Source of the DNA: a virus
Taxonomy: Duplodnaviria > Caudoviricetes
Strand: one strand, 5' to 3'
DNA: 64,000 nucleotides
Virus record (IMG/VR): IMGVR_UViG_3300049734_000263
Span: 850 to 64,849 of that record
Shown here: one piece after another, positions 1 to 64,000 of the stretch
How positions within the stretch are numbered: the stretch's first letter is position 1
Layout: each line of letters opens with the position of its first letter
Notes under the pieces: model-generated
Told to the model about the DNA's origin: nothing
Seen by the model: only the letters and a program-made list of their open reading frames with translations
Databases searched by the model: none
Program-made: the position numbers and the translations under genes

Positions 1-42
1 GGATTCTTAACAAACAATCCAAGAATAAAGAAAGGAAATTCA

Positions 43-270
43 ATGAATCGCAACCTAGAAAACTTACTCCAGCAGATATTCCTTGCTGTCATCAACAAGA
101 ACATGGAAAGAGCCGAGAGGCTCATTGGCCAGGCGCCGCAGGACGCCATTGAAAAATTGGCCTACAGCGGCGACGAACTCCTGCAACTCTCGCTGCGAAT
201 TCTGCCTGCGGGCGCGGGCGCAGCGATCAAGAAGAATATCGAAGAGAAAGCTGCAAGCACCGCCGCTTGA
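43..270 (+). CDS. hypothetical protein
   Basis: 75-aa ORF preceded by AAAGGA RBS. Confidence 0.55.
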   Translation: MNRNLENLLQQIFLAVINKNMERAERLIGQAPQDAIEKLAYSGDELLQLSLRILPAGAGAAIKKNIEEKAASTAA

Positions 271-306
271 TTGTTTACGATCGTCTCTTTTGAAAAGAGA
301 AGGGAA

Positions 307-606
307 ATGACGGACGAAGAATTCGACAAGCAATATGAGGCAGCTCAACCCCGGGGCGAGTTCGCTCGGGCAGTTAAGAAATACGTTGTGGACGACAAAA
401 CAGCGCTCGGAGCGCTCCAAGAACTGCACGAGCGACTCCAAACGCTGAGCGCTGACCACGACTGCAAGAAGCACCTGTACTTCCTATCCGAAGACCTCTG
501 CGACCTGCTGAACGAAGCAGATGGGTACTACAAAACGGCTGGGGTCGCGACGGAGGATCTCGAGTTTAAGGACCCAGAGGATGAGATCGAGATCGCGACT
601 CCCTAA
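307..606 (+). CDS. hypothetical acidic protein
   Basis: ATG at 307 after AGAGGG; same strand as neighbours. Confidence 0.55.
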   Translation: MTDEEFDKQYEAAQPRGEFARAVKKYVVDDKTALGALQELHERLQTLSADHDCKKHLYFLSEDLCDLLNEADGYYKTAGVATEDLEFKDPEDEIEIATP

Positions 607-740
607 TAGCAACGGGCTTGGAAAGCGTCTCAACCGCTCGCCAAGCCCACTTCATCAACCAACCGCCGGAGGCGGCCAGCGATGAGTCTACAACGCCTAT
701 CGTACCGCTTTCTGCTTTTCCAAGAAAGGTAAAGCCGAAT

Positions 741-1070
741 ATGAAGAGCAAATTCCCGTTAGTTGTCCTACTCGTCGCCCTGGCGACTATCGTCGCTATC
801 ACATGGGAACCGGTACGCGCCCGCGTCGGACTCTTATCGCCGTTCCCGTCACCGTCGCCTGCCGCTTCCCCGACGCTGACGCCGTCACCTCAAGCGCCGG
901 TAGTCGACGAGCCGGCGCCGGAAGCAACAGCCGAGCCGACGCCGGAACTTCCGCGCACCCGCTTCGACAAGTGTGTTGACGGTTCAGCGCTGTTGGTCAC
1001 GAGCGCCGACAGTAACCAGGTCAACTACAAGTGCGAGAGCGGCGCATATGGGGCGTATCTGAACAGGTAA
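741..1070 (+). CDS. membrane-anchored or exported Pro-rich protein
   Basis: N-terminal hydrophobic segment (FPLVVLLVALATIVAITW), PSPSP linker, C-terminal domain with two Cys. Confidence 0.6.
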   Translation: MKSKFPLVVLLVALATIVAITWEPVRARVGLLSPFPSPSPAASPTLTPSPQAPVVDEPAPEATAEPTPELPRTRFDKCVDGSALLVTSADSNQVNYKCESGAYGAYLNR

Positions 1071-1080
1071 ACACGCAAAA

Positions 1081-1551
1081 ATGACTGACCACATCCCAAT
1101 TCACGAAGGCCGCAGACTCCTCCAGGCGCAGGCGACGCATAAGCAGATCCAGTCTGCCGTCGAGGAATATCTGACCGTGCGGGGCATTCCGTGTTCAGCC
1201 ACGGACGCCACGGAGGCATACAACCGCAAAGGCCAGCGCGTTCGTCGTGTGGAAGAGGGCTGGCCCGACGTGACCGGCTGCTGCAGCGTGCGGACAGTTT
1301 TTGGTTCCTTCTCTGGAATTTTTCTGGCCGTCGAAGTTAAGACGGCGAAGGATAAGTTGAGGCTGGCTCAGGCCAAGGTCCTACACGCGCTCTATCAGGC
1401 CGGGGCGCTGGTCGTGGTTGCGCGGTCGCTCGACGCGGTCATCCTGGCGCTGGAAACAGGCAAGGCCCCTGCCGAGACGTTGGCGGAGATTACGGCGACG
1501 CTAGCGAAGGAAGGGAAGCCGAAGAAGCAACGGAGGGCGAGCAAGAGATGA
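1081..1551 (+). CDS. VRR-NUC family PD-(D/E)XK nuclease (Holliday junction resolvase-like)
   Basis: GWPD...AVEVK...Q...VVVARS motif pattern. Confidence 0.8.
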   Translation: MTDHIPIHEGRRLLQAQATHKQIQSAVEEYLTVRGIPCSATDATEAYNRKGQRVRRVEEGWPDVTGCCSVRTVFGSFSGIFLAVEVKTAKDKLRLAQAKVLHALYQAGALVVVARSLDAVILALETGKAPAETLAEITATLAKEGKPKKQRRASKR

Positions 1552-3665
1552 AGAAAAAGACAATAACGGCAGCTGATCTCTTCTGCGGCGCCGGCGGGAC
1601 CTCGACCGGTCTTCGGCTGGCGTGCGAGCAGAAAGGAATTAACCTGAAGCTGATCGCAGTCAATCACTGGGACATAGCGATCTCGACGCACACGGCCAAT
1701 CATCCGGAGGCCGATCATTTGTGCGCGCCTCTTGAATCTGTGGACCCGCGCAAATTGATCCCGAGCGGCAGGCTCGACCTGTTGGTCGCCTCTCCTGAAT
1801 GCATTTATCACTCTAATGCCCGGGGCGGAAAACCGATCAACGATCAGTCTCGCGCAAGCGCCTGGCGCATCGTGGAATGGCTTTCGTATATCAAGGTTGA
1901 TCACGTGCTCATTGAGAATGTGCCTGAGTTTCGCGGTTGGGGTCCTTTGATCGAAAAGAAAGTGGAAAAGGAATTGACCCTGCCGAATCCACTGATGAAG
2001 TTTGAGAAATTTGAAGAGTGGTACGCGAAGACGCGACGGTACGGCGGAACGCTTGAGGAGTGGAAGCGCATATACCGCGACCTCCAAGGCTCGAAGACTT
2101 CCGGCTGCAAGGTAAAAAGACTGGTCAAGATCACGGTGCAAGTTCCCGATCCGAAAAGGAAGGGCGAGATTTATATATCCTTCCTGAAGGCCATCGAGTC
2201 TCACGGATACACCGTAGACGCCCGCATCGTCAACGCCGCCGATTTCGGCGCCCCGACCTCGCGCGCGAGATTATTCATTTGGGCTCGGCTTGGCCGTAAG
2301 CGAATCCCCTGGCCGGGACCGACACACGCGCCGGCGGAAAAGCCGAAGGCGAATAGGAGCGAGAGCGGGCATCTCTTCGATATGTCGCCACGTTTGAAAC
2401 CGTACAGGGTGGCGCGAGAGATCATTGATTGGTCCATCCCTAGCGAATCAATCTTTACCCGCAAAAGGCCGCTCAGTCCGAATACCTTGGCCAGAATCTG
2501 GGCTGGGCTTCAGAAGTTTTGCGGTCTGCCGTTCATCGTACCGAACTTTGGCGAGCGCGAAGGGCAACAGCCACGCACGCACGCGCTTGATAAGCCTCTC
2601 CCTGCGGTTACTTCGCACGGGGCTGGCGCGCTGGTTCAGCCGTTCCTCGTGAAGTACTACGGCGGCCACGATGCGCAATCTATTGACGACCCATTGCCCG
2701 CGATCACCGCAAGCTATGAACATTACGGCCTCGCCCAGCCGTTCATCGTCGAACTGCGCAACGGCCAGGACGCCCGTTCGATTGATAAGCCGCTGTCCAC
2801 GATCACCACGAAAGGGATGCATCACGCACTTTGTCGGCCGTTTCTGGTCGTATTGCGCAACAACGCAGATGCGCAGCCGCTGGATGAGCCGCCAGCGTCC
2901 GCAGCGGCTAACGGTCAGCACTTCGGTCTGGCGCAGCCGTTTTTAGTCCGCTACAACGGCAACCACGAAGGGCGGCGAGACGGCGACAATCGTAACGCGA
3001 GTGTTGATGAGCCGATCCCGACGCTCGACACCTCAAACCGATTGGGATTGGTCCAACCCTTCATCGTCCCGGTCAACCACGGCAAAGACGATCTGCGCTC
3101 GCACAGTGTTGACGCGCCGATGCCTGCGATCACGACCGTTGACGCCTGGGGATTGATCGAGCCGTTTATTATCAATTCGGGCGGCCGAGACATCGCGCCG
3201 CGCAGCACAGGCGATCCGCTCAACACTGTAGTGACCCGTGACCATCTCGGATTGGTTCAGCCGTTCCTGATTGCGATGGAACACGGCGGCCACGAGAGAT
3301 CCATCGATCGGCCGCTCAACACCATCACGACCGCGAGAGGCGGGGCGCACGGATTGGTTCAACCCTACCTCGTCAAATACAACGGCACGGCCGGCGCGCA
3401 GAGCGTTGACGACCCGCTCGACACGGTGACGGCGAAAGATCGCTTCGGGCTCGTCATTCCGGAGTTGAAGCCGGGCGAAGAGATCGCGCTGCTCGATGTG
3501 CATTTCAGGATGCTTCAACCGCACGAGCTCGCGGCCGCGATGGGCTTTCCAAAAACCTATGTCTTCGTGGGCAACCGAGAGCAGAAAGTAAAACAAATAG
3601 GCAACGCGGTCGCCGTGAACCTCGCGCAGGCGCTGTGCTCGGCCATTCTTTCGGAGGGAAAATGA
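1548..3665 (+). CDS. DNA (cytosine-5) methyltransferase with repeat-expanded variable region
   Basis: motif I DLFCGAGG, catalytic SPEC, ENV, R.R motif VIII, C-terminal QIGNAV. Confidence 0.93.
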   Translation: MKKKTITAADLFCGAGGTSTGLRLACEQKGINLKLIAVNHWDIAISTHTANHPEADHLCAPLESVDPRKLIPSGRLDLLVASPECIYHSNARGGKPINDQSRASAWRIVEWLSYIKVDHVLIENVPEFRGWGPLIEKKVEKELTLPNPLMKFEKFEEWYAKTRRYGGTLEEWKRIYRDLQGSKTSGCKVKRLVKITVQVPDPKRKGEIYISFLKAIESHGYTVDARIVNAADFGAPTSRARLFIWARLGRKRIPWPGPTHAPAEKPKANRSESGHLFDMSPRLKPYRVAREIIDWSIPSESIFTRKRPLSPNTLARIWAGLQKFCGLPFIVPNFGEREGQQPRTHALDKPLPAVTSHGAGALVQPFLVKYYGGHDAQSIDDPLPAITASYEHYGLAQPFIVELRNGQDARSIDKPLSTITTKGMHHALCRPFLVVLRNNADAQPLDEPPASAAANGQHFGLAQPFLVRYNGNHEGRRDGDNRNASVDEPIPTLDTSNRLGLVQPFIVPVNHGKDDLRSHSVDAPMPAITTVDAWGLIEPFIINSGGRDIAPRSTGDPLNTVVTRDHLGLVQPFLIAMEHGGHERSIDRPLNTITTARGGAHGLVQPYLVKYNGTAGAQSVDDPLDTVTAKDRFGLVIPELKPGEEIALLDVHFRMLQPHELAAAMGFPKTYVFVGNREQKVKQIGNAVAVNLAQALCSAILSEGK
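2527..3460 (+). repeat. nine ~33-40 aa tandem repeats (QPF[LI]V...S.D.PL.T.T...GL) inside the methyltransferase
   Basis: repeats counted in the translation; boundaries approximate. Confidence 0.85.
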
Positions 3666-4183
3666 AAACACTTATCGTTGCGCTCTTGTTACTCCTCGCT
3701 GCCGCGCCCGTGCTGGCGCAAGAAACCAGCCCGGCCCCGACGCCCGACAAGAAACTGGCGGAGGACTTCCGAACCTACAAGGCCGAGACGCTCAAAATGC
3801 TCACGCGTCACTTCGAGAAGCATCCCAAATGTGAGTTGCGACGCGTTGCGCCCACGATTGAAGGGATGGCCATTTTTGTCGGGACTCCTGAGCATAACAA
3901 CCGCGCCTGGGCTTACCCGGAAAAGCAGACCCAGGACGCGCATTATCCCGCACGGATGTTCGTCAGTTCCCGGCATAAGTGGGATCTGAAGAAAGCGTGC
4001 GAGACGATCATTCACGAGGCGTTTCACCTGACTGTGGGCGACGACGGCGAGTTTATTTGCGGCCCGGACAGGCTGGACAGATTTCGCCGTGTGTGCGTCG
4101 TGCAAGGCGTGAGCGTGTACAAGACCGCTGACCTTGACAGGGCGATAGAGGAACATCTGGAAAAGTACGGAGCTTGGAAATGA
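3662..4183 (+). CDS. exported protein with HEXXH (zinc metallopeptidase-like) motif
   Basis: Sec signal MKTLIVALLLLLAAAPVLA; IIHEAFH. Confidence 0.6.
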   Translation: MKTLIVALLLLLAAAPVLAQETSPAPTPDKKLAEDFRTYKAETLKMLTRHFEKHPKCELRRVAPTIEGMAIFVGTPEHNNRAWAYPEKQTQDAHYPARMFVSSRHKWDLKKACETIIHEAFHLTVGDDGEFICGPDRLDRFRRVCVVQGVSVYKTADLDRAIEEHLEKYGAWK

Positions 4184-4271
4184 ACGGCTTCACCAAAGAC
4201 CAACTTGCCGTTGTCCGCGCATTCCTCGCGCAGGCGCTCGGGCTCGGCGATTCTTTCATCGGAGTAACGCA

Positions 4272-5189
4272 ATGGCTCAATCATCAATTGAGTGGACCGA
4301 CGTTGTAGATAACATCATTGTCGCTTTGGGCGGCGGATGGTGGTGTCGCCGGATCTCGCCCGGCTGTGACCACTGCTACGCAGAGGGCATCAACCAAAAC
4401 AGTTTCTTCGGCGGCAACGGGATGCCCTATCGCGGCGCGCCGCCAATACTCAGACTGAGACAAGAAGTCATTGACTCTTGGGCGCGCCAGCGAAAGCCGA
4501 AGAAGCATTTTGTCGAGTCAATGAGCGATGTGTTTGGTGAGTGGGTTCCGCGCTGGATGATCTTCCAGTTTCTCGACGGCATGGCCGCCGCGCCGAAACA
4601 GACATTTCAATTATTGACGAAACGGCCCGACGTGATGCTGCGCGAGGTCAGGGCATGGCTGGAGGCGCGCGGCCTGGATTCTTTGCCGCCGAACATCTGG
4701 CCGGGTGTCACGGTCGAAAATCAGGAGTGGGCGGATAAGAGGCGCGCTTCCTTTGAAGCAGTACCGGCGCAAACCAAGTTTGTTTCTTACGAGCCCGCGC
4801 TCGGCCCGGTCAATTGGGGCGGATGGGAATTCGTGAGCCAGATCATCGGCGGCGGCGAGAGCGGGAAGGGCGCGCGGCCGGCGCATCCTGGTTGGTTTCA
4901 CTCGACGCGAGACTGGTGCATAGCAAACCTTAAGGCGTATTTCCATAAGCAACATGGCGAGTTTGCCCACTGGCAAGACATCGCGCGCCATGACTTCCAG
5001 AGACTCACTTGGGTTGAGCCTGATTGGTTCTCCGACAAAATGCCTGGCGTTTGGATCGAGCCTGATGGTCGAACCTCTCAGCGAACCGATAACGATGATG
5101 CTGAGTTTGTCTATCGCGTTGGCAAGGCACGTGCCGGGCGTCTGCTCGACGGTCGCGAGTGGAACGAATTCCCGGAGGTGGTTAAGTGA
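4272..5189 (+). CDS. DUF5131 / phage Gp37-Gp68 family radical-SAM-like protein
   Basis: SIEWTD, C...SPGCDHCYA, SMSD.F, FQLLTKRP, S.EP.LG, GGESG, GRLLDGREW. Confidence 0.9.
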   Translation: MAQSSIEWTDVVDNIIVALGGGWWCRRISPGCDHCYAEGINQNSFFGGNGMPYRGAPPILRLRQEVIDSWARQRKPKKHFVESMSDVFGEWVPRWMIFQFLDGMAAAPKQTFQLLTKRPDVMLREVRAWLEARGLDSLPPNIWPGVTVENQEWADKRRASFEAVPAQTKFVSYEPALGPVNWGGWEFVSQIIGGGESGKGARPAHPGWFHSTRDWCIANLKAYFHKQHGEFAHWQDIARHDFQRLTWVEPDWFSDKMPGVWIEPDGRTSQRTDNDDAEFVYRVGKARAGRLLDGREWNEFPEVVK

Positions 5190-5899
5190 GCGTCAAAGAG
5201 CGGCCGATCTTATACAGGGGCGATATGGTCCGCGCGACCCTGAAAGACTGGAAGACCAACACGCGGCGCCTGAGAGACTTGGAGCAAATCAACCAAGATC
5301 GCGACACTTGGCGCTACGATGGCGTGAACGTGAACGGCTACCATCAGTTCTACGACGTCCATAAGGCTATCTCCGGTCATGATCCGCGGTACTGCATACT
5401 TTTCGTAAAGTGTCCATACGGCAAACCTGGTGATCGCCTCTGGGTGCGCGAGACCTGGCGCACCGTTGAGCGCGAGAGCGATGGACTCGACGGAGTTCTG
5501 TATCGGGCGGACGGCCAATTTCGCGAGATCGAGAATACGAGAGAAGCCGCCGAAAAGTGGATGGCCGCCTACGCCAACGGCAAATGGGGCGACGCCTGGC
5601 GCCCCTCGATTTTGATGCCCCGATGGGCGTCGCGCATCACATTGAAGGTCACAGGTATTCGCGCCGAGCGCCTGCAGAGCATTACCGAAGAGGATGCGAT
5701 TGCTGAAGGGTTGGAGTGTACCGGCGGCGGGCGGTACTGGATGGGCGGTAAGCATCCGGTCAAGGGGACGCCGAAGGTCTTCGGGTTGGCGGCACAGGCT
5801 TTCGCTTCCATCTGGGACGAAATCAATGGCGAGAAAGCGGCCTGGGATTCGAATCCCTGGGTGTGGGTTATTCGGTTTGCTCGCGAGGTCTCTCAATGA
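5186..5899 (+). CDS. ASCH/PUA-like phage protein
   Basis: ERPIL...MVRA.L...KT.TRR, CPYGKPGDRLWVRETW, WRPSI.MPRWASRITL, NPWVWVI.F. Confidence 0.8.
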   Translation: MSVKERPILYRGDMVRATLKDWKTNTRRLRDLEQINQDRDTWRYDGVNVNGYHQFYDVHKAISGHDPRYCILFVKCPYGKPGDRLWVRETWRTVERESDGLDGVLYRADGQFREIENTREAAEKWMAAYANGKWGDAWRPSILMPRWASRITLKVTGIRAERLQSITEEDAIAEGLECTGGGRYWMGGKHPVKGTPKVFGLAAQAFASIWDEINGEKAAWDSNPWVWVIRFAREVSQ

Positions 5900-6147
5900 G
5901 CGTAATGGGTCCGAGGAGCTGCTTCTGCTGCGGCAGAGTAGAGAGCACGACGGGTTGCGTGCGCGGGTTCCGGTGCGACTGCGATCAGGGCTTGGGCCGC
6001 GATTGCAGGGTTTGCCGGTACTGCCTGAATCATTGCGCCTGCACGGATGAGATGAAGAAGGCGGCGCTCGACGCGAAGGTCGAATACTGCAAATCGCTTG
6101 GGCGGATTAGGGAGGCCAATCCCGACCGCATCAACAAGAGATGGTGA
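5896..6147 (+). CDS. small Cys-rich protein
   Basis: multiple CxC/CxxC motifs; start overlaps upstream stop. Confidence 0.5.
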   Translation: MSVMGPRSCFCCGRVESTTGCVRGFRCDCDQGLGRDCRVCRYCLNHCACTDEMKKAALDAKVEYCKSLGRIREANPDRINKRW

Positions 6148-6151
6148 CCAT

Positions 6152-7372
6152 ATGAGAGCAGTAAGCCTATTCGAAGGCGCTCGAATGACGCTCGACCAGG
6201 CGACCGACGTGACGGCCGCGTCACTGAATGTCTATGGCGAACGCTACAAACATTGGGCGATCGCTTTCAGCGGCGGCAAGGATTCGACGGCGACCGTCAC
6301 GGTTGTCGCCGAACTGATCCGGCAGGGAAGAGTCCCGCGTCCGAAATCCCTGACCGTTCTGTACGCCGATACCCGAATGGAGTTGCCACCGCTCCAGATC
6401 GCCGCGATGGAGATCATGAAGATCCTCGCACAGCGCGACATCGAAGCGCGCGTCGTGCTGCCCGAGATGGATGACCGCTTCTTTGTCTATATGTTCGGCC
6501 GTGGAGTCCCGGCTCCAAAAAATAAATTTCGCTGGTGCACTAGCCAGATCAAGGTCGAGCCAATGATCGCCGCAGTGAAATCACTGCGCGAGGTGGCGAG
6601 CGAGAAGCTCTTGATGATCACAGGCGTCAGACTGGGCGAATCGGCCGCGCGTGATCAGCGGATCGTGATGAGTTGCTCGCGGGACGGCGCCGAATGTGGC
6701 CAAGGTTGGTTTCAGCAATCAACGCCCGAATCCGTCGCTGATACGCTCGCGCCGCTTCTTCACTGGCGCGTCTGCCACATCTCCGATTGGCTGGAATTCT
6801 TCGCTCCGGATGCCGGATACCCGACGCTGGATGTCTTGAGCGTCTACCACGTCGGCGAGGAAGGCGACCCGATCGAGATCGCCGGGCGCACTGGTTGCGT
6901 CGGCTGCAACCTGGCCAGCAACGATCACACGCTCGACCGCGTATTGAAGCGGCCACAGTGGGCATATCTAGCGCCGTTCAAGCGATTACGCCCGCTGTAT
7001 GCGGAGTTGACCAAGCCGTTCAACCGGCTGCGCAAGGGAATGGAGACCCGCGCCGACGGCGAGCTGGTGAAGAATCCCGGCCGGCTCGGCCCGCTCACGA
7101 TGGAAGCCAGACGACGCGGCATGCTCGAGGTCTTCAGAATCCAATCCGAGATCAACCGCGCCGCGCGCGAGGAGGGTAGGCCCGAGGTCAGCCTGATCAA
7201 TCCCGACGAAGCAATCCGGATTAACGAGCTAATCTCGGCGAACACTTGGCCAAATCGATGGTCAGGTGAAGAGCAGATCGGCGACGCATTCACGGATCAA
7301 GTAATGAAGGATGGTATTGTGCAGCCGATCATAGCCGGTTTATCGGTCACCCGAGGCGGAAGAAGTTGGTAG
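6152..7372 (+). CDS. PAPS reductase family protein (DndC-like)
   Basis: PP-loop SGGKDS, RWCT..IK..P, GVR..ES..R, RTGC..C, GPLT.EAR. Confidence 0.88.
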   Translation: MRAVSLFEGARMTLDQATDVTAASLNVYGERYKHWAIAFSGGKDSTATVTVVAELIRQGRVPRPKSLTVLYADTRMELPPLQIAAMEIMKILAQRDIEARVVLPEMDDRFFVYMFGRGVPAPKNKFRWCTSQIKVEPMIAAVKSLREVASEKLLMITGVRLGESAARDQRIVMSCSRDGAECGQGWFQQSTPESVADTLAPLLHWRVCHISDWLEFFAPDAGYPTLDVLSVYHVGEEGDPIEIAGRTGCVGCNLASNDHTLDRVLKRPQWAYLAPFKRLRPLYAELTKPFNRLRKGMETRADGELVKNPGRLGPLTMEARRRGMLEVFRIQSEINRAAREEGRPEVSLINPDEAIRINELISANTWPNRWSGEEQIGDAFTDQVMKDGIVQPIIAGLSVTRGGRSW

Positions 7373-7515
7373 AGTGGAATCAATTCCCAGAGGCGGCCAA
7401 ATAAGCGCGATGTGTCCATGTCAACAAAAAGTGAGGCGTTTGCAAAAGTAATCATTATAAGACTTGTTTCATTTGCGCAACATGATGTATATTTTACAAT
7501 ACAAGGAGGCAGATT

Positions 7516-7764
7516 ATGGTCGCAGCGATGAGTGTAATGAATCAAATCGCATCACCTGAAACTTGTTATCTGTGCGGACAGACGGCGCCGCAAAACTTAT
7601 CCGGAGTTCACGATGCTTGCGCCGACAGGGAGAATGCTGGTATTACCATTGATCTCGCCCTCGCAACTGAAATTTGCCGATTATGTGGTCAGCCATCATT
7701 CCCATTTGAAAATCAGGTGCACTCGGAATGTGCCGCCTATGAGAATTTTCTTGCGTCGCGTTAA
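7516..7764 (+). CDS. small protein with two tandem C2HC zinc-finger-like repeats
   Basis: CYLCGQ...VHDAC..EN and CRLCGQ...VHSEC..EN; AAGGAGG RBS; AT-rich upstream region. Confidence 0.65.
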   Translation: MVAAMSVMNQIASPETCYLCGQTAPQNLSGVHDACADRENAGITIDLALATEICRLCGQPSFPFENQVHSECAAYENFLASR

Positions 7765-7818
7765 GTCTGTGATAAATTAGTGGGGTGCCATATTCAGCTG
7801 AAAGAAAGGGGTACCCCG

Positions 7819-8460
7819 ATGACAAATTTACAGCCAAAACTTCCTTATGTTTGGACAACATGGTTATCAAAATTGCTCGCTGGCGACAATTCTTGTGAGT
7901 GGGCAACTTGGTACAAGGTCAATCACGGCAAGGTTGCAACCAGAAACAATGCAGACTTTGACGCTTGGCGAATCAAGCACACGGCGTTATTGCAACGCAC
8001 TCGCAAGGAGCTAGAGGCACAGGAGTGCCGGGTCCTCACTGAAGATCAAAACTGGTTCAGACTGACAGGCGCTAGCGCTGTGTTAGGCGGCAAGCCTGAT
8101 CTGATCAGTATCGGAGAGGAGTGCACGATCTGTGATGTGAAAGCTGGCCAGAAGAGATCGTCCGACCGCATACAAGTGATGATCTATATGTATGCTGTGC
8201 CGCGCGCAATGTCGCAATATAGAGGCGGGCAATTTGATGGCTTAGTCGTCTATGAAGATAGTTGGGAAGTCATTCCTGCCGACGCGATAGACGCCACGTT
8301 TATCGCCAGTCTGGGCTCTCTGATCAAGCGCGTGAGTTCCGAAGCTCCAGCGCGCCGCGTTCCCAGCGTTCGGGAATGTAAGTTCTGCGATATGACGAAA
8401 GAGCTTTGCGACGCCAGAATTGATGGTCAGGAAGCGCAGGGCGAGACAACAGATTTCTAG
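7819..8460 (+). CDS. Cas4/RecB-like PD-(D/E)XK nuclease
   Basis: GKPDL...CDVKAG, Q..IY; N-terminal Cys plus C-terminal CKFC...C (Fe-S pattern). Confidence 0.8.
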   Translation: MTNLQPKLPYVWTTWLSKLLAGDNSCEWATWYKVNHGKVATRNNADFDAWRIKHTALLQRTRKELEAQECRVLTEDQNWFRLTGASAVLGGKPDLISIGEECTICDVKAGQKRSSDRIQVMIYMYAVPRAMSQYRGGQFDGLVVYEDSWEVIPADAIDATFIASLGSLIKRVSSEAPARRVPSVRECKFCDMTKELCDARIDGQEAQGETTDF

Positions 8461-8481
8461 CGCTAGACGAAGGATGGGCTT

Positions 8482-9624
8482 GTGCAGCGAGCAAACGTGG
8501 CTAAGAAGCAGCGGAAGAAGAAATCCACGAAGAAGCGAATGCGCCCGTTGCCTGGGATCGAGCTGGAACAGGTCGTCCTCCATCTCCAGCGGCTGATGGG
8601 ACCGGACGCCAGCGCCGAGCATAATCAGAAGATCATAGACCGGCTCGGCAATGAGCGGCAGATCGATGTTCTAATCCGGGGCAAGTTCGGTGGGTGGCTC
8701 ATGATGGGCGTCATCGAGTGCAAGGACCAATCCCGGAAGAAGGGACTCGATGACATGGAGGCGTTCGCAAAGAAAACCGAACACCTCGGAGCGGGGCTGC
8801 GCCTGATGGTCTCAAAGAAGGGCTTCACGAAGACCGCGCTCAAATTAGCTAAGCACGAGCACATCCACTGCCTGTCGTTGCTACAGCATGACTCTCATAC
8901 GTTTGGCATTGAGATAGGAGAGTGGTGGTACGGTGTCATCAGCCGGTGGACGGACTTCAGGCTGGATGTGACGTGGGCAGACCGCGCACAGAAGCCCGAA
9001 CTGTTAGCTGCTGATGAGGTGCTTTGGCAAGGCAAACCTGTGGTCAATTGGTTCACGAGGGAATTCATCGTCACTTATCGCGACCGCACTCAGGACGGGC
9101 ATCTAACCATCGATGTGCCCTTCGACCAGGTCACAAACCTCGAAATCCAGGGTCAGCATTACCCAGTGATTGCACTCTCGTGCTCAGCAAAAGGTCTCTT
9201 CATAAAGAAGCGCAGATGGGTCACGTACTCCGGTCAGGCGTTCTTCGATTGGCACACGGGCAAGGTGACTATTCCTCCCGAAGTGGAGGTTTACATGAGG
9301 CCGATGGTAGAAGATGTAGTTCTGTGGGATGACTACACCGGCGAGATTCCCGCCATCGAAGATGCGACCAACACGCGGCTCGTGAGAGGGGTGATGGTGC
9401 TGACCCAGTTTATGCCGGCTGACCGCCCAATCCCCGACCTGGAACAACTTAGCTCCGGCCTGCGGAAAGATGAGAGGACAGTAGTACCGCCTGCTCCAAA
9501 GGGTTTCGACCCGAACTCCTCATTCGTGAAGCGGGCAATCGAGGAGGCCGCCAAGTCCAAACCGTCACCGACAGAGTCCGGAAAAAACCCACCCGGAGTG
9601 TGGTCGATCACTGGAAAGAAATGA
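8482..9624 (+). CDS. restriction endonuclease-fold protein (Mrr-cat-like N-terminus)
   Basis: RQIDVLI...IECKD...VSKKGFTK.A...A; start may be 8497 or 8539. Confidence 0.78.
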   Translation: MQRANVAKKQRKKKSTKKRMRPLPGIELEQVVLHLQRLMGPDASAEHNQKIIDRLGNERQIDVLIRGKFGGWLMMGVIECKDQSRKKGLDDMEAFAKKTEHLGAGLRLMVSKKGFTKTALKLAKHEHIHCLSLLQHDSHTFGIEIGEWWYGVISRWTDFRLDVTWADRAQKPELLAADEVLWQGKPVVNWFTREFIVTYRDRTQDGHLTIDVPFDQVTNLEIQGQHYPVIALSCSAKGLFIKKRRWVTYSGQAFFDWHTGKVTIPPEVEVYMRPMVEDVVLWDDYTGEIPAIEDATNTRLVRGVMVLTQFMPADRPIPDLEQLSSGLRKDERTVVPPAPKGFDPNSSFVKRAIEEAAKSKPSPTESGKNPPGVWSITGKK

Positions 9625-9861
9625 CCGGCTGCCCGTTCCATTTTATTCTGCCCGCAGGCGGCGGTATTCACATAAACTCGATACTCACATTTATAAGTCA
9701 CATCAACGCCCGACAAATCACCCTGAAAATGCTTAGGTTTTCGCATTCACATAAATGATCGCCTCCGCGCCGCTGTTGACTATTTTGTTTATCGGGAATG
9801 ACGTTTTATTAAACTGTAAGGCTCTTATAGTAAAGTAAAAGGCAAAAAACCCGAGGGTTTC

Positions 9862-9905
<44 letters not shown>

Positions 9906-9919
9906 TGATCAGGAAAAAG

Positions 9920-9952
9920 ATAAGCCCGATAGAATCATTCTATCGGGCTTAT
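9920..9952. terminator. perfect inverted repeat between att core and int stop (terminator-like)
   Basis: ATAAGCCCGATAGAAT-C-ATTCTATCGGGCTTAT. Confidence 0.7.
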
Positions 9953-9983
9953 TCACATCTACGGCTCACAATTACTGAAGCGC

Positions 9984-11153
9984 TCACTCTCCTTGCCGGC
10001 CGTTGTCTGAGATCGGCGCCGTGACGCCCTGTCCATACATTTCCGACATCGCCTTAGCCGCCTGAGCGAGCATCTCATCGTCAGGGTTGAAATAGCGCAT
10101 AAACGTTTTGATCTGGGTGTGGCCGGATTCCTTCATCACGATGTGCCAGGGGAGTCCGGCCTTAACCACGGCTTTGAGGCGCCGTGTTATCCCGGTGTGT
10201 CTGAGGTCATGGATCCTGACATCCTCAAGCCCGGCCTTTTCGCAGACCGTCCCCCAACTGGTTTTCACGGACCCAACTTCGAAGACCTTCGCGTCGGCCG
10301 GCCGGTGCTCGGTCAGCCTTACGAGTTCGTCGTAGGCCCTCTGCGTCAGGCCGATCTCGCGACTGCGCTCGGTCTTCGTGGTCGTCCAGCGGACGCGCAC
10401 GACACGGCTATCGAAGTCTATGTCGGATTTGACGAGGCTGAATAGCTCGCCGCTCCGCATAAAGGTATCAATGCCGATCACGATCACTGACCGCAGATGC
10501 GACCGCTTGGCCCCGACGCACTGCGCCAGGATCTTGGCTTCCTGCTCGGGGCTCAGGATCGTCATTCGCTCGGTTTCATCTGACTTGTTGATGAGTCCCT
10601 TCGCCAGGATGAAGGGGTTCTTGAGGACCCATCCGTGGCCGTGCGCGTAGCGGAAAATGGAGCGCAGGAGTTCAAGCTCCCGGTTCACCGAGGCGACCGC
10701 ATAAGTCTTCTCAGGGTTCCGCAGGGTGGGAGTCTTGAGGCGGATGTTCTTGTACCGCCTGATCTCTTTCGCGCTGATCTTGCGAATCGGCTTTTTACCG
10801 AAATGCTCGATCAGCCTTTCGAGCCAGATCGCGGGGCTGTTAGTGTTTTTCAGGCCCGCGATTTTACGCCCGCCGACGATCTCGGCCGCCTGCATATGCT
10901 CTTTCTCGTATTCTCGCGCGGCGCGCTCGAAGGTCATCTTCGAGGCCTCGATGGTCTCCTGGATCGCTTCTTTGCCGCCGGCGGAGAATTCGTTCTCAAG
11001 CTCGCGAATAACCTTGGGGAGGTCGGTCAGCTTGTTGGAGAGCACACGGCGTTCTTTGAATTTTTGCTCACCCGTCCGCTCGTCTTTGTAGCTGATGACG
11101 GCGAATAGATTTCCCTGGCGCCAGCGCCTTGACCCTGTTCTTGGCCGTCCCAC
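9984..11153 (-). CDS. int: tyrosine recombinase (phage integrase)
   Basis: catalytic R (TFMRSGEL), K (TKT), HDLRH, GH, Y (MRYFN). Confidence 0.95.
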   Translation of the reverse strand: MGRPRTGSRRWRQGNLFAVISYKDERTGEQKFKERRVLSNKLTDLPKVIRELENEFSAGGKEAIQETIEASKMTFERAAREYEKEHMQAAEIVGGRKIAGLKNTNSPAIWLERLIEHFGKKPIRKISAKEIRRYKNIRLKTPTLRNPEKTYAVASVNRELELLRSIFRYAHGHGWVLKNPFILAKGLINKSDETERMTILSPEQEAKILAQCVGAKRSHLRSVIVIGIDTFMRSGELFSLVKSDIDFDSRVVRVRWTTTKTERSREIGLTQRAYDELVRLTEHRPADAKVFEVGSVKTSWGTVCEKAGLEDVRIHDLRHTGITRRLKAVVKAGLPWHIVMKESGHTQIKTFMRYFNPDDEMLAQAAKAMSEMYGQGVTAPISDNGRQGE

Positions 11154-11165
11154 GTCGCCCTCCTT

Positions 11166-11456
11166 TCAGTAATCGCGCCAGGAGCGGATGATCTTGCCGA
11201 GCAACGTCTCAGCCGGTGGAGCCTTGGATGAGTATTCAATGATGGCCACTCCATCTTCGTTGGTGGCGACCACGATCAAATCACCGTCCTTGATCTTAGC
11301 GAATTGTTTTTTTAGGACTGCGGCGAAATCGCCTGGCAGGATGCCGCGTTTGATGAACCTGTCAGTCACGATCCGCAACCCGATGAGTTGATTCGCCGCG
11401 TACTGCGAGGGCCATGTCGCGGCGAAGAATCCCGTCAAGGGGATCAGCTTGGGCAT
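11166..11456 (-). CDS. LexA/S24 C-terminal-domain-like protein lacking catalytic residues and DNA-binding domain
   Basis: IPLTGFFAATWP, LRIVTDRFIKRGILPGD, DGDLIVV, LLGKIIRSWR align by eye to the LexA CTD. Confidence 0.6.
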   Translation of the reverse strand: MPKLIPLTGFFAATWPSQYAANQLIGLRIVTDRFIKRGILPGDFAAVLKKQFAKIKDGDLIVVATNEDGVAIIEYSSKAPPAETLLGKIIRSWRDY

Positions 11457-11715
11457 AGTTTCTCCTTGATCGGTGTGACCACGGACGACAACGGCGCATC
11501 ATTGAACAATAGCGAGTGGGGTTCCTGTACGTGGTGGCAAGCGAATAAGCGCGCTGCTGCGAGGCCCTGCGGCGAGGCGACGAAACCTACTTCCAGCCAG
11601 TCAAAGAAATCGAACTATTGAATGATTAAAAAGAGCGATCCGGTCAGCCGAAGCCACACCTCGGTTGTGAGGTAACATGGTCGGGGCGTTAGGGGGTACA
11701 ACGAAATCAACAGTG

Positions 11716-12363
11716 CTAAATACTTTTTTTTCTGGGTAGCTGTCTGACTGAACGTTTCTTCGCGTGCTGGTCTGCGTTGTCTCTTGTGAAAGGGATCTCC
11801 CCTCTCCCTTCCTCCTCCAACGGTATAATAACCGCGTCGGTCTTGCGAATCTCCTTCAACCTCTCAATGTTTATGTTGACGTCGGCGGACCCGAAGTACG
11901 CAATGAGCAACGCCTCCAGGAATTGTGGCCACGCTCGTTTGACGCGCTTGGATTCATCGTCGACCATCCGCCAAAGAGAAGAAGGCAGCGCGACTTCTCG
12001 CTTTTCCATGCTGGCTTTCTCGATCTCCACGACGCCGTTGACGACATCCCACAGTTCCTGTTCGGAGACTTCGAATGCCTTCGCCAGTCCCTGTACGGTT
12101 CTAGCGTCCACGGTATCGTATCGCTTATTGGCGACATTCGCCGCAGTGCCCTGAGACACGAGGGCGCCTGAGCGCCGGGCGATCTCCGGATAACTCCAAC
12201 CTGAAGCGCGCTTCTTCAGGTTTAACCACTCTGCCAACCGATCAATTTGTCGAAGGTTTTTCGCTGACACGTCAGCCCTTATAGCAAACTGTTTGCTATA
12301 AGGGCTGAAAGTTTCTAGTATTTTGCTCGTTGACTTTATAGCAACCTTTTTTGTAATATTCAT
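11716..12363 (-). CDS. CI-like XRE HTH repressor without peptidase domain
   Basis: WSYPEIARRSG..VSQGT...GLAKAFEVSEQEL HTH; divergent from cro-like gene; true start possibly GTG near 12270. Confidence 0.75.
   Translation of the reverse strand: MNITKKVAIKSTSKILETFSPYSKQFAIRADVSAKNLRQIDRLAEWLNLKKRASGWSYPEIARRSGALVSQGTAANVANKRYDTVDARTVQGLAKAFEVSEQELWDVVNGVVEIEKASMEKREVALPSSLWRMVDDESKRVKRAWPQFLEALLIAYFGSADVNINIERLKEIRKTDAVIIPLEEEGRGEIPFTRDNADQHAKKRSVRQLPRKKSI
12272..12308. promoter_or_regulatory. 37-bp perfect palindrome (operator) in the immunity region
   Basis: TCAGCCCTTATAGCAAAC-T-GTTTGCTATAAGGGCTGA. Confidence 0.75.
12330..12359 (+). promoter_or_regulatory. putative PR-like promoter
   Basis: TTGACT-18-TAATAT upstream of cro-like gene, overlapping a TTTATAGCAA operator half-site. 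Confidence 0.5.
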
Positions 12364-12386
12364 TTTGCTAAAAGGAGAGCAATTCT

Positions 12387-12671
12387 ATGGAACAAACGAC
12401 GACCGATCAACCAACGATATATCCAGGAAAGCAACTTCAACTCCTCAAAGACTTCTACCGGCTTAGAGTTAAAGACATCGCACAGCGGTCGCAGACAGGA
12501 TCGAACACCGTCAACGACGCGCTGCAAGGGCGAGGGTCAGTAGACTTGCGAAAATTTGCCGCCATCGCGGACGTGCTCAATGCGGACGTAATCGTCATCC
12601 TGAAGCCGCGTGACCCGCACTTCATAAGGCATGTCGAGGCGATGCTCCCGACTGTTCCGGCTATCCAGTGA
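12387..12671 (+). CDS. Cro-like XRE HTH protein
   Basis: VKDIAQRSQTGSNTVNDAL.G...AAIADVLN; AAGGAG RBS. Confidence 0.75.
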   Translation: MEQTTTDQPTIYPGKQLQLLKDFYRLRVKDIAQRSQTGSNTVNDALQGRGSVDLRKFAAIADVLNADVIVILKPRDPHFIRHVEAMLPTVPAIQ

Positions 12672-12786
12672 ACCCAATGAGGCGCGAGGAATTGCGCCGA
12701 TAGGAATCTACCGCGTCGAAGCGTCGCCGTGGAATGATTTTTTTCAAGAAAAATTGTCATCGCTTTGACAGCGACTGTCATCGCGC

Positions 12787-13263
12787 ATGACACCTTGGAT
12801 CAATCGCAGCTCTCCCCTGGGCCAGCCGATGACAAGTTACGAAGTGCTCGAAATAATTTTTAGGGGCAAGGTGAAACGCTTGGCGGCGGCGTTCGGAATC
12901 AAGGAAACGTCGGCGGCCAAGTTTTTGCGCGATCCGCACAACAGCGGGGCGTTCAATCCGCTCGACCGGCTCCAAAAGGTGATTGACGAAGCTGTCCTGG
13001 CCAACCGCGCGCAGTCATACCTGATCCCCGAATACCTTCGCCAGTATCACCAACGACTCATCAATGACCAGCAACGCGGCGTCAAATGGGACCCGAAGCA
13101 GGTCGCCGCCGAGATCTTGCAGACCGCGGCGCGCGCGGTGCAGGCGCTCGCGCTCGAAACTCACCCGCCCTCCGAGCAGCTTCAGGCGTTGCTTGAAGCG
13201 AGAAACATCCTTGATGAGGCGATCTCGCAACTGGAGATCCTGAACGGCGACGAGGGGCGTTAA
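12787..13263 (+). CDS. CII-like phage regulatory protein
   Basis: position after cro; N-terminal HTH-like region, NPLDRL motif, helical C-terminus. Confidence 0.5.
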   Translation: MTPWINRSSPLGQPMTSYEVLEIIFRGKVKRLAAAFGIKETSAAKFLRDPHNSGAFNPLDRLQKVIDEAVLANRAQSYLIPEYLRQYHQRLINDQQRGVKWDPKQVAAEILQTAARAVQALALETHPPSEQLQALLEARNILDEAISQLEILNGDEGR

Positions 13264-13277
13264 AGAAAGGAAACCCG

Positions 13278-13682
13278 ATGGTCATCAAAGCCAATAAGGA
13301 AAGAGTATTCATCAACCTCGACGAATTGGACGCGATCTGGTCGGACGACTACCGACGCGACCACTACAACGTCGGGGTCGGGGCCCAAAGCTTTGAGGTG
13401 TCCCGCGAGGTCGCCGACGCGATCTTCGCCGACCTGGAGAAGCGCGAGAGCGAACTCGACCACATCCGCGAAATGAGCGAAACGGTCGGCCAGTGGGTCG
13501 GCCGGGCCACGAAGGCGGAGTACGACGTCATCGAGTTGCACAAGGCGCTCGGCGATGTCCTCGCGCGTTGGTCGTCAGACACTAGTGGTAAGGCCAACGC
13601 TACACAACTTTATCAACAGGCAAAGGATCTTCTTAAGGCCGAAGAATCGCCTGCTGATCCGCCCAAGCAAGTTACTTCTTAA
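13278..13682 (+). CDS. hypothetical protein
   Basis: ORF with AAGGA RBS in early operon. Confidence 0.6.
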   Translation: MVIKANKERVFINLDELDAIWSDDYRRDHYNVGVGAQSFEVSREVADAIFADLEKRESELDHIREMSETVGQWVGRATKAEYDVIELHKALGDVLARWSSDTSGKANATQLYQQAKDLLKAEESPADPPKQVTS

Positions 13683-13706
13683 TCCAACCGAAAGGAGTCA
13701 CGCTCT

Positions 13707-14048
13707 ATGGAGCAACTACGACTCAGCCTCGCAACCATTGGTGACGGCGGCGCTCTCGAACTCTTCGATGTGGCGTTGCAAGAGGTCCTGGCCAACATCC
13801 AGGACCCGAACACGCCCGCCGACGCGGAGCGCAGCATCACTCTGACCGTAAAAATCAAACCCGACAAGTCGCACGACCTCGGGCGTCTCAAATACAAAGT
13901 CGTTCCCAAACTCGCGCCGATCGCGGAGCAGGAAGGCCGCGTCTTTCTGCCGCAACAGCCTGACGCCGCTGGCAACTACTACGCGACGGAGCACAACCCG
14001 AAACAGCCAAACCTGGCGTTTCACGAAACGGAGGTAACTCGTGCCTGA
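13707..14048 (+). CDS. conserved phage protein (often annotated 'replication terminator protein'; YfdP-like partner)
   Basis: GGALELFD.AL.EVL.NI.DPNT.A...RSITL; coupled to next gene. Confidence 0.7.
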   Translation: MEQLRLSLATIGDGGALELFDVALQEVLANIQDPNTPADAERSITLTVKIKPDKSHDLGRLKYKVVPKLAPIAEQEGRVFLPQQPDAAGNYYATEHNPKQPNLAFHETEVTRA

Positions 14049-14805
14049 GAACAACATCAGCGTCTCGATGATCGGCGACAGCGTGGTCGCCGCGATCAAG
14101 GATAGCGTGAAGACCGAGACTATTGAGGTGGACGGTCGGCTCTTCACGACTCGGTCGGTCTTCCAGCCGCCAACGGAACTCGCTCCGGACGTTCTTATCG
14201 TCCACACCCTCACCGGCCTTGTGGATTATGTGAACAACATCGCGAGGATCGATCCTGAAGCCGCCGACAAGATCAAGTGCGTGCACGTATTCGGCCCGGA
14301 CAGGATAGATGTCTGCGGCGCCCTGCGTGGACGCCACAATCAGCGCTACGTCTATTTAAGCGCCCGCTACAATGCCCCAAGTAACGGGATCGGATTCCAC
14401 TTCGGCCAGTTCTGCGATCCGGAGACCTTCACGATCGCGCTGCAATCGCTCTTCGACGATTCGGGCGACGTCGCGAAGGTGCTCAGACTGGTCGGCAATA
14501 TGCGGTCGGAGCAGATCAGGACGTCGGAAGATGACGGCGTCACGCAGGTCGTAGGCACGAAAGCGGGCATCGTGATGAAGGCTCAGAGCGATGTCCCGAA
14601 CCCGGTGATACTGGCGCCGTACAGGACCTTCAACGAGGTCGAGCAACCGCACAGCGCATACATCTTCAGGGTGAGAGAGAACGGCGACAAACCGCCCCTG
14701 TGCGCCCTGTTTTGCGCTGACGGCGACGCGTGGAAGCTGGCGGCGATCGAGCGAATCAAACAATACCTGGCCGAGAAGATCACCGGGATTCCGATCATCG
14801 CGTGA
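14041..14805 (+). CDS. conserved phage protein (YfdQ/DUF2303-like partner)
   Basis: TLTGLVDY, DDGVTQ.V, VPNPV.LAPYRTF.EVEQP, ADG.AWK. Confidence 0.7.
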   Translation: MPENNISVSMIGDSVVAAIKDSVKTETIEVDGRLFTTRSVFQPPTELAPDVLIVHTLTGLVDYVNNIARIDPEAADKIKCVHVFGPDRIDVCGALRGRHNQRYVYLSARYNAPSNGIGFHFGQFCDPETFTIALQSLFDDSGDVAKVLRLVGNMRSEQIRTSEDDGVTQVVGTKAGIVMKAQSDVPNPVILAPYRTFNEVEQPHSAYIFRVRENGDKPPLCALFCADGDAWKLAAIERIKQYLAEKITGIPIIA

Positions 14806-14836
14806 TCAATCGGCGCTCCTTTTTTTTGGCCCTTGG

Positions 14837-14875
14837 CTTATAGCAAAGTGTAAAGAACTTATAGCGATAGGCCGG
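14837..14875. promoter_or_regulatory. tandem CTTATAGC operator sites upstream of replication gene
   Basis: CTTATA at 14837 and 14858 (21-bp spacing). Confidence 0.55.
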
Positions 14876-14919
14876 GGGCGGCTATTCAGCGACCACGGAC
14901 TTAGAGGCACGGTGGCTTA

Positions 14920-15990
14920 ATGATCGTCCGCGCGGCGCACGATAAAGACAATCCGTTTTTTCAGATGCTGAGAGCTACGGCCCAAGATACGAAATTGCCA
15001 GCGCGCGCCCTCGGCGTGCTGGCCTATCTATTGTCCAAACCGGACAGTTGGGAGCCGACGATTGATGACATCTGCCGTCGCTTCTCGGACGTGGGCCGAG
15101 ATCAGGCCTACAAGATCATCACTGAGGTTTTCATTCCCCTTCGGTACGCTCGCCGGACGCAGGAACGAACAGACGGGAAGTTTGCGCGCTGGCTGACAGA
15201 GGTTCACGAATCGCCATTTCCTGAAAATCAGGGAGTGACAACGCCAGATACTGACCAACCGGATACGGAAAATCAGGAAATGGCTTCACAATCCAAGGGT
15301 CGTAAACCAAAGAAAAGCAAGAACGTAACACCATTTCCTGAAAATCAGGAAGCGGCTTCACCATTTCCTGATTTGCCGGATACGGAAAAACCGGATACGG
15401 AAAATCAGGAGCTATATAAAAAGAGAAAGTACAAATTACAGAGAAAAGATATTACAGAGGGAAACACATTTGGCGCGCCAATGGGAGTGGTTGAGCCGGT
15501 CGAAGAGAGAACCGCTGAACTGAAGCCGAAGAAGTCTTCAGGTAAGAAATCGCCGCTCAAAAGCCAGTTCCACAATCACCCTTCAGTAGTCGCCTATCGA
15601 GAGACCCTTGGTTTTTACACCCTGAATGCGGCGCAGGCGGACTTGATCGCCGAGGCGACCGGAACGCAGGTTGAGTCCGCGCCGCCTGAATGGCTGAAGT
15701 TCTTGCGCGAACTGGCGGAAAGCGGAAACAAGTACGCGCATAACGTGCGGGTGATGGTTTGGGCTTTCGAGCGCTACGGCGCCGGTTCCTGTTTGTCCGA
15801 GGCCCTCGACGCGGCCTGGGCTCGCGAGAAAGGGCGATCCGCAGCAAGCAACGGGAACGGGACCTATCGCAACCGCGGGCGGCCTACTCTGGCCGAACGC
15901 AATCAGGCGGCGGCGGATGAAGCCGCCCGATTGCTGGGGATTTCTTCGGAGCAGGGCGACGTAATTGACATTGAGGCAACGCGATTATGA
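14920..15990 (+). CDS. phage replication initiator (lambda O-like organisation)
   Basis: N-terminal wHTH (D..L..RALGVLAYLLSKPDSW), internal DNA repeats, followed by loader-like gene. Confidence 0.8.
   Translation: MIVRAAHDKDNPFFQMLRATAQDTKLPARALGVLAYLLSKPDSWEPTIDDICRRFSDVGRDQAYKIITEVFIPLRYARRTQERTDGKFARWLTEVHESPFPENQGVTTPDTDQPDTENQEMASQSKGRKPKKSKNVTPFPENQEAASPFPDLPDTEKPDTENQELYKKRKYKLQRKDITEGNTFGAPMGVVEPVEERTAELKPKKSSGKKSPLKSQFHNHPSVVAYRETLGFYTLNAAQADLIAEATGTQVESAPPEWLKFLRELAESGNKYAHNVRVMVWAFERYGAGSCLSEALDAAWAREKGRSAASNGNGTYRNRGRPTLAERNQAAADEAARLLGISSEQGDVIDIEATRL
15214..15460. repeat. iteron cluster plus A-rich tract: probable replication origin
   Basis: CCATTTCCTGA at 15214, 15331, 15361; CCGGATACGGAAAA at 15259, 15376, 15391; A-rich 15413-15460. 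Confidence 0.75.
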
Positions 15991-16829
15991 ATACCACGGA
16001 CTTCTCAAAATTTAGCGCGGAAATGAATAAAACCGCCGAAGCTTTCGGCGCGGAGATGACACCCGGCCGCGTCGCCACGTACTTTGAGGAACTCTCCGAC
16101 CTGTCACTTGAGGCCGTAACCGGCGCGCTTGCCTATGCGCGCCGGACACTCACTTTCTTTCCGAAGATCGCTGAGCTTCGCCGCTACGCCGAAGGCTCGG
16201 TGGACGACCGCGCCGAACTGGCGTGGCGCACCTTCGTTGACCTGGTGAAATTCGAGGGCGAATACCCGTCGCTTCAGATCTATGACGGCCCTATTGGATA
16301 CGCGATCGAGTGTCTAGGCGGCTGGCTCGTGGCCTGCGCAAAACTGAACGACGCCTCACCGGAAATGATCGCCAACTACGAGAAGCACTTCAAGAACTCA
16401 TACAAGCTCGGCGCAATCAGGGACGAAGGCCCGCGTTATCTGGTCGGTCAGGTCGAGTCCACCAATCGCGGGCTCGGCGCTTGGAAATCGCCGACCGTTG
16501 ATCAGCCGGTTTGCCTGGTAAGGTCAGGCAAGGTCATGAAGGTTGTGATGCCCTTCAGCGTGACCGAGGGGCGTCTGACTGACGAAGCGCGCGCCGCGCT
16601 CCAGATTGGCGGCAACGAGTTGCGCCGCTACTTGCCGCTCCCAGCCAGTCTCCCTGTTCCAACGCCCGCGCCGCCAGACGAAGAAATGGCGACGCCCGAA
16701 GAGGTCGCGGAACTGATGTCGAAAATTGCGGCTCGGGCAGCAGGGAAGGGGCTGCGCCGGATCGCTGGCGCGGTTCAGGCGTCGCCTAACGCGCAGGAAT
16801 CGCCGGTTAATGAAGGGGCAGGGGACTGA
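15987..16829 (+). CDS. helicase loader/inhibitor-like protein (DUF6475-like)
   Basis: YFEEL.DLSLE.V..A......FFPKIAELR, AELAW, IECLGGW; follows initiator. Confidence 0.65.
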   Translation: MNTTDFSKFSAEMNKTAEAFGAEMTPGRVATYFEELSDLSLEAVTGALAYARRTLTFFPKIAELRRYAEGSVDDRAELAWRTFVDLVKFEGEYPSLQIYDGPIGYAIECLGGWLVACAKLNDASPEMIANYEKHFKNSYKLGAIRDEGPRYLVGQVESTNRGLGAWKSPTVDQPVCLVRSGKVMKVVMPFSVTEGRLTDEARAALQIGGNELRRYLPLPASLPVPTPAPPDEEMATPEEVAELMSKIAARAAGKGLRRIAGAVQASPNAQESPVNEGAGD

Positions 16830-17122
16830 TGCGCGAACCGACTTACAAATGCTGGCGCTGCTTCGACCTCGGCTACCAGTCCGTCTGGTCATTCCGCCGT
16901 GGCCGCTGGCGTCAGGTCGCGCGGCCCTGTTCTTGTGAGACATCGCCCGCGGCGTCCCGGTCGGCGGACGCTATCGAGCCGTCGGACGTTTGGATTCGCG
17001 GTGAATTCGGCGACTTCGCGCTGGCCAACGACCTGCTGAGGTTCGGCGGCCCGAACGTCGGATTCGCCAAATGGGTGAAAGCGAACAAGGTCGCCCGGGC
17101 TGATGAGGCGGAGGCGGCATGA
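16829..17122 (+). CDS. small zinc-binding protein
   Basis: YKCWRCFD.G...RPCSC (DnaC N-terminal-like zinc motif). Confidence 0.55.
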   Translation: MREPTYKCWRCFDLGYQSVWSFRRGRWRQVARPCSCETSPAASRSADAIEPSDVWIRGEFGDFALANDLLRFGGPNVGFAKWVKANKVARADEAEAA

Positions 17123-17316
17123 AAGGGGATCTTCTGATGAACCTGACTCTCAAGCACTGGATACGCTTCGTCGGTATAGCCACGACGGTGACGTTCGTTC
17201 TGGCGACGGCGCTCAACACTGCGGACAAGCTTGAAATGGTCGGCATGTTTGCGATCTGCCTGGTCGGCTCCGTCGTCGGCCACTGTCTGGCCACAATCGA
17301 AGAGGAAGGGGACTGA
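17119..17316 (+). CDS. small two-TM membrane protein
   Basis: two hydrophobic segments; overlapping start/stop. Confidence 0.5.
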   Translation: MKGDLLMNLTLKHWIRFVGIATTVTFVLATALNTADKLEMVGMFAICLVGSVVGHCLATIEEEGD

Positions 17317-17606
17317 TGAAAGCCCAGGACCTGACATTCCACGACATCGAAGGCGCCCCGCCTAACGTGCGCTGTAATCGCTGTGGCGCTCTGGGAGTGA
17401 GACGGGCGGCGGAAGTCCCGTTGCCGGATCAGAGCGGCGATGTGGCTATGGTTGGGATGTGTTCGCCCGCCTGCGAGAGCGTGTTCAAGCGGAATCCGGA
17501 TTCGGATCAGGCCGTCTCCCGAATACTGAGCATGGCTGGGGCCGTGAAAAAGCTGCTGGTGGCTGAGAGCGCGGGGCAGGACGAGGAGTGGCCGGAGGAA
17601 CTATGA
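17316..17606 (+). CDS. hypothetical zinc-binding protein
   Basis: CNRC and CSPAC; coupled start. Confidence 0.5.
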   Translation: MKAQDLTFHDIEGAPPNVRCNRCGALGVRRAAEVPLPDQSGDVAMVGMCSPACESVFKRNPDSDQAVSRILSMAGAVKKLLVAESAGQDEEWPEEL

Positions 17607-17971
17607 CAAACAAAGAGCGACCAACCGGCATCATCCGTACCCTGCCGAGCCTTGAGCCTGGCCACGTCGGCAGGAAGCGCTACGAGGACTCGATCAAGAT
17701 GCTCGAGAAGGGCCAGATCGAAGCGATCTACATCGCCCTGGAGGCCGTCCCGAAGATCGAGGTCTTGCATATGTACCTGGTCATCGAGGGCAAGATCGAA
17801 GTCCGATTGAACATCGCCGGCTACGTGGACGGCGACGAGCGCGAGTGCTGGGACAAAGAGATCCGGAAGCCGAAGTACTGGGCGGTCTGCACTGGACCGG
17901 TCAGCAAGCCGCCCGAGCCTCAAACCAGGCGTGGTTTCCAAGGCTTTCGCTACACCACTGATCTGTGGTGA
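17603..17971 (+). CDS. hypothetical phage protein
   Basis: GGAGGA RBS; ends RGFQGFRY. Confidence 0.6.
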   Translation: MTNKERPTGIIRTLPSLEPGHVGRKRYEDSIKMLEKGQIEAIYIALEAVPKIEVLHMYLVIEGKIEVRLNIAGYVDGDERECWDKEIRKPKYWAVCTGPVSKPPEPQTRRGFQGFRYTTDLW

Positions 17972-18013
17972 CCACGCTGAAACATAGCCAACTACAAGAA
18001 AGGAATCGCACGT

Positions 18014-18850
18014 ATGAACAACGCCAATGGGCACAAGAAAGTCACTCTGATCTGGGAGATGATTGACGTCGACACTGCCTATGAATACCTCGAAACGATG
18101 GAAGGCCAGAACCGCCCGGTCAAGAAGACAGTCGTCGAGAAATACACGCGGGACATGAAAGCGGGCCGGTGGCTAAAGACAACCACGCCGCTAAAGTTCG
18201 ACACGGGGGGCAAACTCTTTGACGGTCAGCACCGGCTATGGGCGCTGATCGAGGCGGGTATTAGTTTCGAATTCCTGGTCGCCAGGGGCTGTAATCCCGA
18301 TGAGCGGCACGTTCAAGACATCGGCGCCGGGCGCAACGTCCGCGACATCCTAAGTTTTGAGGGCGACAAGGTTCGCATGCTTGCCGTGGCCGTCGCCAAT
18401 GCGATGGCCCGATCCTTCCAGACAACATTCACGCCAACCATTCAGGAACAGCGCGAATACTACTTGAGAAACCGCGAGCCGATCGAATGGGTCATTTCCT
18501 ATGTGCCGAAACTGACACGAGGGCTAACTCAGGCTTCGATGCTCGCGCCGGTGGCGCGTGCCTGGTATAGCGAAGACCGGGAGAAATTGGCCCGGTGGCT
18601 GGAGGTTTGGAAAGAAGGAATGCCAGCGGACGAGTCTGAATACGTGATTATTTTGCTGCGGAATTTCGCGCTTGAGAAAGCTGGCCAGAAGCGGGACGGC
18701 TTCGAGAATTACGGCAAGGCCGAGCGGGCGTTACGCGCCTATCTCGACGGCGAACGCCTGAAGACTCTCAAGGCGCTCTCTCAAGAAGTCTTCCTTATCC
18801 CCGGCGAGAACGGCGCGAAGAAGCTGGCGCCGCGAAAGAAGGTGAAGTGA
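18014..18850 (+). CDS. ParB/Srx-like N-terminal domain protein
   Basis: NRP....V..Y..DM..G.W.....LKFD..G.L.DGQHRL.A. Confidence 0.75.
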   Translation: MNNANGHKKVTLIWEMIDVDTAYEYLETMEGQNRPVKKTVVEKYTRDMKAGRWLKTTTPLKFDTGGKLFDGQHRLWALIEAGISFEFLVARGCNPDERHVQDIGAGRNVRDILSFEGDKVRMLAVAVANAMARSFQTTFTPTIQEQREYYLRNREPIEWVISYVPKLTRGLTQASMLAPVARAWYSEDREKLARWLEVWKEGMPADESEYVIILLRNFALEKAGQKRDGFENYGKAERALRAYLDGERLKTLKALSQEVFLIPGENGAKKLAPRKKVK

Positions 18851-18853
18851 GAA

Positions 18854-19135
18854 ATGGACGCAACGAACGCGAAAGGCTTCACGATCCCGTTGAGCGCCAG
18901 GCGCGAACCACAGAATCGCCGGCCTGTCCTGCTAATCGGCGACTGCGAACGCACGCCCTACACGGAGGCCGAGGCGATGGAAGAGTTACGCAAGGCTCCG
19001 GGTGTCGGGACGTGGTGCGCGGCGCGCTGTTTGATTTGTTTCTCGGAGGACGGCGCTGCCTGCCGCCCGGCGAGCAATGTCAAGCTTGCGGACGGATCAA
19101 CCAAGACAGAAAGGATTCATAGATGCCAGAGATAA
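18854..19135 (+). CDS. hypothetical protein
   Basis: ORF fills the operon gap. Confidence 0.4.
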   Translation: MDATNAKGFTIPLSARREPQNRRPVLLIGDCERTPYTEAEAMEELRKAPGVGTWCAARCLICFSEDGAACRPASNVKLADGSTKTERIHRCQR

Positions 19136-19605
19136 AAGAAAAGACCACGTTTAAGGCCGGCGACGGGCGCGAGTTCAAAGCGCGCGAAGAGGCCGAGCGT
19201 TACGAAGAGATGCGCGAGGCCAATGAGCAATTCAACGAAGCGGTGAGGCTCTACAACATTGCGCTCGCGAAGACCCTGAAGACCGCCGACGGCTGCCCGT
19301 TCCGACTCGGCGACGGCTATTACATCGTGTGGGAGCATGCCTACAACGACGGAATCAGCCACGAATACCTGTACGCCAGGGACACGCGAGTTGCTCTCGA
19401 CGAATACGGCCGGGCGAAGGTCCGCTTTGTCGGCAGCTGCGCCAACCGCGATAACGTTGTGGAATTCGAACTCGCGAACATTTACGCCAAGGAGTTAAAC
19501 GCTCGGCTCCGGCTGCTTGAGATTCGCAAGAAGCGACTTGGGTGGCTGATGGAAGACATCGCCAAGCTGGAGCGCGAGCTTGGAATAGCAGAGGAGAAGA
19601 AGTGA
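19123..19605 (+). CDS. hypothetical protein
   Basis: AAAGGA RBS; coiled-coil segments. Confidence 0.6.
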   Translation: MPEIKEKTTFKAGDGREFKAREEAERYEEMREANEQFNEAVRLYNIALAKTLKTADGCPFRLGDGYYIVWEHAYNDGISHEYLYARDTRVALDEYGRAKVRFVGSCANRDNVVEFELANIYAKELNARLRLLEIRKKRLGWLMEDIAKLERELGIAEEKK

Positions 19606-20063
19606 AAACACCCAAAATCGTAATCGCAGATCTCGACGGCACGATCGCGCTTATCGATCACCGTCGCCACTGGCTCGACAAAGACCATCATCCCGACCTG
19701 ACGTCAGATGAGCGCTGGCGCCGATTCTTCGCCGCGTGTCCCGATGATCTGCCGAATTGGTCGGTGATCTATACGATTCGCGCGCTCTACGCCTGTGGCC
19801 ACGATGTGCATATTTTCTCGGGTCGGTCAGATGAAGTTCAGCGAGAGACGCGGATTTGGCTTCAAACGCATAACGTCTTCTTCGGTTCGATTCGGATGCG
19901 CGCCGCCGGCGACCTCACGCCCGACGAAGTTCTCAAGCGCCAATGGATCAGCGAATACGACCTGAGCGAGATCCTGTGTGTCTTCGACGATCGGTCGAAA
20001 GTGGTCGCAATGTGGCGTGAGCTGGGGCTGAGCTGCTTCCAGGTCGCGCCGGGAGATTTTTAG
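19602..20063 (+). CDS. HAD-family phosphatase (T4 polynucleotide kinase 3'-phosphatase-like)
   Basis: DLDGT, FSGR, MR..GD..PD..LK, VFDDR..VV.MWR..G. Confidence 0.88.
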   Translation: MKTPKIVIADLDGTIALIDHRRHWLDKDHHPDLTSDERWRRFFAACPDDLPNWSVIYTIRALYACGHDVHIFSGRSDEVQRETRIWLQTHNVFFGSIRMRAAGDLTPDEVLKRQWISEYDLSEILCVFDDRSKVVAMWRELGLSCFQVAPGDF

Positions 20064-20064
20064 A

Positions 20065-20388
20065 ATGGCTGCAAAATCACGCGGTAACAGCAGCGCGATC
20101 ATCGTCGCGCGCCTCCTGGCCACCGAGGGCTTCACGGACCACACGGCTAACCAGGTCGAGAGATATTGGAAACGGCGCTCAGGCCTGAGTCCGCGCCAAC
20201 ATCGGCAACTCAAGCAGTTAGAAACCGAGTTGTCCGAGATCATGAAAGGCCTGAGCGCCGCCGAGCGCCTTGTCGTCGGCCGGTTCATTGGGCTGCGGAT
20301 GAAGATGGCCTTCGACACGGGGCTGAAGATTGGATTGCAGGCCTTCGCGCAGCAGACGGACAAGCCGGTAGAGAAGGGAGTCGAATGA
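20065..20388 (+). CDS. hypothetical protein
   Basis: ORF in tight operon. Confidence 0.55.
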   Translation: MAAKSRGNSSAIIVARLLATEGFTDHTANQVERYWKRRSGLSPRQHRQLKQLETELSEIMKGLSAAERLVVGRFIGLRMKMAFDTGLKIGLQAFAQQTDKPVEKGVE

Positions 20389-20690
20389 GCGATTCAAAAA
20401 CCCAGCCAAAAGAGATCCTTTGGCAGCTGCACATTGAGACGAAACTGGGCGGGAACGATTGGAGCATTTCGCTTGTCGCGAGCGAGCAATCAATCCTGAC
20501 CGCGCTCCGCTCGATGTACAGCGCCTTTGAGGGGATGCTCTTGCAAACGCTCAAAGCGCCCGCCGGCGAACGGCCCGCTGGTCTGCTCGATGACGCGTTG
20601 CTTTTAAATCGCTGTCTGGTCTTCAACAAGCTCCAGGAGATTCACGGAAAGCAGATCATCCTTGTGCCTTTGAGCGGAGGGCGCAAGTGA
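20385..20690 (+). CDS. hypothetical protein
   Basis: ATG overlapping upstream stop; GGGAG RBS. Confidence 0.5.
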   Translation: MSDSKTQPKEILWQLHIETKLGGNDWSISLVASEQSILTALRSMYSAFEGMLLQTLKAPAGERPAGLLDDALLLNRCLVFNKLQEIHGKQIILVPLSGGRK

Positions 20691-20723
20691 TCCGCTGCCT
20701 CAGCATTGAACAGGGAGGAACCA

Positions 20724-21392
20724 ATGGAAAAAGAGATGATCGTGTACGACTTCAGCGAAATCACGGACGTCCTCAACGCCCCGGAAATCAGAATGGCCAA
20801 GGTTGAGACGAGAGAAGAAGCCTCGGCCGACGCCAAGCCGACGCTTGCTGAGCTTGTGGCGACTCTGCAGGAGCAGCACAAGGACATCCCCATCAAAATA
20901 CTCCCAAACGGCGAGGTTGTGATTGACGCCGAATGGGCGAATACCGAAATCGACCAACTCGAAGCAGCGGTTTCCAGGTTGAAGGAAGAGCGCGACGATC
21001 TGACCCGCATCTTCGAGCTTCAGCGCAAGCGCGAGCGGCCGTGGATCGAGCGATGGCGCAAGGAGACAGGGAAGCACGACTCCGTTCCAGGCTACGGCGC
21101 GACGCTGCAATGGATCTGCGATAAGGCGGACGCGGCCGAGGCGGCGCTCGTGCGGGCCGAGAGGATCGCCAAAGAAGCCAGTTTGATCATCGGCGACGAT
21201 CGCCACGACGATGAAGGCTGCCGCTTCGTCGGCGCGGGCGGTGAGGATGGCGGCCAGGATGGAGTGACATGCTTCGCCTGCTTGGCCCAGGACGAACTGG
21301 CAAAGATCCGCGTCGAGAAGCTCACGACGTCCGCCGGCAAGGATGAGAGAAGGGAAGTCGCGGGAGGACCTGATGGCGTACTCAATGCGTAA
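20724..21392 (+). CDS. hypothetical coiled-coil protein
   Basis: GGAGGA RBS. Confidence 0.55.
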   Translation: MEKEMIVYDFSEITDVLNAPEIRMAKVETREEASADAKPTLAELVATLQEQHKDIPIKILPNGEVVIDAEWANTEIDQLEAAVSRLKEERDDLTRIFELQRKRERPWIERWRKETGKHDSVPGYGATLQWICDKADAAEAALVRAERIAKEASLIIGDDRHDDEGCRFVGAGGEDGGQDGVTCFACLAQDELAKIRVEKLTTSAGKDERREVAGGPDGVLNA

Positions 21393-21657
21393 AAAGCGAC
21401 TGATTGCACTCGGCATTTGCGTGAAGTGCGGCCTGCGGTCGGCTGGTCGCTATCTCCACTGCCTGCGCTGCCGTCGCATACGAGCTAAGTTGGCGCCGAA
21501 GGTCAAGGTGAAGCGGAAGCCGGGGCCTAAACCTATGCCCATACCACAGGGAACGCCGAAGACTAAGGCTGAGTACGAGCGAGTCCGAAGGGCAAGGAAT
21601 GCGGCGGAACGGGCGGCGGGGAGAGGGTATTGGCCGGATATTCATGGGGAAGTATGA
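21373..21657 (+). CDS. small basic zinc-finger protein
   Basis: CVKC...CLRC. Confidence 0.5.
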   Translation: MAYSMRKKRLIALGICVKCGLRSAGRYLHCLRCRRIRAKLAPKVKVKRKPGPKPMPIPQGTPKTKAEYERVRRARNAAERAAGRGYWPDIHGEV

Positions 21658-21688
21658 GGGCGGCGACGCGACCGATTTCGAGCAAATT

Positions 21689-22648
21689 ATGAATGCCCTA
21701 GTCATCAACTGTTCAAAACCTCATTACAACCTCGGCGCCCATAAGCTAGCCGATTGGCTTAGGTCGCAGGGGTGCGCGGTTGAGATCAACGGTGGTGATC
21801 CGGGGCTTTTCACGCTCGGGTACGATCAGGTCTACCTCTCGGTGATCTTCAGTTGGCACGCGCCAATTGCGCGCGCGATCGCGCTGAGGGTCAAAGGTGA
21901 TTCCGACGTCTGGTGCGGTGGCCCGGGAATGGCGGCATTGGGCAACTGGTGGAAGAGAGAGACAGGACTTGATGCGGTGATCGGACTCGATCAGAGATTT
22001 GAGCGCCAGCGCGGCGATTACAAGATGTGTTTTGCCTCGCGCGGTTGCCCGGTCAATTGCTGGTTTTGCGTCGTGCCAAAGATTGAGGGACGGGCGTTTA
22101 CTCTGGATTACGACTTCCAACCGGCGCCGATCCTCTGTGACAACAACCTGAGCGCGCTGCCCGTCGAGTTTCAGATGTACATAATCAATCGGTATCGAGA
22201 AAGCGGCATCAAACTCTGTGACGCGAACAGCGGATTCGAGCCGCGCAGTTTCGACGAGGATTGCTTCGAGCGATGGCGCTCAATCGTTCCCGTCTGGCGA
22301 TTCGCCTTTGACGAGATGTCGGAAGCCGACGAAGTCAACCGGATGATGAAAATTCTCGGCGACGTGCGATCGCGCCGCAAGCAGGTTTATGTCCTGGCTG
22401 GCAACGAACCTATTGAGGCTTGCTACGAGCGTGCGTTGAAGGTCATTGAGTGGGGCGGTGAGCCTTACTGTCAGCCGGTGACCGCGCTCAACGCGCTGAC
22501 CAAGACGCCAATGGTCCGCCACGATTGGACGCTCGACAAGCTACGCGACTTTTGCCGTTACTTCAACCGCCGCCTATGGCGGTCAATTAAGTTGAGCGAA
22601 TACCAGAGCAGGCAATACGAACCTGCGCCATTCAAGGAGATGAGATGA
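21689..22648 (+). CDS. radical SAM protein
   Basis: SRGCPVNCWFC (CxxxCxxC), VPKIEG, DNN; N-terminal domain with GGPG; start could be 21644. Confidence 0.85.
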   Translation: MNALVINCSKPHYNLGAHKLADWLRSQGCAVEINGGDPGLFTLGYDQVYLSVIFSWHAPIARAIALRVKGDSDVWCGGPGMAALGNWWKRETGLDAVIGLDQRFERQRGDYKMCFASRGCPVNCWFCVVPKIEGRAFTLDYDFQPAPILCDNNLSALPVEFQMYIINRYRESGIKLCDANSGFEPRSFDEDCFERWRSIVPVWRFAFDEMSEADEVNRMMKILGDVRSRRKQVYVLAGNEPIEACYERALKVIEWGGEPYCQPVTALNALTKTPMVRHDWTLDKLRDFCRYFNRRLWRSIKLSEYQSRQYEPAPFKEMR

Positions 22649-22956
22649 TTGTTTTATTTCTAAAACTTGCGGTCGGCCACTTCCTGGCCGACTATCCTCT
22701 TCAGGGTGATTTCCTGGCCGCGGCGAAGAATCACCGCAAGCCGATCCCCGGCGTTCCCTGGTATCAGCCGCTCGCGGCGCACTCGGCGATTCAGGCGGGC
22801 ATGGTTTGGCTAGTGACGGGTAAACTGTGGCTCGCTGGCGTCGAGTTCGTCTTACACGCCGGGATTGACTGGGCGAAGTGCAACGGCAGCATTTCGTTTA
22901 ATCAGGATCAGGGTTGCCATTTGCTCTGCAAATTGGCCTACGTTTACGTGGGATAG
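22645..22956 (+). CDS. DUF3307 family membrane protein
   Basis: GHFLADYPLQ, H..IDWAK, DQ..H. Confidence 0.8.
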   Translation: MIVLFLKLAVGHFLADYPLQGDFLAAAKNHRKPIPGVPWYQPLAAHSAIQAGMVWLVTGKLWLAGVEFVLHAGIDWAKCNGSISFNQDQGCHLLCKLAYVYVG

Positions 22957-23206
22957 CCGCGCGCGACAGGAGAGAAAGGAAATGTCCACCACAGATACAA
23001 CGAAGCGGACGACCCACCAACCCACAGGCCAGCCGGGCATTGGGAATGGATTCCATCGGCTCAAGAAATCTTCCTTCAAAAAACGATGTCGCCCATCGCT
23101 AATCTGTTCACTCAAAAACCAGAGCGATACAGCTCATCAAAGGGCGTTCGCATTCCGCGAGCCTTCTTGAAACCCGTGGACGATTCCGAATAGCCGCCGC
23201 TTATAC

Positions 23207-24225
23207 TTATTGAATCTTTAGCCTTGTCGCCGTGGCCTTCTCGCCGCTCACGTGAGCATAAAGGGAAGTGGTAGAAATATTCGCGTGTCCTGCCCGATCT
23301 CGCAATTCGGCGACCGTCGGGCCGTCCTTCAACAATTGCGCCGCTTCAATGATCGCCCGAAACCGCTCTTGTAGTTGGATGGCCATATCTGGCACCGTCG
23401 GCGCGCCAGGTGATAACTGTAGAGGTTTGCGCCATTTCGGGGACGGCCAGAAGTAGGCGTCGCGTGCCACGTCGTATGCCCGGATAGGCAGGTCGTTCCA
23501 GTAGGCGAGCGATTTAACGTAAGCAATGTCGAAATCGTCAAGGCGGAAAAACTCGCCTGATATTCGTCGGTCACAAAATTTGTGATGGAGATGACATTCC
23601 ACGCCTGAACAGCAAGGTGTTTCGAGAGCAAAGAAGGGAAGTGCGGGCATCTTTAGTTGGTTGGTGATCGCAGTCGCTCTTTGCTCTAGACTGGTGCGGG
23701 TTTTTCCAATCTTGACCAGATCACCACATTGCATCAAGTACACCATACCGGGCTTGCAGGTGTGCACAAGGCCTCTCCAGCACTCCCCTGCGTTGTAGGG
23801 TAGAAGGTTGGGAGACTCTTTAGGGCGCTGATCGGACTTCTGCGCGCGTGTAGCTCTGAAGAGAATATTGGTTACGCTTTCATAGTCGTCCACGTGAACA
23901 TATGGCGCGATGCTTGAAATCAGTGCAAGAATGTCGGCTCGCTCGAAAAATATACTGCTCAATTTTTGCCGCCTTTCCGTGATTTTTTCACGAATTTCCC
24001 CTTCTTGTTGGTTTCGCGTGGCAAGGTCGGCCTTCTCCCGCTTTGCGCGCCTCTCAGTCGCGCCTCGCCGTAGAATCCGACTTTGCGGTATTCGTCAATT
24101 GTGAGAGTTCCGCCAACCTCGATTATCAGCGTCCACCCGCCATCGGGGCGCCGCACCAATTCAGCCGAAGTGAGGGCGCGCCTGACTTCTTCAATATCTG
24201 GTGTGATTTGTTCTTTATCTACCAT
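23207..24225 (-). pseudogene. T5orf172/GIY-YIG-like protein with an integrase-like C-terminal tail; probable frameshift near 24060
   Basis: VYLMQ...VKIGKT...E..LH..F...R..GEFF; C-term GHANISTTSLYAH; the frame of 23207-23962 stays open upstream to ~24090 with no start codon. Confidence 0.6.
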
Positions 24226-24483
24226 AGGGAAGAGGTTACCCCGCTCGACTCTCACTGTCAAGACGTGAGTTCACATATATCAGGTGCGTCTGATAATGGT
24301 CGTTATGTAAACCGGCAAAAGGGAATTTGCTGGTTACAAAAGGCTTTATAGTCAACTGAAGGCATTCATTGATTTTGCTATCAGCGCGTGGTACGTTACG
24401 CCACGTCGAAAGTAGATTATTCGTATGGGTGCCTGGGCCGGATCGAAAGCGGTTCGGCCCTGCTTTTTACTGCGATCACCGCT

Positions 24484-24843
24484 ATGACCCCAACCGAACA
24501 CGCAATCACGAAGACCTTCAAACTCGACGACCCCGAGGCGTCCGGCGCCCACTTTCAACACCTGGTTGATCTGTTGGCCGAGACCCTCGAACTCAACGCA
24601 CCTTCAAAGGCCAACCTCGCGAAACTTCTCGAATTCTTCGCCAAGGACGCCGAGGCCTGGACCGACGGCCGTCACGCCGCCTACGCGCTCGCCACGGCTT
24701 ACCACGAGACCGGCTTGCCGAAGGACGGCCAGCTCGTCCGCTTCGCCCCGGTGACCGAGTACGGCACGAAGCCCTACTTCAACAAGTACGAGCCAGTTCA
24801 ATCCGTCCGACGTGTGCGGCAACGTGTAAAACTCAGATCGTGA
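24484..24843 (+). pseudogene. GH19-family endolysin, N-terminal fragment only
   Basis: AAYALATAYHETG...F.PVTEYG..YFNKYEP, after which similarity ends; no GRG..QLTG motif. Confidence 0.75.
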
Positions 24844-24903
24844 TTTCTCGATCTGGCAACTTTTACAAAATTTGGTTGATGAGCTAGATTGCGGCTCGGC
24901 CAT
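24793..24903 (-). pseudogene. N-terminal fragment of an endonuclease VII/HNH-type zinc protein
   Basis: KFCKSCQIEKSRSEFY....DGLNW, then runs into lysin antisense; has its own RBS and promoter. Confidence 0.6.
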
Positions 24904-24908
24904 TGCGG

Positions 24909-24986
24909 TTCATCCTCCAACGATGAATGGTGATGGTTAGAGCCGTTGAGACGCGCCAACGTCCCAACGGCTCGCACATTATACCA
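24909..24986 (-). promoter_or_regulatory. extended -10 promoter and structured leader
   Basis: TGgTATAAT at 24986-24978; hairpin 24940-24973; short hairpin 24909-24927 enclosing the GGAGG RBS. Confidence 0.6.
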
Positions 24987-25257
24987 CAACTGCAACGGCA
25001 GCTCCCCGCCCTGTCACTTCCTGTCACGGAAAAACTGTTGATCGATCGGCCGGCAGGTCCATGCTCGCTACGCAAAATATGTGGTAGGATGTCGCCACGG
25101 CGGATGGCTGAAACCCAACCGCCGTGACTTCCCATCAACCTCGCGAGCGTGCGCGAAGGCCGACAGGCGGCGATAGAAATACTTGACCATTTCACTATCG
25201 TCAAGCCTGCCACATATTTACCTTCCACCCGCTCGCCTTTTCCACGGAGGAAAGGCG

Positions 25258-26019
25258 ATGTACTGGCGTAAATCGATCATCTACAGTTTCACCGTCCTTT
25301 TGCCTGCCCTGATGGTGGGCATCTCGAATTTCCATGTCTTCCCCGACGCGTCGCTGCTCGCGACACTGATGCTGGTCGTGACCGCGGGCGTCGCCGGCGT
25401 CTTCACCTACTTCTCAAGCGATGCGACCGCGAAGATCCGCCGCTACTGCATCCTGGCCGACGTCGCCATTTGCGCGATCCTCTGCGTCAACCTCGGCGGC
25501 CACTGGATACTCGCGCGCGAGGTCTCGGCGGCCCGCCAAGGCGTCGTCGAGCGCCACGCCGAGGAGGACCGCGATCTTGAGCGCGAGAAGACAAAGACGG
25601 AGCTTGAAATCGCCCGCAAGAAGGCCGACGCCGAGCTTGCCGCCGAGAACGCGAAACTTCAGAACGCCGAGGCTCGACGTCTGGCCCGGTTACCGCGTAG
25701 CGAGCGGCGGAGCGTTATCGCGGTCGCCACGCCCGAACCGACGCAGGCGCATGCGTCGGTCGTCGCGCCTATGGCCCTTGTTTCGCCCGGTGCCGCCGTC
25801 TCGACCCCGGTGGACTTAAAGCTCCGGCTTACGCCGGAAGATGTCCGGCAAAGTTGGTGGTGGTTTCTGACCGCGCTTGCTATAGCCGAGTGCGCCGCCT
25901 CTGTCCTTGCCGGCGTCATCCTTGCCGGCGTCTGGGAGTGGGATCGAAACAAGGACGGCATTCCTGACCATTTGCAGAAAGACCGGAAAGTTGTTTGGCC
26001 CAATGAAGTGGGAAAATAG
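25258..26019 (+). CDS. four-TM membrane protein with central coiled coil
   Basis: GGAGG RBS; 3 N-terminal TMs, coiled coil, 4th TM, DRNKDGIPD motif; ends GGA AAA TAG. Confidence 0.8.
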   Translation: MYWRKSIIYSFTVLLPALMVGISNFHVFPDASLLATLMLVVTAGVAGVFTYFSSDATAKIRRYCILADVAICAILCVNLGGHWILAREVSAARQGVVERHAEEDRDLEREKTKTELEIARKKADAELAAENAKLQNAEARRLARLPRSERRSVIAVATPEPTQAHASVVAPMALVSPGAAVSTPVDLKLRLTPEDVRQSWWWFLTALAIAECAASVLAGVILAGVWEWDRNKDGIPDHLQKDRKVVWPNEVGK

Positions 26020-26052
26020 GCGCGCCGCCCGCGAGCGCCGAGCCGGTGGCGG
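26010..26052 (+). other. putative -1 programmed ribosomal frameshift signal
   Basis: slippery G GGA AAA (26010-26016) directly before the stop; downstream GC-rich stems; -1 frame continuous with ORF 26046-26717. Confidence 0.7.
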
Positions 26053-26717
26053 AAGATTTGGAGGCGCAACTGCAGGAGGTTGACGATGAAACAAAAAGAG
26101 AAACCGAGACCGTTCCCGACCCGGTTCGCGCTCGTGGCGCTGACGCTGGTGATAGCGTTGAGACCGTGACCCCTAAAAGACCTCGAGCCGTTAGTACTAA
26201 AACCGCGCCCTCTGAGGAGCCTAAAAAAGCCGAGGTCTTTAGTACTAAACCTGCGGAGGATTTTAGTACTAAAGAGCGGCCGACTTTTAGGGTGATTCGA
26301 CCGGAGGGTTTTAGTACTAAAAATTCGCCCGAAATCATTTCGCAGCTATCACTTATCAATAGCGACATCCGGACGTGGAAACGCCTGCAAACCGACAAGG
26401 TTCCGGCCCCCGAATTGCACGCTGTAAACCCATCTGGAAAGCGCAAAATCGGGCGCAAACTTAGGACCGGATACGAGATCCTCAGGCGGGCTTTTTGTGT
26501 GGACTGTGGCGGCGAGCGGCGCCTGACGGCGGGCTACCTCAGCGCCACTCAGATAATCGAATTGGAGCGAGAAACTTATGAAACGAAAGTTGGGATCATC
26601 AAGAACATCCTCCGCAAAAAACAACGAGACATTGACAGCAGGCTTCAGCATCTACGATGTGCCGAGTGCGAATCTGGAGGCCAGGCACGAGGCATACACG
26701 CTCTTGAAGCATCCTGA
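26046..26717 (+). CDS. repeat-containing protein with C-terminal zinc-binding domain (probably the frameshift extension of the upstream gene)
   Basis: 8-aa STK repeats; CVDC and CAEC; no evident RBS. Confidence 0.65.
   Translation: MAEDLEAQLQEVDDETKRETETVPDPVRARGADAGDSVETVTPKRPRAVSTKTAPSEEPKKAEVFSTKPAEDFSTKERPTFRVIRPEGFSTKNSPEIISQLSLINSDIRTWKRLQTDKVPAPELHAVNPSGKRKIGRKLRTGYEILRRAFCVDCGGERRLTAGYLSATQIIELERETYETKVGIIKNILRKKQRDIDSRLQHLRCAECESGGQARGIHALEAS
26167..26322. repeat. 24-bp-period array of TTAGTACTAA palindromes
   Basis: exact cores at 26191, 26239, 26263, 26311; half-sites in phase at 26167, 26215, 26287. Confidence 0.85.
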
Positions 26718-26859
26718 CGAGGCGGTTCGCGCCAGCGCGCAGCGGATCATTGATCAGTTGACGCTAGCGATCCGGGCCATGGGATGCGACGATGTCGGCG
26801 TCCTGCAGGTCGTGGATGGCGACGCGGATGTTCAACTCGACGCCAAACCGGCAGCCTAA
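26659..26859 (+). CDS. hypothetical protein
   Basis: ORF overlapping upstream gene end; start uncertain. Confidence 0.4.
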   Translation: MPSANLEARHEAYTLLKHPDEAVRASAQRIIDQLTLAIRAMGCDDVGVLQVVDGDADVQLDAKPAA

Positions 26860-26927
26860 GCTCTTCCCTTCCCTAATGTAACGACCGCTGAGGGAGCAAT
26901 CTTGGTTGCCCCCTCGTGTAGCTTTGG

Positions 26928-26945
26928 CTTATAGTAAAATATAAG
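26928..26945. promoter_or_regulatory. consensus operator CTTATA-N6-TATAAG
   Basis: CTTATAGTAAAATATAAG, intergenic. Confidence 0.65.
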
Positions 26946-26982
26946 ATATTCACACTTTTCTGAAAGGGGCAAATAGGAATTT

Positions 26983-27769
26983 ATGCACGACCCGATGAGC
27001 CAGGCGTTTGAAATCTACGGTCCTCGCGGATTGATTTCCAAGTGGCGGCGCAATCGCGCGATGGATCGCAAGGACGGCAGCTATGGCAAGATCAAATGGG
27101 TTGACCCGCTCGTTGTCATTTGGCACGTAGACCCGGAGACCGACGGCACGGATGATTCCTGCGGCTTCACGCGGCCGAAACTCAGCGCGCGCGACAAGCT
27201 GATAATCGAAGACGCCATCAAGTGGGATCTGCAATTCCCCTATTTCACCTCGCCCACGGTGTCGGTCGGCTCCGTGATCGTGAACCCGAAGTACAAATTC
27301 TGGCAGTTGCCCCCAGGGGAAACGCTGGCGCTTGTCGCAGCTGCGTGGCAGCACATCGCATGGCATCGGGATGAGCGTCGCGGTACCCGAAATCTGACCG
27401 CGGCCGAGATCTCCGAGATCATCTCGCTCGCTACCTGTCCGACCGACAACCTGCGCTCGATTCTGGCCGACAACGAAATGAAGGCCGAGGGGCGAATGCG
27501 GCAATTCTTCCGCTGCGTGATGAGGGCTTATCTCTGGCATCACAGGCGCTGGTATCAGCATCCGCCACTGGGACATCCAGATCCCATTCCTACAAAAGCT
27601 GAAACGCAAACTCTTCTCGCGCTGCGCTGAATGCGGCAAGGGATTTCCCTGGGGTTACGCGCCAGTTTCAGGTAATTGGAATGGTGAGGGGCCGCAGTGG
27701 TTTCGGAGCGAGCGGAGAGTGATGCATCACGAATGCTGGCCGCATTCGCCGGCCAAAGGCCAGCTTTGA
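26983..27769 (+). pseudogene. hypothetical phage protein, frameshifted near 27565
   Basis: after WYQHP a protein-like sequence continues in another frame (HWDIQIPFLQKLKRKLFSRCAECGKGF...HHEC) to TGA at 27769. Confidence 0.65.
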
Positions 27770-27821
27770 TTGACGGCGATGCTTACGAAATCGATCAGGT
27801 TACAGCGGGAGGGAGTGAAGA

Positions 27822-28217
27822 ATGAAGACATTATGGCTGTTATTGCTTCGCTGGCTTCAAAGGCAATGTTCTCACCCTGGCTACGCGGTGAAGGCCGACA
27901 TTCTCGAAGGTGACTTTAAGGATGCTGGCGTTCAGTGGTGCGCTATCTGCGGGGCGTTTCGGCGCACTTGGTCGGATTTCAAATACGAGTGGCGCGAGCC
28001 TCGCCCTGATTGGCATACGCCCGGAGAGCGAAAACAAGCCATGACAGATTTCCGGGACGCACTGAAGAGAGAAGAGCGAATTAGTAGAGACGAGCGGATT
28101 GACAAGGTAGCCAACCGGTTCGCCTGGGCCGTCGCTTGGGGCGTCTTCGGGCCGCGCATCGTCGCCCTCGCTCTGATGGCCATAGGTTTCCTTGCCCTCG
28201 CAATTCTGGGTGATTGA
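27822..28217 (+). CDS. hypothetical protein with C-terminal TM
   Basis: GGAG RBS; CAIC; hydrophobic C-terminus. Confidence 0.55.
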   Translation: MKTLWLLLLRWLQRQCSHPGYAVKADILEGDFKDAGVQWCAICGAFRRTWSDFKYEWREPRPDWHTPGERKQAMTDFRDALKREERISRDERIDKVANRFAWAVAWGVFGPRIVALALMAIGFLALAILGD

Positions 28218-28681
28218 TGAGCGCTCAACTCATATTCCCAACAATAACCACCGGCCATTGGTGGGAAGTCAAAGACGGCGATGATCGCGCGCGGCAGATC
28301 TTCGACCGCCATTACTCGCGCCGGCGCTACAAGGACGGGCGCAACCCTCTGCTCTTCGTCGGCCCGGGCGAGAAGATGGTTTTGCTCACGCCGGCATGTG
28401 ACGCGGTCTTCATCTGGCGCAAGTTCATCAGCAATGACGGGCAGGCGGGAGTCAACTGCGCCGTGTTCCGCAATGAATCTCTGACCCTGTCGAGCGAGCT
28501 CATCGCAGAGGCCGCGGCGCTCGCCTGGCGACGCTGGCCAGGCGAGCGCCTGTACACATACGTGGACCCTCGCCGGATCAAGTCGTCGAATCCTGGCGCC
28601 TGTTTCAAGGCTGCGGGCTGGCGATGGTGCGGAGTGACGAAGGCGAAGAAGCTGGTCATCTTGGAAAAACATCCGGAGTAG
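28217..28681 (+). CDS. Mom-like (GNAT-fold) DNA modification protein
   Basis: DRHYS, LYTYVD.....SNPG.CFKAAGW..CG.T resembles the Mom/XF1762 C-terminal motif. Confidence 0.65.
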   Translation: MSAQLIFPTITTGHWWEVKDGDDRARQIFDRHYSRRRYKDGRNPLLFVGPGEKMVLLTPACDAVFIWRKFISNDGQAGVNCAVFRNESLTLSSELIAEAAALAWRRWPGERLYTYVDPRRIKSSNPGACFKAAGWRWCGVTKAKKLVILEKHPE

Positions 28682-28685
28682 AAAA

Positions 28686-29453
28686 ATGCGCTGGCGAACC
28701 CTCAACAAACGCCGAAATCGTAAACGCCATGGCCCCGCCCTGCCGAACCCCGCATTGAAGCGGATCGCGCTCTGTAACCGATTCGCGGCCACCTTGAGCG
28801 CAAGGGGGCTGGAGGTGAAAGTTGACGGCCATGCCTCGTGGTTCCGAACCGTCTTCTATCGCCTCAAAGACCGGCTGATGGATCGCTATGGCAAGCCGAA
28901 GGGGTACGCGCTTCAGGAATGGACCTCGCGCGCCTATGACGGATGGGACGATGAGTATGGAACCAAGGACGGCGCGACTCACCGCCACATCCTCGAACGC
29001 GTGAAACTCGGGCCTCTGAGGCTTCACCGGCCGACCGGCCATTTCTCTTACACGAACGAAGTCAGCGAATACTACAAACACAGCGTCGGCTTTGACGCGC
29101 TTGCGGCCATCTGTGTCGAGAAGTTCAACGGCAAGAAACACATCACGCGCAACATCCCGGCCGAACGTGAGGCGCTCGCCGCCCTCGCCTGGCTGATGCG
29201 GCGATATAAGGCTCTCTATGACTTGCCCGAGAAGCCGCAGTCGCGATTGCGCGTCGTCACCGGCAATCATTACGGCGATTACCTGAGCGCGCAGCATTGG
29301 CGAGAGAGGGAGGAGAGGGCAACGGCCGAGATCGAATGCAAGTGGTGTACGAAGAAGAAACTCGGCTCGGAGATGACCTGGTACGGCGGCCACGACATCT
29401 GCGTTGAGTGCTGCAAGAAGATCGCCCCGTCTGAATTGTCCGCGCCTTTTTAA
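28686..29453 (+). CDS. hypothetical protein
   Basis: 255-aa ORF; C-terminal CxxC pairs. Confidence 0.6.
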   Translation: MRWRTLNKRRNRKRHGPALPNPALKRIALCNRFAATLSARGLEVKVDGHASWFRTVFYRLKDRLMDRYGKPKGYALQEWTSRAYDGWDDEYGTKDGATHRHILERVKLGPLRLHRPTGHFSYTNEVSEYYKHSVGFDALAAICVEKFNGKKHITRNIPAEREALAALAWLMRRYKALYDLPEKPQSRLRVVTGNHYGDYLSAQHWREREERATAEIECKWCTKKKLGSEMTWYGGHDICVECCKKIAPSELSAPF

Positions 29454-29471
29454 TTCACGAAGGAGGACTGA

Positions 29472-29654
29472 TTGCGTATTCGCAAGCAAACCTGCAAGCG
29501 AAAGACCAAGCACTCGACCGAGCGGGAAGCCTACGCCGCCCTGCACAAGCTGCGCCGTGATCCGGATTGCAATGATCCCCGTGCGCTGAATGTTTATCGC
29601 TGTGTCTGTGGTTATTTCCACGTGGGACATCGCCCTGCCCAAATGGTGAAATAG
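29472..29654 (+). CDS. small zinc-binding phage protein
   Basis: C.RK......A...VYRC.CGYFHVGH; AAGGAGG RBS. Confidence 0.6.
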   Translation: MRIRKQTCKRKTKHSTEREAYAALHKLRRDPDCNDPRALNVYRCVCGYFHVGHRPAQMVK

Positions 29655-29663
29655 TGTTCTTGC

Positions 29664-29726
29664 CTTATAGTAAAATATCAGATTCTTACAGTTTGCTTGA
29701 CACTTAAACCTTTTTACCCGTACTGT
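29664..29726 (+). promoter_or_regulatory. late-type promoter overlapped by two operator sites
   Basis: CTTATA..TATCAG at 29664, CTTACA at 29685, TTGACA at 29697, then TACTGT after 18 bp. Confidence 0.6.
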
Positions 29727-29795
29727 ATGGCCGACCGACTTCCGGTTTTTATGCTCAGCGCGTTGAATCGAACTCCAGCGCGCAACAGGAGGCCG

Positions 29796-29835
29796 AAGCA
29801 GCCTGCCGGTTTTCGGACTGGCAGGCTGCTTTCAT
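29796..29835 (+). terminator. hairpin with UUCG loop in late leader (attenuator/terminator)
   Basis: AAGCAGCCTGCCGGTT-TTCG-GACTGGCAGGCTGCTT. Confidence 0.65.
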
Positions 29836-29846
29836 TCGGAGGGCTT

Positions 29847-30089
29847 ATGAACTTCCCGTCCTGGCTCAAGCGCCTAATCGCCGCATTCGTCGGCGGCGCC
29901 TTCAATTCGATGGCCGCGATCATAATTGACCCGGTCGCTTTCAATCTTAGTGGGCAATGGCGCAAGACGTTGGGCGTCGCGATCGCAGGCGGCGTGCTTG
30001 CCGTGTCTGGGTTTCTTCAGCGATTCCCCTCTCCACAGGATGGCGCAACTCCCTCCAATCCCAACCAATCCAACACGGAGATAAAATGA
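29847..30089 (+). CDS. putative holin
   Basis: small two-TM protein, first gene of late operon, GGAGG RBS. Confidence 0.6.
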   Translation: MNFPSWLKRLIAAFVGGAFNSMAAIIIDPVAFNLSGQWRKTLGVAIAGGVLAVSGFLQRFPSPQDGATPSNPNQSNTEIK

Positions 30090-30595
30090 GATCACTGATC
30101 AGAATTGCAAGTCTCGTAACCCTTTCCCTTCTACTCATTGCCATCGCGCCAGCGCAGGACAGGCCGAAGGACGCCGTCAAGCTCGGCGTCAGCGTTGTCA
30201 ATTCCGAGTACGCTCTGAACCCGATCGATGCCGTCGAGTATCTTCAGGGCCTTTCGGTGGACCTTGATGTCAAGGTTTTCAGGAAGAATCGCTTCCGCCT
30301 CGGCGGCGTGTTCAATTACACGCGAAATTCGTTCGAGAGCCCTGTTGACAATTACGCGTTCGGGCCGCAACTGAGCGTTGACTTCGGACCTGTTTCGCCT
30401 TTTGCCGGAGTTCTGCTCGGTTTCAATACCACCTACAACAACGATAAGCGCTTTAACCGTCGCTATCGCGCCGGCGTTGATGTCAATCTTGGACATCTCT
30501 ACGTGCGGCCTTTCTTTGCGGAGTGGGAGAGGACGGAAGGCTTTTTGTCGCCCGCGACGCAGCGCTTCGGCGCAGGGATCGGCGTGCGCTTCTAA
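30086..30595 (+). CDS. small outer-membrane beta-barrel protein (Lom/Ail-like)
   Basis: signal peptide, amphipathic strands, C-terminal GIGVRF. Confidence 0.75.
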   Translation: MRSLIRIASLVTLSLLLIAIAPAQDRPKDAVKLGVSVVNSEYALNPIDAVEYLQGLSVDLDVKVFRKNRFRLGGVFNYTRNSFESPVDNYAFGPQLSVDFGPVSPFAGVLLGFNTTYNNDKRFNRRYRAGVDVNLGHLYVRPFFAEWERTEGFLSPATQRFGAGIGVRF

Positions 30596-30613
30596 TTTGG
30601 AGGACTCCCCCTG

Positions 30614-30964
30614 ATGTGGCTGCGACGAATGCGACGGATTTGGCAATTAAGAGTTCTCCTGGCTGGCTGCGCGATGGCCGCGCTCATCGCCGTCGGCGGG
30701 CGTACCCTTGCCCAAATGCGCAACGTCTCCGAGCAGTTCGACCGCGACGAGAGGCGTGTTGAGCGCAAGGTCGACGCTCTGGAGAAAGACTTTTACGCGC
30801 TACAGTTGAATAATGACCGGCGGCTCGTGAAGATCGAAACCCAGATCGACAACTTTAGCTGGCTTATGTACACGGTTGTCGGCATCCTGCTGCTGGGGGT
30901 GGGGGACCGGTTGCTTGGTCTGATCTTAAAACGGCGACCGGCGGACAAGGGAGAGGGGGCCTGA
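30614..30964 (+). CDS. membrane protein with coiled coil (lysis accessory-like)
   Basis: N-terminal hydrophobic segment, coiled coil, C-terminal TM. Confidence 0.55.
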   Translation: MWLRRMRRIWQLRVLLAGCAMAALIAVGGRTLAQMRNVSEQFDRDERRVERKVDALEKDFYALQLNNDRRLVKIETQIDNFSWLMYTVVGILLLGVGDRLLGLILKRRPADKGEGA

Positions 30965-31024
30965 CTCCCCGCTTACGCGCATCTCACAATTTGTTTAGGA
31001 GCCTCGCCGCATTTTGCGGAGTTG

Positions 31025-31076
31025 AAGCCCGATATACAGCACACTCGTCCGTAGTGTGTTTTATGTCGGGCTTTTT
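31025..31076 (+). terminator. long hairpin with T-tract
   Basis: AAGCCCGATATA...TATGTCGGGCTTTTT. Confidence 0.6.
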
Positions 31077-31095
31077 CACATATGGCATATGGCAT

Positions 31096-31395
31096 ATGGC
31101 ATATCGAGCAAAACCTTATTTTGTCGCTTTGGACAATCAACAAATGTTTCGCATCCCGGCCGCCCGCTGGCATCAATGGGTCGCCGCTGGGTTGCTGATT
31201 CTGGTTTCCACTCGTGTCGCCCAACCGGCAACACTTGGCGTTGTCTGGCTCGAACGTGGCGAACTTCATTTTAAGGCTGACCCGATCGCGCCATATATAG
31301 CTCTCAGTTGTCAGATTATTGAGCGCCGTTGCGTTCCAAGTCTTAGCCCTGAACAACTCCAACGAGCAATCCAGGCCGATTACGGCAGGGAATAG
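31096..31395 (+). CDS. hypothetical protein
   Basis: ATG inside the (CATATGG)3 repeat. Confidence 0.4.
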   Translation: MAYRAKPYFVALDNQQMFRIPAARWHQWVAAGLLILVSTRVAQPATLGVVWLERGELHFKADPIAPYIALSCQIIERRCVPSLSPEQLQRAIQADYGRE

Positions 31396-31407
31396 AAAGG
31401 GAAATCA

Positions 31408-31632
31408 ATGAACAAATCATTCACTCTCAAAGGCATTGTCAGTTCACAGCACTACGACACGAATGGTGAGATTCTTGTCAATGTTACCGCGCCCTTCATC
31501 GGGTCGCCGTTTCCCCAATTGCCACCTGAGCCTTACAAATTCGAGCCTTACGCCAATATTTCGCTGCGCGCGTCCGACCTCGGCAATCCGCCGCTTGGCG
31601 CCACGGTCGAAATCGAAGTCAGGCTTTCTTGA
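31408..31632 (+). CDS. hypothetical protein
   Basis: AAAGGG RBS. Confidence 0.55.
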   Translation: MNKSFTLKGIVSSQHYDTNGEILVNVTAPFIGSPFPQLPPEPYKFEPYANISLRASDLGNPPLGATVEIEVRLS

Positions 31633-31634
31633 GT

Positions 31635-32267
31635 ATGGCCACCGCCAAGAAACCTGGAGCAAAGAAGTCTGCGAAGAAGGCCGCCAAGAAGCTCACGCCG
31701 AAGCAAGAGCGGTTTGCGGCGGAGCTGATTAAGAACGGCGGCAACGCCACAAGGGCCGCAATTGACGCAGGTTACGGTGAGTCTGGCGCCCGTGTGAGAG
31801 GGCATGAATTAGTAACAAACCGTAACATCCAAGAGCGTATTCAGCGGGCAAAAGAGCGCGCTGGCGTCACGCCTGAAATCGTCACCGGAGTCCTCGCTCG
31901 GCATTTGCTTGGCGATATAGCCGATGTGCTTAACGACAAGGGGCGTTTCGATTACAAATTGGCCAAGAAGCGTGGCGAGACGGACCAGATTCGCAAGCTC
32001 AAAATCAAAGAGCGGAACCTTTTCGACTCCGAAGGCGATCAGATTGGCGTTGAGACAACTTACGAGTTGGAGCTTTACAGCGCGCAGGAAGCCGCGAAGA
32101 TTCTGACCGGCACGCTCGGCATGAATAAACAGGCCGCCGTAAATCCTGAAGACGTGGCCCGCGCGAAGGCTGAGATTGACCGACTTGTCGCCGAAGGCTG
32201 GTCGCAGGCCGAAGCCAAAGAGATCGTGGTCGAAGCTGAGCCGAAGGCGGCCCAATGGCTGCAATAG
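31635..32267 (+). CDS. terS: terminase small subunit
   Basis: LTPKQERFA.E....GNATRAAI.AGY. Confidence 0.9.
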   Translation: MATAKKPGAKKSAKKAAKKLTPKQERFAAELIKNGGNATRAAIDAGYGESGARVRGHELVTNRNIQERIQRAKERAGVTPEIVTGVLARHLLGDIADVLNDKGRFDYKLAKKRGETDQIRKLKIKERNLFDSEGDQIGVETTYELELYSAQEAAKILTGTLGMNKQAAVNPEDVARAKAEIDRLVAEGWSQAEAKEIVVEAEPKAAQWLQ

Positions 32268-33943
32268 ATCGCGCGCGCGCCGTCGCTATCACGCAGACTC
32301 GCTTGCGCCTTGGCGCTAGGTCTCGAGTCTCGTTCTCTCCGCAGAAGCCGACGGATCGGCAAGAGTTGTTTCTTGGCCTGCCACACAAAGAAGCGTTTTA
32401 TGGCGGCGCGGCAGGCGGCGGAAAGAGCTCGGCGCTATTGATGGCTGCGCTCCAGCACGTTGACGTTTCGCGATATTCGGCACTAATTCTTCGCCGAACG
32501 TTTGCTGATCTTTCGAAGCCTGGCGCTCTGCTCGACCGCGCGCGTGAATGGCTGTCTCAGTCAAGCGCGCGATATAACGATCAGAGGCATCAATGGCGCT
32601 TCCCGAGCGGCGCGGTCTTGGCGTTCGGTTATCTGGAGAACGACGCCGACGTTTACCAGTATCAGTCGAGCGAATTTCAGTTCATCGCCTTCGATGAACT
32701 GACGCAATTCAGCAAGTTTCAGTACACGTATTTATTCTCTCGTCTGCGCCGGCTTGCTGACTCAACCGTACCCTTGCGAATGCGCTCGGCGTCGAATCCT
32801 GGTGGCATTGGCGCTGAGTGGGTTTACGAACGGTTTATTCCCCACGACTGGCAGCCTGATGACGCTGCGGATTTGCAGGTCCATGAAAAGGATGGCCGCG
32901 CCTTTGTGCCAGCGCGCCTTGAAGATAATCCACACCTTGACCAAGAAAGCTACGACGAGTCGCTCGAAGAACTCGACGAGGTTACGCGCGCGCAGTTGCG
33001 GAGCGGCGATTGGCGCATCCGGAAGAAGGGCAATATCTACAAGTCCTGGACTGACGGCCCTGACTCGCATTACGTCATCACCTGGTCGCAATTCGCAGAG
33101 GTCTTCAAAGAGCGTGCAATCCCCTCGGACTGGCTCGGCGCCTGCGGTCAGGATTGGGGCTTCGACCCTGACCCTGCGGCGACTGTTTGGAATTTTGTGG
33201 CGGCCGAGAACTCGCCGAAAGTTGATGGAATTCCACTGGCTGGCTCGATCTTCGCGCCGCAGATCCTGACCTGTAAGGGCGAAATTCCTGATCACGTCGG
33301 CGAGAAAATCAAACTGATCGAAGCCGAGCACGGCTGGGCGAGTCGGATTCAGTACAGAGTTATGTCGCACGAAGCTAGTTCGCAACAGGCCACATACCGA
33401 GTGAAATGCGGGCTGATGTTTTCGAAGTGGGAACCCGATGCGCACGGCGGCATCGCTCAAATGCAGCACGCGCTCAAACTGCGCCATACCGACAGGCCGC
33501 ACCCGTTCAAATCGTGGCTAATGGGAAGGCCGAATTATTACGTGGTCGTGCCCGATGATCAGGTGATAAACCCCAAGGGCGACGAAGGCTTAGCGCTACT
33601 GCGCGCCGAGTTTCGCGAATATAAATACATTGAGCAGGTCGTTACGGAGCGTAAGGGCTCGAACCGCATTGTTCCATTCGGCCATTTCAACCACTACATG
33701 GACGCGCAGCGCGGCATTGCGGCGCGCTGGTTCCCGGCGGCGAAGGCCATGAGCTATCACGAGAAGGTCGAGGACGCCATCCCCGAAGGCCGCAAGTACG
33801 AAGACCTGCGCGAGCAAGCGCCGCTCGGCGACGGCCTGACGCCGGAGGCTGAACTTTTATACGTGATTGAGCGACAGCGGGCGATGAAGAAGGTCAAGCC
33901 GGCGATTCAACGATTTGATGAGTTCGGAAGGCTTATAAGCTAG
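32255..33943 (+). CDS. terL: terminase large subunit
   Basis: Walker A YGGAAGGGKS, Walker B FIAFDE, SNPGG, nuclease GQDWG...HYMDA. Confidence 0.95.
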   Translation: MAAIDRARAVAITQTRLRLGARSRVSFSPQKPTDRQELFLGLPHKEAFYGGAAGGGKSSALLMAALQHVDVSRYSALILRRTFADLSKPGALLDRAREWLSQSSARYNDQRHQWRFPSGAVLAFGYLENDADVYQYQSSEFQFIAFDELTQFSKFQYTYLFSRLRRLADSTVPLRMRSASNPGGIGAEWVYERFIPHDWQPDDAADLQVHEKDGRAFVPARLEDNPHLDQESYDESLEELDEVTRAQLRSGDWRIRKKGNIYKSWTDGPDSHYVITWSQFAEVFKERAIPSDWLGACGQDWGFDPDPAATVWNFVAAENSPKVDGIPLAGSIFAPQILTCKGEIPDHVGEKIKLIEAEHGWASRIQYRVMSHEASSQQATYRVKCGLMFSKWEPDAHGGIAQMQHALKLRHTDRPHPFKSWLMGRPNYYVVVPDDQVINPKGDEGLALLRAEFREYKYIEQVVTERKGSNRIVPFGHFNHYMDAQRGIAARWFPAAKAMSYHEKVEDAIPEGRKYEDLREQAPLGDGLTPEAELLYVIERQRAMKKVKPAIQRFDEFGRLIS

Positions 33944-33955
33944 AACGAGGTCGTT

Positions 33956-34258
33956 ATGCGAAGTCAGTTAGGAACATTTACTCAGCGAACAGTGACAAGA
34001 ACCAAGGATTTTGATGCAGCCATCGGTGACGATGTGATCTTAGTGGATGCCAAGTCCGCGCCGGTGACTGTTACGCTGCCATTCCCAAGCGCTACTGCCC
34101 AGGCAGGATGGCGCTTTCGCATGATGAAAGTTGACGCTTCAGAGCACGCTGTCAAGCTGGTAACGCCAAGTGGAGAGGTTATCGGCAGGCAGGAACTGGC
34201 AAAGCAATTTGATTCGGTCGAGGTATGGGCGGACGGCCCAAGCTATTACTCCTTTTAG
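33956..34258 (+). CDS. fibre/decoration-type beta domain protein
   Basis: ILVDA...VTVTLP...MKVDAS..AV; paralog of the N-terminus of 34666-35376. Confidence 0.6.
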   Translation: MRSQLGTFTQRTVTRTKDFDAAIGDDVILVDAKSAPVTVTLPFPSATAQAGWRFRMMKVDASEHAVKLVTPSGEVIGRQELAKQFDSVEVWADGPSYYSF

Positions 34259-34273
34259 TCTGGAAAGGATCTT

Positions 34274-34606
34274 ATGACGCCACAAGACGCAATGAACATC
34301 GCGGCGAAAGCCTGGGAGCGAGTCAAACCCGAAGACGATCCGCCATTCGACCAGTGCGCGCCGGATCACAAGTTTCGCCTGGCTTACAAGGTTGAGAGCG
34401 TGGCGAAGACGGGGCGCATCGAAGATGACTTCGACAGTGAGGTCTACGCAATTTTGAACCCGCCGCAGGGTGTTTCGCCGATGACGCCTATACCTGATGC
34501 GCCATCTGAGCCCGCGAGCGAGGCGACGACTGCGGGCGTCGCGGCTGATGTTACGCCTGCGCCTGTGATGCCCAAGCAACCGAAGGCGCCGAAGGCAAAG
34601 AAATAA
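34274..34606 (+). CDS. hypothetical protein
   Basis: AAAGGA RBS; Pro/Lys-rich tail. Confidence 0.6.
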   Translation: MTPQDAMNIAAKAWERVKPEDDPPFDQCAPDHKFRLAYKVESVAKTGRIEDDFDSEVYAILNPPQGVSPMTPIPDAPSEPASEATTAGVAADVTPAPVMPKQPKAPKAKK

Positions 34607-34665
34607 CCACGGGCCTTTCAGATTGATCCGGCCTGCAAACACTGATTCACGATTGAGGAGTATTT

Positions 34666-35376
34666 ATGGGGAACAAGTTCGGTACTGTTTATCAACAGTT
34701 GGTCACCAAAACAGCCAACTACACTGTACAGGATGCTGATGACTTGGTGCTCGTTGACGCTACCGCCGGCGCGGTAACGATTACCTTACCAACACCGATC
34801 GGCCGTTATCCAGGCATAGACGGGCGTGGTTTGATTCGCATTATGAAGATCGACCAGACGGCAAATCCTGTAATTGTGACGCCTGCCGCCGGGACGCTTC
34901 TTGGACAGTCCGAGCTGCGCGACCAACAGCAGAGCGCCCTGTATCAGTCTGACGGGGTTGCTAGTTGGTATAACCTCGATCCATTCAAGCGGACTTTCAC
35001 GGCCCGGATACCGCTCTCGGCCGCGCAGATCATAGGCATGAACGCCACGCCGGTTACGCTGATCCCGGCGCCCGGTGCCGGCAGGGTGATCGTTGTAGAC
35101 AATCTGTCCTTTAAGATGATTCGCACCGCGACCGCATTTGTAAACGGCGGGGCTTTGTCGTTTCAATATCCCACAGGCCCGGTTGCGGCAACCGCCACAA
35201 TCGCCGCAACGGTAGTTACAGGCGGAGCGGGCACCGTGGTGCAGAACGTAAAAGGCGTTGAGGCGTCACTTGCTGCGGTTCCTAACGATCCAATCCAGAT
35301 TACCAACGCGACTGCCGCATTCGCAACTGGCACAGGCACGGCGCTTGTGATTATTGATTACCATGTTACCGAGTAG
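34666..35376 (+). CDS. probable virion decoration/fibre protein
   Basis: TKTANYT...VLVDATAGAVTITLP plus PVTLIPAPGAG..IVV beta-sandwich. Confidence 0.65.
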   Translation: MGNKFGTVYQQLVTKTANYTVQDADDLVLVDATAGAVTITLPTPIGRYPGIDGRGLIRIMKIDQTANPVIVTPAAGTLLGQSELRDQQQSALYQSDGVASWYNLDPFKRTFTARIPLSAAQIIGMNATPVTLIPAPGAGRVIVVDNLSFKMIRTATAFVNGGALSFQYPTGPVAATATIAATVVTGGAGTVVQNVKGVEASLAAVPNDPIQITNATAAFATGTGTALVIIDYHVTE

Positions 35377-35430
35377 AGATTCCGGCAACTAACTAATATC
35401 TATTCCATTTACTAACAAGGAGCAACTGCC

Positions 35431-35745
35431 ATGCCGTTTCTTCATACTGACCAGATACCCCTCTCCCGCGAAATTGGCGGCAACCTTCGCGCCGCTGGCG
35501 AGGAGGGCTACCTTGACAACACCAAGGTCGCCGCCGCTGATACTGTCGTGGGCATCGAGGCCAACATCACGGGCGGACACGCCGACCAGAAGCCAAATCA
35601 ACATCGCATTCTGCGTGCTATTGATTTGGGCGAAGGTTCGGCCGAGTTGACCGATGCGCTGATCAATCCGCTGACCACGCTCGAGGGTTTGGTTGACCTT
35701 ACCGCGGCGGCCGACACTGTAGACCGCCATCAGATGATTCAGTGA
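35431..35745 (+). CDS. hypothetical protein
   Basis: AAGGAG RBS. Confidence 0.6.
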   Translation: MPFLHTDQIPLSREIGGNLRAAGEEGYLDNTKVAAADTVVGIEANITGGHADQKPNQHRILRAIDLGEGSAELTDALINPLTTLEGLVDLTAAADTVDRHQMIQ

Positions 35746-36128
35746 CGCTCTTCGCCACCTACGCCGAAATCCGGCGCATTCTTCGCGAAAAAAAGGACGA
35801 CAAAGCGCGTATCGCAGCGCTTGAGGCCGAATTGCGCGAAGAGCGGGCGAAAACGGAGCGGATAATGCTTGCGATGGCTGACCGCGTTCTCACCGCCGCC
35901 GGCTGCTATGGCCTCCCAACAGAGGTCACGCAGCCGAAAGTGGCACCAGCCAAACCGCCGACGTCTGAGCCTTCGCCCGTGATGGAATCTTATCTCAACG
36001 CTGTGCGTGAGGAAGGGATCAGGCTCGGCAAGTCGCCGGGTGAGATCGACATCATGATCAACCGGCTGAAGCGGGGCGAGAGCGTGATACCTCAGTTCGA
36101 TCAGGAAGAGTTTACGCTACCGAATTAA
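35742..36128 (+). CDS. hypothetical coiled-coil protein
   Basis: overlapping start; precedes portal. Confidence 0.55.
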   Translation: MTLFATYAEIRRILREKKDDKARIAALEAELREERAKTERIMLAMADRVLTAAGCYGLPTEVTQPKVAPAKPPTSEPSPVMESYLNAVREEGIRLGKSPGEIDIMINRLKRGESVIPQFDQEEFTLPN

Positions 36129-36131
36129 ACA

Positions 36132-38513
36132 GTGGCTTACGACTCGAACGCCGCAATAATTCCAGTCCGACCAGGCGTCAACTTCGCGCCGCTCGATCCC
36201 TTGCTTCGGCTGAAAGAGCAGCAAGGGCAGTCGCACTATCTCTGCGATGCTCTCAAGGAGCGCTTTCGCCACTTCTGGAATCTTGAAAAGGCCGTTTGGC
36301 GGGAGATGATCAACGCCGGCGAGCTGGTCGGGCGATTCCTGCAGGGCGATCAACTGGTCGAGCGTAGCCCGTGGACGGGCGGATGGTTGGTGATCAAGCC
36401 GCCGCGCGAGGACCAGAGCGCCAAGCGCGCTCTGAACCTGATGCAATTCTACGTGACGAATTGCATCGTTAAATACGTTCAGAGCAATCCGGACATCGTC
36501 GTCAAACCTGGCCGCGACACGGATCAGAGTGAAGCGGCATCGAAGGCCGGTGGGATTGTCGTCGATCACTACGAAGCCGAATTCTTTAAACCCTGGCCAC
36601 ATCTGCAGGAAGGCTTGCAGATTCTGACCTTCGGCACGGCGATCAATCGCTTGCGATATGACCCGGGGATTCAGGGCGTCATTGGCCTGCGCGAGGTCGT
36701 CGAGGATAGGGAGATCACGCTTGGCGAGGGCGCTGGATATTGCGGCGATTGTGGATACGCGGGCACGGCTGCCGAGTTCACGGCCACGATGGACACCGAG
36801 GTCGGCCCCCAGCAGGTGACTGCGTGTCCGCATTGTGGCAGTGAATACTCTCTCGTCGAACCCCCGGCGACGGAGACAATGCCCACGGTCGTCGGGCAAG
36901 AGCAAGTACAACTCGGCGATCTATGCCTCGACCAGTTACTATTCCCGGCCTGCCGGTGGGATCTGAATTCGCGAGCCGAGAAGTCGCCGTGGTTTCTCTA
37001 TCAGCAAAGAATCAGCCTCGGCGCCGTTCGAAGACTGCTCGGGCGCGTAAAGGTTCCTGACAGCGCCAGCGATTACGATCTCGGGCTCGACGTCGCGCAG
37101 AACTTGGCTTACGCCGGGCAGGCGACAGACGGGCGCGCCAGCGGTCAACGTCGCGGCTTTCTCGGTCAGGATAAGGTCAACCTCTGCGAGATGTGGCTGA
37201 GTCCTGACGATTACGCCGACATTGACCTGAAGGGCGATGAGCAGACCGTGGCGTCGGCGCAAGGGCAGGCTGATGCTCTGCCGGCGGGCGGAAAGTTGAT
37301 TGAATTGTTCCCGGATGGCCTTGTCGCGGTCGGGCTCAACGGGATGTCGGTCGTCCTGGGCGTCTACGCCGAGAAGCACTGCGACCACATTACATCCTCG
37401 GTCTGGCATATGCGGCCAATGTCGGGCGCGGGCCGCGGCGGTCAGGATATGGTCGAAGTCCAGAAGCGAGTCAATAAGTTGGACTCGCAGCAGCTCGAAT
37501 ATATGGACGCGCTGGGGACGCCGGCGGTATTCCACGAGAAGAACGCTATTGACTCTGACGATGCGGGTTATCTCAACCATCCACGCGCCAACATCCCGGT
37601 TGATTTGTCGAAGTTGCCCGAACTGAGACGGCTGCAAGATGTTGTGTACTCGATGCCGCCGGGTAGTGTGCCGGCCGGCTTCACTCAATACGTTCAACAA
37701 TTCTTGACGCAGGCCTTCGCCACGACCTCGCACGCCACGGACTTCACGAACGGCGGCCTGATGGCCCAGCGCAACGACACGGCGCGTGGGGCGATGATCG
37801 CCGACGCCAACGCGAACTCCCTGATTCTGCCGACCGCGATGATCAAAGGCGACGCCCGGATGTCGGTGGCCGACAAGACGGTCACTCAATATCGCGTTTA
37901 CTTTCCGATCAAGCGGTATTTTCCTCTCGGCGGTGAGCATTCGCAGCAACCAGGGATTTGGCTTTCCGGCGCTGATCTCAACGCTGATCTGCGCTATGAG
38001 GTCTCGAAGGAATCGGAACTGCCCGAGAACTCGATCACGAAGCGGGACAACGCCAATGCGTTCTTTATCGGGTTATTCGGCGGCGTCGCCAATTACCTGG
38101 CAGCGAAACGGGAGGTGCCGGATCTGGTCGCCGGCCTCGAACGGTTATACAGGGTTCACACCTTCAGCAGCGTCACATTTGATGTGAGCGCGCAGATTTG
38201 CCGCAAGCGGTTGGAGATGGTGAAGCAGGCGATTGCGATGGGCATGGATCCGCTTATGGCCATTCAGCCGCCGATTTCCTTGATGGAGCGCGACCATAAG
38301 GGCAAGGCGCTGTGGTTCCAAGCCTGGCTCGACACAGACGAAGGTCAAAACGCGCCAATAGAGCAACGTCAGGTGGTCGAGTTTCTGATCCAGTCGCATT
38401 TCGAACTACAAGGGACACAGGACGGGGCAATAGCAATGCAACAGGCTCAGACGCAGATGGCGGGACAGCCTCCGATGGCGCCGCCTGAAGAAGGGATGAA
38501 GGAGGCGGCGTGA
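36132..38513 (+). CDS. portal protein
   Basis: 793 aa, after terminase and before scaffold/capsid; Q/M/P-rich tail; internal CxxC pairs. Confidence 0.82.
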   Translation: MAYDSNAAIIPVRPGVNFAPLDPLLRLKEQQGQSHYLCDALKERFRHFWNLEKAVWREMINAGELVGRFLQGDQLVERSPWTGGWLVIKPPREDQSAKRALNLMQFYVTNCIVKYVQSNPDIVVKPGRDTDQSEAASKAGGIVVDHYEAEFFKPWPHLQEGLQILTFGTAINRLRYDPGIQGVIGLREVVEDREITLGEGAGYCGDCGYAGTAAEFTATMDTEVGPQQVTACPHCGSEYSLVEPPATETMPTVVGQEQVQLGDLCLDQLLFPACRWDLNSRAEKSPWFLYQQRISLGAVRRLLGRVKVPDSASDYDLGLDVAQNLAYAGQATDGRASGQRRGFLGQDKVNLCEMWLSPDDYADIDLKGDEQTVASAQGQADALPAGGKLIELFPDGLVAVGLNGMSVVLGVYAEKHCDHITSSVWHMRPMSGAGRGGQDMVEVQKRVNKLDSQQLEYMDALGTPAVFHEKNAIDSDDAGYLNHPRANIPVDLSKLPELRRLQDVVYSMPPGSVPAGFTQYVQQFLTQAFATTSHATDFTNGGLMAQRNDTARGAMIADANANSLILPTAMIKGDARMSVADKTVTQYRVYFPIKRYFPLGGEHSQQPGIWLSGADLNADLRYEVSKESELPENSITKRDNANAFFIGLFGGVANYLAAKREVPDLVAGLERLYRVHTFSSVTFDVSAQICRKRLEMVKQAIAMGMDPLMAIQPPISLMERDHKGKALWFQAWLDTDEGQNAPIEQRQVVEFLIQSHFELQGTQDGAIAMQQAQTQMAGQPPMAPPEEGMKEAA

Positions 38514-39034
38514 TGCACAATTCAATGTACGGCACGGTTGCAATTGAGACTAAGGGTGTGGATGCGCGCAATACTGACGCGCTTGAATGCCTTCTCGCCT
38601 TGTGCCGCGTGATTGGCTTACGTTACGAAATCACGCAGAACGACAAGGAGTTCCCGAACTATCCCTATTTCGTGCGACTTACTTGGTCAGGCTGGCCGGT
38701 TGACTTCTTCGAGCCTCGCAAGCGCGAAGGCGGTTACACCACTTACTGCAAACACCCTGTTGACGGGTTGAGTAGCGCGATACGGTCTGCCGTCAATGAT
38801 CTCTGTCGCAACGGAGAGAGTTTTCGATCCGGGTTTATAGACTTCTATCAGCAAATAACAGGTCGGGATTGGCTTGCTGGAAGAGAGAATGCGGACAAGC
38901 CCCTCCCTTCCAGGGTAACTCCTGACAAAGTTCGCATGGTGCGCGAACAGGCGCAATGTGGACTGATGCAAGCCCGCGAGGCTCTGGAGAGGGCGGGCGG
39001 CAACGTTGAGCGGGCTATTTACAATCTCCGGTAA
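38510..39034 (+). CDS. protein with C-terminal EF-Ts N-terminal (UBA-like) domain
   Basis: VTPDKVRMVREQAQCGLMQAREALERAGGNVERAIYNLR. Confidence 0.7.
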   Translation: MMHNSMYGTVAIETKGVDARNTDALECLLALCRVIGLRYEITQNDKEFPNYPYFVRLTWSGWPVDFFEPRKREGGYTTYCKHPVDGLSSAIRSAVNDLCRNGESFRSGFIDFYQQITGRDWLAGRENADKPLPSRVTPDKVRMVREQAQCGLMQAREALERAGGNVERAIYNLR

Positions 39035-39186
39035 TGATCGTTCGAACAAGCAAAGGTTATCAGGTCAAGAGCGAGAGCGGCGACAAGAACCTGAGCAAGC
39101 CGAACATCTCGAAGAAGAAGGCGAAGAAGAGAGTTCGCCAGGTCGAGTATTACAAGGCCAAGGCGGAAGGGGCGCTGAAGGGATGA
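39034..39186 (+). CDS. small basic phage protein (not in ORF track)
   Basis: MIVRTSKGYQVKSESGDKNLSKPNISKKKAKKRVRQVEYYK; TAATG coupling. Confidence 0.6.
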   Translation: MIVRTSKGYQVKSESGDKNLSKPNISKKKAKKRVRQVEYYKAKAEGALKG

Positions 39187-39455
39187 GCGACGAAGTACAG
39201 CAGAAAGGCTACCGCATTCCCACATATGTGCGGGGACCCATTGCACCGCTAAGCGAGCAACAGAAGGCGACCGTGACATTGCCGCCGCTAGCTGATGGCC
39301 AATCGCAGTGGACCGTCGAACATGGGCCAGTACCAGAGCCAGCGCTGAGGGCCTTCACCTGGAATGACGCCCGCAAGGTCGCCGCATTCGTGCGCGACGG
39401 GCTGTTGATGATAGTGAAGGGGCTCGAACGCACATTTGATTTAGGGAAGAAGTAG
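39183..39455 (+). CDS. hypothetical protein
   Basis: ATGA overlap with upstream stop. Confidence 0.5.
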   Translation: MSDEVQQKGYRIPTYVRGPIAPLSEQQKATVTLPPLADGQSQWTVEHGPVPEPALRAFTWNDARKVAAFVRDGLLMIVKGLERTFDLGKK

Positions 39456-39530
39456 AACAGCAATCATAAGGTTTTTGTTTAGTCATTAGCCGCGTTCAGC
39501 ATTCGTTGGGCGCGGAAATTACCTGAACAC

Positions 39531-39590
39531 AGGCCGCCAATTCGGTGATTGGTCCATTGGGATCGGTCGCCGGTTGGCGGCCTTTTTCAT
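39531..39590 (+). terminator. long hairpin with T-tract before scaffold gene
   Basis: AGGCCGCCAA...TTGGCGGCCTTTTT. Confidence 0.65.
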
Positions 39591-39603
39591 TTTAGGACCA
39601 AAA

Positions 39604-41082
39604 ATGGACGAACCAACCAATTCAGGTGTACCAGCAGGCGCCCCGCCTGCGGCGGAATCAAGTCCGGCTTCCGCTCCCGCTGACACCGGCGGACAAGGGG
39701 CGACGAGCGGCGGCGAGCCTTCGACCGGACCGGTTCCGGCGCAAGGTGCCCCGGCCGTCGCGGCAGTAGCAGGGGACGAGAGCGGCGCTGACGCCGGCGC
39801 CGAGGAGTTTCAACTGCCTGTAACCGAAGAAGAGTTGCAGCAGGCTCCCGAACAGTGGCGTGAAAAGTTCACATCGTTACTCAACGGCTACAAATCACTG
39901 GATGCGGACCATAAGGCGCTCAAGGGCCAGTATCAACCGCTCGCCGACTACGGCGAGGCGGCCGAGATCAAGAGCCAGCTTGAATTGCTCGACGGTCTGT
40001 ATGGGTATGCGCAGGACACCGAAGGGAACACGCTCTATGACGAGTATACCGGCTTGCCTATGTCCTCGACGATGGGTTTCGTGTCGAGGATTCAGGAGGG
40101 GAGCCCGGCGCTCGCGCAGCAGTTGTTCCTCGACCTGTGGACCGCGAAAGGCGTGGACGGGCTCACTGGCGCCCAACGGATGTTTCAAGCCGTGGGGCTG
40201 GACCCGAGACGGCTCGCCGAATATCAGGCGCTTACCCAGAATCCTACCAAATCTGTGCCGACATCAAGCGGAGTCGCCACTCCTGAAGAACTGTCGGTTA
40301 TTCCCGAACATCACCACGCGACCTACAAGCTTCTCAGCGCCAGCGATCGCTATAAGGCCCAGCAAATAGAAGATCCGCAGGAACTGGAAAGCTTTCTGGC
40401 CGAAAAACAGGAATTCTTCGAAAACCGCAGATTCCGCGAGGCTTACGAAAAGGCCCAATCGGAACGTGCGGTGCGCGAAGGGCAAGAGTTTCAGGCCAGC
40501 GTGGAGAGATCGTTCACGGAATACTCGACCAAGCTTCGTCAGGACGGACTGAACTCCATCATCAAGAATTTAAGCTCCAAGGTTCAATTCTCGGCTGATC
40601 CCACAACCAACGCCGTACAGACCGGAGCGGTGATGTCCATTATGGCCAATCTGCTCAATCCGGATCTGCGCTTTGCGACCGAAGGCGCTTTGCAGGCGCT
40701 CGGCGTGACGATTGATCAGAGTTTTAACGACTCTCTGGTCGCCCTCGGCGAGCAGGCGAGAGCGGTCAAGTTGTACGAAGCATATGCGGCCAACCCTGCA
40801 TATGCCCAGTACCGCAATGACGCAGCGCTCGGCAAAGCTCGGGGCGAGGTCAAGCGTCTCTACGATGGCGTGATCGCCAAATTCAATGGCATCGCGCTCA
40901 AAGTCGCGAAGGTCATCGCGGGCGGAAATCAGGAACTGCGGGAAGTCGAGAAATCGAAGCTGGAGCATGGCGCTCGCCCCACTGTCGGCGGCGGCGGCCT
41001 CCCCGCCAACGGCGCGGTCAAACCGACCGCGAAACCGTTCACGGTGGAGTACCTGCAGCAGCTACGGCAGGCGGGCCAATAG
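39604..41082 (+). CDS. probable capsid scaffolding protein
   Basis: acidic, low-complexity N-terminus, helical; directly upstream of capsid. Confidence 0.65.
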   Translation: MDEPTNSGVPAGAPPAAESSPASAPADTGGQGATSGGEPSTGPVPAQGAPAVAAVAGDESGADAGAEEFQLPVTEEELQQAPEQWREKFTSLLNGYKSLDADHKALKGQYQPLADYGEAAEIKSQLELLDGLYGYAQDTEGNTLYDEYTGLPMSSTMGFVSRIQEGSPALAQQLFLDLWTAKGVDGLTGAQRMFQAVGLDPRRLAEYQALTQNPTKSVPTSSGVATPEELSVIPEHHHATYKLLSASDRYKAQQIEDPQELESFLAEKQEFFENRRFREAYEKAQSERAVREGQEFQASVERSFTEYSTKLRQDGLNSIIKNLSSKVQFSADPTTNAVQTGAVMSIMANLLNPDLRFATEGALQALGVTIDQSFNDSLVALGEQARAVKLYEAYAANPAYAQYRNDAALGKARGEVKRLYDGVIAKFNGIALKVAKVIAGGNQELREVEKSKLEHGARPTVGGGGLPANGAVKPTAKPFTVEYLQQLRQAGQ

Positions 41083-41094
41083 GAGTAACGATCC

Positions 41095-42369
41095 ATGGCC
41101 AACGTAGATTTCTCGAACCTGCCTGACCTCAAGCGTCAGGACGTCGAAATGATGGTGCGTTCGTTCTTTGAGAACAACGCGCCGGGCTATAACGCTTTCG
41201 AGAAGGACGTCGAACACAAGGAACTAACCGAAAAGGGCTACCGCATACCATACTACTCGCGGCGCCCCGGCGGCCACACCGGGTTCGTTCCGTCGTCCTC
41301 CAGCTTTAATGCAGCGGTCCCAATGCAGACCCAATCGATGTTCGTTTACCCGGTCGGGTACGCCCTTCCAATAGTCTGGCAGGGCGCGAGCATTCGCGCC
41401 TTCAAGAAGGACCAAAAGAACAACATCGTGGGTTTGATGGGTATCCTGCAACTCTATACCGAGACCGGAACCAAGAGAACGAATCAGATGTTCTATGGTG
41501 ACGGGTCCGGCGCCCTGGCTTTCAGCGCGTCGGCGATCGGCGGCACGGGCGTTACCTCATGCAACTTCACGACTGCCGCGGCGGCAACGCCTGGGCAGAC
41601 GAAGGGCGCCGTGCGCTTGGAAGAGGGTCACACCTACCAGGCGATCAACCCTTCGACCGGCGCGGTGCGCGGGGCGTTCACCGTCGTCACACCGGGCAAG
41701 ACCTCGGCGACGATCAATGTCACGTCGGGCACGATCAGCTCGGCCGATCCGATCGTAGATGTCGGCTCGTTCCAGCGCTATATGCGTGGTCTGGGTCATC
41801 TCATCTCGGACCAGACCCGCGTCCTGCAGGGGCTGAACACCGGCAATTTCCCCGATTTGAACGCGCCCGTGCTTGATCTTAATGGCGTGGTGATGTCGCC
41901 GGCCGCTCAGGAAACCCTGAAGTCGATGATCAACACCCGCAACAACACCGAAGACGCCGAGGCGAAGCTGACCGGCTTCATCACTTTCGGCCAGCATTCG
42001 GTGTTGAGAAAGCAGGGGTATAACCTCGGCTTCTACATCCGGTCGGCCGAGGGTGGCGACACCGTTAAGGGCGTGGCCAAGCGCTACGAGGACGGTGACA
42101 CCGTTTACGTGCGTGATGCGGATATGGACGAAGACCGTAACTATCTCGCCCAGGCCGATCAGCACAAGATGTTCGAGGAAATGCCCTTCGGGGAATACGA
42201 CCTCGACAATCAGGAGTGGCGAATGTTGTTGGGTCTGAACAACACCGGTTCAGACGACTACCAGCGCGCCATTGGCTACCGGGCCAACCCTGGCACGCTC
42301 CTGCCACGCTCGAGCGGGTTCATCAAGCGAGCGTCGCTCACCGGCGTCGTCACGCAGGCGACTAGCTAG
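41095..42369 (+). CDS. major capsid protein
   Basis: 424 aa, AGGAG RBS, QMFYGDGSGALA motif, followed by terminator. Confidence 0.8.
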   Translation: MANVDFSNLPDLKRQDVEMMVRSFFENNAPGYNAFEKDVEHKELTEKGYRIPYYSRRPGGHTGFVPSSSSFNAAVPMQTQSMFVYPVGYALPIVWQGASIRAFKKDQKNNIVGLMGILQLYTETGTKRTNQMFYGDGSGALAFSASAIGGTGVTSCNFTTAAAATPGQTKGAVRLEEGHTYQAINPSTGAVRGAFTVVTPGKTSATINVTSGTISSADPIVDVGSFQRYMRGLGHLISDQTRVLQGLNTGNFPDLNAPVLDLNGVVMSPAAQETLKSMINTRNNTEDAEAKLTGFITFGQHSVLRKQGYNLGFYIRSAEGGDTVKGVAKRYEDGDTVYVRDADMDEDRNYLAQADQHKMFEEMPFGEYDLDNQEWRMLLGLNNTGSDDYQRAIGYRANPGTLLPRSSGFIKRASLTGVVTQATS

Positions 42370-42395
42370 TTTTCACAACCAAGGCTGAACAACTT

Positions 42396-42428
42396 CGGGA
42401 GAGGCTGGAAGCCTCTCCCGCTTCTTTT
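42396..42428 (+). terminator. intrinsic terminator after capsid gene
   Basis: CGGGAGAGGCT-GGA-AGCCTCTCCCG-CTTCTTTT. Confidence 0.8.
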
Positions 42429-42443
42429 CATTGAGGTGTTTTT

Positions 42444-42722
42444 ATGGCTATTTCAGCGGCCTTCGCAGGCAAGGATTTAGGGCCGGAGAGCAGGCGCAGC
42501 GATGAGGCGTCGGAGATCGTTGCCATCACCGGATCAACCGGCGCGGTCGGCGATCAGACTACTTACACCTGCAAGCATGTTCATCGCAACGCAAAGATCA
42601 TCGGCGGCGCGTTTGCGATTGCGAGCGCGGCCGAAACTCTGGCCGGGACTACGCTAACCATTGAGGCGCGTGTCGCCCTGGCGAACACTACCGTCCATGT
42701 TGAAGTCAAGGGTGACATTTGA
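42444..42722 (+). CDS. small virion (decoration-like) protein
   Basis: beta-rich, follows capsid. Confidence 0.5.
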   Translation: MAISAAFAGKDLGPESRRSDEASEIVAITGSTGAVGDQTTYTCKHVHRNAKIIGGAFAIASAAETLAGTTLTIEARVALANTTVHVEVKGDI

Positions 42723-43582
42723 TGATCGCTGCAGCCGATTACCTTTCAACTAAAGACCGCCATCCCGTCTACGACAATCCGCGCAAGTGGGGCGAGCCCG
42801 GCATATGGAACCCGCCGACGTTCGACGTCGCCAAGTTTCAGAAGCGGCTCGATAAGATCGTCGGCACGTCCGATGGCAAGCCCATTGTCAGGCTCGTCTG
42901 GGCCTGGCAGTCGCGCGAATTCTTCCACACCGAGTTCGACGGCCTCGGTACGCCGACGAAGGGCGAGTTTCGCGCGAAGTACCGCTTTATGACTATCACC
43001 TTGCCCGATGGTGATGAGGTGGACATCTCGGTTCCGCGGTGGATCCTGGAACAACGGTACGAGCCGGGCCAGTACTGGCAGACCTGGCAGCAGTCGCGAT
43101 ATGTCCAGGATCCGGCGCTCGGCCGAACGGTTGATAAGCGCGGAGATCCGCCGCCCGATGGTTGGTACGGCTATTTGCGGACCGTCGCGGAGCACGACCC
43201 GGAGGAGGCGTGCTGCGATCGGGCGTGGCGGGATCACAGGCGCCGCTGCTGGGGATATTACCGTGAGCCGTCTGAAAAGGATCTCTGGATTCTTCAGAAG
43301 GCGGTCAATATGCGCGATAAAGACCCGCAGAAGGTCTCGCCGCACGAGCCGTTGCCGGAGTGGGCGCTCGACGACGCTCAGCGTTTGGCCTACGCCGAAG
43401 AGAAGGCGGTTGAAAAGGAAGGAAGCCGGCTTAATCACGACTTCTGGCATTCGTGGGTTAATTCCCACGGCTGGCGCGCCTTTGAGAGCAACCACAAGAC
43501 CTTGACGCACGGCAAGTATAAGTTTGCCTGGCCAACCAAGTTCAAAACCGACGAAAAGTCGGGCCTGTCAATTCCCGAATAA
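42722..43582 (+). CDS. hypothetical protein
   Basis: Trp-rich ORF in late operon. Confidence 0.65.
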   Translation: MIAAADYLSTKDRHPVYDNPRKWGEPGIWNPPTFDVAKFQKRLDKIVGTSDGKPIVRLVWAWQSREFFHTEFDGLGTPTKGEFRAKYRFMTITLPDGDEVDISVPRWILEQRYEPGQYWQTWQQSRYVQDPALGRTVDKRGDPPPDGWYGYLRTVAEHDPEEACCDRAWRDHRRRCWGYYREPSEKDLWILQKAVNMRDKDPQKVSPHEPLPEWALDDAQRLAYAEEKAVEKEGSRLNHDFWHSWVNSHGWRAFESNHKTLTHGKYKFAWPTKFKTDEKSGLSIPE

Positions 43583-43593
43583 CAAGGAGAACT

Positions 43594-44631
43594 ATGTCAA
43601 CAGCAGTTTTGGCAATGCCCATCGTGGATGAGCAAATGCCGCAGTTTATAGACAGTGACGCCGTACCGCTGGACGCGGTGCGGTGGCTGTTCTTTCCAGG
43701 CGACGCGCTCGCGCCACGGCGGAAGCGCGAGTTGAAAGACCTGACCGGCTTCGGCGTTCACGCGCGAGGTGGGGAGCCGTTCAGGCTTTATTCCAATGGT
43801 GGCGATGAGATCAACAGCCCGTGCCTTCTTCGAACCAAGGGCGTGTTGCCGCGCGCGCTGATCACGCCGCTTGAGGTCGCTGCGGTGTGGACACCACCGG
43901 ATCTGATTCCAGAGGGAATGCCGACGTTTCGAGGCGTTTCAACTCCCGGCGCGAAGTGGACCGATACCCTGCCAGGAATTAAAACATTTCCTGGCCAGGT
44001 GATCGGCGCCATTTTGACGGCCGCGCGCAACGACCAGGGCAATAGCAAGGGCGTAGTCGAGATCGAATCGCTCAGGACGGTGACCTGGGAAGATGTCACC
44101 GCCGAGAGGTTGCAATATTTGTTCTTTCCGACCTGGCCTCAGTTGCCACCGACCTTGCGCGAACTGGCTGAATCTGTCGAAGCGGGCCGAAGGAAAACAG
44201 GACAGCGCGACTTGCAGCTCATCGGCGACGAGATGCTCTCGGCGTGCGAGCAGTTCCGCCTGTGGGCGACGGACCGGATCAAGTTCGAGGAAACATTGGT
44301 AGCCGTCGGCACGACGAAAGATGGCTGGACGCATCGGCTGAGTGATGTTGGCGAACAGTTGATGGCGCAACTGGAGATCACGGCGCAGTCCAAGGCGCTC
44401 CTCGAGGCGACGCAATTGCAGGGGCAGTTAAACAAATCCATCAGCGATATGATCGCCACTCAGGCCAGCAAGTCAGACGTTCCAGTTGTGGATGTTCTCC
44501 AGAAATTGCAGGAAAACCAGAATCTGCTTGCCGATGCGCTGACATCTCTTGTTGATCGTTTGACCACGCCGAGCGCGCCAACCGCCACGGCGGAACCCTC
44601 GAAGGTTCCGAACAAAAACAAACAGGGCTGA
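43594..44631 (+). CDS. hypothetical protein
   Basis: AAGGAG RBS; C-terminal coiled coil. Confidence 0.65.
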   Translation: MSTAVLAMPIVDEQMPQFIDSDAVPLDAVRWLFFPGDALAPRRKRELKDLTGFGVHARGGEPFRLYSNGGDEINSPCLLRTKGVLPRALITPLEVAAVWTPPDLIPEGMPTFRGVSTPGAKWTDTLPGIKTFPGQVIGAILTAARNDQGNSKGVVEIESLRTVTWEDVTAERLQYLFFPTWPQLPPTLRELAESVEAGRRKTGQRDLQLIGDEMLSACEQFRLWATDRIKFEETLVAVGTTKDGWTHRLSDVGEQLMAQLEITAQSKALLEATQLQGQLNKSISDMIATQASKSDVPVVDVLQKLQENQNLLADALTSLVDRLTTPSAPTATAEPSKVPNKNKQG

Positions 44632-44924
44632 TGGCCAAATTCCTGAAACTCAAGACCGATGATCCTGGCGTCGTGGAATACGGGTTTCAATGCCCGGGCT
44701 GCGGAGGTCTTCACATGATCCGGACGAAGGGCGAGCGCCCACGCTGGGAGTGGAACGGCGACGTTGACAGGCCGACCTGCTCGCCATCGCTCCTCGTCGG
44801 CCCGGGCACGAGCTACCAGTGCCACAGCTTCATCAGAGACGGCCAGATTTATTTTCTCAACGATTGTTCGCACGAGTTGCGCGGGCAGACGGTCGAGATA
44901 CCGGAATGGGAGACGAGTAAATAA
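44631..44924 (+). CDS. DUF6527 family zinc-binding protein
   Basis: CPGCG..H...W.WNG..DRPT.SPS...CHSFIRDG.I.FL.DC.H. Confidence 0.8.
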   Translation: MAKFLKLKTDDPGVVEYGFQCPGCGGLHMIRTKGERPRWEWNGDVDRPTCSPSLLVGPGTSYQCHSFIRDGQIYFLNDCSHELRGQTVEIPEWETSK

Positions 44925-44926
44925 CG

Positions 44927-45703
44927 ATGCCAACCCTCGACGAAATAACTTCTAACGTTCGGACAGTTCTCGGCGATCCGCAGGCGCAGCATCCGGGACT
45001 GCGCCAGGTATTCAAGCATGTCTTGAATCACACGCAGTCCCTTTACAACCATCTCAACAACACAAATAAGGCGTGGGCGACGGTCGAAATCCCGCTCCAG
45101 GCGCAGGCGAACAAGTCCGACTACACCATCAACGCCCAGAACTGGGGCCGGGCCTTGCTCGTCTACACCGAAGACCAAAGCACGCCCGGTCATTGGGAGC
45201 GGACAGTCCCGTTTTTCAACGCCCAGAATCTCAATCTTGCCTATGACGGGCCGCGGGACGGCGCGAATTGGTTCGGCGGCTTTCTCGACGGAAGTAATCA
45301 CACGGCCTTGGGGATTGCTTTCCTACGAGAACCGAGCGGCCAGGTCGTCAAAGCTCGCATTCGCCCGGTCCCGCAGGCGCCCGCGACTTATCGAATCATT
45401 TACGCTGTCGGCCCATGGGCGGAGTCCGCGGCGCTCGATTCGTCGCCTGTCCTCGCTGAACACCATCATCTGATCGAAACACGCGCGGCGATCGCGTGTT
45501 TGCCTGACGCGAGATGGTGGCTTACCGACGCCGCAATCGGGTCTGATGAATGGAAGGCCGTCGAGGCCGCCAACGCGGATCAGCGAAAGACGCGGATGCT
45601 TACGCTCGGCAAGGATGAAGTCCGATACACGCGGGATTTTGAACTGTACGTCAGCAGTTTGAACGGCGCACGGATCAGTTTTCGACATTACTCTTCTATT
45701 TGA
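44927..45703 (+). CDS. head-tail adaptor-like protein
   Basis: MPTL.EI...VR..LGD; RI.PVP; position. Confidence 0.6.
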   Translation: MPTLDEITSNVRTVLGDPQAQHPGLRQVFKHVLNHTQSLYNHLNNTNKAWATVEIPLQAQANKSDYTINAQNWGRALLVYTEDQSTPGHWERTVPFFNAQNLNLAYDGPRDGANWFGGFLDGSNHTALGIAFLREPSGQVVKARIRPVPQAPATYRIIYAVGPWAESAALDSSPVLAEHHHLIETRAAIACLPDARWWLTDAAIGSDEWKAVEAANADQRKTRMLTLGKDEVRYTRDFELYVSSLNGARISFRHYSSI

Positions 45704-45709
45704 GGTTTT

Positions 45710-46042
45710 ATGCTTTTCGACGCTAAACCTGTAAAAGTCCTAGCAGATGCCGCAGCGCTGAACACGCTGTCCGAGGCGTTTGGCCTCACTGACGACATCG
45801 TCATCATGGTTGAGTTCAAAACCGGTGTCACGGCGGGCGTGGTGCGACTGGAAAGCGCTCCGAGAGCTGATTACACGGGCACCTGGAAGACCGAAGTGGA
45901 TATTACCTTTGCTGGGACGCCGCCCCTTACCCTGTCTGACCGGATAATTCCGGAAGGCGCCGTTGGCCGGCTGAGAATCAGCACTGCCATTGCGGATGGC
46001 GTGATCGACGCCTACATTGAGCGACATCTTACCAGAAGGTAG
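45710..46042 (+). CDS. small beta-sandwich virion protein
   Basis: GAGG RBS; beta-strand pattern. Confidence 0.5.
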   Translation: MLFDAKPVKVLADAAALNTLSEAFGLTDDIVIMVEFKTGVTAGVVRLESAPRADYTGTWKTEVDITFAGTPPLTLSDRIIPEGAVGRLRISTAIADGVIDAYIERHLTRR

Positions 46043-46049
46043 AGTAGAT

Positions 46050-46772
46050 ATGAGCACACCTTGGCCTTGGATCGAAGCCGAAGTAGATCAGCGCCTCAAC
46101 AACCTCAAGACGGACTCGCCGTCGGACGCTGTCGCGTCTTATGAACTGGTCCCGAAGACGACCAGCGTAGTTGACGATTCCGCGTTCGCGTTGACATCTG
46201 TGCGCGTAGCCATCGTTGATACCGTGATGGAAATCATTGGTCTTATCTGTAAAACGGAAGGCGACCCGCGCAGGCTGCTGTACAAACTGACCGCAACCGT
46301 CGCGCACGGCGGGGATATGCCAACCTCAATGGGGCCATACGGGGCGATTTTCGACGCAGTAACCGGGCGCCCGCTCGAACCGCGTTCAGCGACTGAGATC
46401 GGAGAGATCCGCGCGAACGTGAATAACGCATTCGGCAGTCCGGCGCCGGACTTCTTCTATTACGCAATAGACGGTCAGAAGCTCTATCACACACTAGCGG
46501 GAAACGCATCGGTCGAGCGGTTCAACTTTGACCGACCAGCGACCACCTACGGCGCGTTGGCGACGCTCTTCAGCAGTATGGCCAACTTCGCCCCGATTGA
46601 TGACGAATTCGGCGTTGTCGCGGCGGACGGCGCCGCCGGCCGTGTGGCAGGCAAGGCTGGGAGCCTGATCAGCGAGGCCGCGAACTTTATGCAACTCTAT
46701 TATCAAGGGTTGAAAGACCGTGGACTAAACGTCCAGATGATCCCTGACTATTCCGCACGTCCTAACGCTTAA
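46050..46772 (+). CDS. adaptor-like virion protein
   Basis: P...YYAIDGQKLY motif; position. Confidence 0.5.
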   Translation: MSTPWPWIEAEVDQRLNNLKTDSPSDAVASYELVPKTTSVVDDSAFALTSVRVAIVDTVMEIIGLICKTEGDPRRLLYKLTATVAHGGDMPTSMGPYGAIFDAVTGRPLEPRSATEIGEIRANVNNAFGSPAPDFFYYAIDGQKLYHTLAGNASVERFNFDRPATTYGALATLFSSMANFAPIDDEFGVVAADGAAGRVAGKAGSLISEAANFMQLYYQGLKDRGLNVQMIPDYSARPNA

Positions 46773-47353
46773 TGCCACTCAACGTAGCCGAACTAGTTCT
46801 CAGAGCAACCCGAAAAGCCCGCGCCGGCTTCGCGCCGTCTGAATCGCGGATCTACGACGATAACGCCTATCTGCTCGTTCGTGATGCGATGAATGAACTG
46901 GCGGGACGCGCGGCTATGGATTCCGAGAAGCGCCCGCTTCTGATGCGATTATTTGAGCTCACTTTTGCCGACGGCGTGGTTGATATATCAGCCGCTTCGT
47001 TCGACGGGTTATTGAAAAGCCACCTGCGCTATGGGTTTCTGTACGATCCCGGTGACTCCACTCAGTCCGCTCCATACCAATTCATCGACAACCTGCAGGA
47101 CCTACGACGCTGGCAGCATCCAGCGTTCGGATATTGGGGGCTCAGCGAGCAGTCAGAGATTGTGACCCGGGCGCGCAATGTCACCGGCGAGTCAGCATTG
47201 ACCACGCTCAATGGCACGGGCGCCTTGCGCGGGATCTACATTCCCGATTTTTCTGGCGACAATCCACTCCCCACTGAGTTCGACGACTGGGCGGTTATGA
47301 TCCTGGCCAAGATGCTTGTGGCCGGTCGCACTCCCGCTCTTGTCCAGAAGTAA
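46772..47353 (+). CDS. adaptor-like virion protein
   Basis: LP.EFDD..V..LA C-terminus; TAATG coupling. Confidence 0.5.
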   Translation: MPLNVAELVLRATRKARAGFAPSESRIYDDNAYLLVRDAMNELAGRAAMDSEKRPLLMRLFELTFADGVVDISAASFDGLLKSHLRYGFLYDPGDSTQSAPYQFIDNLQDLRRWQHPAFGYWGLSEQSEIVTRARNVTGESALTTLNGTGALRGIYIPDFSGDNPLPTEFDDWAVMILAKMLVAGRTPALVQK

Positions 47354-49338
47354 TGTCGACGCAACCCGACCTCCGCGCTTTTATCTTTCCCGAAGGCCAC
47401 TACCCAGACCAGCCGTTATTTGCAGGCGGCATTCCTGGCACTGTCTATGCCGGCCTCAACGCGGTTTTCGAGGCGGGCGGCGTCGTGCGGACGTTCGGCG
47501 GAAAACTGGACATTAGCGAGACCTACAATTCAGGAAATCTGGCTTACACCGCAGATCTGACGGCGGGTAACGACATCATCACGGCATCAGGTGGGACATT
47601 GCTCGCCGACATCGTGGCCTACCAGATTATCCTGCTCGGTGGCGTGATATATGTGGTCGAGGAAGTTTTGAGCAACACGCAGGCCCGTGTGTCGCCGACT
47701 CCCGCCATGTCGCTCTCCAGCCAGGCGATCCGCCGCGTGCCAGCGCTCCAGGCCGTAGATCGCCAGCGCGCCGCGCTCTTCGCCGGCGGCGTGACAAAAT
47801 ACCGCGACGAAGCCTTTTTTACCGCGGGACTTGGTGAGGTCAAATTCAACGGAGCGGCGCTCTCCGCAACTCTCAATTCCTCGACAACGCCACAGGTCGC
47901 ATATCCCATTCCCGGCGGCACATATGATTCCAGGCCGGTAGGGTTCACAAAGCCGAGCGCGCCGACGCTCGCCGCCACGTCGGGCGGCACGAAGAACATG
48001 CCGCCGATGACCTACTCGATCAAGATCACAAAAAAGAGATTAGGTTTTCCCGGCTACGGACTCGCAAGCGAGGCGGTCGAGCAGGTGATCACCGCAGGTC
48101 AGCGCTTCCAGGCGACACTGCCCGCGTTCGATGCGACGCAAGGTCAAACGAGCTGGTTGATCTGGGCGACGAAAGCGTCAACAGGCGCGGCGCAGCGCGG
48201 CCCGTGGTTCTTGCTCGGAGAGTTTACGACTGTCACGCCATCCACGGTCAATATCGAATGGCGTGACGATGAACTAACTGACCGGCTTGTGGATAACAAT
48301 TTCCCGCCACCGAAGGCGCTTTTCGTCGCCAGCATGGACGACGCGCTGATCTTCGGTTCTTGTTACGGCGCTCCTGATGGTTCGGGCGCCGCGACTGCGC
48401 CCGGTCCCGGTTTCGCGGTTGCCAAGCCGAATAACCCCGAAGCCTTCGCGCCGGCGGCAGCCGCTTTTACATCCCCCGCTGAAAACGTGCGGGGGATGAT
48501 GACGAGCGGCGCGCGCCTTTTCGCGATGACCCAAAACCATCTCCACATTGGCACGCTCACTGGATCGGCGATCTCGCCCCTTGTTATTCGGCCGTTCTGG
48601 CAGACTGGTTTCTGGCATCAGTACAACGGCTGTATCGTCTCCGACACGTTCTATGGCTTCACGGGCAGTTTACTGACGCGCACGCGGGGCGACAACGAGG
48701 CCGATTCTGAGTTTTCCATGCGCGTCAAATCAGAACTTGAAACCTATGTCCCTCAGCGCGTGTTCGTCGGCCATGATGCGAGGAATGGCTGGGTCACAGT
48801 GTTTCACAGCAACCACAGGCAAGATGGTGGATTCTGGATTACGCGAGCAAGTTCATACAACTACAAGAGTGGCAAATGGAATTGCGAGGTCGAACTTTCT
48901 GCGGCGGGCGCCGATTTCACTGTTTGTGGCGTGGCGACTGTTGGCAGTGAGCTCTACATCGTGGCGCAGGATGGCAAGGCTTACCGATGGGATGCGGGCA
49001 GCGGGACGGTCACTGGTTTCATTGCGCCGATCTTTCAAGATAGTGGTTCGGCGCTCTGGCTCAAGACTGTGCGCCGCGTGCAAGTAACCGGACGATTCAA
49101 CGGTTCCATCAGCCTCTACAAAGATTACAACAAGGCGGCGTTGATCGCAGGCTCAGGCAGTCCGCCAACCTTCACCATCTCAAATGGATCTTTCAACCCG
49201 CAGCACGCCCCACTTTGGAAACCGAATTTTAAAGGCAAATCCATTGCGCTCCGAATCGCGTTCTCAATGCCGGTGAGAACGAACATCATCGATGCGATCG
49301 AATACAAAGGCGATGTGCGCGCTGATGCGAACTTCTGA
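47353..49338 (+). CDS. tail nozzle / DNA stabilization protein (podoviral)
   Basis: 661 aa beta-rich; follows adaptors, precedes ejection genes. Confidence 0.6.
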   Translation: MSTQPDLRAFIFPEGHYPDQPLFAGGIPGTVYAGLNAVFEAGGVVRTFGGKLDISETYNSGNLAYTADLTAGNDIITASGGTLLADIVAYQIILLGGVIYVVEEVLSNTQARVSPTPAMSLSSQAIRRVPALQAVDRQRAALFAGGVTKYRDEAFFTAGLGEVKFNGAALSATLNSSTTPQVAYPIPGGTYDSRPVGFTKPSAPTLAATSGGTKNMPPMTYSIKITKKRLGFPGYGLASEAVEQVITAGQRFQATLPAFDATQGQTSWLIWATKASTGAAQRGPWFLLGEFTTVTPSTVNIEWRDDELTDRLVDNNFPPPKALFVASMDDALIFGSCYGAPDGSGAATAPGPGFAVAKPNNPEAFAPAAAAFTSPAENVRGMMTSGARLFAMTQNHLHIGTLTGSAISPLVIRPFWQTGFWHQYNGCIVSDTFYGFTGSLLTRTRGDNEADSEFSMRVKSELETYVPQRVFVGHDARNGWVTVFHSNHRQDGGFWITRASSYNYKSGKWNCEVELSAAGADFTVCGVATVGSELYIVAQDGKAYRWDAGSGTVTGFIAPIFQDSGSALWLKTVRRVQVTGRFNGSISLYKDYNKAALIAGSGSPPTFTISNGSFNPQHAPLWKPNFKGKSIALRIAFSMPVRTNIIDAIEYKGDVRADANF

Positions 49339-49877
49339 TGTACAGCGTTGTTCTTGACGAGCAAGTCCTTTCTCTCCAGTACGCCGAGCCTGAAGTGACG
49401 CCTGAGGTACAAGCGGTAGCGCAAGCAGGCGGCGCCGCCATCACCGAGATAACGTCTGGGACGATCACGGTAAACAACCCTGGCGATGGGACGCGCGGTA
49501 TCGAATTGCCGCAGGTTCTGGGAACCGGAGCCAGTCCTACGTTCGCCAACATCACGACGCCTGGGTTAGCAGATGTTAGCCAATTAAAAGTTGGCGGAAA
49601 CGAGACGATCAAGGAAATTGACTTTGGCACGGTCGCCGCCAATCCCGGTTCGATCGCGGCGCAGACGCGTGGCTCTGTTGATGTGACGATCACGGGTGTT
49701 CGTGTCGGCGACATTGTACTGATGAATCCGCCTGACGGCCTTAATGCGGGATTGGTCTATGGTGGTTGCCGAGTGACCGCTGACGACACTGTGCGGATTT
49801 ACCTCGCTAACATCACCGCAGGCGCGATAGATGACGGCTCGTTTACTTACGATTGGATTTGGTTTGACATTACCTGA
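49338..49877 (+). CDS. tail-associated protein
   Basis: VTITGVRVGD.V...P....GL....RVTA.DTV.I C-terminal domain. Confidence 0.55.
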   Translation: MYSVVLDEQVLSLQYAEPEVTPEVQAVAQAGGAAITEITSGTITVNNPGDGTRGIELPQVLGTGASPTFANITTPGLADVSQLKVGGNETIKEIDFGTVAANPGSIAAQTRGSVDVTITGVRVGDIVLMNPPDGLNAGLVYGGCRVTADDTVRIYLANITAGAIDDGSFTYDWIWFDIT

Positions 49878-50359
49878 TGCTTCGTTTCCACCGCATTACA
49901 TACCCAACTGATTACATAGATTACGAGAGAGCTCACGGCTGGATGCGCGAGCAGTCTGAACTCTACCATCAGGATGTTGGCTATGACGATTTTGACGAAT
50001 TTACCAATCCGCCGCTCGACCGCATTGAATTCGCGCTCAGGCAGGACAATAAGCTGATAGGTTTTGCCTATTTAGTCCGTAAGGCGCTGAAAGTCTGCGA
50101 GTTTGGCTTGATTGCCCCGCCGCGCTCGCGCGTTCGTTCTCTCTTCACACTGCTCAAAGAATTGCAGCGCGCCTACTTCAACGATTTAGGGTTTCTCTCG
50201 CTTTATGCCGAATGCGCGGACGATCCCGGATACAACCGTCCCCGCCGGATGTGCAAGATGTTTGGATGGCAAGAGCGAAAACCGAACTATTTCGAGTACA
50301 ACGTATATGACCACTTGAGAGCCAGCAATGGGAAGCAAGAAAGCACAAGTCAGTCCTAA
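49877..50359 (+). CDS. GNAT-fold (RimJ/RimL-like) acyltransferase
   Basis: KLIGFAYL...EFGLI...LG..SLYAE...N...RMCKMFGW pattern. Confidence 0.6.
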   Translation: MLRFHRITYPTDYIDYERAHGWMREQSELYHQDVGYDDFDEFTNPPLDRIEFALRQDNKLIGFAYLVRKALKVCEFGLIAPPRSRVRSLFTLLKELQRAYFNDLGFLSLYAECADDPGYNRPRRMCKMFGWQERKPNYFEYNVYDHLRASNGKQESTSQS

Positions 50360-50774
50360 AGCGCCCTTTGAGCAGGTGCAAGAAACCGTTGATACGCCGG
50401 ACATTCAAGCCTTCCGAGACTTTGCGCCGGATACCTCAATGCTGAGTTCGACGCTTTCCAAGCGTTTCGGAGATCGGCGCCGCGAGGTTAGGGACTCTTA
50501 TGGCGCGTATTCCGGTATTCCTTCACAAGTCGCCCGAAACGCGTTGCGTGATCAGGCGTTGGCTGGGGTTGACGAGGCTGAAGGGCTCGCCCTCGCCGAA
50601 GGCGATCAGCGTGCGCAGGCGTTGAAGATGGCCAAGTTGGGAACGATTGCCGACCTGACGAAGAAGTCAAAATCTTCCGGTTTCAACACGCAGATTGTAC
50701 AGCCGCAGCCGAGCATCTGGAATTCGATCATCGGAGGCGCGGCGCAGGTCGGGGCCGCCGCTCCATTCATATGA
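50328..50774 (+). CDS. small ejection (internal virion) protein
   Basis: MGSKK start, helical, C-terminal SIIGGAAQVGAA. Confidence 0.6.
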   Translation: MGSKKAQVSPKAPFEQVQETVDTPDIQAFRDFAPDTSMLSSTLSKRFGDRRREVRDSYGAYSGIPSQVARNALRDQALAGVDEAEGLALAEGDQRAQALKMAKLGTIADLTKKSKSSGFNTQIVQPQPSIWNSIIGGAAQVGAAAPFI

Positions 50775-51268
50775 TCTGGTTTATTGTTCTCTTCATCCTG
50801 ATTGGAATCTCAACGGTTTGCACCCTGTGCTTTGTTCCGGCCGAGCATCTTCGCCAATACGCCCAATGCCCAAAGGATCGGGTGTATTGGCTGGCCGCGG
50901 CCTTGTGGCATTTGATATGGATAGCCGCCGCGATTCAGAACACTGTCGCCGCCTCCGGTTCGCAATCATTTATCCTGCGAATGGCCGGAGCCGCGATGGT
51001 GGTCTCCGGTTTTGCGCTTGTAATTTGGGCGCGCCGCCACAATCCGTTTTTTATTCCTACTGTCGTTGTTCCTGATTACGTCGTAAGGACTGGCCCATAT
51101 AGGTACATGGATCATCCTGGTTATTACGGGATGGCGCTCGGGGCTTGCGGCGAGTTTTTCTTGCTCGGGCAATCGTGGGCCTTCTTTCCAACCGTCGCTT
51201 ATCTCTGCTTGCTCATTCGCCGGATCAAGGTCGAAGAGCGGCTACTTTCCCTGAATTTCAAACAATGA
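50771..51268 (+). CDS. ICMT/PEMT family integral-membrane methyltransferase
   Basis: several TMs; VVRTGPYRYMDHPGYYG and RI.VEE..L. Confidence 0.85.
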   Translation: MIWFIVLFILIGISTVCTLCFVPAEHLRQYAQCPKDRVYWLAAALWHLIWIAAAIQNTVAASGSQSFILRMAGAAMVVSGFALVIWARRHNPFFIPTVVVPDYVVRTGPYRYMDHPGYYGMALGACGEFFLLGQSWAFFPTVAYLCLLIRRIKVEERLLSLNFKQ

Positions 51269-53568
51269 AAAAAATACTTCTTCTTCTCGTCGCCCTCATG
51301 GCTCTCACCGCGCGCGCCGTAGCCACTAACATCGACGTCGGCGCGTCTTCGATAACTGGGTTCAACTCGGCCAACGCCGGCTCCGACACTGCGCTGAGCG
51401 GTGTTTCTGTCACTCTCAATAGTCCGAACGTCACTTGCTCGAGCTGCTTGCCGCAAAGTGTTGTTGGCTTGTCCGGCGCCAAGGTTACGCTCGCGGGCGT
51501 CACTTACGAGATTCTGTCCGTCGCCTCCCGATCCGCGTTTGCGCTGACCTCGAATTACCTGGCCTCAACCGGCACGGTAACTGGTACGCTTCATAAGTTC
51601 GTCCACCTGCGAATCTATGTGACCTCGCCTTTCGTTCCGTTCGGTGAGAGTTTCGTTGTCCAGTCCGGTTCGATTGGCTCGACTGCGTGGTATCGGCGGT
51701 ATGCCGTCTCGGTAATTAACGACGGCGCCCAGAATGTGGCGTTTGTCCCCGCGATTAATGACCTTCCAGCGACGACTGACAGTAGCAATGCCACCGCAAC
51801 CTACGTTGCAGGGCTCTGGACCCAGGGCGGTGGGTTCATGCAGTCGTATCCCGGTTGCGTGGATGAATTCAGGCTGGATTCAACGACCACGCCGACTAGT
51901 TGGGCGCAAATCTGCCAATTCAATTTGCCGCCAACCACACCGCCCCCGAATCCGACGACTTTCCTTAGCGAACAGCAGATCAATGCTCGGTTCCCGTCAT
52001 GCTTGATGAATAATCTTGACTTCTTCGCCGCGACGGGGAACGTCAAGAGTTGTCTTACGCTGAGCGCCGATTTCTCAATTACGGGTGGCGTACTGTCGGT
52101 CGTTGGCGCTGTGTCAAGGATTCAAGAGGAGGGTTCAAATCTTCCATTGCGGCCTGCGTTGAATTTCGTTGGAGGCTCGGCAACTGCGGCGGACGATGCC
52201 GGGAATAATCGAATCAACGTCACATTCGATGGTGATCTAAACGCAATCGCGGTGTTAAGTGGTACGGGCGCGGCGGTGAAAACAGCGCCTGACACCTGGA
52301 CCTTGCAACCTGATTTTGTGGTTGGTCCCGCTTCGGCGACAGACAACGCGATTGCGAGATTTGATTTAACGACTGGTAAATTGATTCAGAACAGCGCCGT
52401 AACCGTGGCGGATACGTCCGGCAATTTTTCCGTTCCGAATGATTGGATTGTATCCAGCGCTGGAGGCTCATCTGTTCAACTCACCTCGGTCGCACAGGAG
52501 TTTGTCACTCCGACGAGAAGTACCACCGGAAGGAATTTCGGCTTTACCGCAGGGACGCAGACGCAATCCTCCGGCACGATCGTCGGCAAGAGGCTGCAGA
52601 CTACTTACAACCAAACCTCGACCGCTGCAAGCAGCGATTACGAGGTGGTTAGAGTGGAAACTGCGCTAGGTGCTGGCGAGCATAATTTTATCAAAGGCTT
52701 CGGCGGCGCGGCGGGATCTACATATCGCTTCCGAATCAACAACCTCGGGAATTATTTCTTCGGCGCGACAGGCGGATTTATAGGCGACGAGAATGGTAAC
52801 GAGTACCTGAAATTCAATACCGTTTCTTCGGCTGTCAACGAATTGCAGGTGTCAAACGCTGCGGCGGCCGGGCGCCCGAGCCTGACCGCAACGGGCTCCG
52901 ACACTGATATTGATTTCGACCTCTCGGCGAAGGGCGCTGGTTTTCTGAGGTTTCTCAGCAACGCCGCAATCGTCAAAGCCAATCCGAATTTCGATCTGAA
53001 CGATAGCGGCACTGTAGCGAGATACGCCGTGTCCAGCGGCAGTGTCTTTATAACCAGGGTCGGTCAATCTGATATTGCGCTAAACCTGTCTACGGGTGTA
53101 GCCACGTTCGGGCAGATCCCGGTTCTTCCCGCATCCAGCCCGACGACCGCGAATCAGGCGACGCGCAAGCAGTATGTGGATGATCGGCGGGTATCTTTTA
53201 CTGCGTCGTTCGCGATTGTGGATCCTGCTACCGCGAACCTAACTTTGAATGACTTTGGCTCGATCGTCATCCCCGCGGGCGGCACATACACGATCACCAA
53301 GTTTAAAGTACTTTTTCGTGAAGGGTCGCATACCTCGGGCGGCAGTCTTACCTTTCAGATAATACAGGTCGGAGTCGGCGCCGTATCAACTTCCGCTCTA
53401 AAGCTCGATAACACGAATAGCGCCGTCAACACTATTTATACAGATGATGTCGGCGATTTTACCGTTGCTGAAAATACCATTCTGTCTATGGGGATCTCCG
53501 CTCGAAGCGGCACGATTACGGAAAAAGACGTTGTGGTGGTCATAGAAGGCTTCAGGACGGTGTTCTAA
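51265..53568 (+). CDS. tail fibre/spike-like protein with N-terminal signal peptide
   Basis: MKKILLLLVALMALTARAVA; GPASATDNAIARFD.TTGKLIQNS and ATRKQYVD fibre-type motifs. Confidence 0.65.
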   Translation: MKKILLLLVALMALTARAVATNIDVGASSITGFNSANAGSDTALSGVSVTLNSPNVTCSSCLPQSVVGLSGAKVTLAGVTYEILSVASRSAFALTSNYLASTGTVTGTLHKFVHLRIYVTSPFVPFGESFVVQSGSIGSTAWYRRYAVSVINDGAQNVAFVPAINDLPATTDSSNATATYVAGLWTQGGGFMQSYPGCVDEFRLDSTTTPTSWAQICQFNLPPTTPPPNPTTFLSEQQINARFPSCLMNNLDFFAATGNVKSCLTLSADFSITGGVLSVVGAVSRIQEEGSNLPLRPALNFVGGSATAADDAGNNRINVTFDGDLNAIAVLSGTGAAVKTAPDTWTLQPDFVVGPASATDNAIARFDLTTGKLIQNSAVTVADTSGNFSVPNDWIVSSAGGSSVQLTSVAQEFVTPTRSTTGRNFGFTAGTQTQSSGTIVGKRLQTTYNQTSTAASSDYEVVRVETALGAGEHNFIKGFGGAAGSTYRFRINNLGNYFFGATGGFIGDENGNEYLKFNTVSSAVNELQVSNAAAAGRPSLTATGSDTDIDFDLSAKGAGFLRFLSNAAIVKANPNFDLNDSGTVARYAVSSGSVFITRVGQSDIALNLSTGVATFGQIPVLPASSPTTANQATRKQYVDDRRVSFTASFAIVDPATANLTLNDFGSIVIPAGGTYTITKFKVLFREGSHTSGGSLTFQIIQVGVGAVSTSALKLDNTNSAVNTIYTDDVGDFTVAENTILSMGISARSGTITEKDVVVVIEGFRTVF

Positions 53569-53577
53569 AAGGGGATC

Positions 53578-54147
53578 ATGTTCAAACGATACATCTCAAT
53601 AATCCTTCTCGTCGCGCTGCTCTTCACCTACGCGCTCGCGTCGGTTGTTACCGTCAACCCGACTTCCAATCAGTCGCCCGACGCTACGCTCGGTGGGTCA
53701 GCTGTAACAACGCCGACAAACACTGGACACGCATCGACCACCACTACAGCCTCAGGCGCAGGCGGCTCAGCGGAGAAATCCTGCCGGTGGTTCGCGTTTC
53801 AAGCGGTCGGCGGGACTATAACCGCGATCACGCTGAAGATAGACCACACCAGCAGTGGTACGCTTTCGGGTTCTGCTTCTAACTCTTTTATCCTGGACTA
53901 TAGTCTCAACGGTGGAAGTAACTGGACGAACGCTGTTACACGGTCCAATTTTACGTCGTCTCAGGGGCCAACGACGTTCTCTGTGGGACTGTCCGCCGGG
54001 CAGGATATTTCACAAGTCCAGGTGAGGGTGGACTACCTGTGCGACAGTACTGAGGCGGGCGACTCCGCTAGCATTACTGCGACTATTGCTAATATTAAAC
54101 TGGAAGTGACAGTGCAAGACCAGCCGCCAGTGATTGTCATAATGTAG
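53578..54147 (+). CDS. exported S/T/G-rich beta-sandwich protein
   Basis: signal peptide; DYSLNGGSNWT. Confidence 0.65.
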   Translation: MFKRYISIILLVALLFTYALASVVTVNPTSNQSPDATLGGSAVTTPTNTGHASTTTTASGAGGSAEKSCRWFAFQAVGGTITAITLKIDHTSSGTLSGSASNSFILDYSLNGGSNWTNAVTRSNFTSSQGPTTFSVGLSAGQDISQVQVRVDYLCDSTEAGDSASITATIANIKLEVTVQDQPPVIVIM

Positions 54148-54149
54148 TC

Positions 54150-54523
54150 ATGAAAATCCTTCTTGCCTTACTACTCTTACCCTTATTCGTTTCCGGCCAA
54201 GCGCTTCTTGATCCAGTCAGAGTGTCGGTCAAAGTGTCACAGAGAGATCAACACAACCGTGATCTCGACGCCGCCTTCCGCGCCGACTGAACAAGCTGCG
54301 GTACGTGGCCGTGAAGAATGCGCGCCCGCAGTATGATGTTTACGTCGTCACGGCTCCGATCGCCGAAGACATCGGCTGCAACGGCTTTTCCGCCGCGATG
54401 ATGGTAACTACGTCCCGCGGAAGTGAAATATCCCTTCACACAGGCAGAGGTCCCGAAATGCTGGCGCGCCACTTAGTCGAGAAACTCGAGCGGGAATATT
54501 TCACGAATCGCTGCAGGAATTGA
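54150..54523 (+). pseudogene. exported protein split by a 1-nt frameshift near 54287
   Basis: MKILLALLLLPLFVSG...AAFRAD* ; adding one base gives ...A(E)LNKLRYVAVKNARP... continuous with 54305-54523. Confidence 0.6.
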
Positions 54524-54526
54524 GTT

Positions 54527-55669
54527 ATGGCCTTCTTTCAACCTTTTGCGCTCGATCCGCGCCGCAGGCTTTTGGCCGAGGAAGCGCTTGGGGCAGGAGG
54601 CGCAATGACGCCTCCGCTCAACCCCGACGCGCCCGCGCCTGTCAGGCTGCCCGACCTTCCGGTTGGCCCTGCGCCCACACCCAGGCCACGCATCCTTGGA
54701 ATACCGGGGGGAATGCCCGGCGCTGAAGCGTCGCCATTGCCTGAAACCGCAACGCCGAGCGCGCTCCCACTGCCTGCGCGTGGCGCTCCGGGCGCTCTGT
54801 CCGCGCCGCCGTCCCCGCCTCCGTCATTCGAGCCGCCGAGTCGAAGCACGCGACTGGCGGCAGAGAAAGAAGGGTTTATGCGTGGCACGCCAGGACGCTT
54901 CAAATCCGCCATTCTGAGCGGGCTGCAAGGTTTTGCCGGGGGAATGGCTTCAGGTGGCGGCCTCGCCGCGGGCCTCGGCGGCCTTGCCGCGGGCGCAGGC
55001 TTTGGCGCGATCGACCCGCGTGGAGCGAGGGAGAGGGAGTTCGAACAGCGCGCCAAGCCGAAAATCCTCGAAGGATTTGCAATGGAGGACGCGGAGACGG
55101 CCGCGCGAATGGCCGCCGCGAAGACTGCGGCTGAGCGGGCGTTGCAGCAAGTGCAGATTACGAACATGCAGGATCAGATCCGATCAAGAAACGAGGCGGA
55201 CGCGTTGAACCGAGAGAAATTTGGTGCGGAGCAAAACAGACTGATCCCCGCGCCGCCGGGCACGACGTTTTTAGACCCGAAAACCAAACAGCCGGTGTTT
55301 ACCGCGACGGACCCGAGACAGGGAAACATGACGCCTGATCAAGCGGAGGCCGCGCTCACGACAGAAGAAGGCACGGTCGAGGAAATCTCTCAGGGCAGTT
55401 TGCAGGGACGGATGGAAAGCCTGAAACAGCGATTGACACCGGAGGAACAGAGATTGAACTTCGGCGGCGCAACATCCAATGACAGCTCGCAAGCCATCGC
55501 CCGCGCCCAAGCAAAGTGGCAGAAGATTCAGGATGACGAATTGTATGCGATCCGCCGCGACACCGGCGAGAGACGGAAGGCGAAGATCACTCAGAAGAGG
55601 TTTGGCAGGAAGGGAACTCCGGGGCGCACGGCGATCTCGGTACGTGAGGCTGCCGACTTGCTGAGGTAA
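54527..55669 (+). CDS. ejection (internal virion) protein
   Basis: Pro-rich N-terminus, Gly/Ala hydrophobic stretch, coiled coil. Confidence 0.6.
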   Translation: MAFFQPFALDPRRRLLAEEALGAGGAMTPPLNPDAPAPVRLPDLPVGPAPTPRPRILGIPGGMPGAEASPLPETATPSALPLPARGAPGALSAPPSPPPSFEPPSRSTRLAAEKEGFMRGTPGRFKSAILSGLQGFAGGMASGGGLAAGLGGLAAGAGFGAIDPRGAREREFEQRAKPKILEGFAMEDAETAARMAAAKTAAERALQQVQITNMQDQIRSRNEADALNREKFGAEQNRLIPAPPGTTFLDPKTKQPVFTATDPRQGNMTPDQAEAALTTEEGTVEEISQGSLQGRMESLKQRLTPEEQRLNFGGATSNDSSQAIARAQAKWQKIQDDELYAIRRDTGERRKAKITQKRFGRKGTPGRTAISVREAADLLR

Positions 55670-55855
55670 CTATCGGTTTCGTCCCGCCAAATACCAGCGA
55701 CCGACGAAAAACACGGCCAGTCCTATAAGGGCCATGGTCACCACATAACCATAGGTCGCGAGAAAGAAGAGCAGCCCACAGAAGACCACCGCGCCGACCA
55801 CCAGCAGAACGATCTGACTCCAGGTCAAATCCTTGATGTCCATATTCAAGTTCAT
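55670..55855 (-). CDS. small two-TM membrane moron
   Basis: opposite strand; TGtTAGAAT just upstream of ATG 55855. Confidence 0.6.
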   Translation of the reverse strand: MNLNMDIKDLTWSQIVLLVVGAVVFCGLLFFLATYGYVVTMALIGLAVFFVGRWYLAGRNR

Positions 55856-55881
55856 GGCGCGGATTCTAACATCGATCACTT

Positions 55882-58800
55882 ATGCCGCAAGATCAGCGAC
55901 CGAAAACTGAACTGACCCTCGAAGAGTTCGAGGAGCAGGCGCGAGAGCATTACAAAATCCCCAAACCATTATGGGAAGCCATGAAGGGCCAGGAGTCGGG
56001 CGGAAATCCGAACGCCGTCAGTCCTACGGGCGTTCGCGGCCGTCTTCAGGTTACAAAGAAGACGGCCGCCGGTTACGGGCTTGACCGGGATGATCCTTTC
56101 CATGAAGTGGCGGTTGCAACCAGAAATTTGCGCGAAGGATACGAAAAATACAAGAATCAATTCTCTGACGAGAATGAGCGATGGCTTGCAGCGACGAGCT
56201 ATTACTATTACGGCCCCGGAGGTGTAAAACCAGATGGCACGCTCAGTACGGATTCGAAGGACGGCTTGTCGAATCCGGCCGAGCATGTCTCCAGGGTCGC
56301 GCGGCGCTGGAAGGCGTACAACGACTCCCAGGCGGCGCCTGCTCAGACGCAAGCCCCGGCGACGAAACCGCAACCAAAACTAGCGCAGAGACAAACAGCC
56401 CCGATTTCGGACACCGAACAGCGACGCCGGCGTGTTCTAACCGGGCAGATCACCGCGTTCGAAGACCTGAAGCGGCAAGGGAAACTCGACCAGGCCAACC
56501 TTATCGCCGCGGACATCAAGAAGCGCTTCGGCGACATTATGGAAGTCGGGAGCGGCGAAGGTGGCTGGCCTTACGTGAAGCCGAAGTCGAAGAGCGAATT
56601 CACCGCCCCGCCATTGCCGTCCGCTCCGCCCGTTACTACGCAGACCGCCGACGACTACAACAAACAATCCTGGATTGAGCGCCGGCGCAGAAACATTGCG
56701 ACTGGCTACGAGATGGGCGCACAGGCGCTCACTGATGCGCTGGCGCGCGGCGTCGACGTTGTCGGCAGCGCCTTTGAGGGGGACTTCCGTCCACTGAAGG
56801 AGCAGGCCGAGGGCGCGGGCCGAGGACTACTCAAACTCGCCTCTGCATTCGATCCGGTCAACGCTGAGCAGACCTACAAGGCTGTCGCCGCCGAGCAAGA
56901 TCCGGCATTGGCCGCGCTCGAACGTCGTCGGGCGGAACGGTTGAAGAACGATCCTTACACAATCGCCGCGAACGCCGAGCGCCAGCGACTCGCGGCCGAA
57001 GAGGCGGCTCAGCCAGGTTTCGGCGCCGCCGTGACTCGCGGCGTCGTCTCCGGCGGAATGCAGGCATTGCCCTATATCGCGACCGGCGTGGCTGGCGGAG
57101 GCGTCCCGGCGCTGGCGGGCGTCGCCGCGGCTCAATCAGATTTCGTAAGGCCCGAAGAGGCCGCGCTCAACATCGCGGGCGCGACGTTGCCGGTTCCCTT
57201 GACCCGAGCTCTGACGCCTGTGATCAACCGCGCAGCCGCCGTGTTGCCGGGCAGAGTCGCTCCGGCTGTTACCCGCGCGGCCGGCCAGGTCGCGATCGGC
57301 GGCGGAACGAACGTCGCGACGATGGCGGCCGCGGGCGAACGTGACCCGCGCAAGCTGGCCGAAGGCGCTGTCGTCGGCGGTGTGCTGTCAGGGGCCGATG
57401 CGGCGAGAGCCTCCCGAGGCTCCGCGCCTGAGTTGCCTCCCGTCAGTGGCGTGGCCCCTGATGTCGTTCAAGCTGCCGCCGACACTCTCCCGCGCGCGCC
57501 GCGCCTGCCGCGCCCCGTGGACGCGGGCGCGCAGGCCGTTGCGGATTTTGGCGCCCGACTCGCGGAGATCGATCAAATGGTCCCGGCGGCGGAGCGCCCG
57601 GCTGCAATTGAGGCGGCGCGGCAAGAGTTCATAGCGCGCCGTCGTGAAGCCATCGAGGCGGCGCGCCAGACCGCGCAATCGCAGGCTGCGCCCCCAGCGG
57701 CGACGCCCGAAACGGCGCCACAACCCGACGCTCAGCAACCCGTGTTGCCGCCAGGTGTGCAGATCATCCGTCAAGGTGAACCGCCGCCTTCACGACAACG
57801 TGGCCAGCGACAGATCCCGCTCGATATTGAGAATCCCGACGGAACTGTTGAGACCGTTCTCGTTCTCGCTCCGGATCGGATTGACGGCCGGCGCGTGAAT
57901 GAAACGATGCTGCGCCCGATGGTCGAGCAGGCGTTGCGCCCACAATCTCAACCAGCCGCTCAGCCCGATGTGACCCAAACGGAGGCGGTAAGCTCGCAAC
58001 CGCCTCCGGTCCAACCGTCTGCGCCGGGGCGCAGACAGCCGCCTGCGGCTCAATTTATTCCGCTGCCACGTTCCGGTTTTAAAACACCGCGCACGCCAGG
58101 AGGCGCGATCCCTGTGCCGGAGTCGTCGGTCGCTGGTCGCAAATTGTTACCGCCGGCGACCGGCGAGGAAATCATCCCAACTAAGCCTTTGTCGCGTGCG
58201 GTCAGAGAGGTCATCTCGCGACCCGATCCACGTTTCACGCCTGATGCAGCGCGCACGCGCGCGATCGAGGCGCTCCAACCCTCGCCCCGGCAAGAATCCG
58301 CGCCACAGACCCAGCCTATGCCGAAACTTTCGAAGGCTGCACAGGCGGCCGAGCAGCGCCGCATCAACGTGGAGGCCGGGCAGAGGATTGCGAACAGGAA
58401 TCGCCAGGAAGCGCGGTCGGCGCGGGCGGTCGGCGATCTGATGGGGGCGCAGAAGGCGTACCGCACCGAATTGCAGGCGTTGCAGGACGCCATGGGCCTA
58501 ACGTCCAAGGCAGACGTCGGGCGCCGCTCGCAGTTGCGCAAGGCGATCATTGACGTCGAGCGCAATCTGACCGGGATCAATCGCGCGATCAAGCAGCGAC
58601 CGGCGGCGCAACCCCCGCGGGCCGCGAAGGTCGTCGACGAGGACGCGCCAACGGCCGAGCTTCCTGGTGCTTCACGGCCACTACTTAACCAAGTCAACAA
58701 CCCCGAGGGTGGTATCCCGCCGAGGACCGAATCGTTATCGGGCAGGTTCGGAGCGCTGGTCAGACGACAGGCGGCCGAGAGTGAGGCCGCGCCGCAACCC

Positions 58801-61800
58801 CGCCGGAAGGCGACGGAAACTCTGTCGCCGGTCGAATACCTGAAGCGTCAGACGAAGGGCGAAGGCATTCGCGTCTCTGATCGCGGAGAGGCCGCTCTGC
58901 TTGGAGCGAAAGAGGCCGGCATCGTCGGCCTGACGAATCGCAACTCGAAATGGAGGCTCTCCGACGCGCAGACGATGCTCGACGAAGGCGGGTTCATGCT
59001 GGAGGACGGTCGGCGCTTTACCGATCCGTCCGTGACGGAAAGCGACGTGCTCGAATTCCTGGGGGCGACCGGCAAGCAGGGCAGGCTCGGCACGAAGGGA
59101 ATTGATGAGCGCCTGGCCGACGAAGAGGCGGAGTATTACGCGAGGCTGGAAGCCAACGAGGGCGCAGGTTCGCCGGCGCCGGAACCCGGATCCAGGCCGG
59201 ACACCGCGACACTTCCGCGGCTCTCTCCGAGACGAACGCCTCCGGCGCCGTCCGCGCCGCGCCGCCCGGGTCAGCGCGTAGGCACGCCGCAACCGCGCAG
59301 GATCTCGGAGACCGGAGCGCTCGAAGACGTCGGTGACTTCTTCAGCCAGATGAAGGCTGAAGAGGCGCTGACGCCGGGTCGCCCGCGCACAGAACGACTA
59401 CCGGTCCCGAAGGCGACCGAAGACAACATTGCCGTGCTTCGGGCGAGGCGGGAAGCGCTCTCGCGGTTGCAGTTCGACCGGCGCGGAGAGTTGCCTCCGG
59501 ACCTGGGCGACGAGTTGCGAGAACTCGGCGGGCGGATCATTGAGTTTGAAGCCGAACAGGCGAAGATCGCGCGCGGGGGGCGTCCAGACCTCGCGCCGCC
59601 GGGCGGGAGCCCGGAGAGAATGACTCCACCGTCGCCAGAGGATCGAGCGGCGCGCCGCGCGGCCCTTAATCCGAAGCCGGACCCTCAAGCCGGCCGCAAG
59701 ATTCAGCACGCCACATTCGGCTTGATTACTGAAGCGGTTGATCAGTCCGGTGTGCCGACGGGCAAACTGCGAGTGGTCGGCGAGGACGGCAAAGAGCACA
59801 TCATCCAGAATCCGCGCACTCGTGGGAACCGCGAAGCCTCTTTCGTCAGGAGTGAGCCCAAGTTCGAAATTCCGGCCGACGCGCTGATAGAGAACCGTGA
59901 TCGACCGGGCCCGCGATTCGCCCGGCGATCAGCAGCGAATCGGCCAGAGGCAGCAGCCGACACGATAGCCATTCCCGAAGGGGCAGTGCTCGAACTTCGT
60001 GACCGGCCGAAGCCGAAGTTTGTCCGCAATGCCGAGCAGCGTCTCAAAGACGCATCGAGTGGCAAGCTCGCAGGCTCTGGCGGTCAGCAGTTGGTTGATA
60101 CCGCGATCGTGACCGGCTGGAAGGTGTACGAGAAGGGCATGGATTTCGCCCGGTGGTCGGCCGAGGTGATCAAACAGGCGGGCGAGAAGGTTCGCCCGCA
60201 CCTGCGCGCGGCCTGGGACCAGATTCAGACCGACTACAATAAGATGGCGCAGGAAGTCGCGACGCGTAAGGCCACGGTGAAAGCAGGTACGCAGATCGCT
60301 GGCCGAATGGCGCGAATCGCCCGTACGCCGACCTCTCCTGTCGAAATCTCGAAACTGCGCGCCGAATTCCCAAATCTCAGCAAAGAGGCTTTCGACTCGG
60401 CGATGCAAAGGCTGAACGCCGAGGGCCGGATCGCCCTGCAGCGCCACGATCACCCGGCGTCTATGTCTCCAGCGGAGCGCGCCAGCGCTGTGAAGATTGG
60501 CAATGATTATTTCACCGCTGCAACGTTCCGCGAGCGCCCTAGCGAGGTGATGGGCTCCGGACCTGGCGCGCTGCAGGGGATGTTTGAAGGCCGTAGCGGG
60601 ACGAAGGCTAAGCCAGCGCCAGCGGGTGACGATCTGACCTTCCGCGAGCGGGTCGGCCGCAAGGTCGCCACGACGCAGACGATGGCCCAACTGCTCAACC
60701 CGAAGACGATCGGCGCGAACGCCATCGGAAATGCGGCGTTCGCCGGGGCGAAGAATCTGGCGAATGTCGTCGCGGTCCCTGTGGACAAGTTCTTGTCGCT
60801 CGTTACCAAGCAGCGCCAGGTGGCGGCGCCGAAAGTCTCGCAGCAAATCAGCGACTTCAAGGACGGCTTCATAGACGCCTATCACGCCGTTCGCTCGAAG
60901 GATTATGCGAGCCTCGCTGATAACCGGTACGAGCTGAATAACGGACCAGTGTTCAAAGGCAAAGTCGGCGGCTTCTTCGAGGATGTCTTAAACATCGCGT
61001 TGCGCGCGCCGGACAAAGGGGCGTACCTGGCGGCCTACAATGACTCCGTCCAGCAAATCCTCGCGGCGCACGGCGTAAGCAAGACGAAATTCTCACTCGA
61101 CAAGATCCATGAACAGGCCAAGATGGAAGCGCAGCAGGCGACTTTCCAGGATTCCAATCTCGTCAGTGATTTCACCGTGGGCCTGCGCAACTTGCTCAAC
61201 AAGGTGACGCCCTTCGGCGAAAAGGCGAATTTCGGCCTGGGCGACATGGTCGGCCTGAAGTACGCGCGCACTCCCGCTAACCTGGTCGCGCGCGGGATCG
61301 AGTATTCGCCCCTTGGCTTCGCGAAGGCTTTTTATAAAGCGGCGAAGGTGATGGCTGGCAAAGGCAAAGGCTTTGACCAGCGAGAGGCGGCGTTGGCCTT
61401 TGGCCGCGCCTTCGTCGGCACGGCTTTTGGCTCCGGACTCGGCGCAGCGCTCTACTCGATGGGCGTCATCACGCAGCCCGAGCAGGAGAATCGCGGCGTG
61501 CAGGCGGCGGAGCGTGCGGAAGGGTTGATGGGCTATCAACTCAATCTCTCGGCGTTGAAGCGTTATGCGACGGGCGGATTGCTCGGAATTTTCACCGGCG
61601 ACCTCAGCGCGGGAAAGAAACAGGCCGGCGACGTGCTGATGTCTTACGACTGGTTCCAGCCAGCGGCCTTCAGTTTGGGGATGGGCGCGGCTGCGGCGAA
61701 GGCGTTCAAGAACAGGAAGGCAGACGCCAATGCGTTCGATGATGTGTTGACCCAGATTGACGCCGTGACGAGTACGCTCACCGATCAATCAATCCTTCGC

Positions 61801-62463
61801 AACATCCGCGACGTCTTCAGGTTCGGCGCGAAGTCCGCGGGACGCAAGGTCGCTACGGACCTGCCCGCGTCATTCGTGCCGAGTGTGCTCAATCAGGCGA
61901 GACAGATCATTGACGACCGGGCGCGGGAGACTTCGAAAGAGAAAGGCGGGCGCGGTGTAGCTCGCGAAACTCTGGAAAAAGTACTGAACAAGTTGCCCGG
62001 CGCGTCGCAGAGGCTGCCTGAACGCAAAGACATCGTCGGCCGATCGATCCCGTCGAGGCTCGAAGGCGCGGGAGGCGCGGCGTTGGTTCCGATTCCTGGA
62101 CGATTCAGCCAGTACAATCCGCATCCTGTGTTGAGTGAGATGCATAACGTTGGCGCCGGGACGACCGGAGTCTCGCGCAGACCTGACGAAACAGTGGGAC
62201 AGTTCCGCGCGCGCCGCACTCTGGCCGCCGAGTGGCTGAACAGGTACGGCCTGGAACTCACGACCTCGAAGGTTTATAAATCGGCCACGAAGGAAGAGCG
62301 CAAGGCCGCCGTAGACTACCTCAACAAGCAAATCTCGAAACAGAGCGGCAAGAAAAGCCCGAGCCTGTGGTTGTTTGCCCCTGGTCATGTGATCGAGACG
62401 GTGCGAGAGTCTGAGCGGGAGAAGCGGCGGAAAGCACAAGCGGCAGCCTCGGCGTTGCAGTAA
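55882..62463 (+). CDS. large ejection / polyvalent protein with N-terminal lytic transglycosylase domain
   Basis: AMKGQESGGNPNAVSPTGVRGRLQV (SLT); 2193 aa; helical C-terminal half. Confidence 0.85.
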   Translation: MPQDQRPKTELTLEEFEEQAREHYKIPKPLWEAMKGQESGGNPNAVSPTGVRGRLQVTKKTAAGYGLDRDDPFHEVAVATRNLREGYEKYKNQFSDENERWLAATSYYYYGPGGVKPDGTLSTDSKDGLSNPAEHVSRVARRWKAYNDSQAAPAQTQAPATKPQPKLAQRQTAPISDTEQRRRRVLTGQITAFEDLKRQGKLDQANLIAADIKKRFGDIMEVGSGEGGWPYVKPKSKSEFTAPPLPSAPPVTTQTADDYNKQSWIERRRRNIATGYEMGAQALTDALARGVDVVGSAFEGDFRPLKEQAEGAGRGLLKLASAFDPVNAEQTYKAVAAEQDPALAALERRRAERLKNDPYTIAANAERQRLAAEEAAQPGFGAAVTRGVVSGGMQALPYIATGVAGGGVPALAGVAAAQSDFVRPEEAALNIAGATLPVPLTRALTPVINRAAAVLPGRVAPAVTRAAGQVAIGGGTNVATMAAAGERDPRKLAEGAVVGGVLSGADAARASRGSAPELPPVSGVAPDVVQAAADTLPRAPRLPRPVDAGAQAVADFGARLAEIDQMVPAAERPAAIEAARQEFIARRREAIEAARQTAQSQAAPPAATPETAPQPDAQQPVLPPGVQIIRQGEPPPSRQRGQRQIPLDIENPDGTVETVLVLAPDRIDGRRVNETMLRPMVEQALRPQSQPAAQPDVTQTEAVSSQPPPVQPSAPGRRQPPAAQFIPLPRSGFKTPRTPGGAIPVPESSVAGRKLLPPATGEEIIPTKPLSRAVREVISRPDPRFTPDAARTRAIEALQPSPRQESAPQTQPMPKLSKAAQAAEQRRINVEAGQRIANRNRQEARSARAVGDLMGAQKAYRTELQALQDAMGLTSKADVGRRSQLRKAIIDVERNLTGINRAIKQRPAAQPPRAAKVVDEDAPTAELPGASRPLLNQVNNPEGGIPPRTESLSGRFGALVRRQAAESEAAPQPRRKATETLSPVEYLKRQTKGEGIRVSDRGEAALLGAKEAGIVGLTNRNSKWRLSDAQTMLDEGGFMLEDGRRFTDPSVTESDVLEFLGATGKQGRLGTKGIDERLADEEAEYYARLEANEGAGSPAPEPGSRPDTATLPRLSPRRTPPAPSAPRRPGQRVGTPQPRRISETGALEDVGDFFSQMKAEEALTPGRPRTERLPVPKATEDNIAVLRARREALSRLQFDRRGELPPDLGDELRELGGRIIEFEAEQAKIARGGRPDLAPPGGSPERMTPPSPEDRAARRAALNPKPDPQAGRKIQHATFGLITEAVDQSGVPTGKLRVVGEDGKEHIIQNPRTRGNREASFVRSEPKFEIPADALIENRDRPGPRFARRSAANRPEAAADTIAIPEGAVLELRDRPKPKFVRNAEQRLKDASSGKLAGSGGQQLVDTAIVTGWKVYEKGMDFARWSAEVIKQAGEKVRPHLRAAWDQIQTDYNKMAQEVATRKATVKAGTQIAGRMARIARTPTSPVEISKLRAEFPNLSKEAFDSAMQRLNAEGRIALQRHDHPASMSPAERASAVKIGNDYFTAATFRERPSEVMGSGPGALQGMFEGRSGTKAKPAPAGDDLTFRERVGRKVATTQTMAQLLNPKTIGANAIGNAAFAGAKNLANVVAVPVDKFLSLVTKQRQVAAPKVSQQISDFKDGFIDAYHAVRSKDYASLADNRYELNNGPVFKGKVGGFFEDVLNIALRAPDKGAYLAAYNDSVQQILAAHGVSKTKFSLDKIHEQAKMEAQQATFQDSNLVSDFTVGLRNLLNKVTPFGEKANFGLGDMVGLKYARTPANLVARGIEYSPLGFAKAFYKAAKVMAGKGKGFDQREAALAFGRAFVGTAFGSGLGAALYSMGVITQPEQENRGVQAAERAEGLMGYQLNLSALKRYATGGLLGIFTGDLSAGKKQAGDVLMSYDWFQPAAFSLGMGAAAAKAFKNRKADANAFDDVLTQIDAVTSTLTDQSILRNIRDVFRFGAKSAGRKVATDLPASFVPSVLNQARQIIDDRARETSKEKGGRGVARETLEKVLNKLPGASQRLPERKDIVGRSIPSRLEGAGGAALVPIPGRFSQYNPHPVLSEMHNVGAGTTGVSRRPDETVGQFRARRTLAAEWLNRYGLELTTSKVYKSATKEERKAAVDYLNKQISKQSGKKSPSLWLFAPGHVIETVRESEREKRRKAQAAASALQ

Positions 62464-62472
62464 GCGACAATC

Positions 62473-62502
62473 TTGCACGCGCGGAAACGGCGGGCGTACA
62501 AT
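62473..62502 (+). promoter_or_regulatory. sigma70-like moron promoter
   Basis: TTGCAC-18-TACAAT. Confidence 0.5.
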
Positions 62503-62552
62503 CCCCGCGCCCTCGTGTTCTCAACCAAATAGCCCAAACAGGAGAGTTGCCA

Positions 62553-62996
62553 ATGAAAAGTCTCAAGCCTATTACATTCTGCCTCACCTTCTTATTCGCC
62601 ATATCAGTCGTCGCGCAGGAAGAGAAACCAAAGCCGCGCGTCTTTGTTACAGATAGCCAGTCGTGGGAATTGGCGGGTGGTTTCAGTGCGACCAAGGACG
62701 CCGCGAGCGGTACTATCAGGGGCGGCGCGCGTCCACAGACCGCCGAAGTGATCAAGACCTTCGGCGAGAAATGCCCGGATGTGACTGTGACAATGAAGTC
62801 CGAAGCCGCCGACTACGTCGTGATGGTCGACAAGGAGGGCGGAAAGGCGCTGTATATGAAGGACAGCAAATTCGCTGTATTCAAGGCGAACGGCGACGCC
62901 ATCAAGAGCGGTTCGACACGGACGATCGGCGGCGCGGTCAAAGACGTGTGCACGGCGGTCGTGAAGGATTGGCAGGGCGAAGGGAAGAGCAAGTAG
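62553..62996 (+). CDS. exported protein (moron)
   Basis: signal peptide, two Cys, own promoter and terminator. Confidence 0.7.
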   Translation: MKSLKPITFCLTFLFAISVVAQEEKPKPRVFVTDSQSWELAGGFSATKDAASGTIRGGARPQTAEVIKTFGEKCPDVTVTMKSEAADYVVMVDKEGGKALYMKDSKFAVFKANGDAIKSGSTRTIGGAVKDVCTAVVKDWQGEGKSK

Positions 62997-63014
62997 GGCG
63001 GTCGCAGAATTTGC

Positions 63015-63063
63015 AAAACAAAAGGCCGGTCGAGAATCCACTTCTCGACCGGCCTTTTGTTTT
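63015..63063. terminator. bidirectional intrinsic terminator
   Basis: AAAACAAAAGGCCGGTCGAGAA-TCCAC-TTCTCGACCGGCCTTTTGTTTT. Confidence 0.85.
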
Positions 63064-63076
63064 TAGATCGCAAGGG

Positions 63077-63259
63077 TTACAGCTTCTTCAGTTCTCCGTC
63101 GAACCACTTTCGGCAAAGCGCGCAGAACCAAAGCAGCGGATCGCGTTGCTGGAGGTCGAGCGGCGTCGAGCACGCATGGCAAATCAGACTGCGCCACTCT
63201 TCAAATAATAGGTCTGCAGGCGTGGGCGGTTTCGGCGATGGCGTGGAGTTGTCGGTCAT
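63077..63259 (-). CDS. small zinc-ribbon protein
   Basis: CHAC...CALC; coupled to upstream HTH gene. Confidence 0.5.
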   Translation of the reverse strand: MTDNSTPSPKPPTPADLLFEEWRSLICHACSTPLDLQQRDPLLWFCALCRKWFDGELKKL

Positions 63260-63489
63260 TGATCGGCTCTTTTCTTCGCCGGCTTAGGCTTCGCTGGCCT
63301 TCCTCTCGGCCGCACTTTGAAGCCCTTCAGGTCGCGCGCCGGGATGAGCCACATCGGCCCGCGCCCTGTCTCTTCACGCCGCGCGTTTGGGAAGCGCGGC
63401 GGGTCCTTGAGCAACCACACGCGCACGGTCCCTTGGGGCACACCCAGACGCTCGGCCACTTCTCTTGTCGTCAGTTCTTTCGGTTTCAT
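63256..63489 (-). CDS. MerR/excisionase-like HTH protein
   Basis: LTTREVAERLGV...TVR.W...W.IP..DL; C-terminal RGRP. Confidence 0.75.
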   Translation of the reverse strand: MKPKELTTREVAERLGVPQGTVRVWLLKDPPRFPNARREETGRGPMWLIPARDLKGFKVRPRGRPAKPKPAKKRADQ

Positions 63490-63531
63490 ATGTGCGGCAG
63501 AGGATAGCGCGGGCAGCTCTTTTTCTCAAGG

Positions 63532-63590
63532 CTTATAGTTGCCTTAGCGCAACTTTTTAGTTGACTATAAGGCTTATTGTGGGCTATAAA
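63532..63590. promoter_or_regulatory. three operator-like sites in a divergent promoter region
   Basis: CTTATAGTTGCC at 63532, TTTTTA-GTTGAC-TATAAG at 63554, CTTATT-GTGGGC-TATAAA at 63573. Confidence 0.6.
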
Positions 63591-63663
63591 CTGCTTGTCA
63601 GTTAACGCTGACAGTCGAAAGCGGTTGATTGCCCTATAGATACAGGAGAACAGAGACATCCCG

Positions 63664-64000
63664 ATGCCCAAGCCGCGTTGCCGAATCTGCAAAAGACTAT
63701 TGAAGAGCCCCGAATCGCTCGCGAAGGGCATCGGCCCTGAGTGCGCGAATAAGTGGGTCGGAATGCTCTGTGGCGCTGGCTTGACCCTCGACGCTCTTAA
63801 CATTCCCGAGTCGCTCGCAAGCGACTCGCTCATTGCTCTAAACGTGCACAGGGCAGAGCAGGCTTTGCTCGCGGGGAGGCGTGGCGACGTGGAGCGATTC
63901 AAGGCTGCCGCTCAGGAAGCCGCTCGGGATTTATCTCTTGGTTTTACAAGATCAGATCCGCCAGGCGCGGCCCTGATTGCGCGCCTGGCGGCTGTGGATG
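63664..64000 (+). CDS. DUF6011-like zinc-finger protein (runs off window)
   Basis: RCRICKRLLKSPESLAKGIGPEC. Confidence 0.7.
   Translation, partial: MPKPRCRICKRLLKSPESLAKGIGPECANKWVGMLCGAGLTLDALNIPESLASDSLIALNVHRAEQALLAGRRGDVERFKAAAQEAARDLSLGFTRSDPPGAALIARLAAVD

What the first reader, a model, noticed from the sequence alone, without database searches (positions are those of the whole stretch)
11166..11456. Stand-alone, catalytically dead LexA C-terminal-domain mimic between cI and integrase
Seen: the 96-aa protein follows the LexA/UmuD S24 pattern along its length (IPLTGFFAATWP vs IPLVGRVAAGxP; LRIVTDRF..RGILPGD vs LRVxGDSM..AGIxDGD; DGDLIVV; LLGKIIR). The Ala-Gly scissile bond, catalytic Ser and catalytic Lys all appear substituted, and there is no HTH. 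The adjacent CI has no peptidase domain. Known: the LexA CTD mediates dimerisation and binding to activated RecA. Inference: expressed in the lysogeny operon, it could heterodimerise with host LexA or occupy RecA filaments to tune SOS and induction, or act as a detached sensor for the non-cleavable repressor.
Basis: partly seen in the sequence, partly recalled or inferred. Interest (0 to 1): 0.7.

Follow-up and report, generated by a model that had tools for sequence, protein, structure and literature searches.

The report
Dead LexA-like domain beside phage repressor
A temperate soil phage encodes, between its repressor and integrase genes, a small conserved protein that has the fold of the LexA self-cleaving domain but none of its catalytic residues, and it probably works as a detached partner of the phage repressor rather than as a protease.

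Summary
Window 11166-11456 (-) is a real 96-aa gene with a strong ribosome-binding site, and dN/dS against a 71%-identical relative is about 0.09. Sequence signals to S24/LexA are weak but consistent. The AlphaFold model (pLDDT 87.9) matches LexA, lambda CI and UmuD' C-terminal domains (VIA Z 10.1, 9.7, 9.6). The next unrelated fold scores Z 2.8.

In all 21 family members found, every one 95-101 aa and stand-alone, the catalytic positions are not kept:
- LexA Ser119 position: Ser in 0 of 21.
- Lys156 position: Lys in 1 of 21.
- Gly85 position: Gly in 0 of 21.

So the whole family is non-catalytic, not a decaying copy.

The neighbouring CI is an XRE helix-turn-helix protein without a peptidase domain. 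It ends in a disordered tail that is as conserved as its HTH. The tail has the PL-x8-P spacing of LexA's cleavage-site region. Where context is known or inferred (7 loci), the small protein sits beside tail-bearing CI. Seven tail-less CI variants show no sign of it. A predicted complex of the protein with the tail gave only weak support.

Best reading (about 0.35): a trans-acting, non-catalytic C-terminal domain or sensor for CI. Binding to RecA* or to host LexA was not tested. Novelty: new variant of a known kind.

The parts
11166..11456 (-). ORF96: stand-alone 96-aa protein with the S24/LexA C-terminal-domain fold and no catalytic dyad. Its N-terminus PLTGFFAATWP has the PL-x8-P spacing of LexA's cleavage-site region.
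11716..12270 (-). CI-like repressor, 184 aa from GTG 12270, which is the gene caller's start and is preceded by AAGGG. The open frame runs on to ATG 12363. It has an XRE HTH domain (residues 1-88), a helical middle part and a disordered C-terminal tail. It has no peptidase domain.
11716..11838 (-). Codons for the CI C-terminal tail, residues 145-184: motif DAVIIPLEEEGRGEIPFTRD followed by a basic end. AF2 gives pLDDT <50, yet the motif is as conserved as the HTH. This is the proposed docking motif for ORF96.
11457..11715 (-). 259-nt spacer between cI and ORF96. The first ~50 nt after the cI stop are conserved with L002. About 190 nt are extra relative to L002, where the spacer is 68 nt. It holds a weak terminator-like hairpin at 11652-11639 and no sigma-70-like site.
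9984..11153 (-). Tyrosine integrase (389 aa). It starts 12 nt after the ORF96 stop and has its own AAGGAGG.
9867..9904 (+). Probable attP core: reads as the 3' end of a tRNA gene (T-arm plus acceptor strand). Many unrelated soil contigs match only these 38 nt.
12272..12308 (.). Operator-like perfect palindrome (18+18 nt, 1 nt between) in the cI-cro intergenic region, with partial copies at 12336-12351 and 12361-12375.
12387..12671 (+). Cro-like HTH protein (94 aa), divergent from cI.
63256..63489 (-). 77-aa excisionase-type HTH_17 protein. This is a conventional candidate for the recombination directionality factor, which weakens the RDF reading of ORF96.

Best explanation
ORF96 is a non-catalytic, minimal S24-fold protein: a LexA / lambda-CI C-terminal-domain body without Ser, Lys or an Ala-Gly bond. 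I propose that it acts in trans as the missing C-terminal domain of the phage's CI repressor.

Shown here:
- the fold;
- loss of the catalytic dyad across the whole family;
- purifying selection;
- its fixed place cI-ORF96-int in the two loci whose DNA I could read;
- a CI that ends in a disordered but highly conserved tail.

Inferred:
- The groove that in LexA holds its own cleavage-site region binds the CI tail (DAVIIPL-x8-PFT, with LexA-like PL-x8-P spacing) as an uncleavable pseudo-substrate.
- Since S24 domains dimerise, ORF96 would then link CI dimers, or control their stability or activity.
- More speculative: ORF96 keeps residues compatible with the RecA*-contact pocket and acidic patch of LexA. 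Activated RecA could therefore draw it off CI after DNA damage, giving induction without self-cleavage.

The gene order repressor - accessory protein - integrase parallels ImmR-ImmA-Int of ICEBs1 (order recalled from memory), with an S24 pseudo-peptidase in place of the metalloprotease.
For: Fold and dead active site.

Real, selected gene: 20 homologs of 95-101 aa, none found fused. dN/dS is 0.09 against L002, similar to CI at 0.11 and Int at 0.10 (dS ~2, saturated).

Synteny: cro | cI - ORF - int in the window and in L002.

Two forms of CI among 20 homologs: 13 carry the tail and 7 end before it, with several different short endings.

Co-occurrence:
- The ORF96 homolog and the CI homolog lie on one contig in the window and L002 (seen as DNA).
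- All 7 of these have tail-bearing CI.
- None of the 20 ORF96 homologs has the contig length of any of the 7 tail-less CI (13463, 13251, 4473, 2945, 1728, 1660, 1473 bases).
- On a tree of the shared CI part, tail and no-tail forms interleave (3 changes; starred branches force only 1).

Tail conservation:
- Mean majority fraction 0.85 over residues 145-163, against 0.87 for the HTH.
- dN/dS 0.06 over 19 codons.
- AF2 pLDDT <50, so disordered on its own.

Motif: PL-x8-P occurs in 13 of 13 tails, 0 of 7 short CI and 14 of 21 ORF96 N-termini. It is also in E. coli LexA, P77-P87, around the Ala84-Gly85 site.

Predicted complex of ORF96 with CI residues 128-184, verdict weak support:
- Score 0.43, best of 3 controls 0.00.
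- The mark was reached by 58 of 80 solved complexes and 2 of 110 mismatched pairs. At 0.60 or under it was reached by only 7 of those 80 and by both mismatches that passed, so such a pass is more often wrong than right unless the guess was likely beforehand.
- The runs agree in at least 68% of contacts, and the partner's pLDDT is at least 45.

No other induction device was found in the phage: no PF00717, Peptidase_M78/ImmA, ANT or Bro-N match.

RecA* contacts of LexA are F111, L113, V153 and D150-D152 (PMC9926225, passages read). They align with I25, L27, V70 and E67, D68, G69. The three hydrophobic positions stay aliphatic in 21 of 21 members, and the turn holds at least one acidic residue in 18 of 21.
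Against: No direct evidence of binding. The complex score is in the range where passes are more often wrong than right.

Co-occurrence rests on only 2 loci seen as DNA. For the other 5 it rests on equal contig lengths. The contigs of the tail-less CI could not be fetched, so 'absent there' is inferred. The gene could lie beyond a contig end or be too diverged to find.

Linked genes are co-inherited, so co-occurrence alone does not prove interaction.

In the window, ORF96 is tightly coupled to int (12 nt) and is separated from cI by 259 nt with a weak terminator-like hairpin. This fits an int-operon gene as well.

The aliphatic 'pocket' residues are core beta-strand residues of any S24 fold. 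The acidic turn is missing in 3 of 21 members.

The PL-x8-P resemblance was noticed after the fact.

No LexA-box-like motif (consensus forms recalled from memory) lies near the gene.

The contexts of the more distant family members (P0011-13, P0018, P0043-46) are unknown.
Confidence: 0.35

Rival explanations
1. Host-directed SOS modulator. ORF96 acts on the host, not on CI. As an uncleavable LexA-CTD look-alike it sits in the RecA* groove, or forms mixed dimers with host LexA. That would damp or tune SOS and the induction of this or competing prophages.
For: S24 fold with LexA as best match. Residues aligned with LexA's RecA* contacts are of compatible type. A cleavage-site-region-like N-terminus without a cleavable bond is kept in 14 of 21 members. 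LexA, UmuD, lambda CI and DinI all use the same RecA groove (PMC9926225, passages read).
Against: It does not explain why the gene goes with the tail-bearing form of CI. ORF96 lacks about 15 residues between the cleavage-site-like segment and the core, and about 25 residues before the last strand, relative to E. coli LexA. Parts of the LexA surface are therefore missing. The host, its LexA and its RecA are unknown, so nothing could be tested.
Confidence: 0.15
2. Integrase accessory factor. ORF96 is made with Int and helps or directs recombination (RDF-like or an Int chaperone), sitting where lambda has xis.
For: The stop lies 12 nt before the int start, on the same strand, and attP lies just beyond int. 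The same ORF-int junction occurs in L002. The protein is mildly basic (pI 9.6). An unrelated environmental phage with a 31.5%-identical integrase also has a small ORF overlapping the int start, though hhalign finds no similarity to ORF96.
Against: The fold is a beta S24 body, not a winged-helix or HTH type known for RDFs of tyrosine integrases (recalled). The phage has a conventional excisionase-type HTH_17 ORF at 63256-63489 (E 2.5e-6, 24.3 bits, just under the 27-bit cut-off). This reading does not explain the link with the CI tail.
Confidence: 0.12
3. UmuD'-like (HumD-like) translesion-synthesis accessory that works with a host Y-family polymerase.
For: UmuD' is among the best structural matches (Z 9.6; Foldseek rank 4). 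A phage-encoded, pre-processed UmuD' analogue is known in P1 (HumD, recalled).
Against: No Y-family polymerase in the phage: only a 16.6-bit, sub-threshold PF00817 match on a 134-aa ORF. UmuD' keeps the Ser/Lys dyad (recalled), and this family does not. Its place in the immunity module and its association with the CI tail are unexplained.
Confidence: 0.04
4. Functionless relic of a split HTH-S24 repressor, or a lysogeny-module passenger with some unrelated role (for example exclusion or defence).
For: Both the CI tail and the ORF96 N-terminus look like cleavage-site regions, as a split with duplication could leave. No function has been shown. The ESM Atlas and BFVD list other small stand-alone S24-like proteins in viruses, all uncharacterised.
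Against: Against a relic: dN/dS is 0.09. 11 columns are invariant across 21 sequences down to 27% identity, including a family-specific C-terminal RxWRDY. Length is constant at 95-101 aa. Against defence: no PHROG hit at E<=1; PADLOC was not searched.
Confidence: 0.2

Closest known systems
LexA C-terminal (S24 peptidase) domain
   Same: Same beta fold (VIA Z 10.1, rmsd 2.9, 82 aligned; Foldseek E 5.7e-4). Shared sequence motifs around GD...GD and the last strand G-x-I-I-R. An N-terminal PL-x8-P segment like the cleavage-site region.
   Different: No Ser119 or Lys156 equivalents (0 of 21 and 1 of 21) and no Ala-Gly bond. No DNA-binding domain. About 40 residues shorter than the E. coli CTD. Below the Pfam and NCBIfam cut-offs.
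Lambda CI C-terminal domain (and 434 / P22-type repressors)
   Same: Same fold (Z 9.7, rmsd 1.9, 75 aligned). Encoded in a phage immunity module. In lambda this domain gives dimerisation, cooperativity and RecA* sensing to the repressor.
   Different: Here the domain is a separate gene product lying downstream of an HTH-only CI, and it cannot self-cleave.
UmuD' / phage P1 HumD
   Same: Stand-alone S24 body without a DNA-binding domain (Z 9.6). A phage-encoded example exists (HumD, recalled).
   Different: UmuD' keeps the catalytic dyad and pairs with UmuC (recalled). There is no Y-family polymerase here, and the gene sits in the immunity module.
ImmR-ImmA-Int module of ICEBs1 and related phages (also DdrO/IrrE)
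   Same: Works-like analogy: an HTH repressor that cannot cleave itself, followed by a separately encoded accessory protein that decides its fate, followed by the integrase. The gene order is recalled. The ImmR/ImmA tandem is named in the abstract of PMC8960796, seen in the listing.
   Different: ImmA is a Zn metalloprotease (Peptidase_M78). ORF96 has an S24 fold with no recognisable catalytic residues, and no M78 match exists in the phage.
Non-catalytic members of the LexA/signal-peptidase fold: phage 186 CI C-terminal domain, S. pyogenes SipA, Raf1 C-terminal domain
   Same: Precedents for this fold serving as a pure protein-protein assembly module. They appear in the structural hit list at Z 6.4 (2fkd), 7.3 (4n31) and 6.5-6.6 (6kkn, 6lrr).
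   Different: All score lower than LexA, lambda CI and UmuD'. None is a stand-alone 96-aa protein of an immunity module. No sequence relation was detected.

Membership tests
Peptidase S24 (LexA/UmuD/lambda CI; Pfam PF00717) | Sequence match above the curated cut-off | tested here: not met
   PF00717 15.9 bits against cut-off 23.3. 5 of 15 members hit at E<=1. TIGR00498 20.6 bits against cut-off 110.95.
Peptidase S24 (LexA/UmuD/lambda CI; Pfam PF00717) | LexA/signal-peptidase beta fold | tested here: met
   VIA Z 10.1, 9.7 and 9.6 to LexA, lambda CI CTD and UmuD', then a gap down to Z 2.8. The first 24 listed Foldseek rows (ranks 1-34) are all S24 proteins. The test was made on a predicted model, pLDDT 87.9.
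Peptidase S24 (LexA/UmuD/lambda CI; Pfam PF00717) | Ser nucleophile (LexA Ser119) | tested here: not met
   Aligned position is R33. Across the family: R 13, K 3, N 1, E 4, so Ser in 0 of 21.
Peptidase S24 (LexA/UmuD/lambda CI; Pfam PF00717) | Lys general base (LexA Lys156) | tested here: not met
   Aligned position is I73. The column is variable, with Lys in 1 of 21.
Peptidase S24 (LexA/UmuD/lambda CI; Pfam PF00717) | Ala-Gly (or Cys-Gly) scissile bond in a cleavage-site region | tested here: not met
   By the PL-x8-P register with E. coli LexA, A84-G85 corresponds to A13-T14. Ala in 17 of 21, Gly in 0 of 21. This N-terminal register comes from motif spacing, not from a scored alignment.
Peptidase S24 (LexA/UmuD/lambda CI; Pfam PF00717) | RecA*-stimulated self-cleavage | not testable with these tools
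   Needs biochemistry.
UmuD'/HumD translesion accessory | Partner Y-family polymerase (UmuC-like) encoded alongside | tested here: not met
   Only a sub-threshold PF00817 match (16.6 bits against cut-off 23.2) on a 134-aa ORF in the phage. The host genome is unknown.
Recombination directionality factor (excisionase) | Small DNA-binding protein of winged-helix/HTH type next to int | tested here: not met
   The position next to int is met. The fold is an S24 beta body. A separate HTH_17 ORF lies at 63256-63489. RDFs are diverse, so this lowers the reading but does not exclude it.
ImmA/IrrE-type anti-repressor protease (Peptidase_M78) | M78 metalloprotease domain | tested here: not met
   No PF06114 match in the phage at E<=0.1. 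ORF96 has an S24 fold.
Phage 186 CI C-terminal domain | Structural and sequence relation to the 186 CI CTD | tested here: inconclusive
   VIA Z 6.4 to 2fkd_A (rmsd 3.2, 70 aligned), below the S24 matches. The Pfam scan of ORF96 at E<=1 lists only PF00717.

The most novel reading that the evidence does not exclude
A protease-free SOS switch built from a split repressor. The CI keeps only a cleavage-site-like tail. A separately encoded, catalytically dead S24 body clamps that tail to give CI its dimer-of-dimers cooperativity. Activated RecA filaments then compete for the dead S24 body through the LexA-type pocket and acidic patch. DNA damage would induce the prophage by titration rather than by cleavage.
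Probability: 0.12. Interest if true: 0.85.

Novelty: new variant of a known kind. Interest (0 to 1): 0.55.

Why it matters
Prophage induction is usually explained in three ways: self-cleaving S24 repressors, separate antirepressors, or ImmA-type proteases. A stand-alone S24 body that has lost every catalytic feature, is conserved under purifying selection, and travels with a repressor carrying a cleavage-site-like tail would be a fourth arrangement. In it, the sensing or oligomerising domain is a separate subunit.

If the link to CI and RecA* holds, it would show how the S24 module can signal without proteolysis. It would also give a small, tractable pair (a 96-aa protein plus a ~20-aa peptide) for studying how S24 grooves recognise cleavage-site regions.

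If the link does not hold, the family remains a clean example of a pseudo-peptidase in phage immunity modules. The practical limits are that the family is tiny (21 sequences found), known only from metagenomes, and has no known host.

Tried and rejected
Context searches that found nothing further:
- No relative of ORF96 or CI in IMG/VR viral contigs or in GTDB genome contigs, and none of the integrase in viral contigs. One relative, L002, in JGI metagenome contigs.
- tblastn against 50,697 phage records: no match for ORF96 or CI. Only E 0.2-1 chance-level hits for the distant members P0045 and P0043.
- PHROGs: no family for ORF96 at E<=1.
- phmmer of ORF96 against PDB sequences: nothing at E<=10.

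Large repeat proteins P0014, P0015 and P0017 (E 7e-9 to 1e-4, 5-7 stretches, 23-25% identity). P0015, the one I read, is a repeat protein that I judge from memory to look like a Gram-positive surface protein. P0014 and P0017 were not read. I set all three aside as summed weak matches of repeats and left them out of all alignments. P0016 (181 aa) looks like a mis-called frame that runs into a truncated homolog at a contig end; I also left it out.

The 105-aa ORF before the integrase of phage MW202444.1 is not related to ORF96 (hhalign probability 0.4%).

LexA-box-like motifs: nine consensus forms recalled from memory give no hit between 9500 and 13500. The host is unknown, so this says little.

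Rfam: nothing at E<=1 in 9500-12900.

Signal-peptide reading of the N-terminus: rejected by eye, because several members have charged residues inside the short hydrophobic stretch.

An alternative Thr31/Lys49 dyad was considered. Thr/Ser is present in 19 of 21 and Lys in 21 of 21. By the LexA register, however, K49 aligns with K135 at the far end of the hairpin from the active site (inference, not measured on coordinates).

RNA evidence: the one RNA-library run laid (X10) gave a single 239-nt contig on 12012-12250, inside cI. It gave no cover of ORF96 or int. Contigs from an RNA library do not prove transcription, and missing cover proves nothing.

Supplements of PMC9926225 (conservation figures for the RecA contacts) were not seen.
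Full report
WHAT IS THERE

The window is 64,000 of the 64,849 bases of an IMG/VR virus record that CheckV rates 100% complete.

On the minus strand, the region reads in this order:
- A tRNA-3'-end-like attP core at 9867-9904.
- A hairpin terminator at 9952-9920.
- A tyrosine integrase at 9984-11153 (PF00589 E 6e-17; phrog_1 E 4e-53).
- ORF96 at 11166-11456.
- A 259-nt spacer.
- A CI-like HTH repressor at 11716-12270.

The operator-bearing cI-cro region follows, with a perfect 18+18 palindrome at 12272-12308. Then comes a divergent Cro-like gene at 12387-12671.

ORF96 has AAGGAG 5 nt before its ATG. Its stop lies 12 nt before the integrase GTG, which has its own AAGGAGG.

Sequence signals to S24/LexA are weak one by one, but they all point the same way:
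- Pfam Peptidase_S24: E 0.011, 15.9 bits, under the 23.3 cut-off.
- NCBIfam lexA: E 2.6e-4.
- 5 of 15 family members touch PF00717 at E<=1.
- A family profile against all PDB sequences gives 14 hits at E<=10, of which 13 are LexA (E 0.17-0.92).
- hhalign of the 21-sequence profile against E. coli LexA gives E 8.5e-4 in the same register.

The fold settles it. The AlphaFold model from a 15-sequence alignment has pLDDT 87.9. In Foldseek against PDB, the first 24 listed rows (ranks 1-34) are all LexA, UmuD/UmuD' or lambda CI chains (best E 5.7e-4, TMq 0.57).

An exhaustive VIA-align run over 48,161 chains gives:
- Z 10.1 for M. tuberculosis LexA C-domain (rmsd 2.9, 82 aligned).
- Z 9.7 for lambda CI CTD (rmsd 1.9, 75 aligned).
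- Z 9.6 for UmuD'.
- 16 rows of the LexA/signal-peptidase fold at Z>=5.5.
- Then a drop to Z 2.8.

The ESM Atlas's own model gives the same answer (TM 0.72-0.80 to LexA clusters).

THE CATALYTIC RESIDUES ARE GONE IN THE WHOLE FAMILY

I found 20 homologs. All are 95-101 aa, and identity goes down to 27%. They were aligned with ORF96.

In the register:
- Ser119 aligns with R33. The column holds R 13, K 3, N 1, E 4, so Ser in 0 of 21.
- Lys156 aligns with I73. The column is variable, with Lys in 1 of 21.

By the PL-x8-P spacing shared with E. coli LexA P77-P87, Ala84-Gly85 corresponds to A13-T14. Ala is present in 17 of 21 and Gly in 0 of 21.

The homologs do not retain Ser/Lys, so ORF96 is not a decaying copy.

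It is a selected gene:
- dN/dS against the 71%-identical copy in L002 is 0.09. CI gives 0.11 and Int 0.10. dS is about 2 and saturated, so these ratios are rough.
- Eleven columns are invariant across all 21 sequences, among them K49 and the family-specific C-terminal R-x-W-R-D-Y.

An exhaustive phmmer search of 1.84 billion representatives found no fused form. Three large repeat proteins and one apparent mis-call in that list were set aside (see Tried and rejected).

Relative to E. coli LexA, the protein is a minimal core. It lacks about 15 residues between the cleavage-site-like segment and the first core strand. It also lacks about 25 residues before the last strand.

THE NEIGHBOURING CI

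Pfam sees only HTH_3 and HTH_31. The AF2 model (pLDDT 70) is helical up to residue 145 and below pLDDT 50 from 145 to 184. Residues 1-88 match XRE-family HTH chains at Z up to 11.1. No S24 match exists anywhere in the phage at E<=0.001, so the statement that CI has no peptidase domain holds.

Among 20 CI homologs:
- 13 end in a tail DAVIIPL-x8-PFT(K/R)(E/D)...KKRSVKPLSKR.
- 7 stop just before it, with several different short endings.

The tail motif (residues 145-163) is as conserved as the HTH. Its mean majority fraction is 0.85, against 0.87 for the HTH. Its dN/dS is 0.06 over 19 codons. A segment that is disordered on its own yet this conserved is typical of a docking motif.

The motif carries PL-x8-P in 13 of 13 tails and in 0 of 7 short forms. 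E. coli LexA has the same spacing around its cleavage site. So do 14 of 21 ORF96 N-termini.

THE LINK BETWEEN ORF96 AND THE TAIL

DNA context could be read in two loci only: the window, and L002, a 5,097-base metagenome contig. Both show cro | cI(tail) - ORF96 homolog - int.

For five further pairs, the ORF96 homolog and a tail-bearing CI have the same longest-contig length (1773, 6538, 4065, 5641, 2264 bases). I take that to mean the same contig.

None of the 20 ORF96 homologs has the contig length of any tail-less CI (13463, 13251, 4473, 2945, 1728, 1660, 1473 bases). This is indirect, because I could not fetch those contigs.

On a tree of the shared CI part, the two forms interleave. The tree needs 3 changes, although starred branches force only 1. 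That pattern suggests that tail plus ORF96 is exchanged as a module.

A predicted complex of ORF96 with CI residues 128-184 gave 'weak support':
- Score 0.43, best of 3 controls 0.00.
- The mark was reached by 58 of 80 solved complexes and 2 of 110 mismatched pairs.
- At 0.60 or under it was reached by only 7 of those 80 and by both mismatches that passed.
- Such a pass is therefore more often wrong than right unless the guess was likely beforehand.
- The runs agree in at least 68% of contacts, and the partner's pLDDT is at least 45.

The phage has no other recognisable induction device. There is no Peptidase_M78/ImmA, ANT or Bro-N match.

RecA*

Gao et al. (PMC9926225; passages read) report two sets of contacts. 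RecA L2 residue F203 enters a LexA pocket formed by F111, L113 and V153. LexA D150, D151 and E152 face a basic patch of RecA. UmuD and lambda CI have equivalent contacts.

In ORF96 these positions align with I25, L27 and V70, and with E67, D68 and G69. The three hydrophobic positions stay aliphatic in 21 of 21 members. The turn has at least one acidic residue in 18 of 21.

This is permissive, not evidence. The aliphatic residues belong to the core of any S24 fold.

EXPRESSION

In L002 only 68 nt separate cI from the gene, which suggests a cI-ORF-int transcript.

In the window the spacer is 259 nt. Its first ~50 nt are conserved with L002 and about 190 nt are extra. It holds a weak terminator-like hairpin and no sigma-70-like site.

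Near-identical DNA occurs in several soil-metagenome runs. One of them, X3, covers 8000-15000 without a difference in three contigs. One contig from an RNA library lies inside cI at 12012-12250, which does not prove transcription.

MOST LIKELY MECHANISM

Shown:
- A conserved, non-catalytic S24 body.
- Its fixed place between an HTH-only CI and Int.
- A CI tail that is conserved, disordered and cleavage-site-like.

Inferred:
- ORF96 binds that tail in the groove that S24 proteins use for their own cleavage-site region.
- ORF96 dimerises, as S24 domains do.
- It thereby supplies in trans the functions that lambda CI's C-terminal domain supplies in cis.

More speculative: RecA* competes for ORF96 and so couples DNA damage to derepression without cleavage.

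I give the CI-partner reading about 0.35, and the RecA* titration version about 0.12.

Rivals:
- A host-directed SOS modulator (0.15).
- An integrase accessory factor (0.12). This is weakened by the S24 fold and by a conventional HTH_17 excisionase-type ORF at 63256-63489.
- A UmuD'-like accessory (0.04; no Y-family polymerase).
- A relic or an unrelated passenger (0.2; the relic part is contradicted by selection).

COMPARISON WITH WHAT IS KNOWN

By fold, ORF96 belongs to the LexA/signal-peptidase superfamily and is nearest to S24. It fails the defining catalytic features and the curated sequence cut-offs, so I do not file it as an S24 peptidase. It is a pseudo-peptidase relative.

Non-catalytic uses of this fold as an assembly module are known: 186 CI CTD, SipA and the Raf1 C-domain. 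All three appear lower.

Functionally, the nearest analogy is ImmR-ImmA-Int. That is a repressor which cannot cleave itself, a separately encoded protein that decides its fate, and then the integrase. The gene order is recalled from memory. The ImmR/ImmA tandem itself is named in the abstract of PMC8960796, seen in the listing.

Other small stand-alone S24-like proteins exist in viruses, all uncharacterised:
- ESM Atlas clusters of 83-117 aa.
- BFVD entries of 73-141 aa.

So the stand-alone format is catalogued at the fold level.

Four full-text searches found no paper describing a catalytically dead stand-alone S24 protein in a phage immunity module. Only listings and abstracts were seen, and subscription journals are largely outside the library.

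VERDICT

Novelty: new variant of a known kind. Interest: 0.55.

Noticed in passing
window 9867-9904 (+), with 9660-9980 around it: Probable attP. The 38 nt read as the 3' end of a tRNA gene (T-arm GCACG/TTCGAGT/CGTGC plus acceptor strand). Many unrelated soil contigs match only this piece, with summed depth 80-145 against ~9 for the phage in X3. Direct repeats ATTCACATAAA (9666, 9745) and a 19-nt pair (9698, 9953) flank it and may be Int arm sites. ARAGORN finds no whole tRNA in the window.
   Followed up: partly
window 12272-12308, 12336-12351, 12361-12375: Operator-like perfect palindrome TCAGCCCTTATAGCAAAC / GTTTGCTATAAGGGCTGA with two partial copies between cI and cro. The longer cI frame from ATG 12363 would overlap them, so the 184-aa start at GTG 12270 (preceded by AAGGG) is the more likely one.
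   Followed up: partly
window 11660-11715 (-) and L002 4067-4120: About 50 nt directly after the cI stop (GTACCCCCTA..GCCCC ... CCTCACA) are conserved between two phages whose synonymous sites are otherwise saturated. The window then has about 190 extra nt before the ORF96 ribosome-binding site. The function of the conserved piece is unknown, and Rfam finds nothing.
   Followed up: partly
window 63256-63489 (-): 77-aa ORF with an excisionase-type HTH_17 match (E 2.5e-6, 24.3 bits, just under the 27-bit cut-off) and a basic tail. A likely Xis/RDF or small regulator, far from int on the linear record.
   Followed up: partly
window 1548-9624 (+): Accessory block ahead of attP: a 705-aa ORF that I judged by eye to look like a cytosine-C5 DNA methyltransferase (1548-3665; no family search run); a PAPS-reductase/DndC-like protein (6098-7372, phrog_12882 E 3e-142); a PD-(D/E)XK nuclease (7780-8460); and an Mrr-type restriction endonuclease domain protein (8482-9624). 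Possibly DNA modification and defence cargo.
   Followed up: partly
CI residues 91-127 (window about 11890-12000, -): The middle part of CI (REVALPSSLWRMVDDESKRVKRAWPQFLEALLIAYFG) looks like a ribbon-helix-helix unit by pattern: a strand followed by two helices. Only the two helices are modelled (H97-109, H114-126), and no Pfam hit was found. An HTH plus RHH repressor would be unusual.
   Followed up: no
window 10989 and 13939 (run X7): One soil contig (depth 4.5) joins 13939 to 10989 with 30 unrelated letters between, at the 85% likeness setting. It could be a relative with a different immunity region, or an assembly chimera (table 5c).
   Followed up: no
L003 (MW202444.1) 3209-5149: An unrelated environmental phage with a 31.5%-identical integrase has the order: omega/RHH-like regulator, 105-aa unknown ORF overlapping the int start, integrase. 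The 105-aa protein shows no similarity to ORF96.
   Followed up: yes
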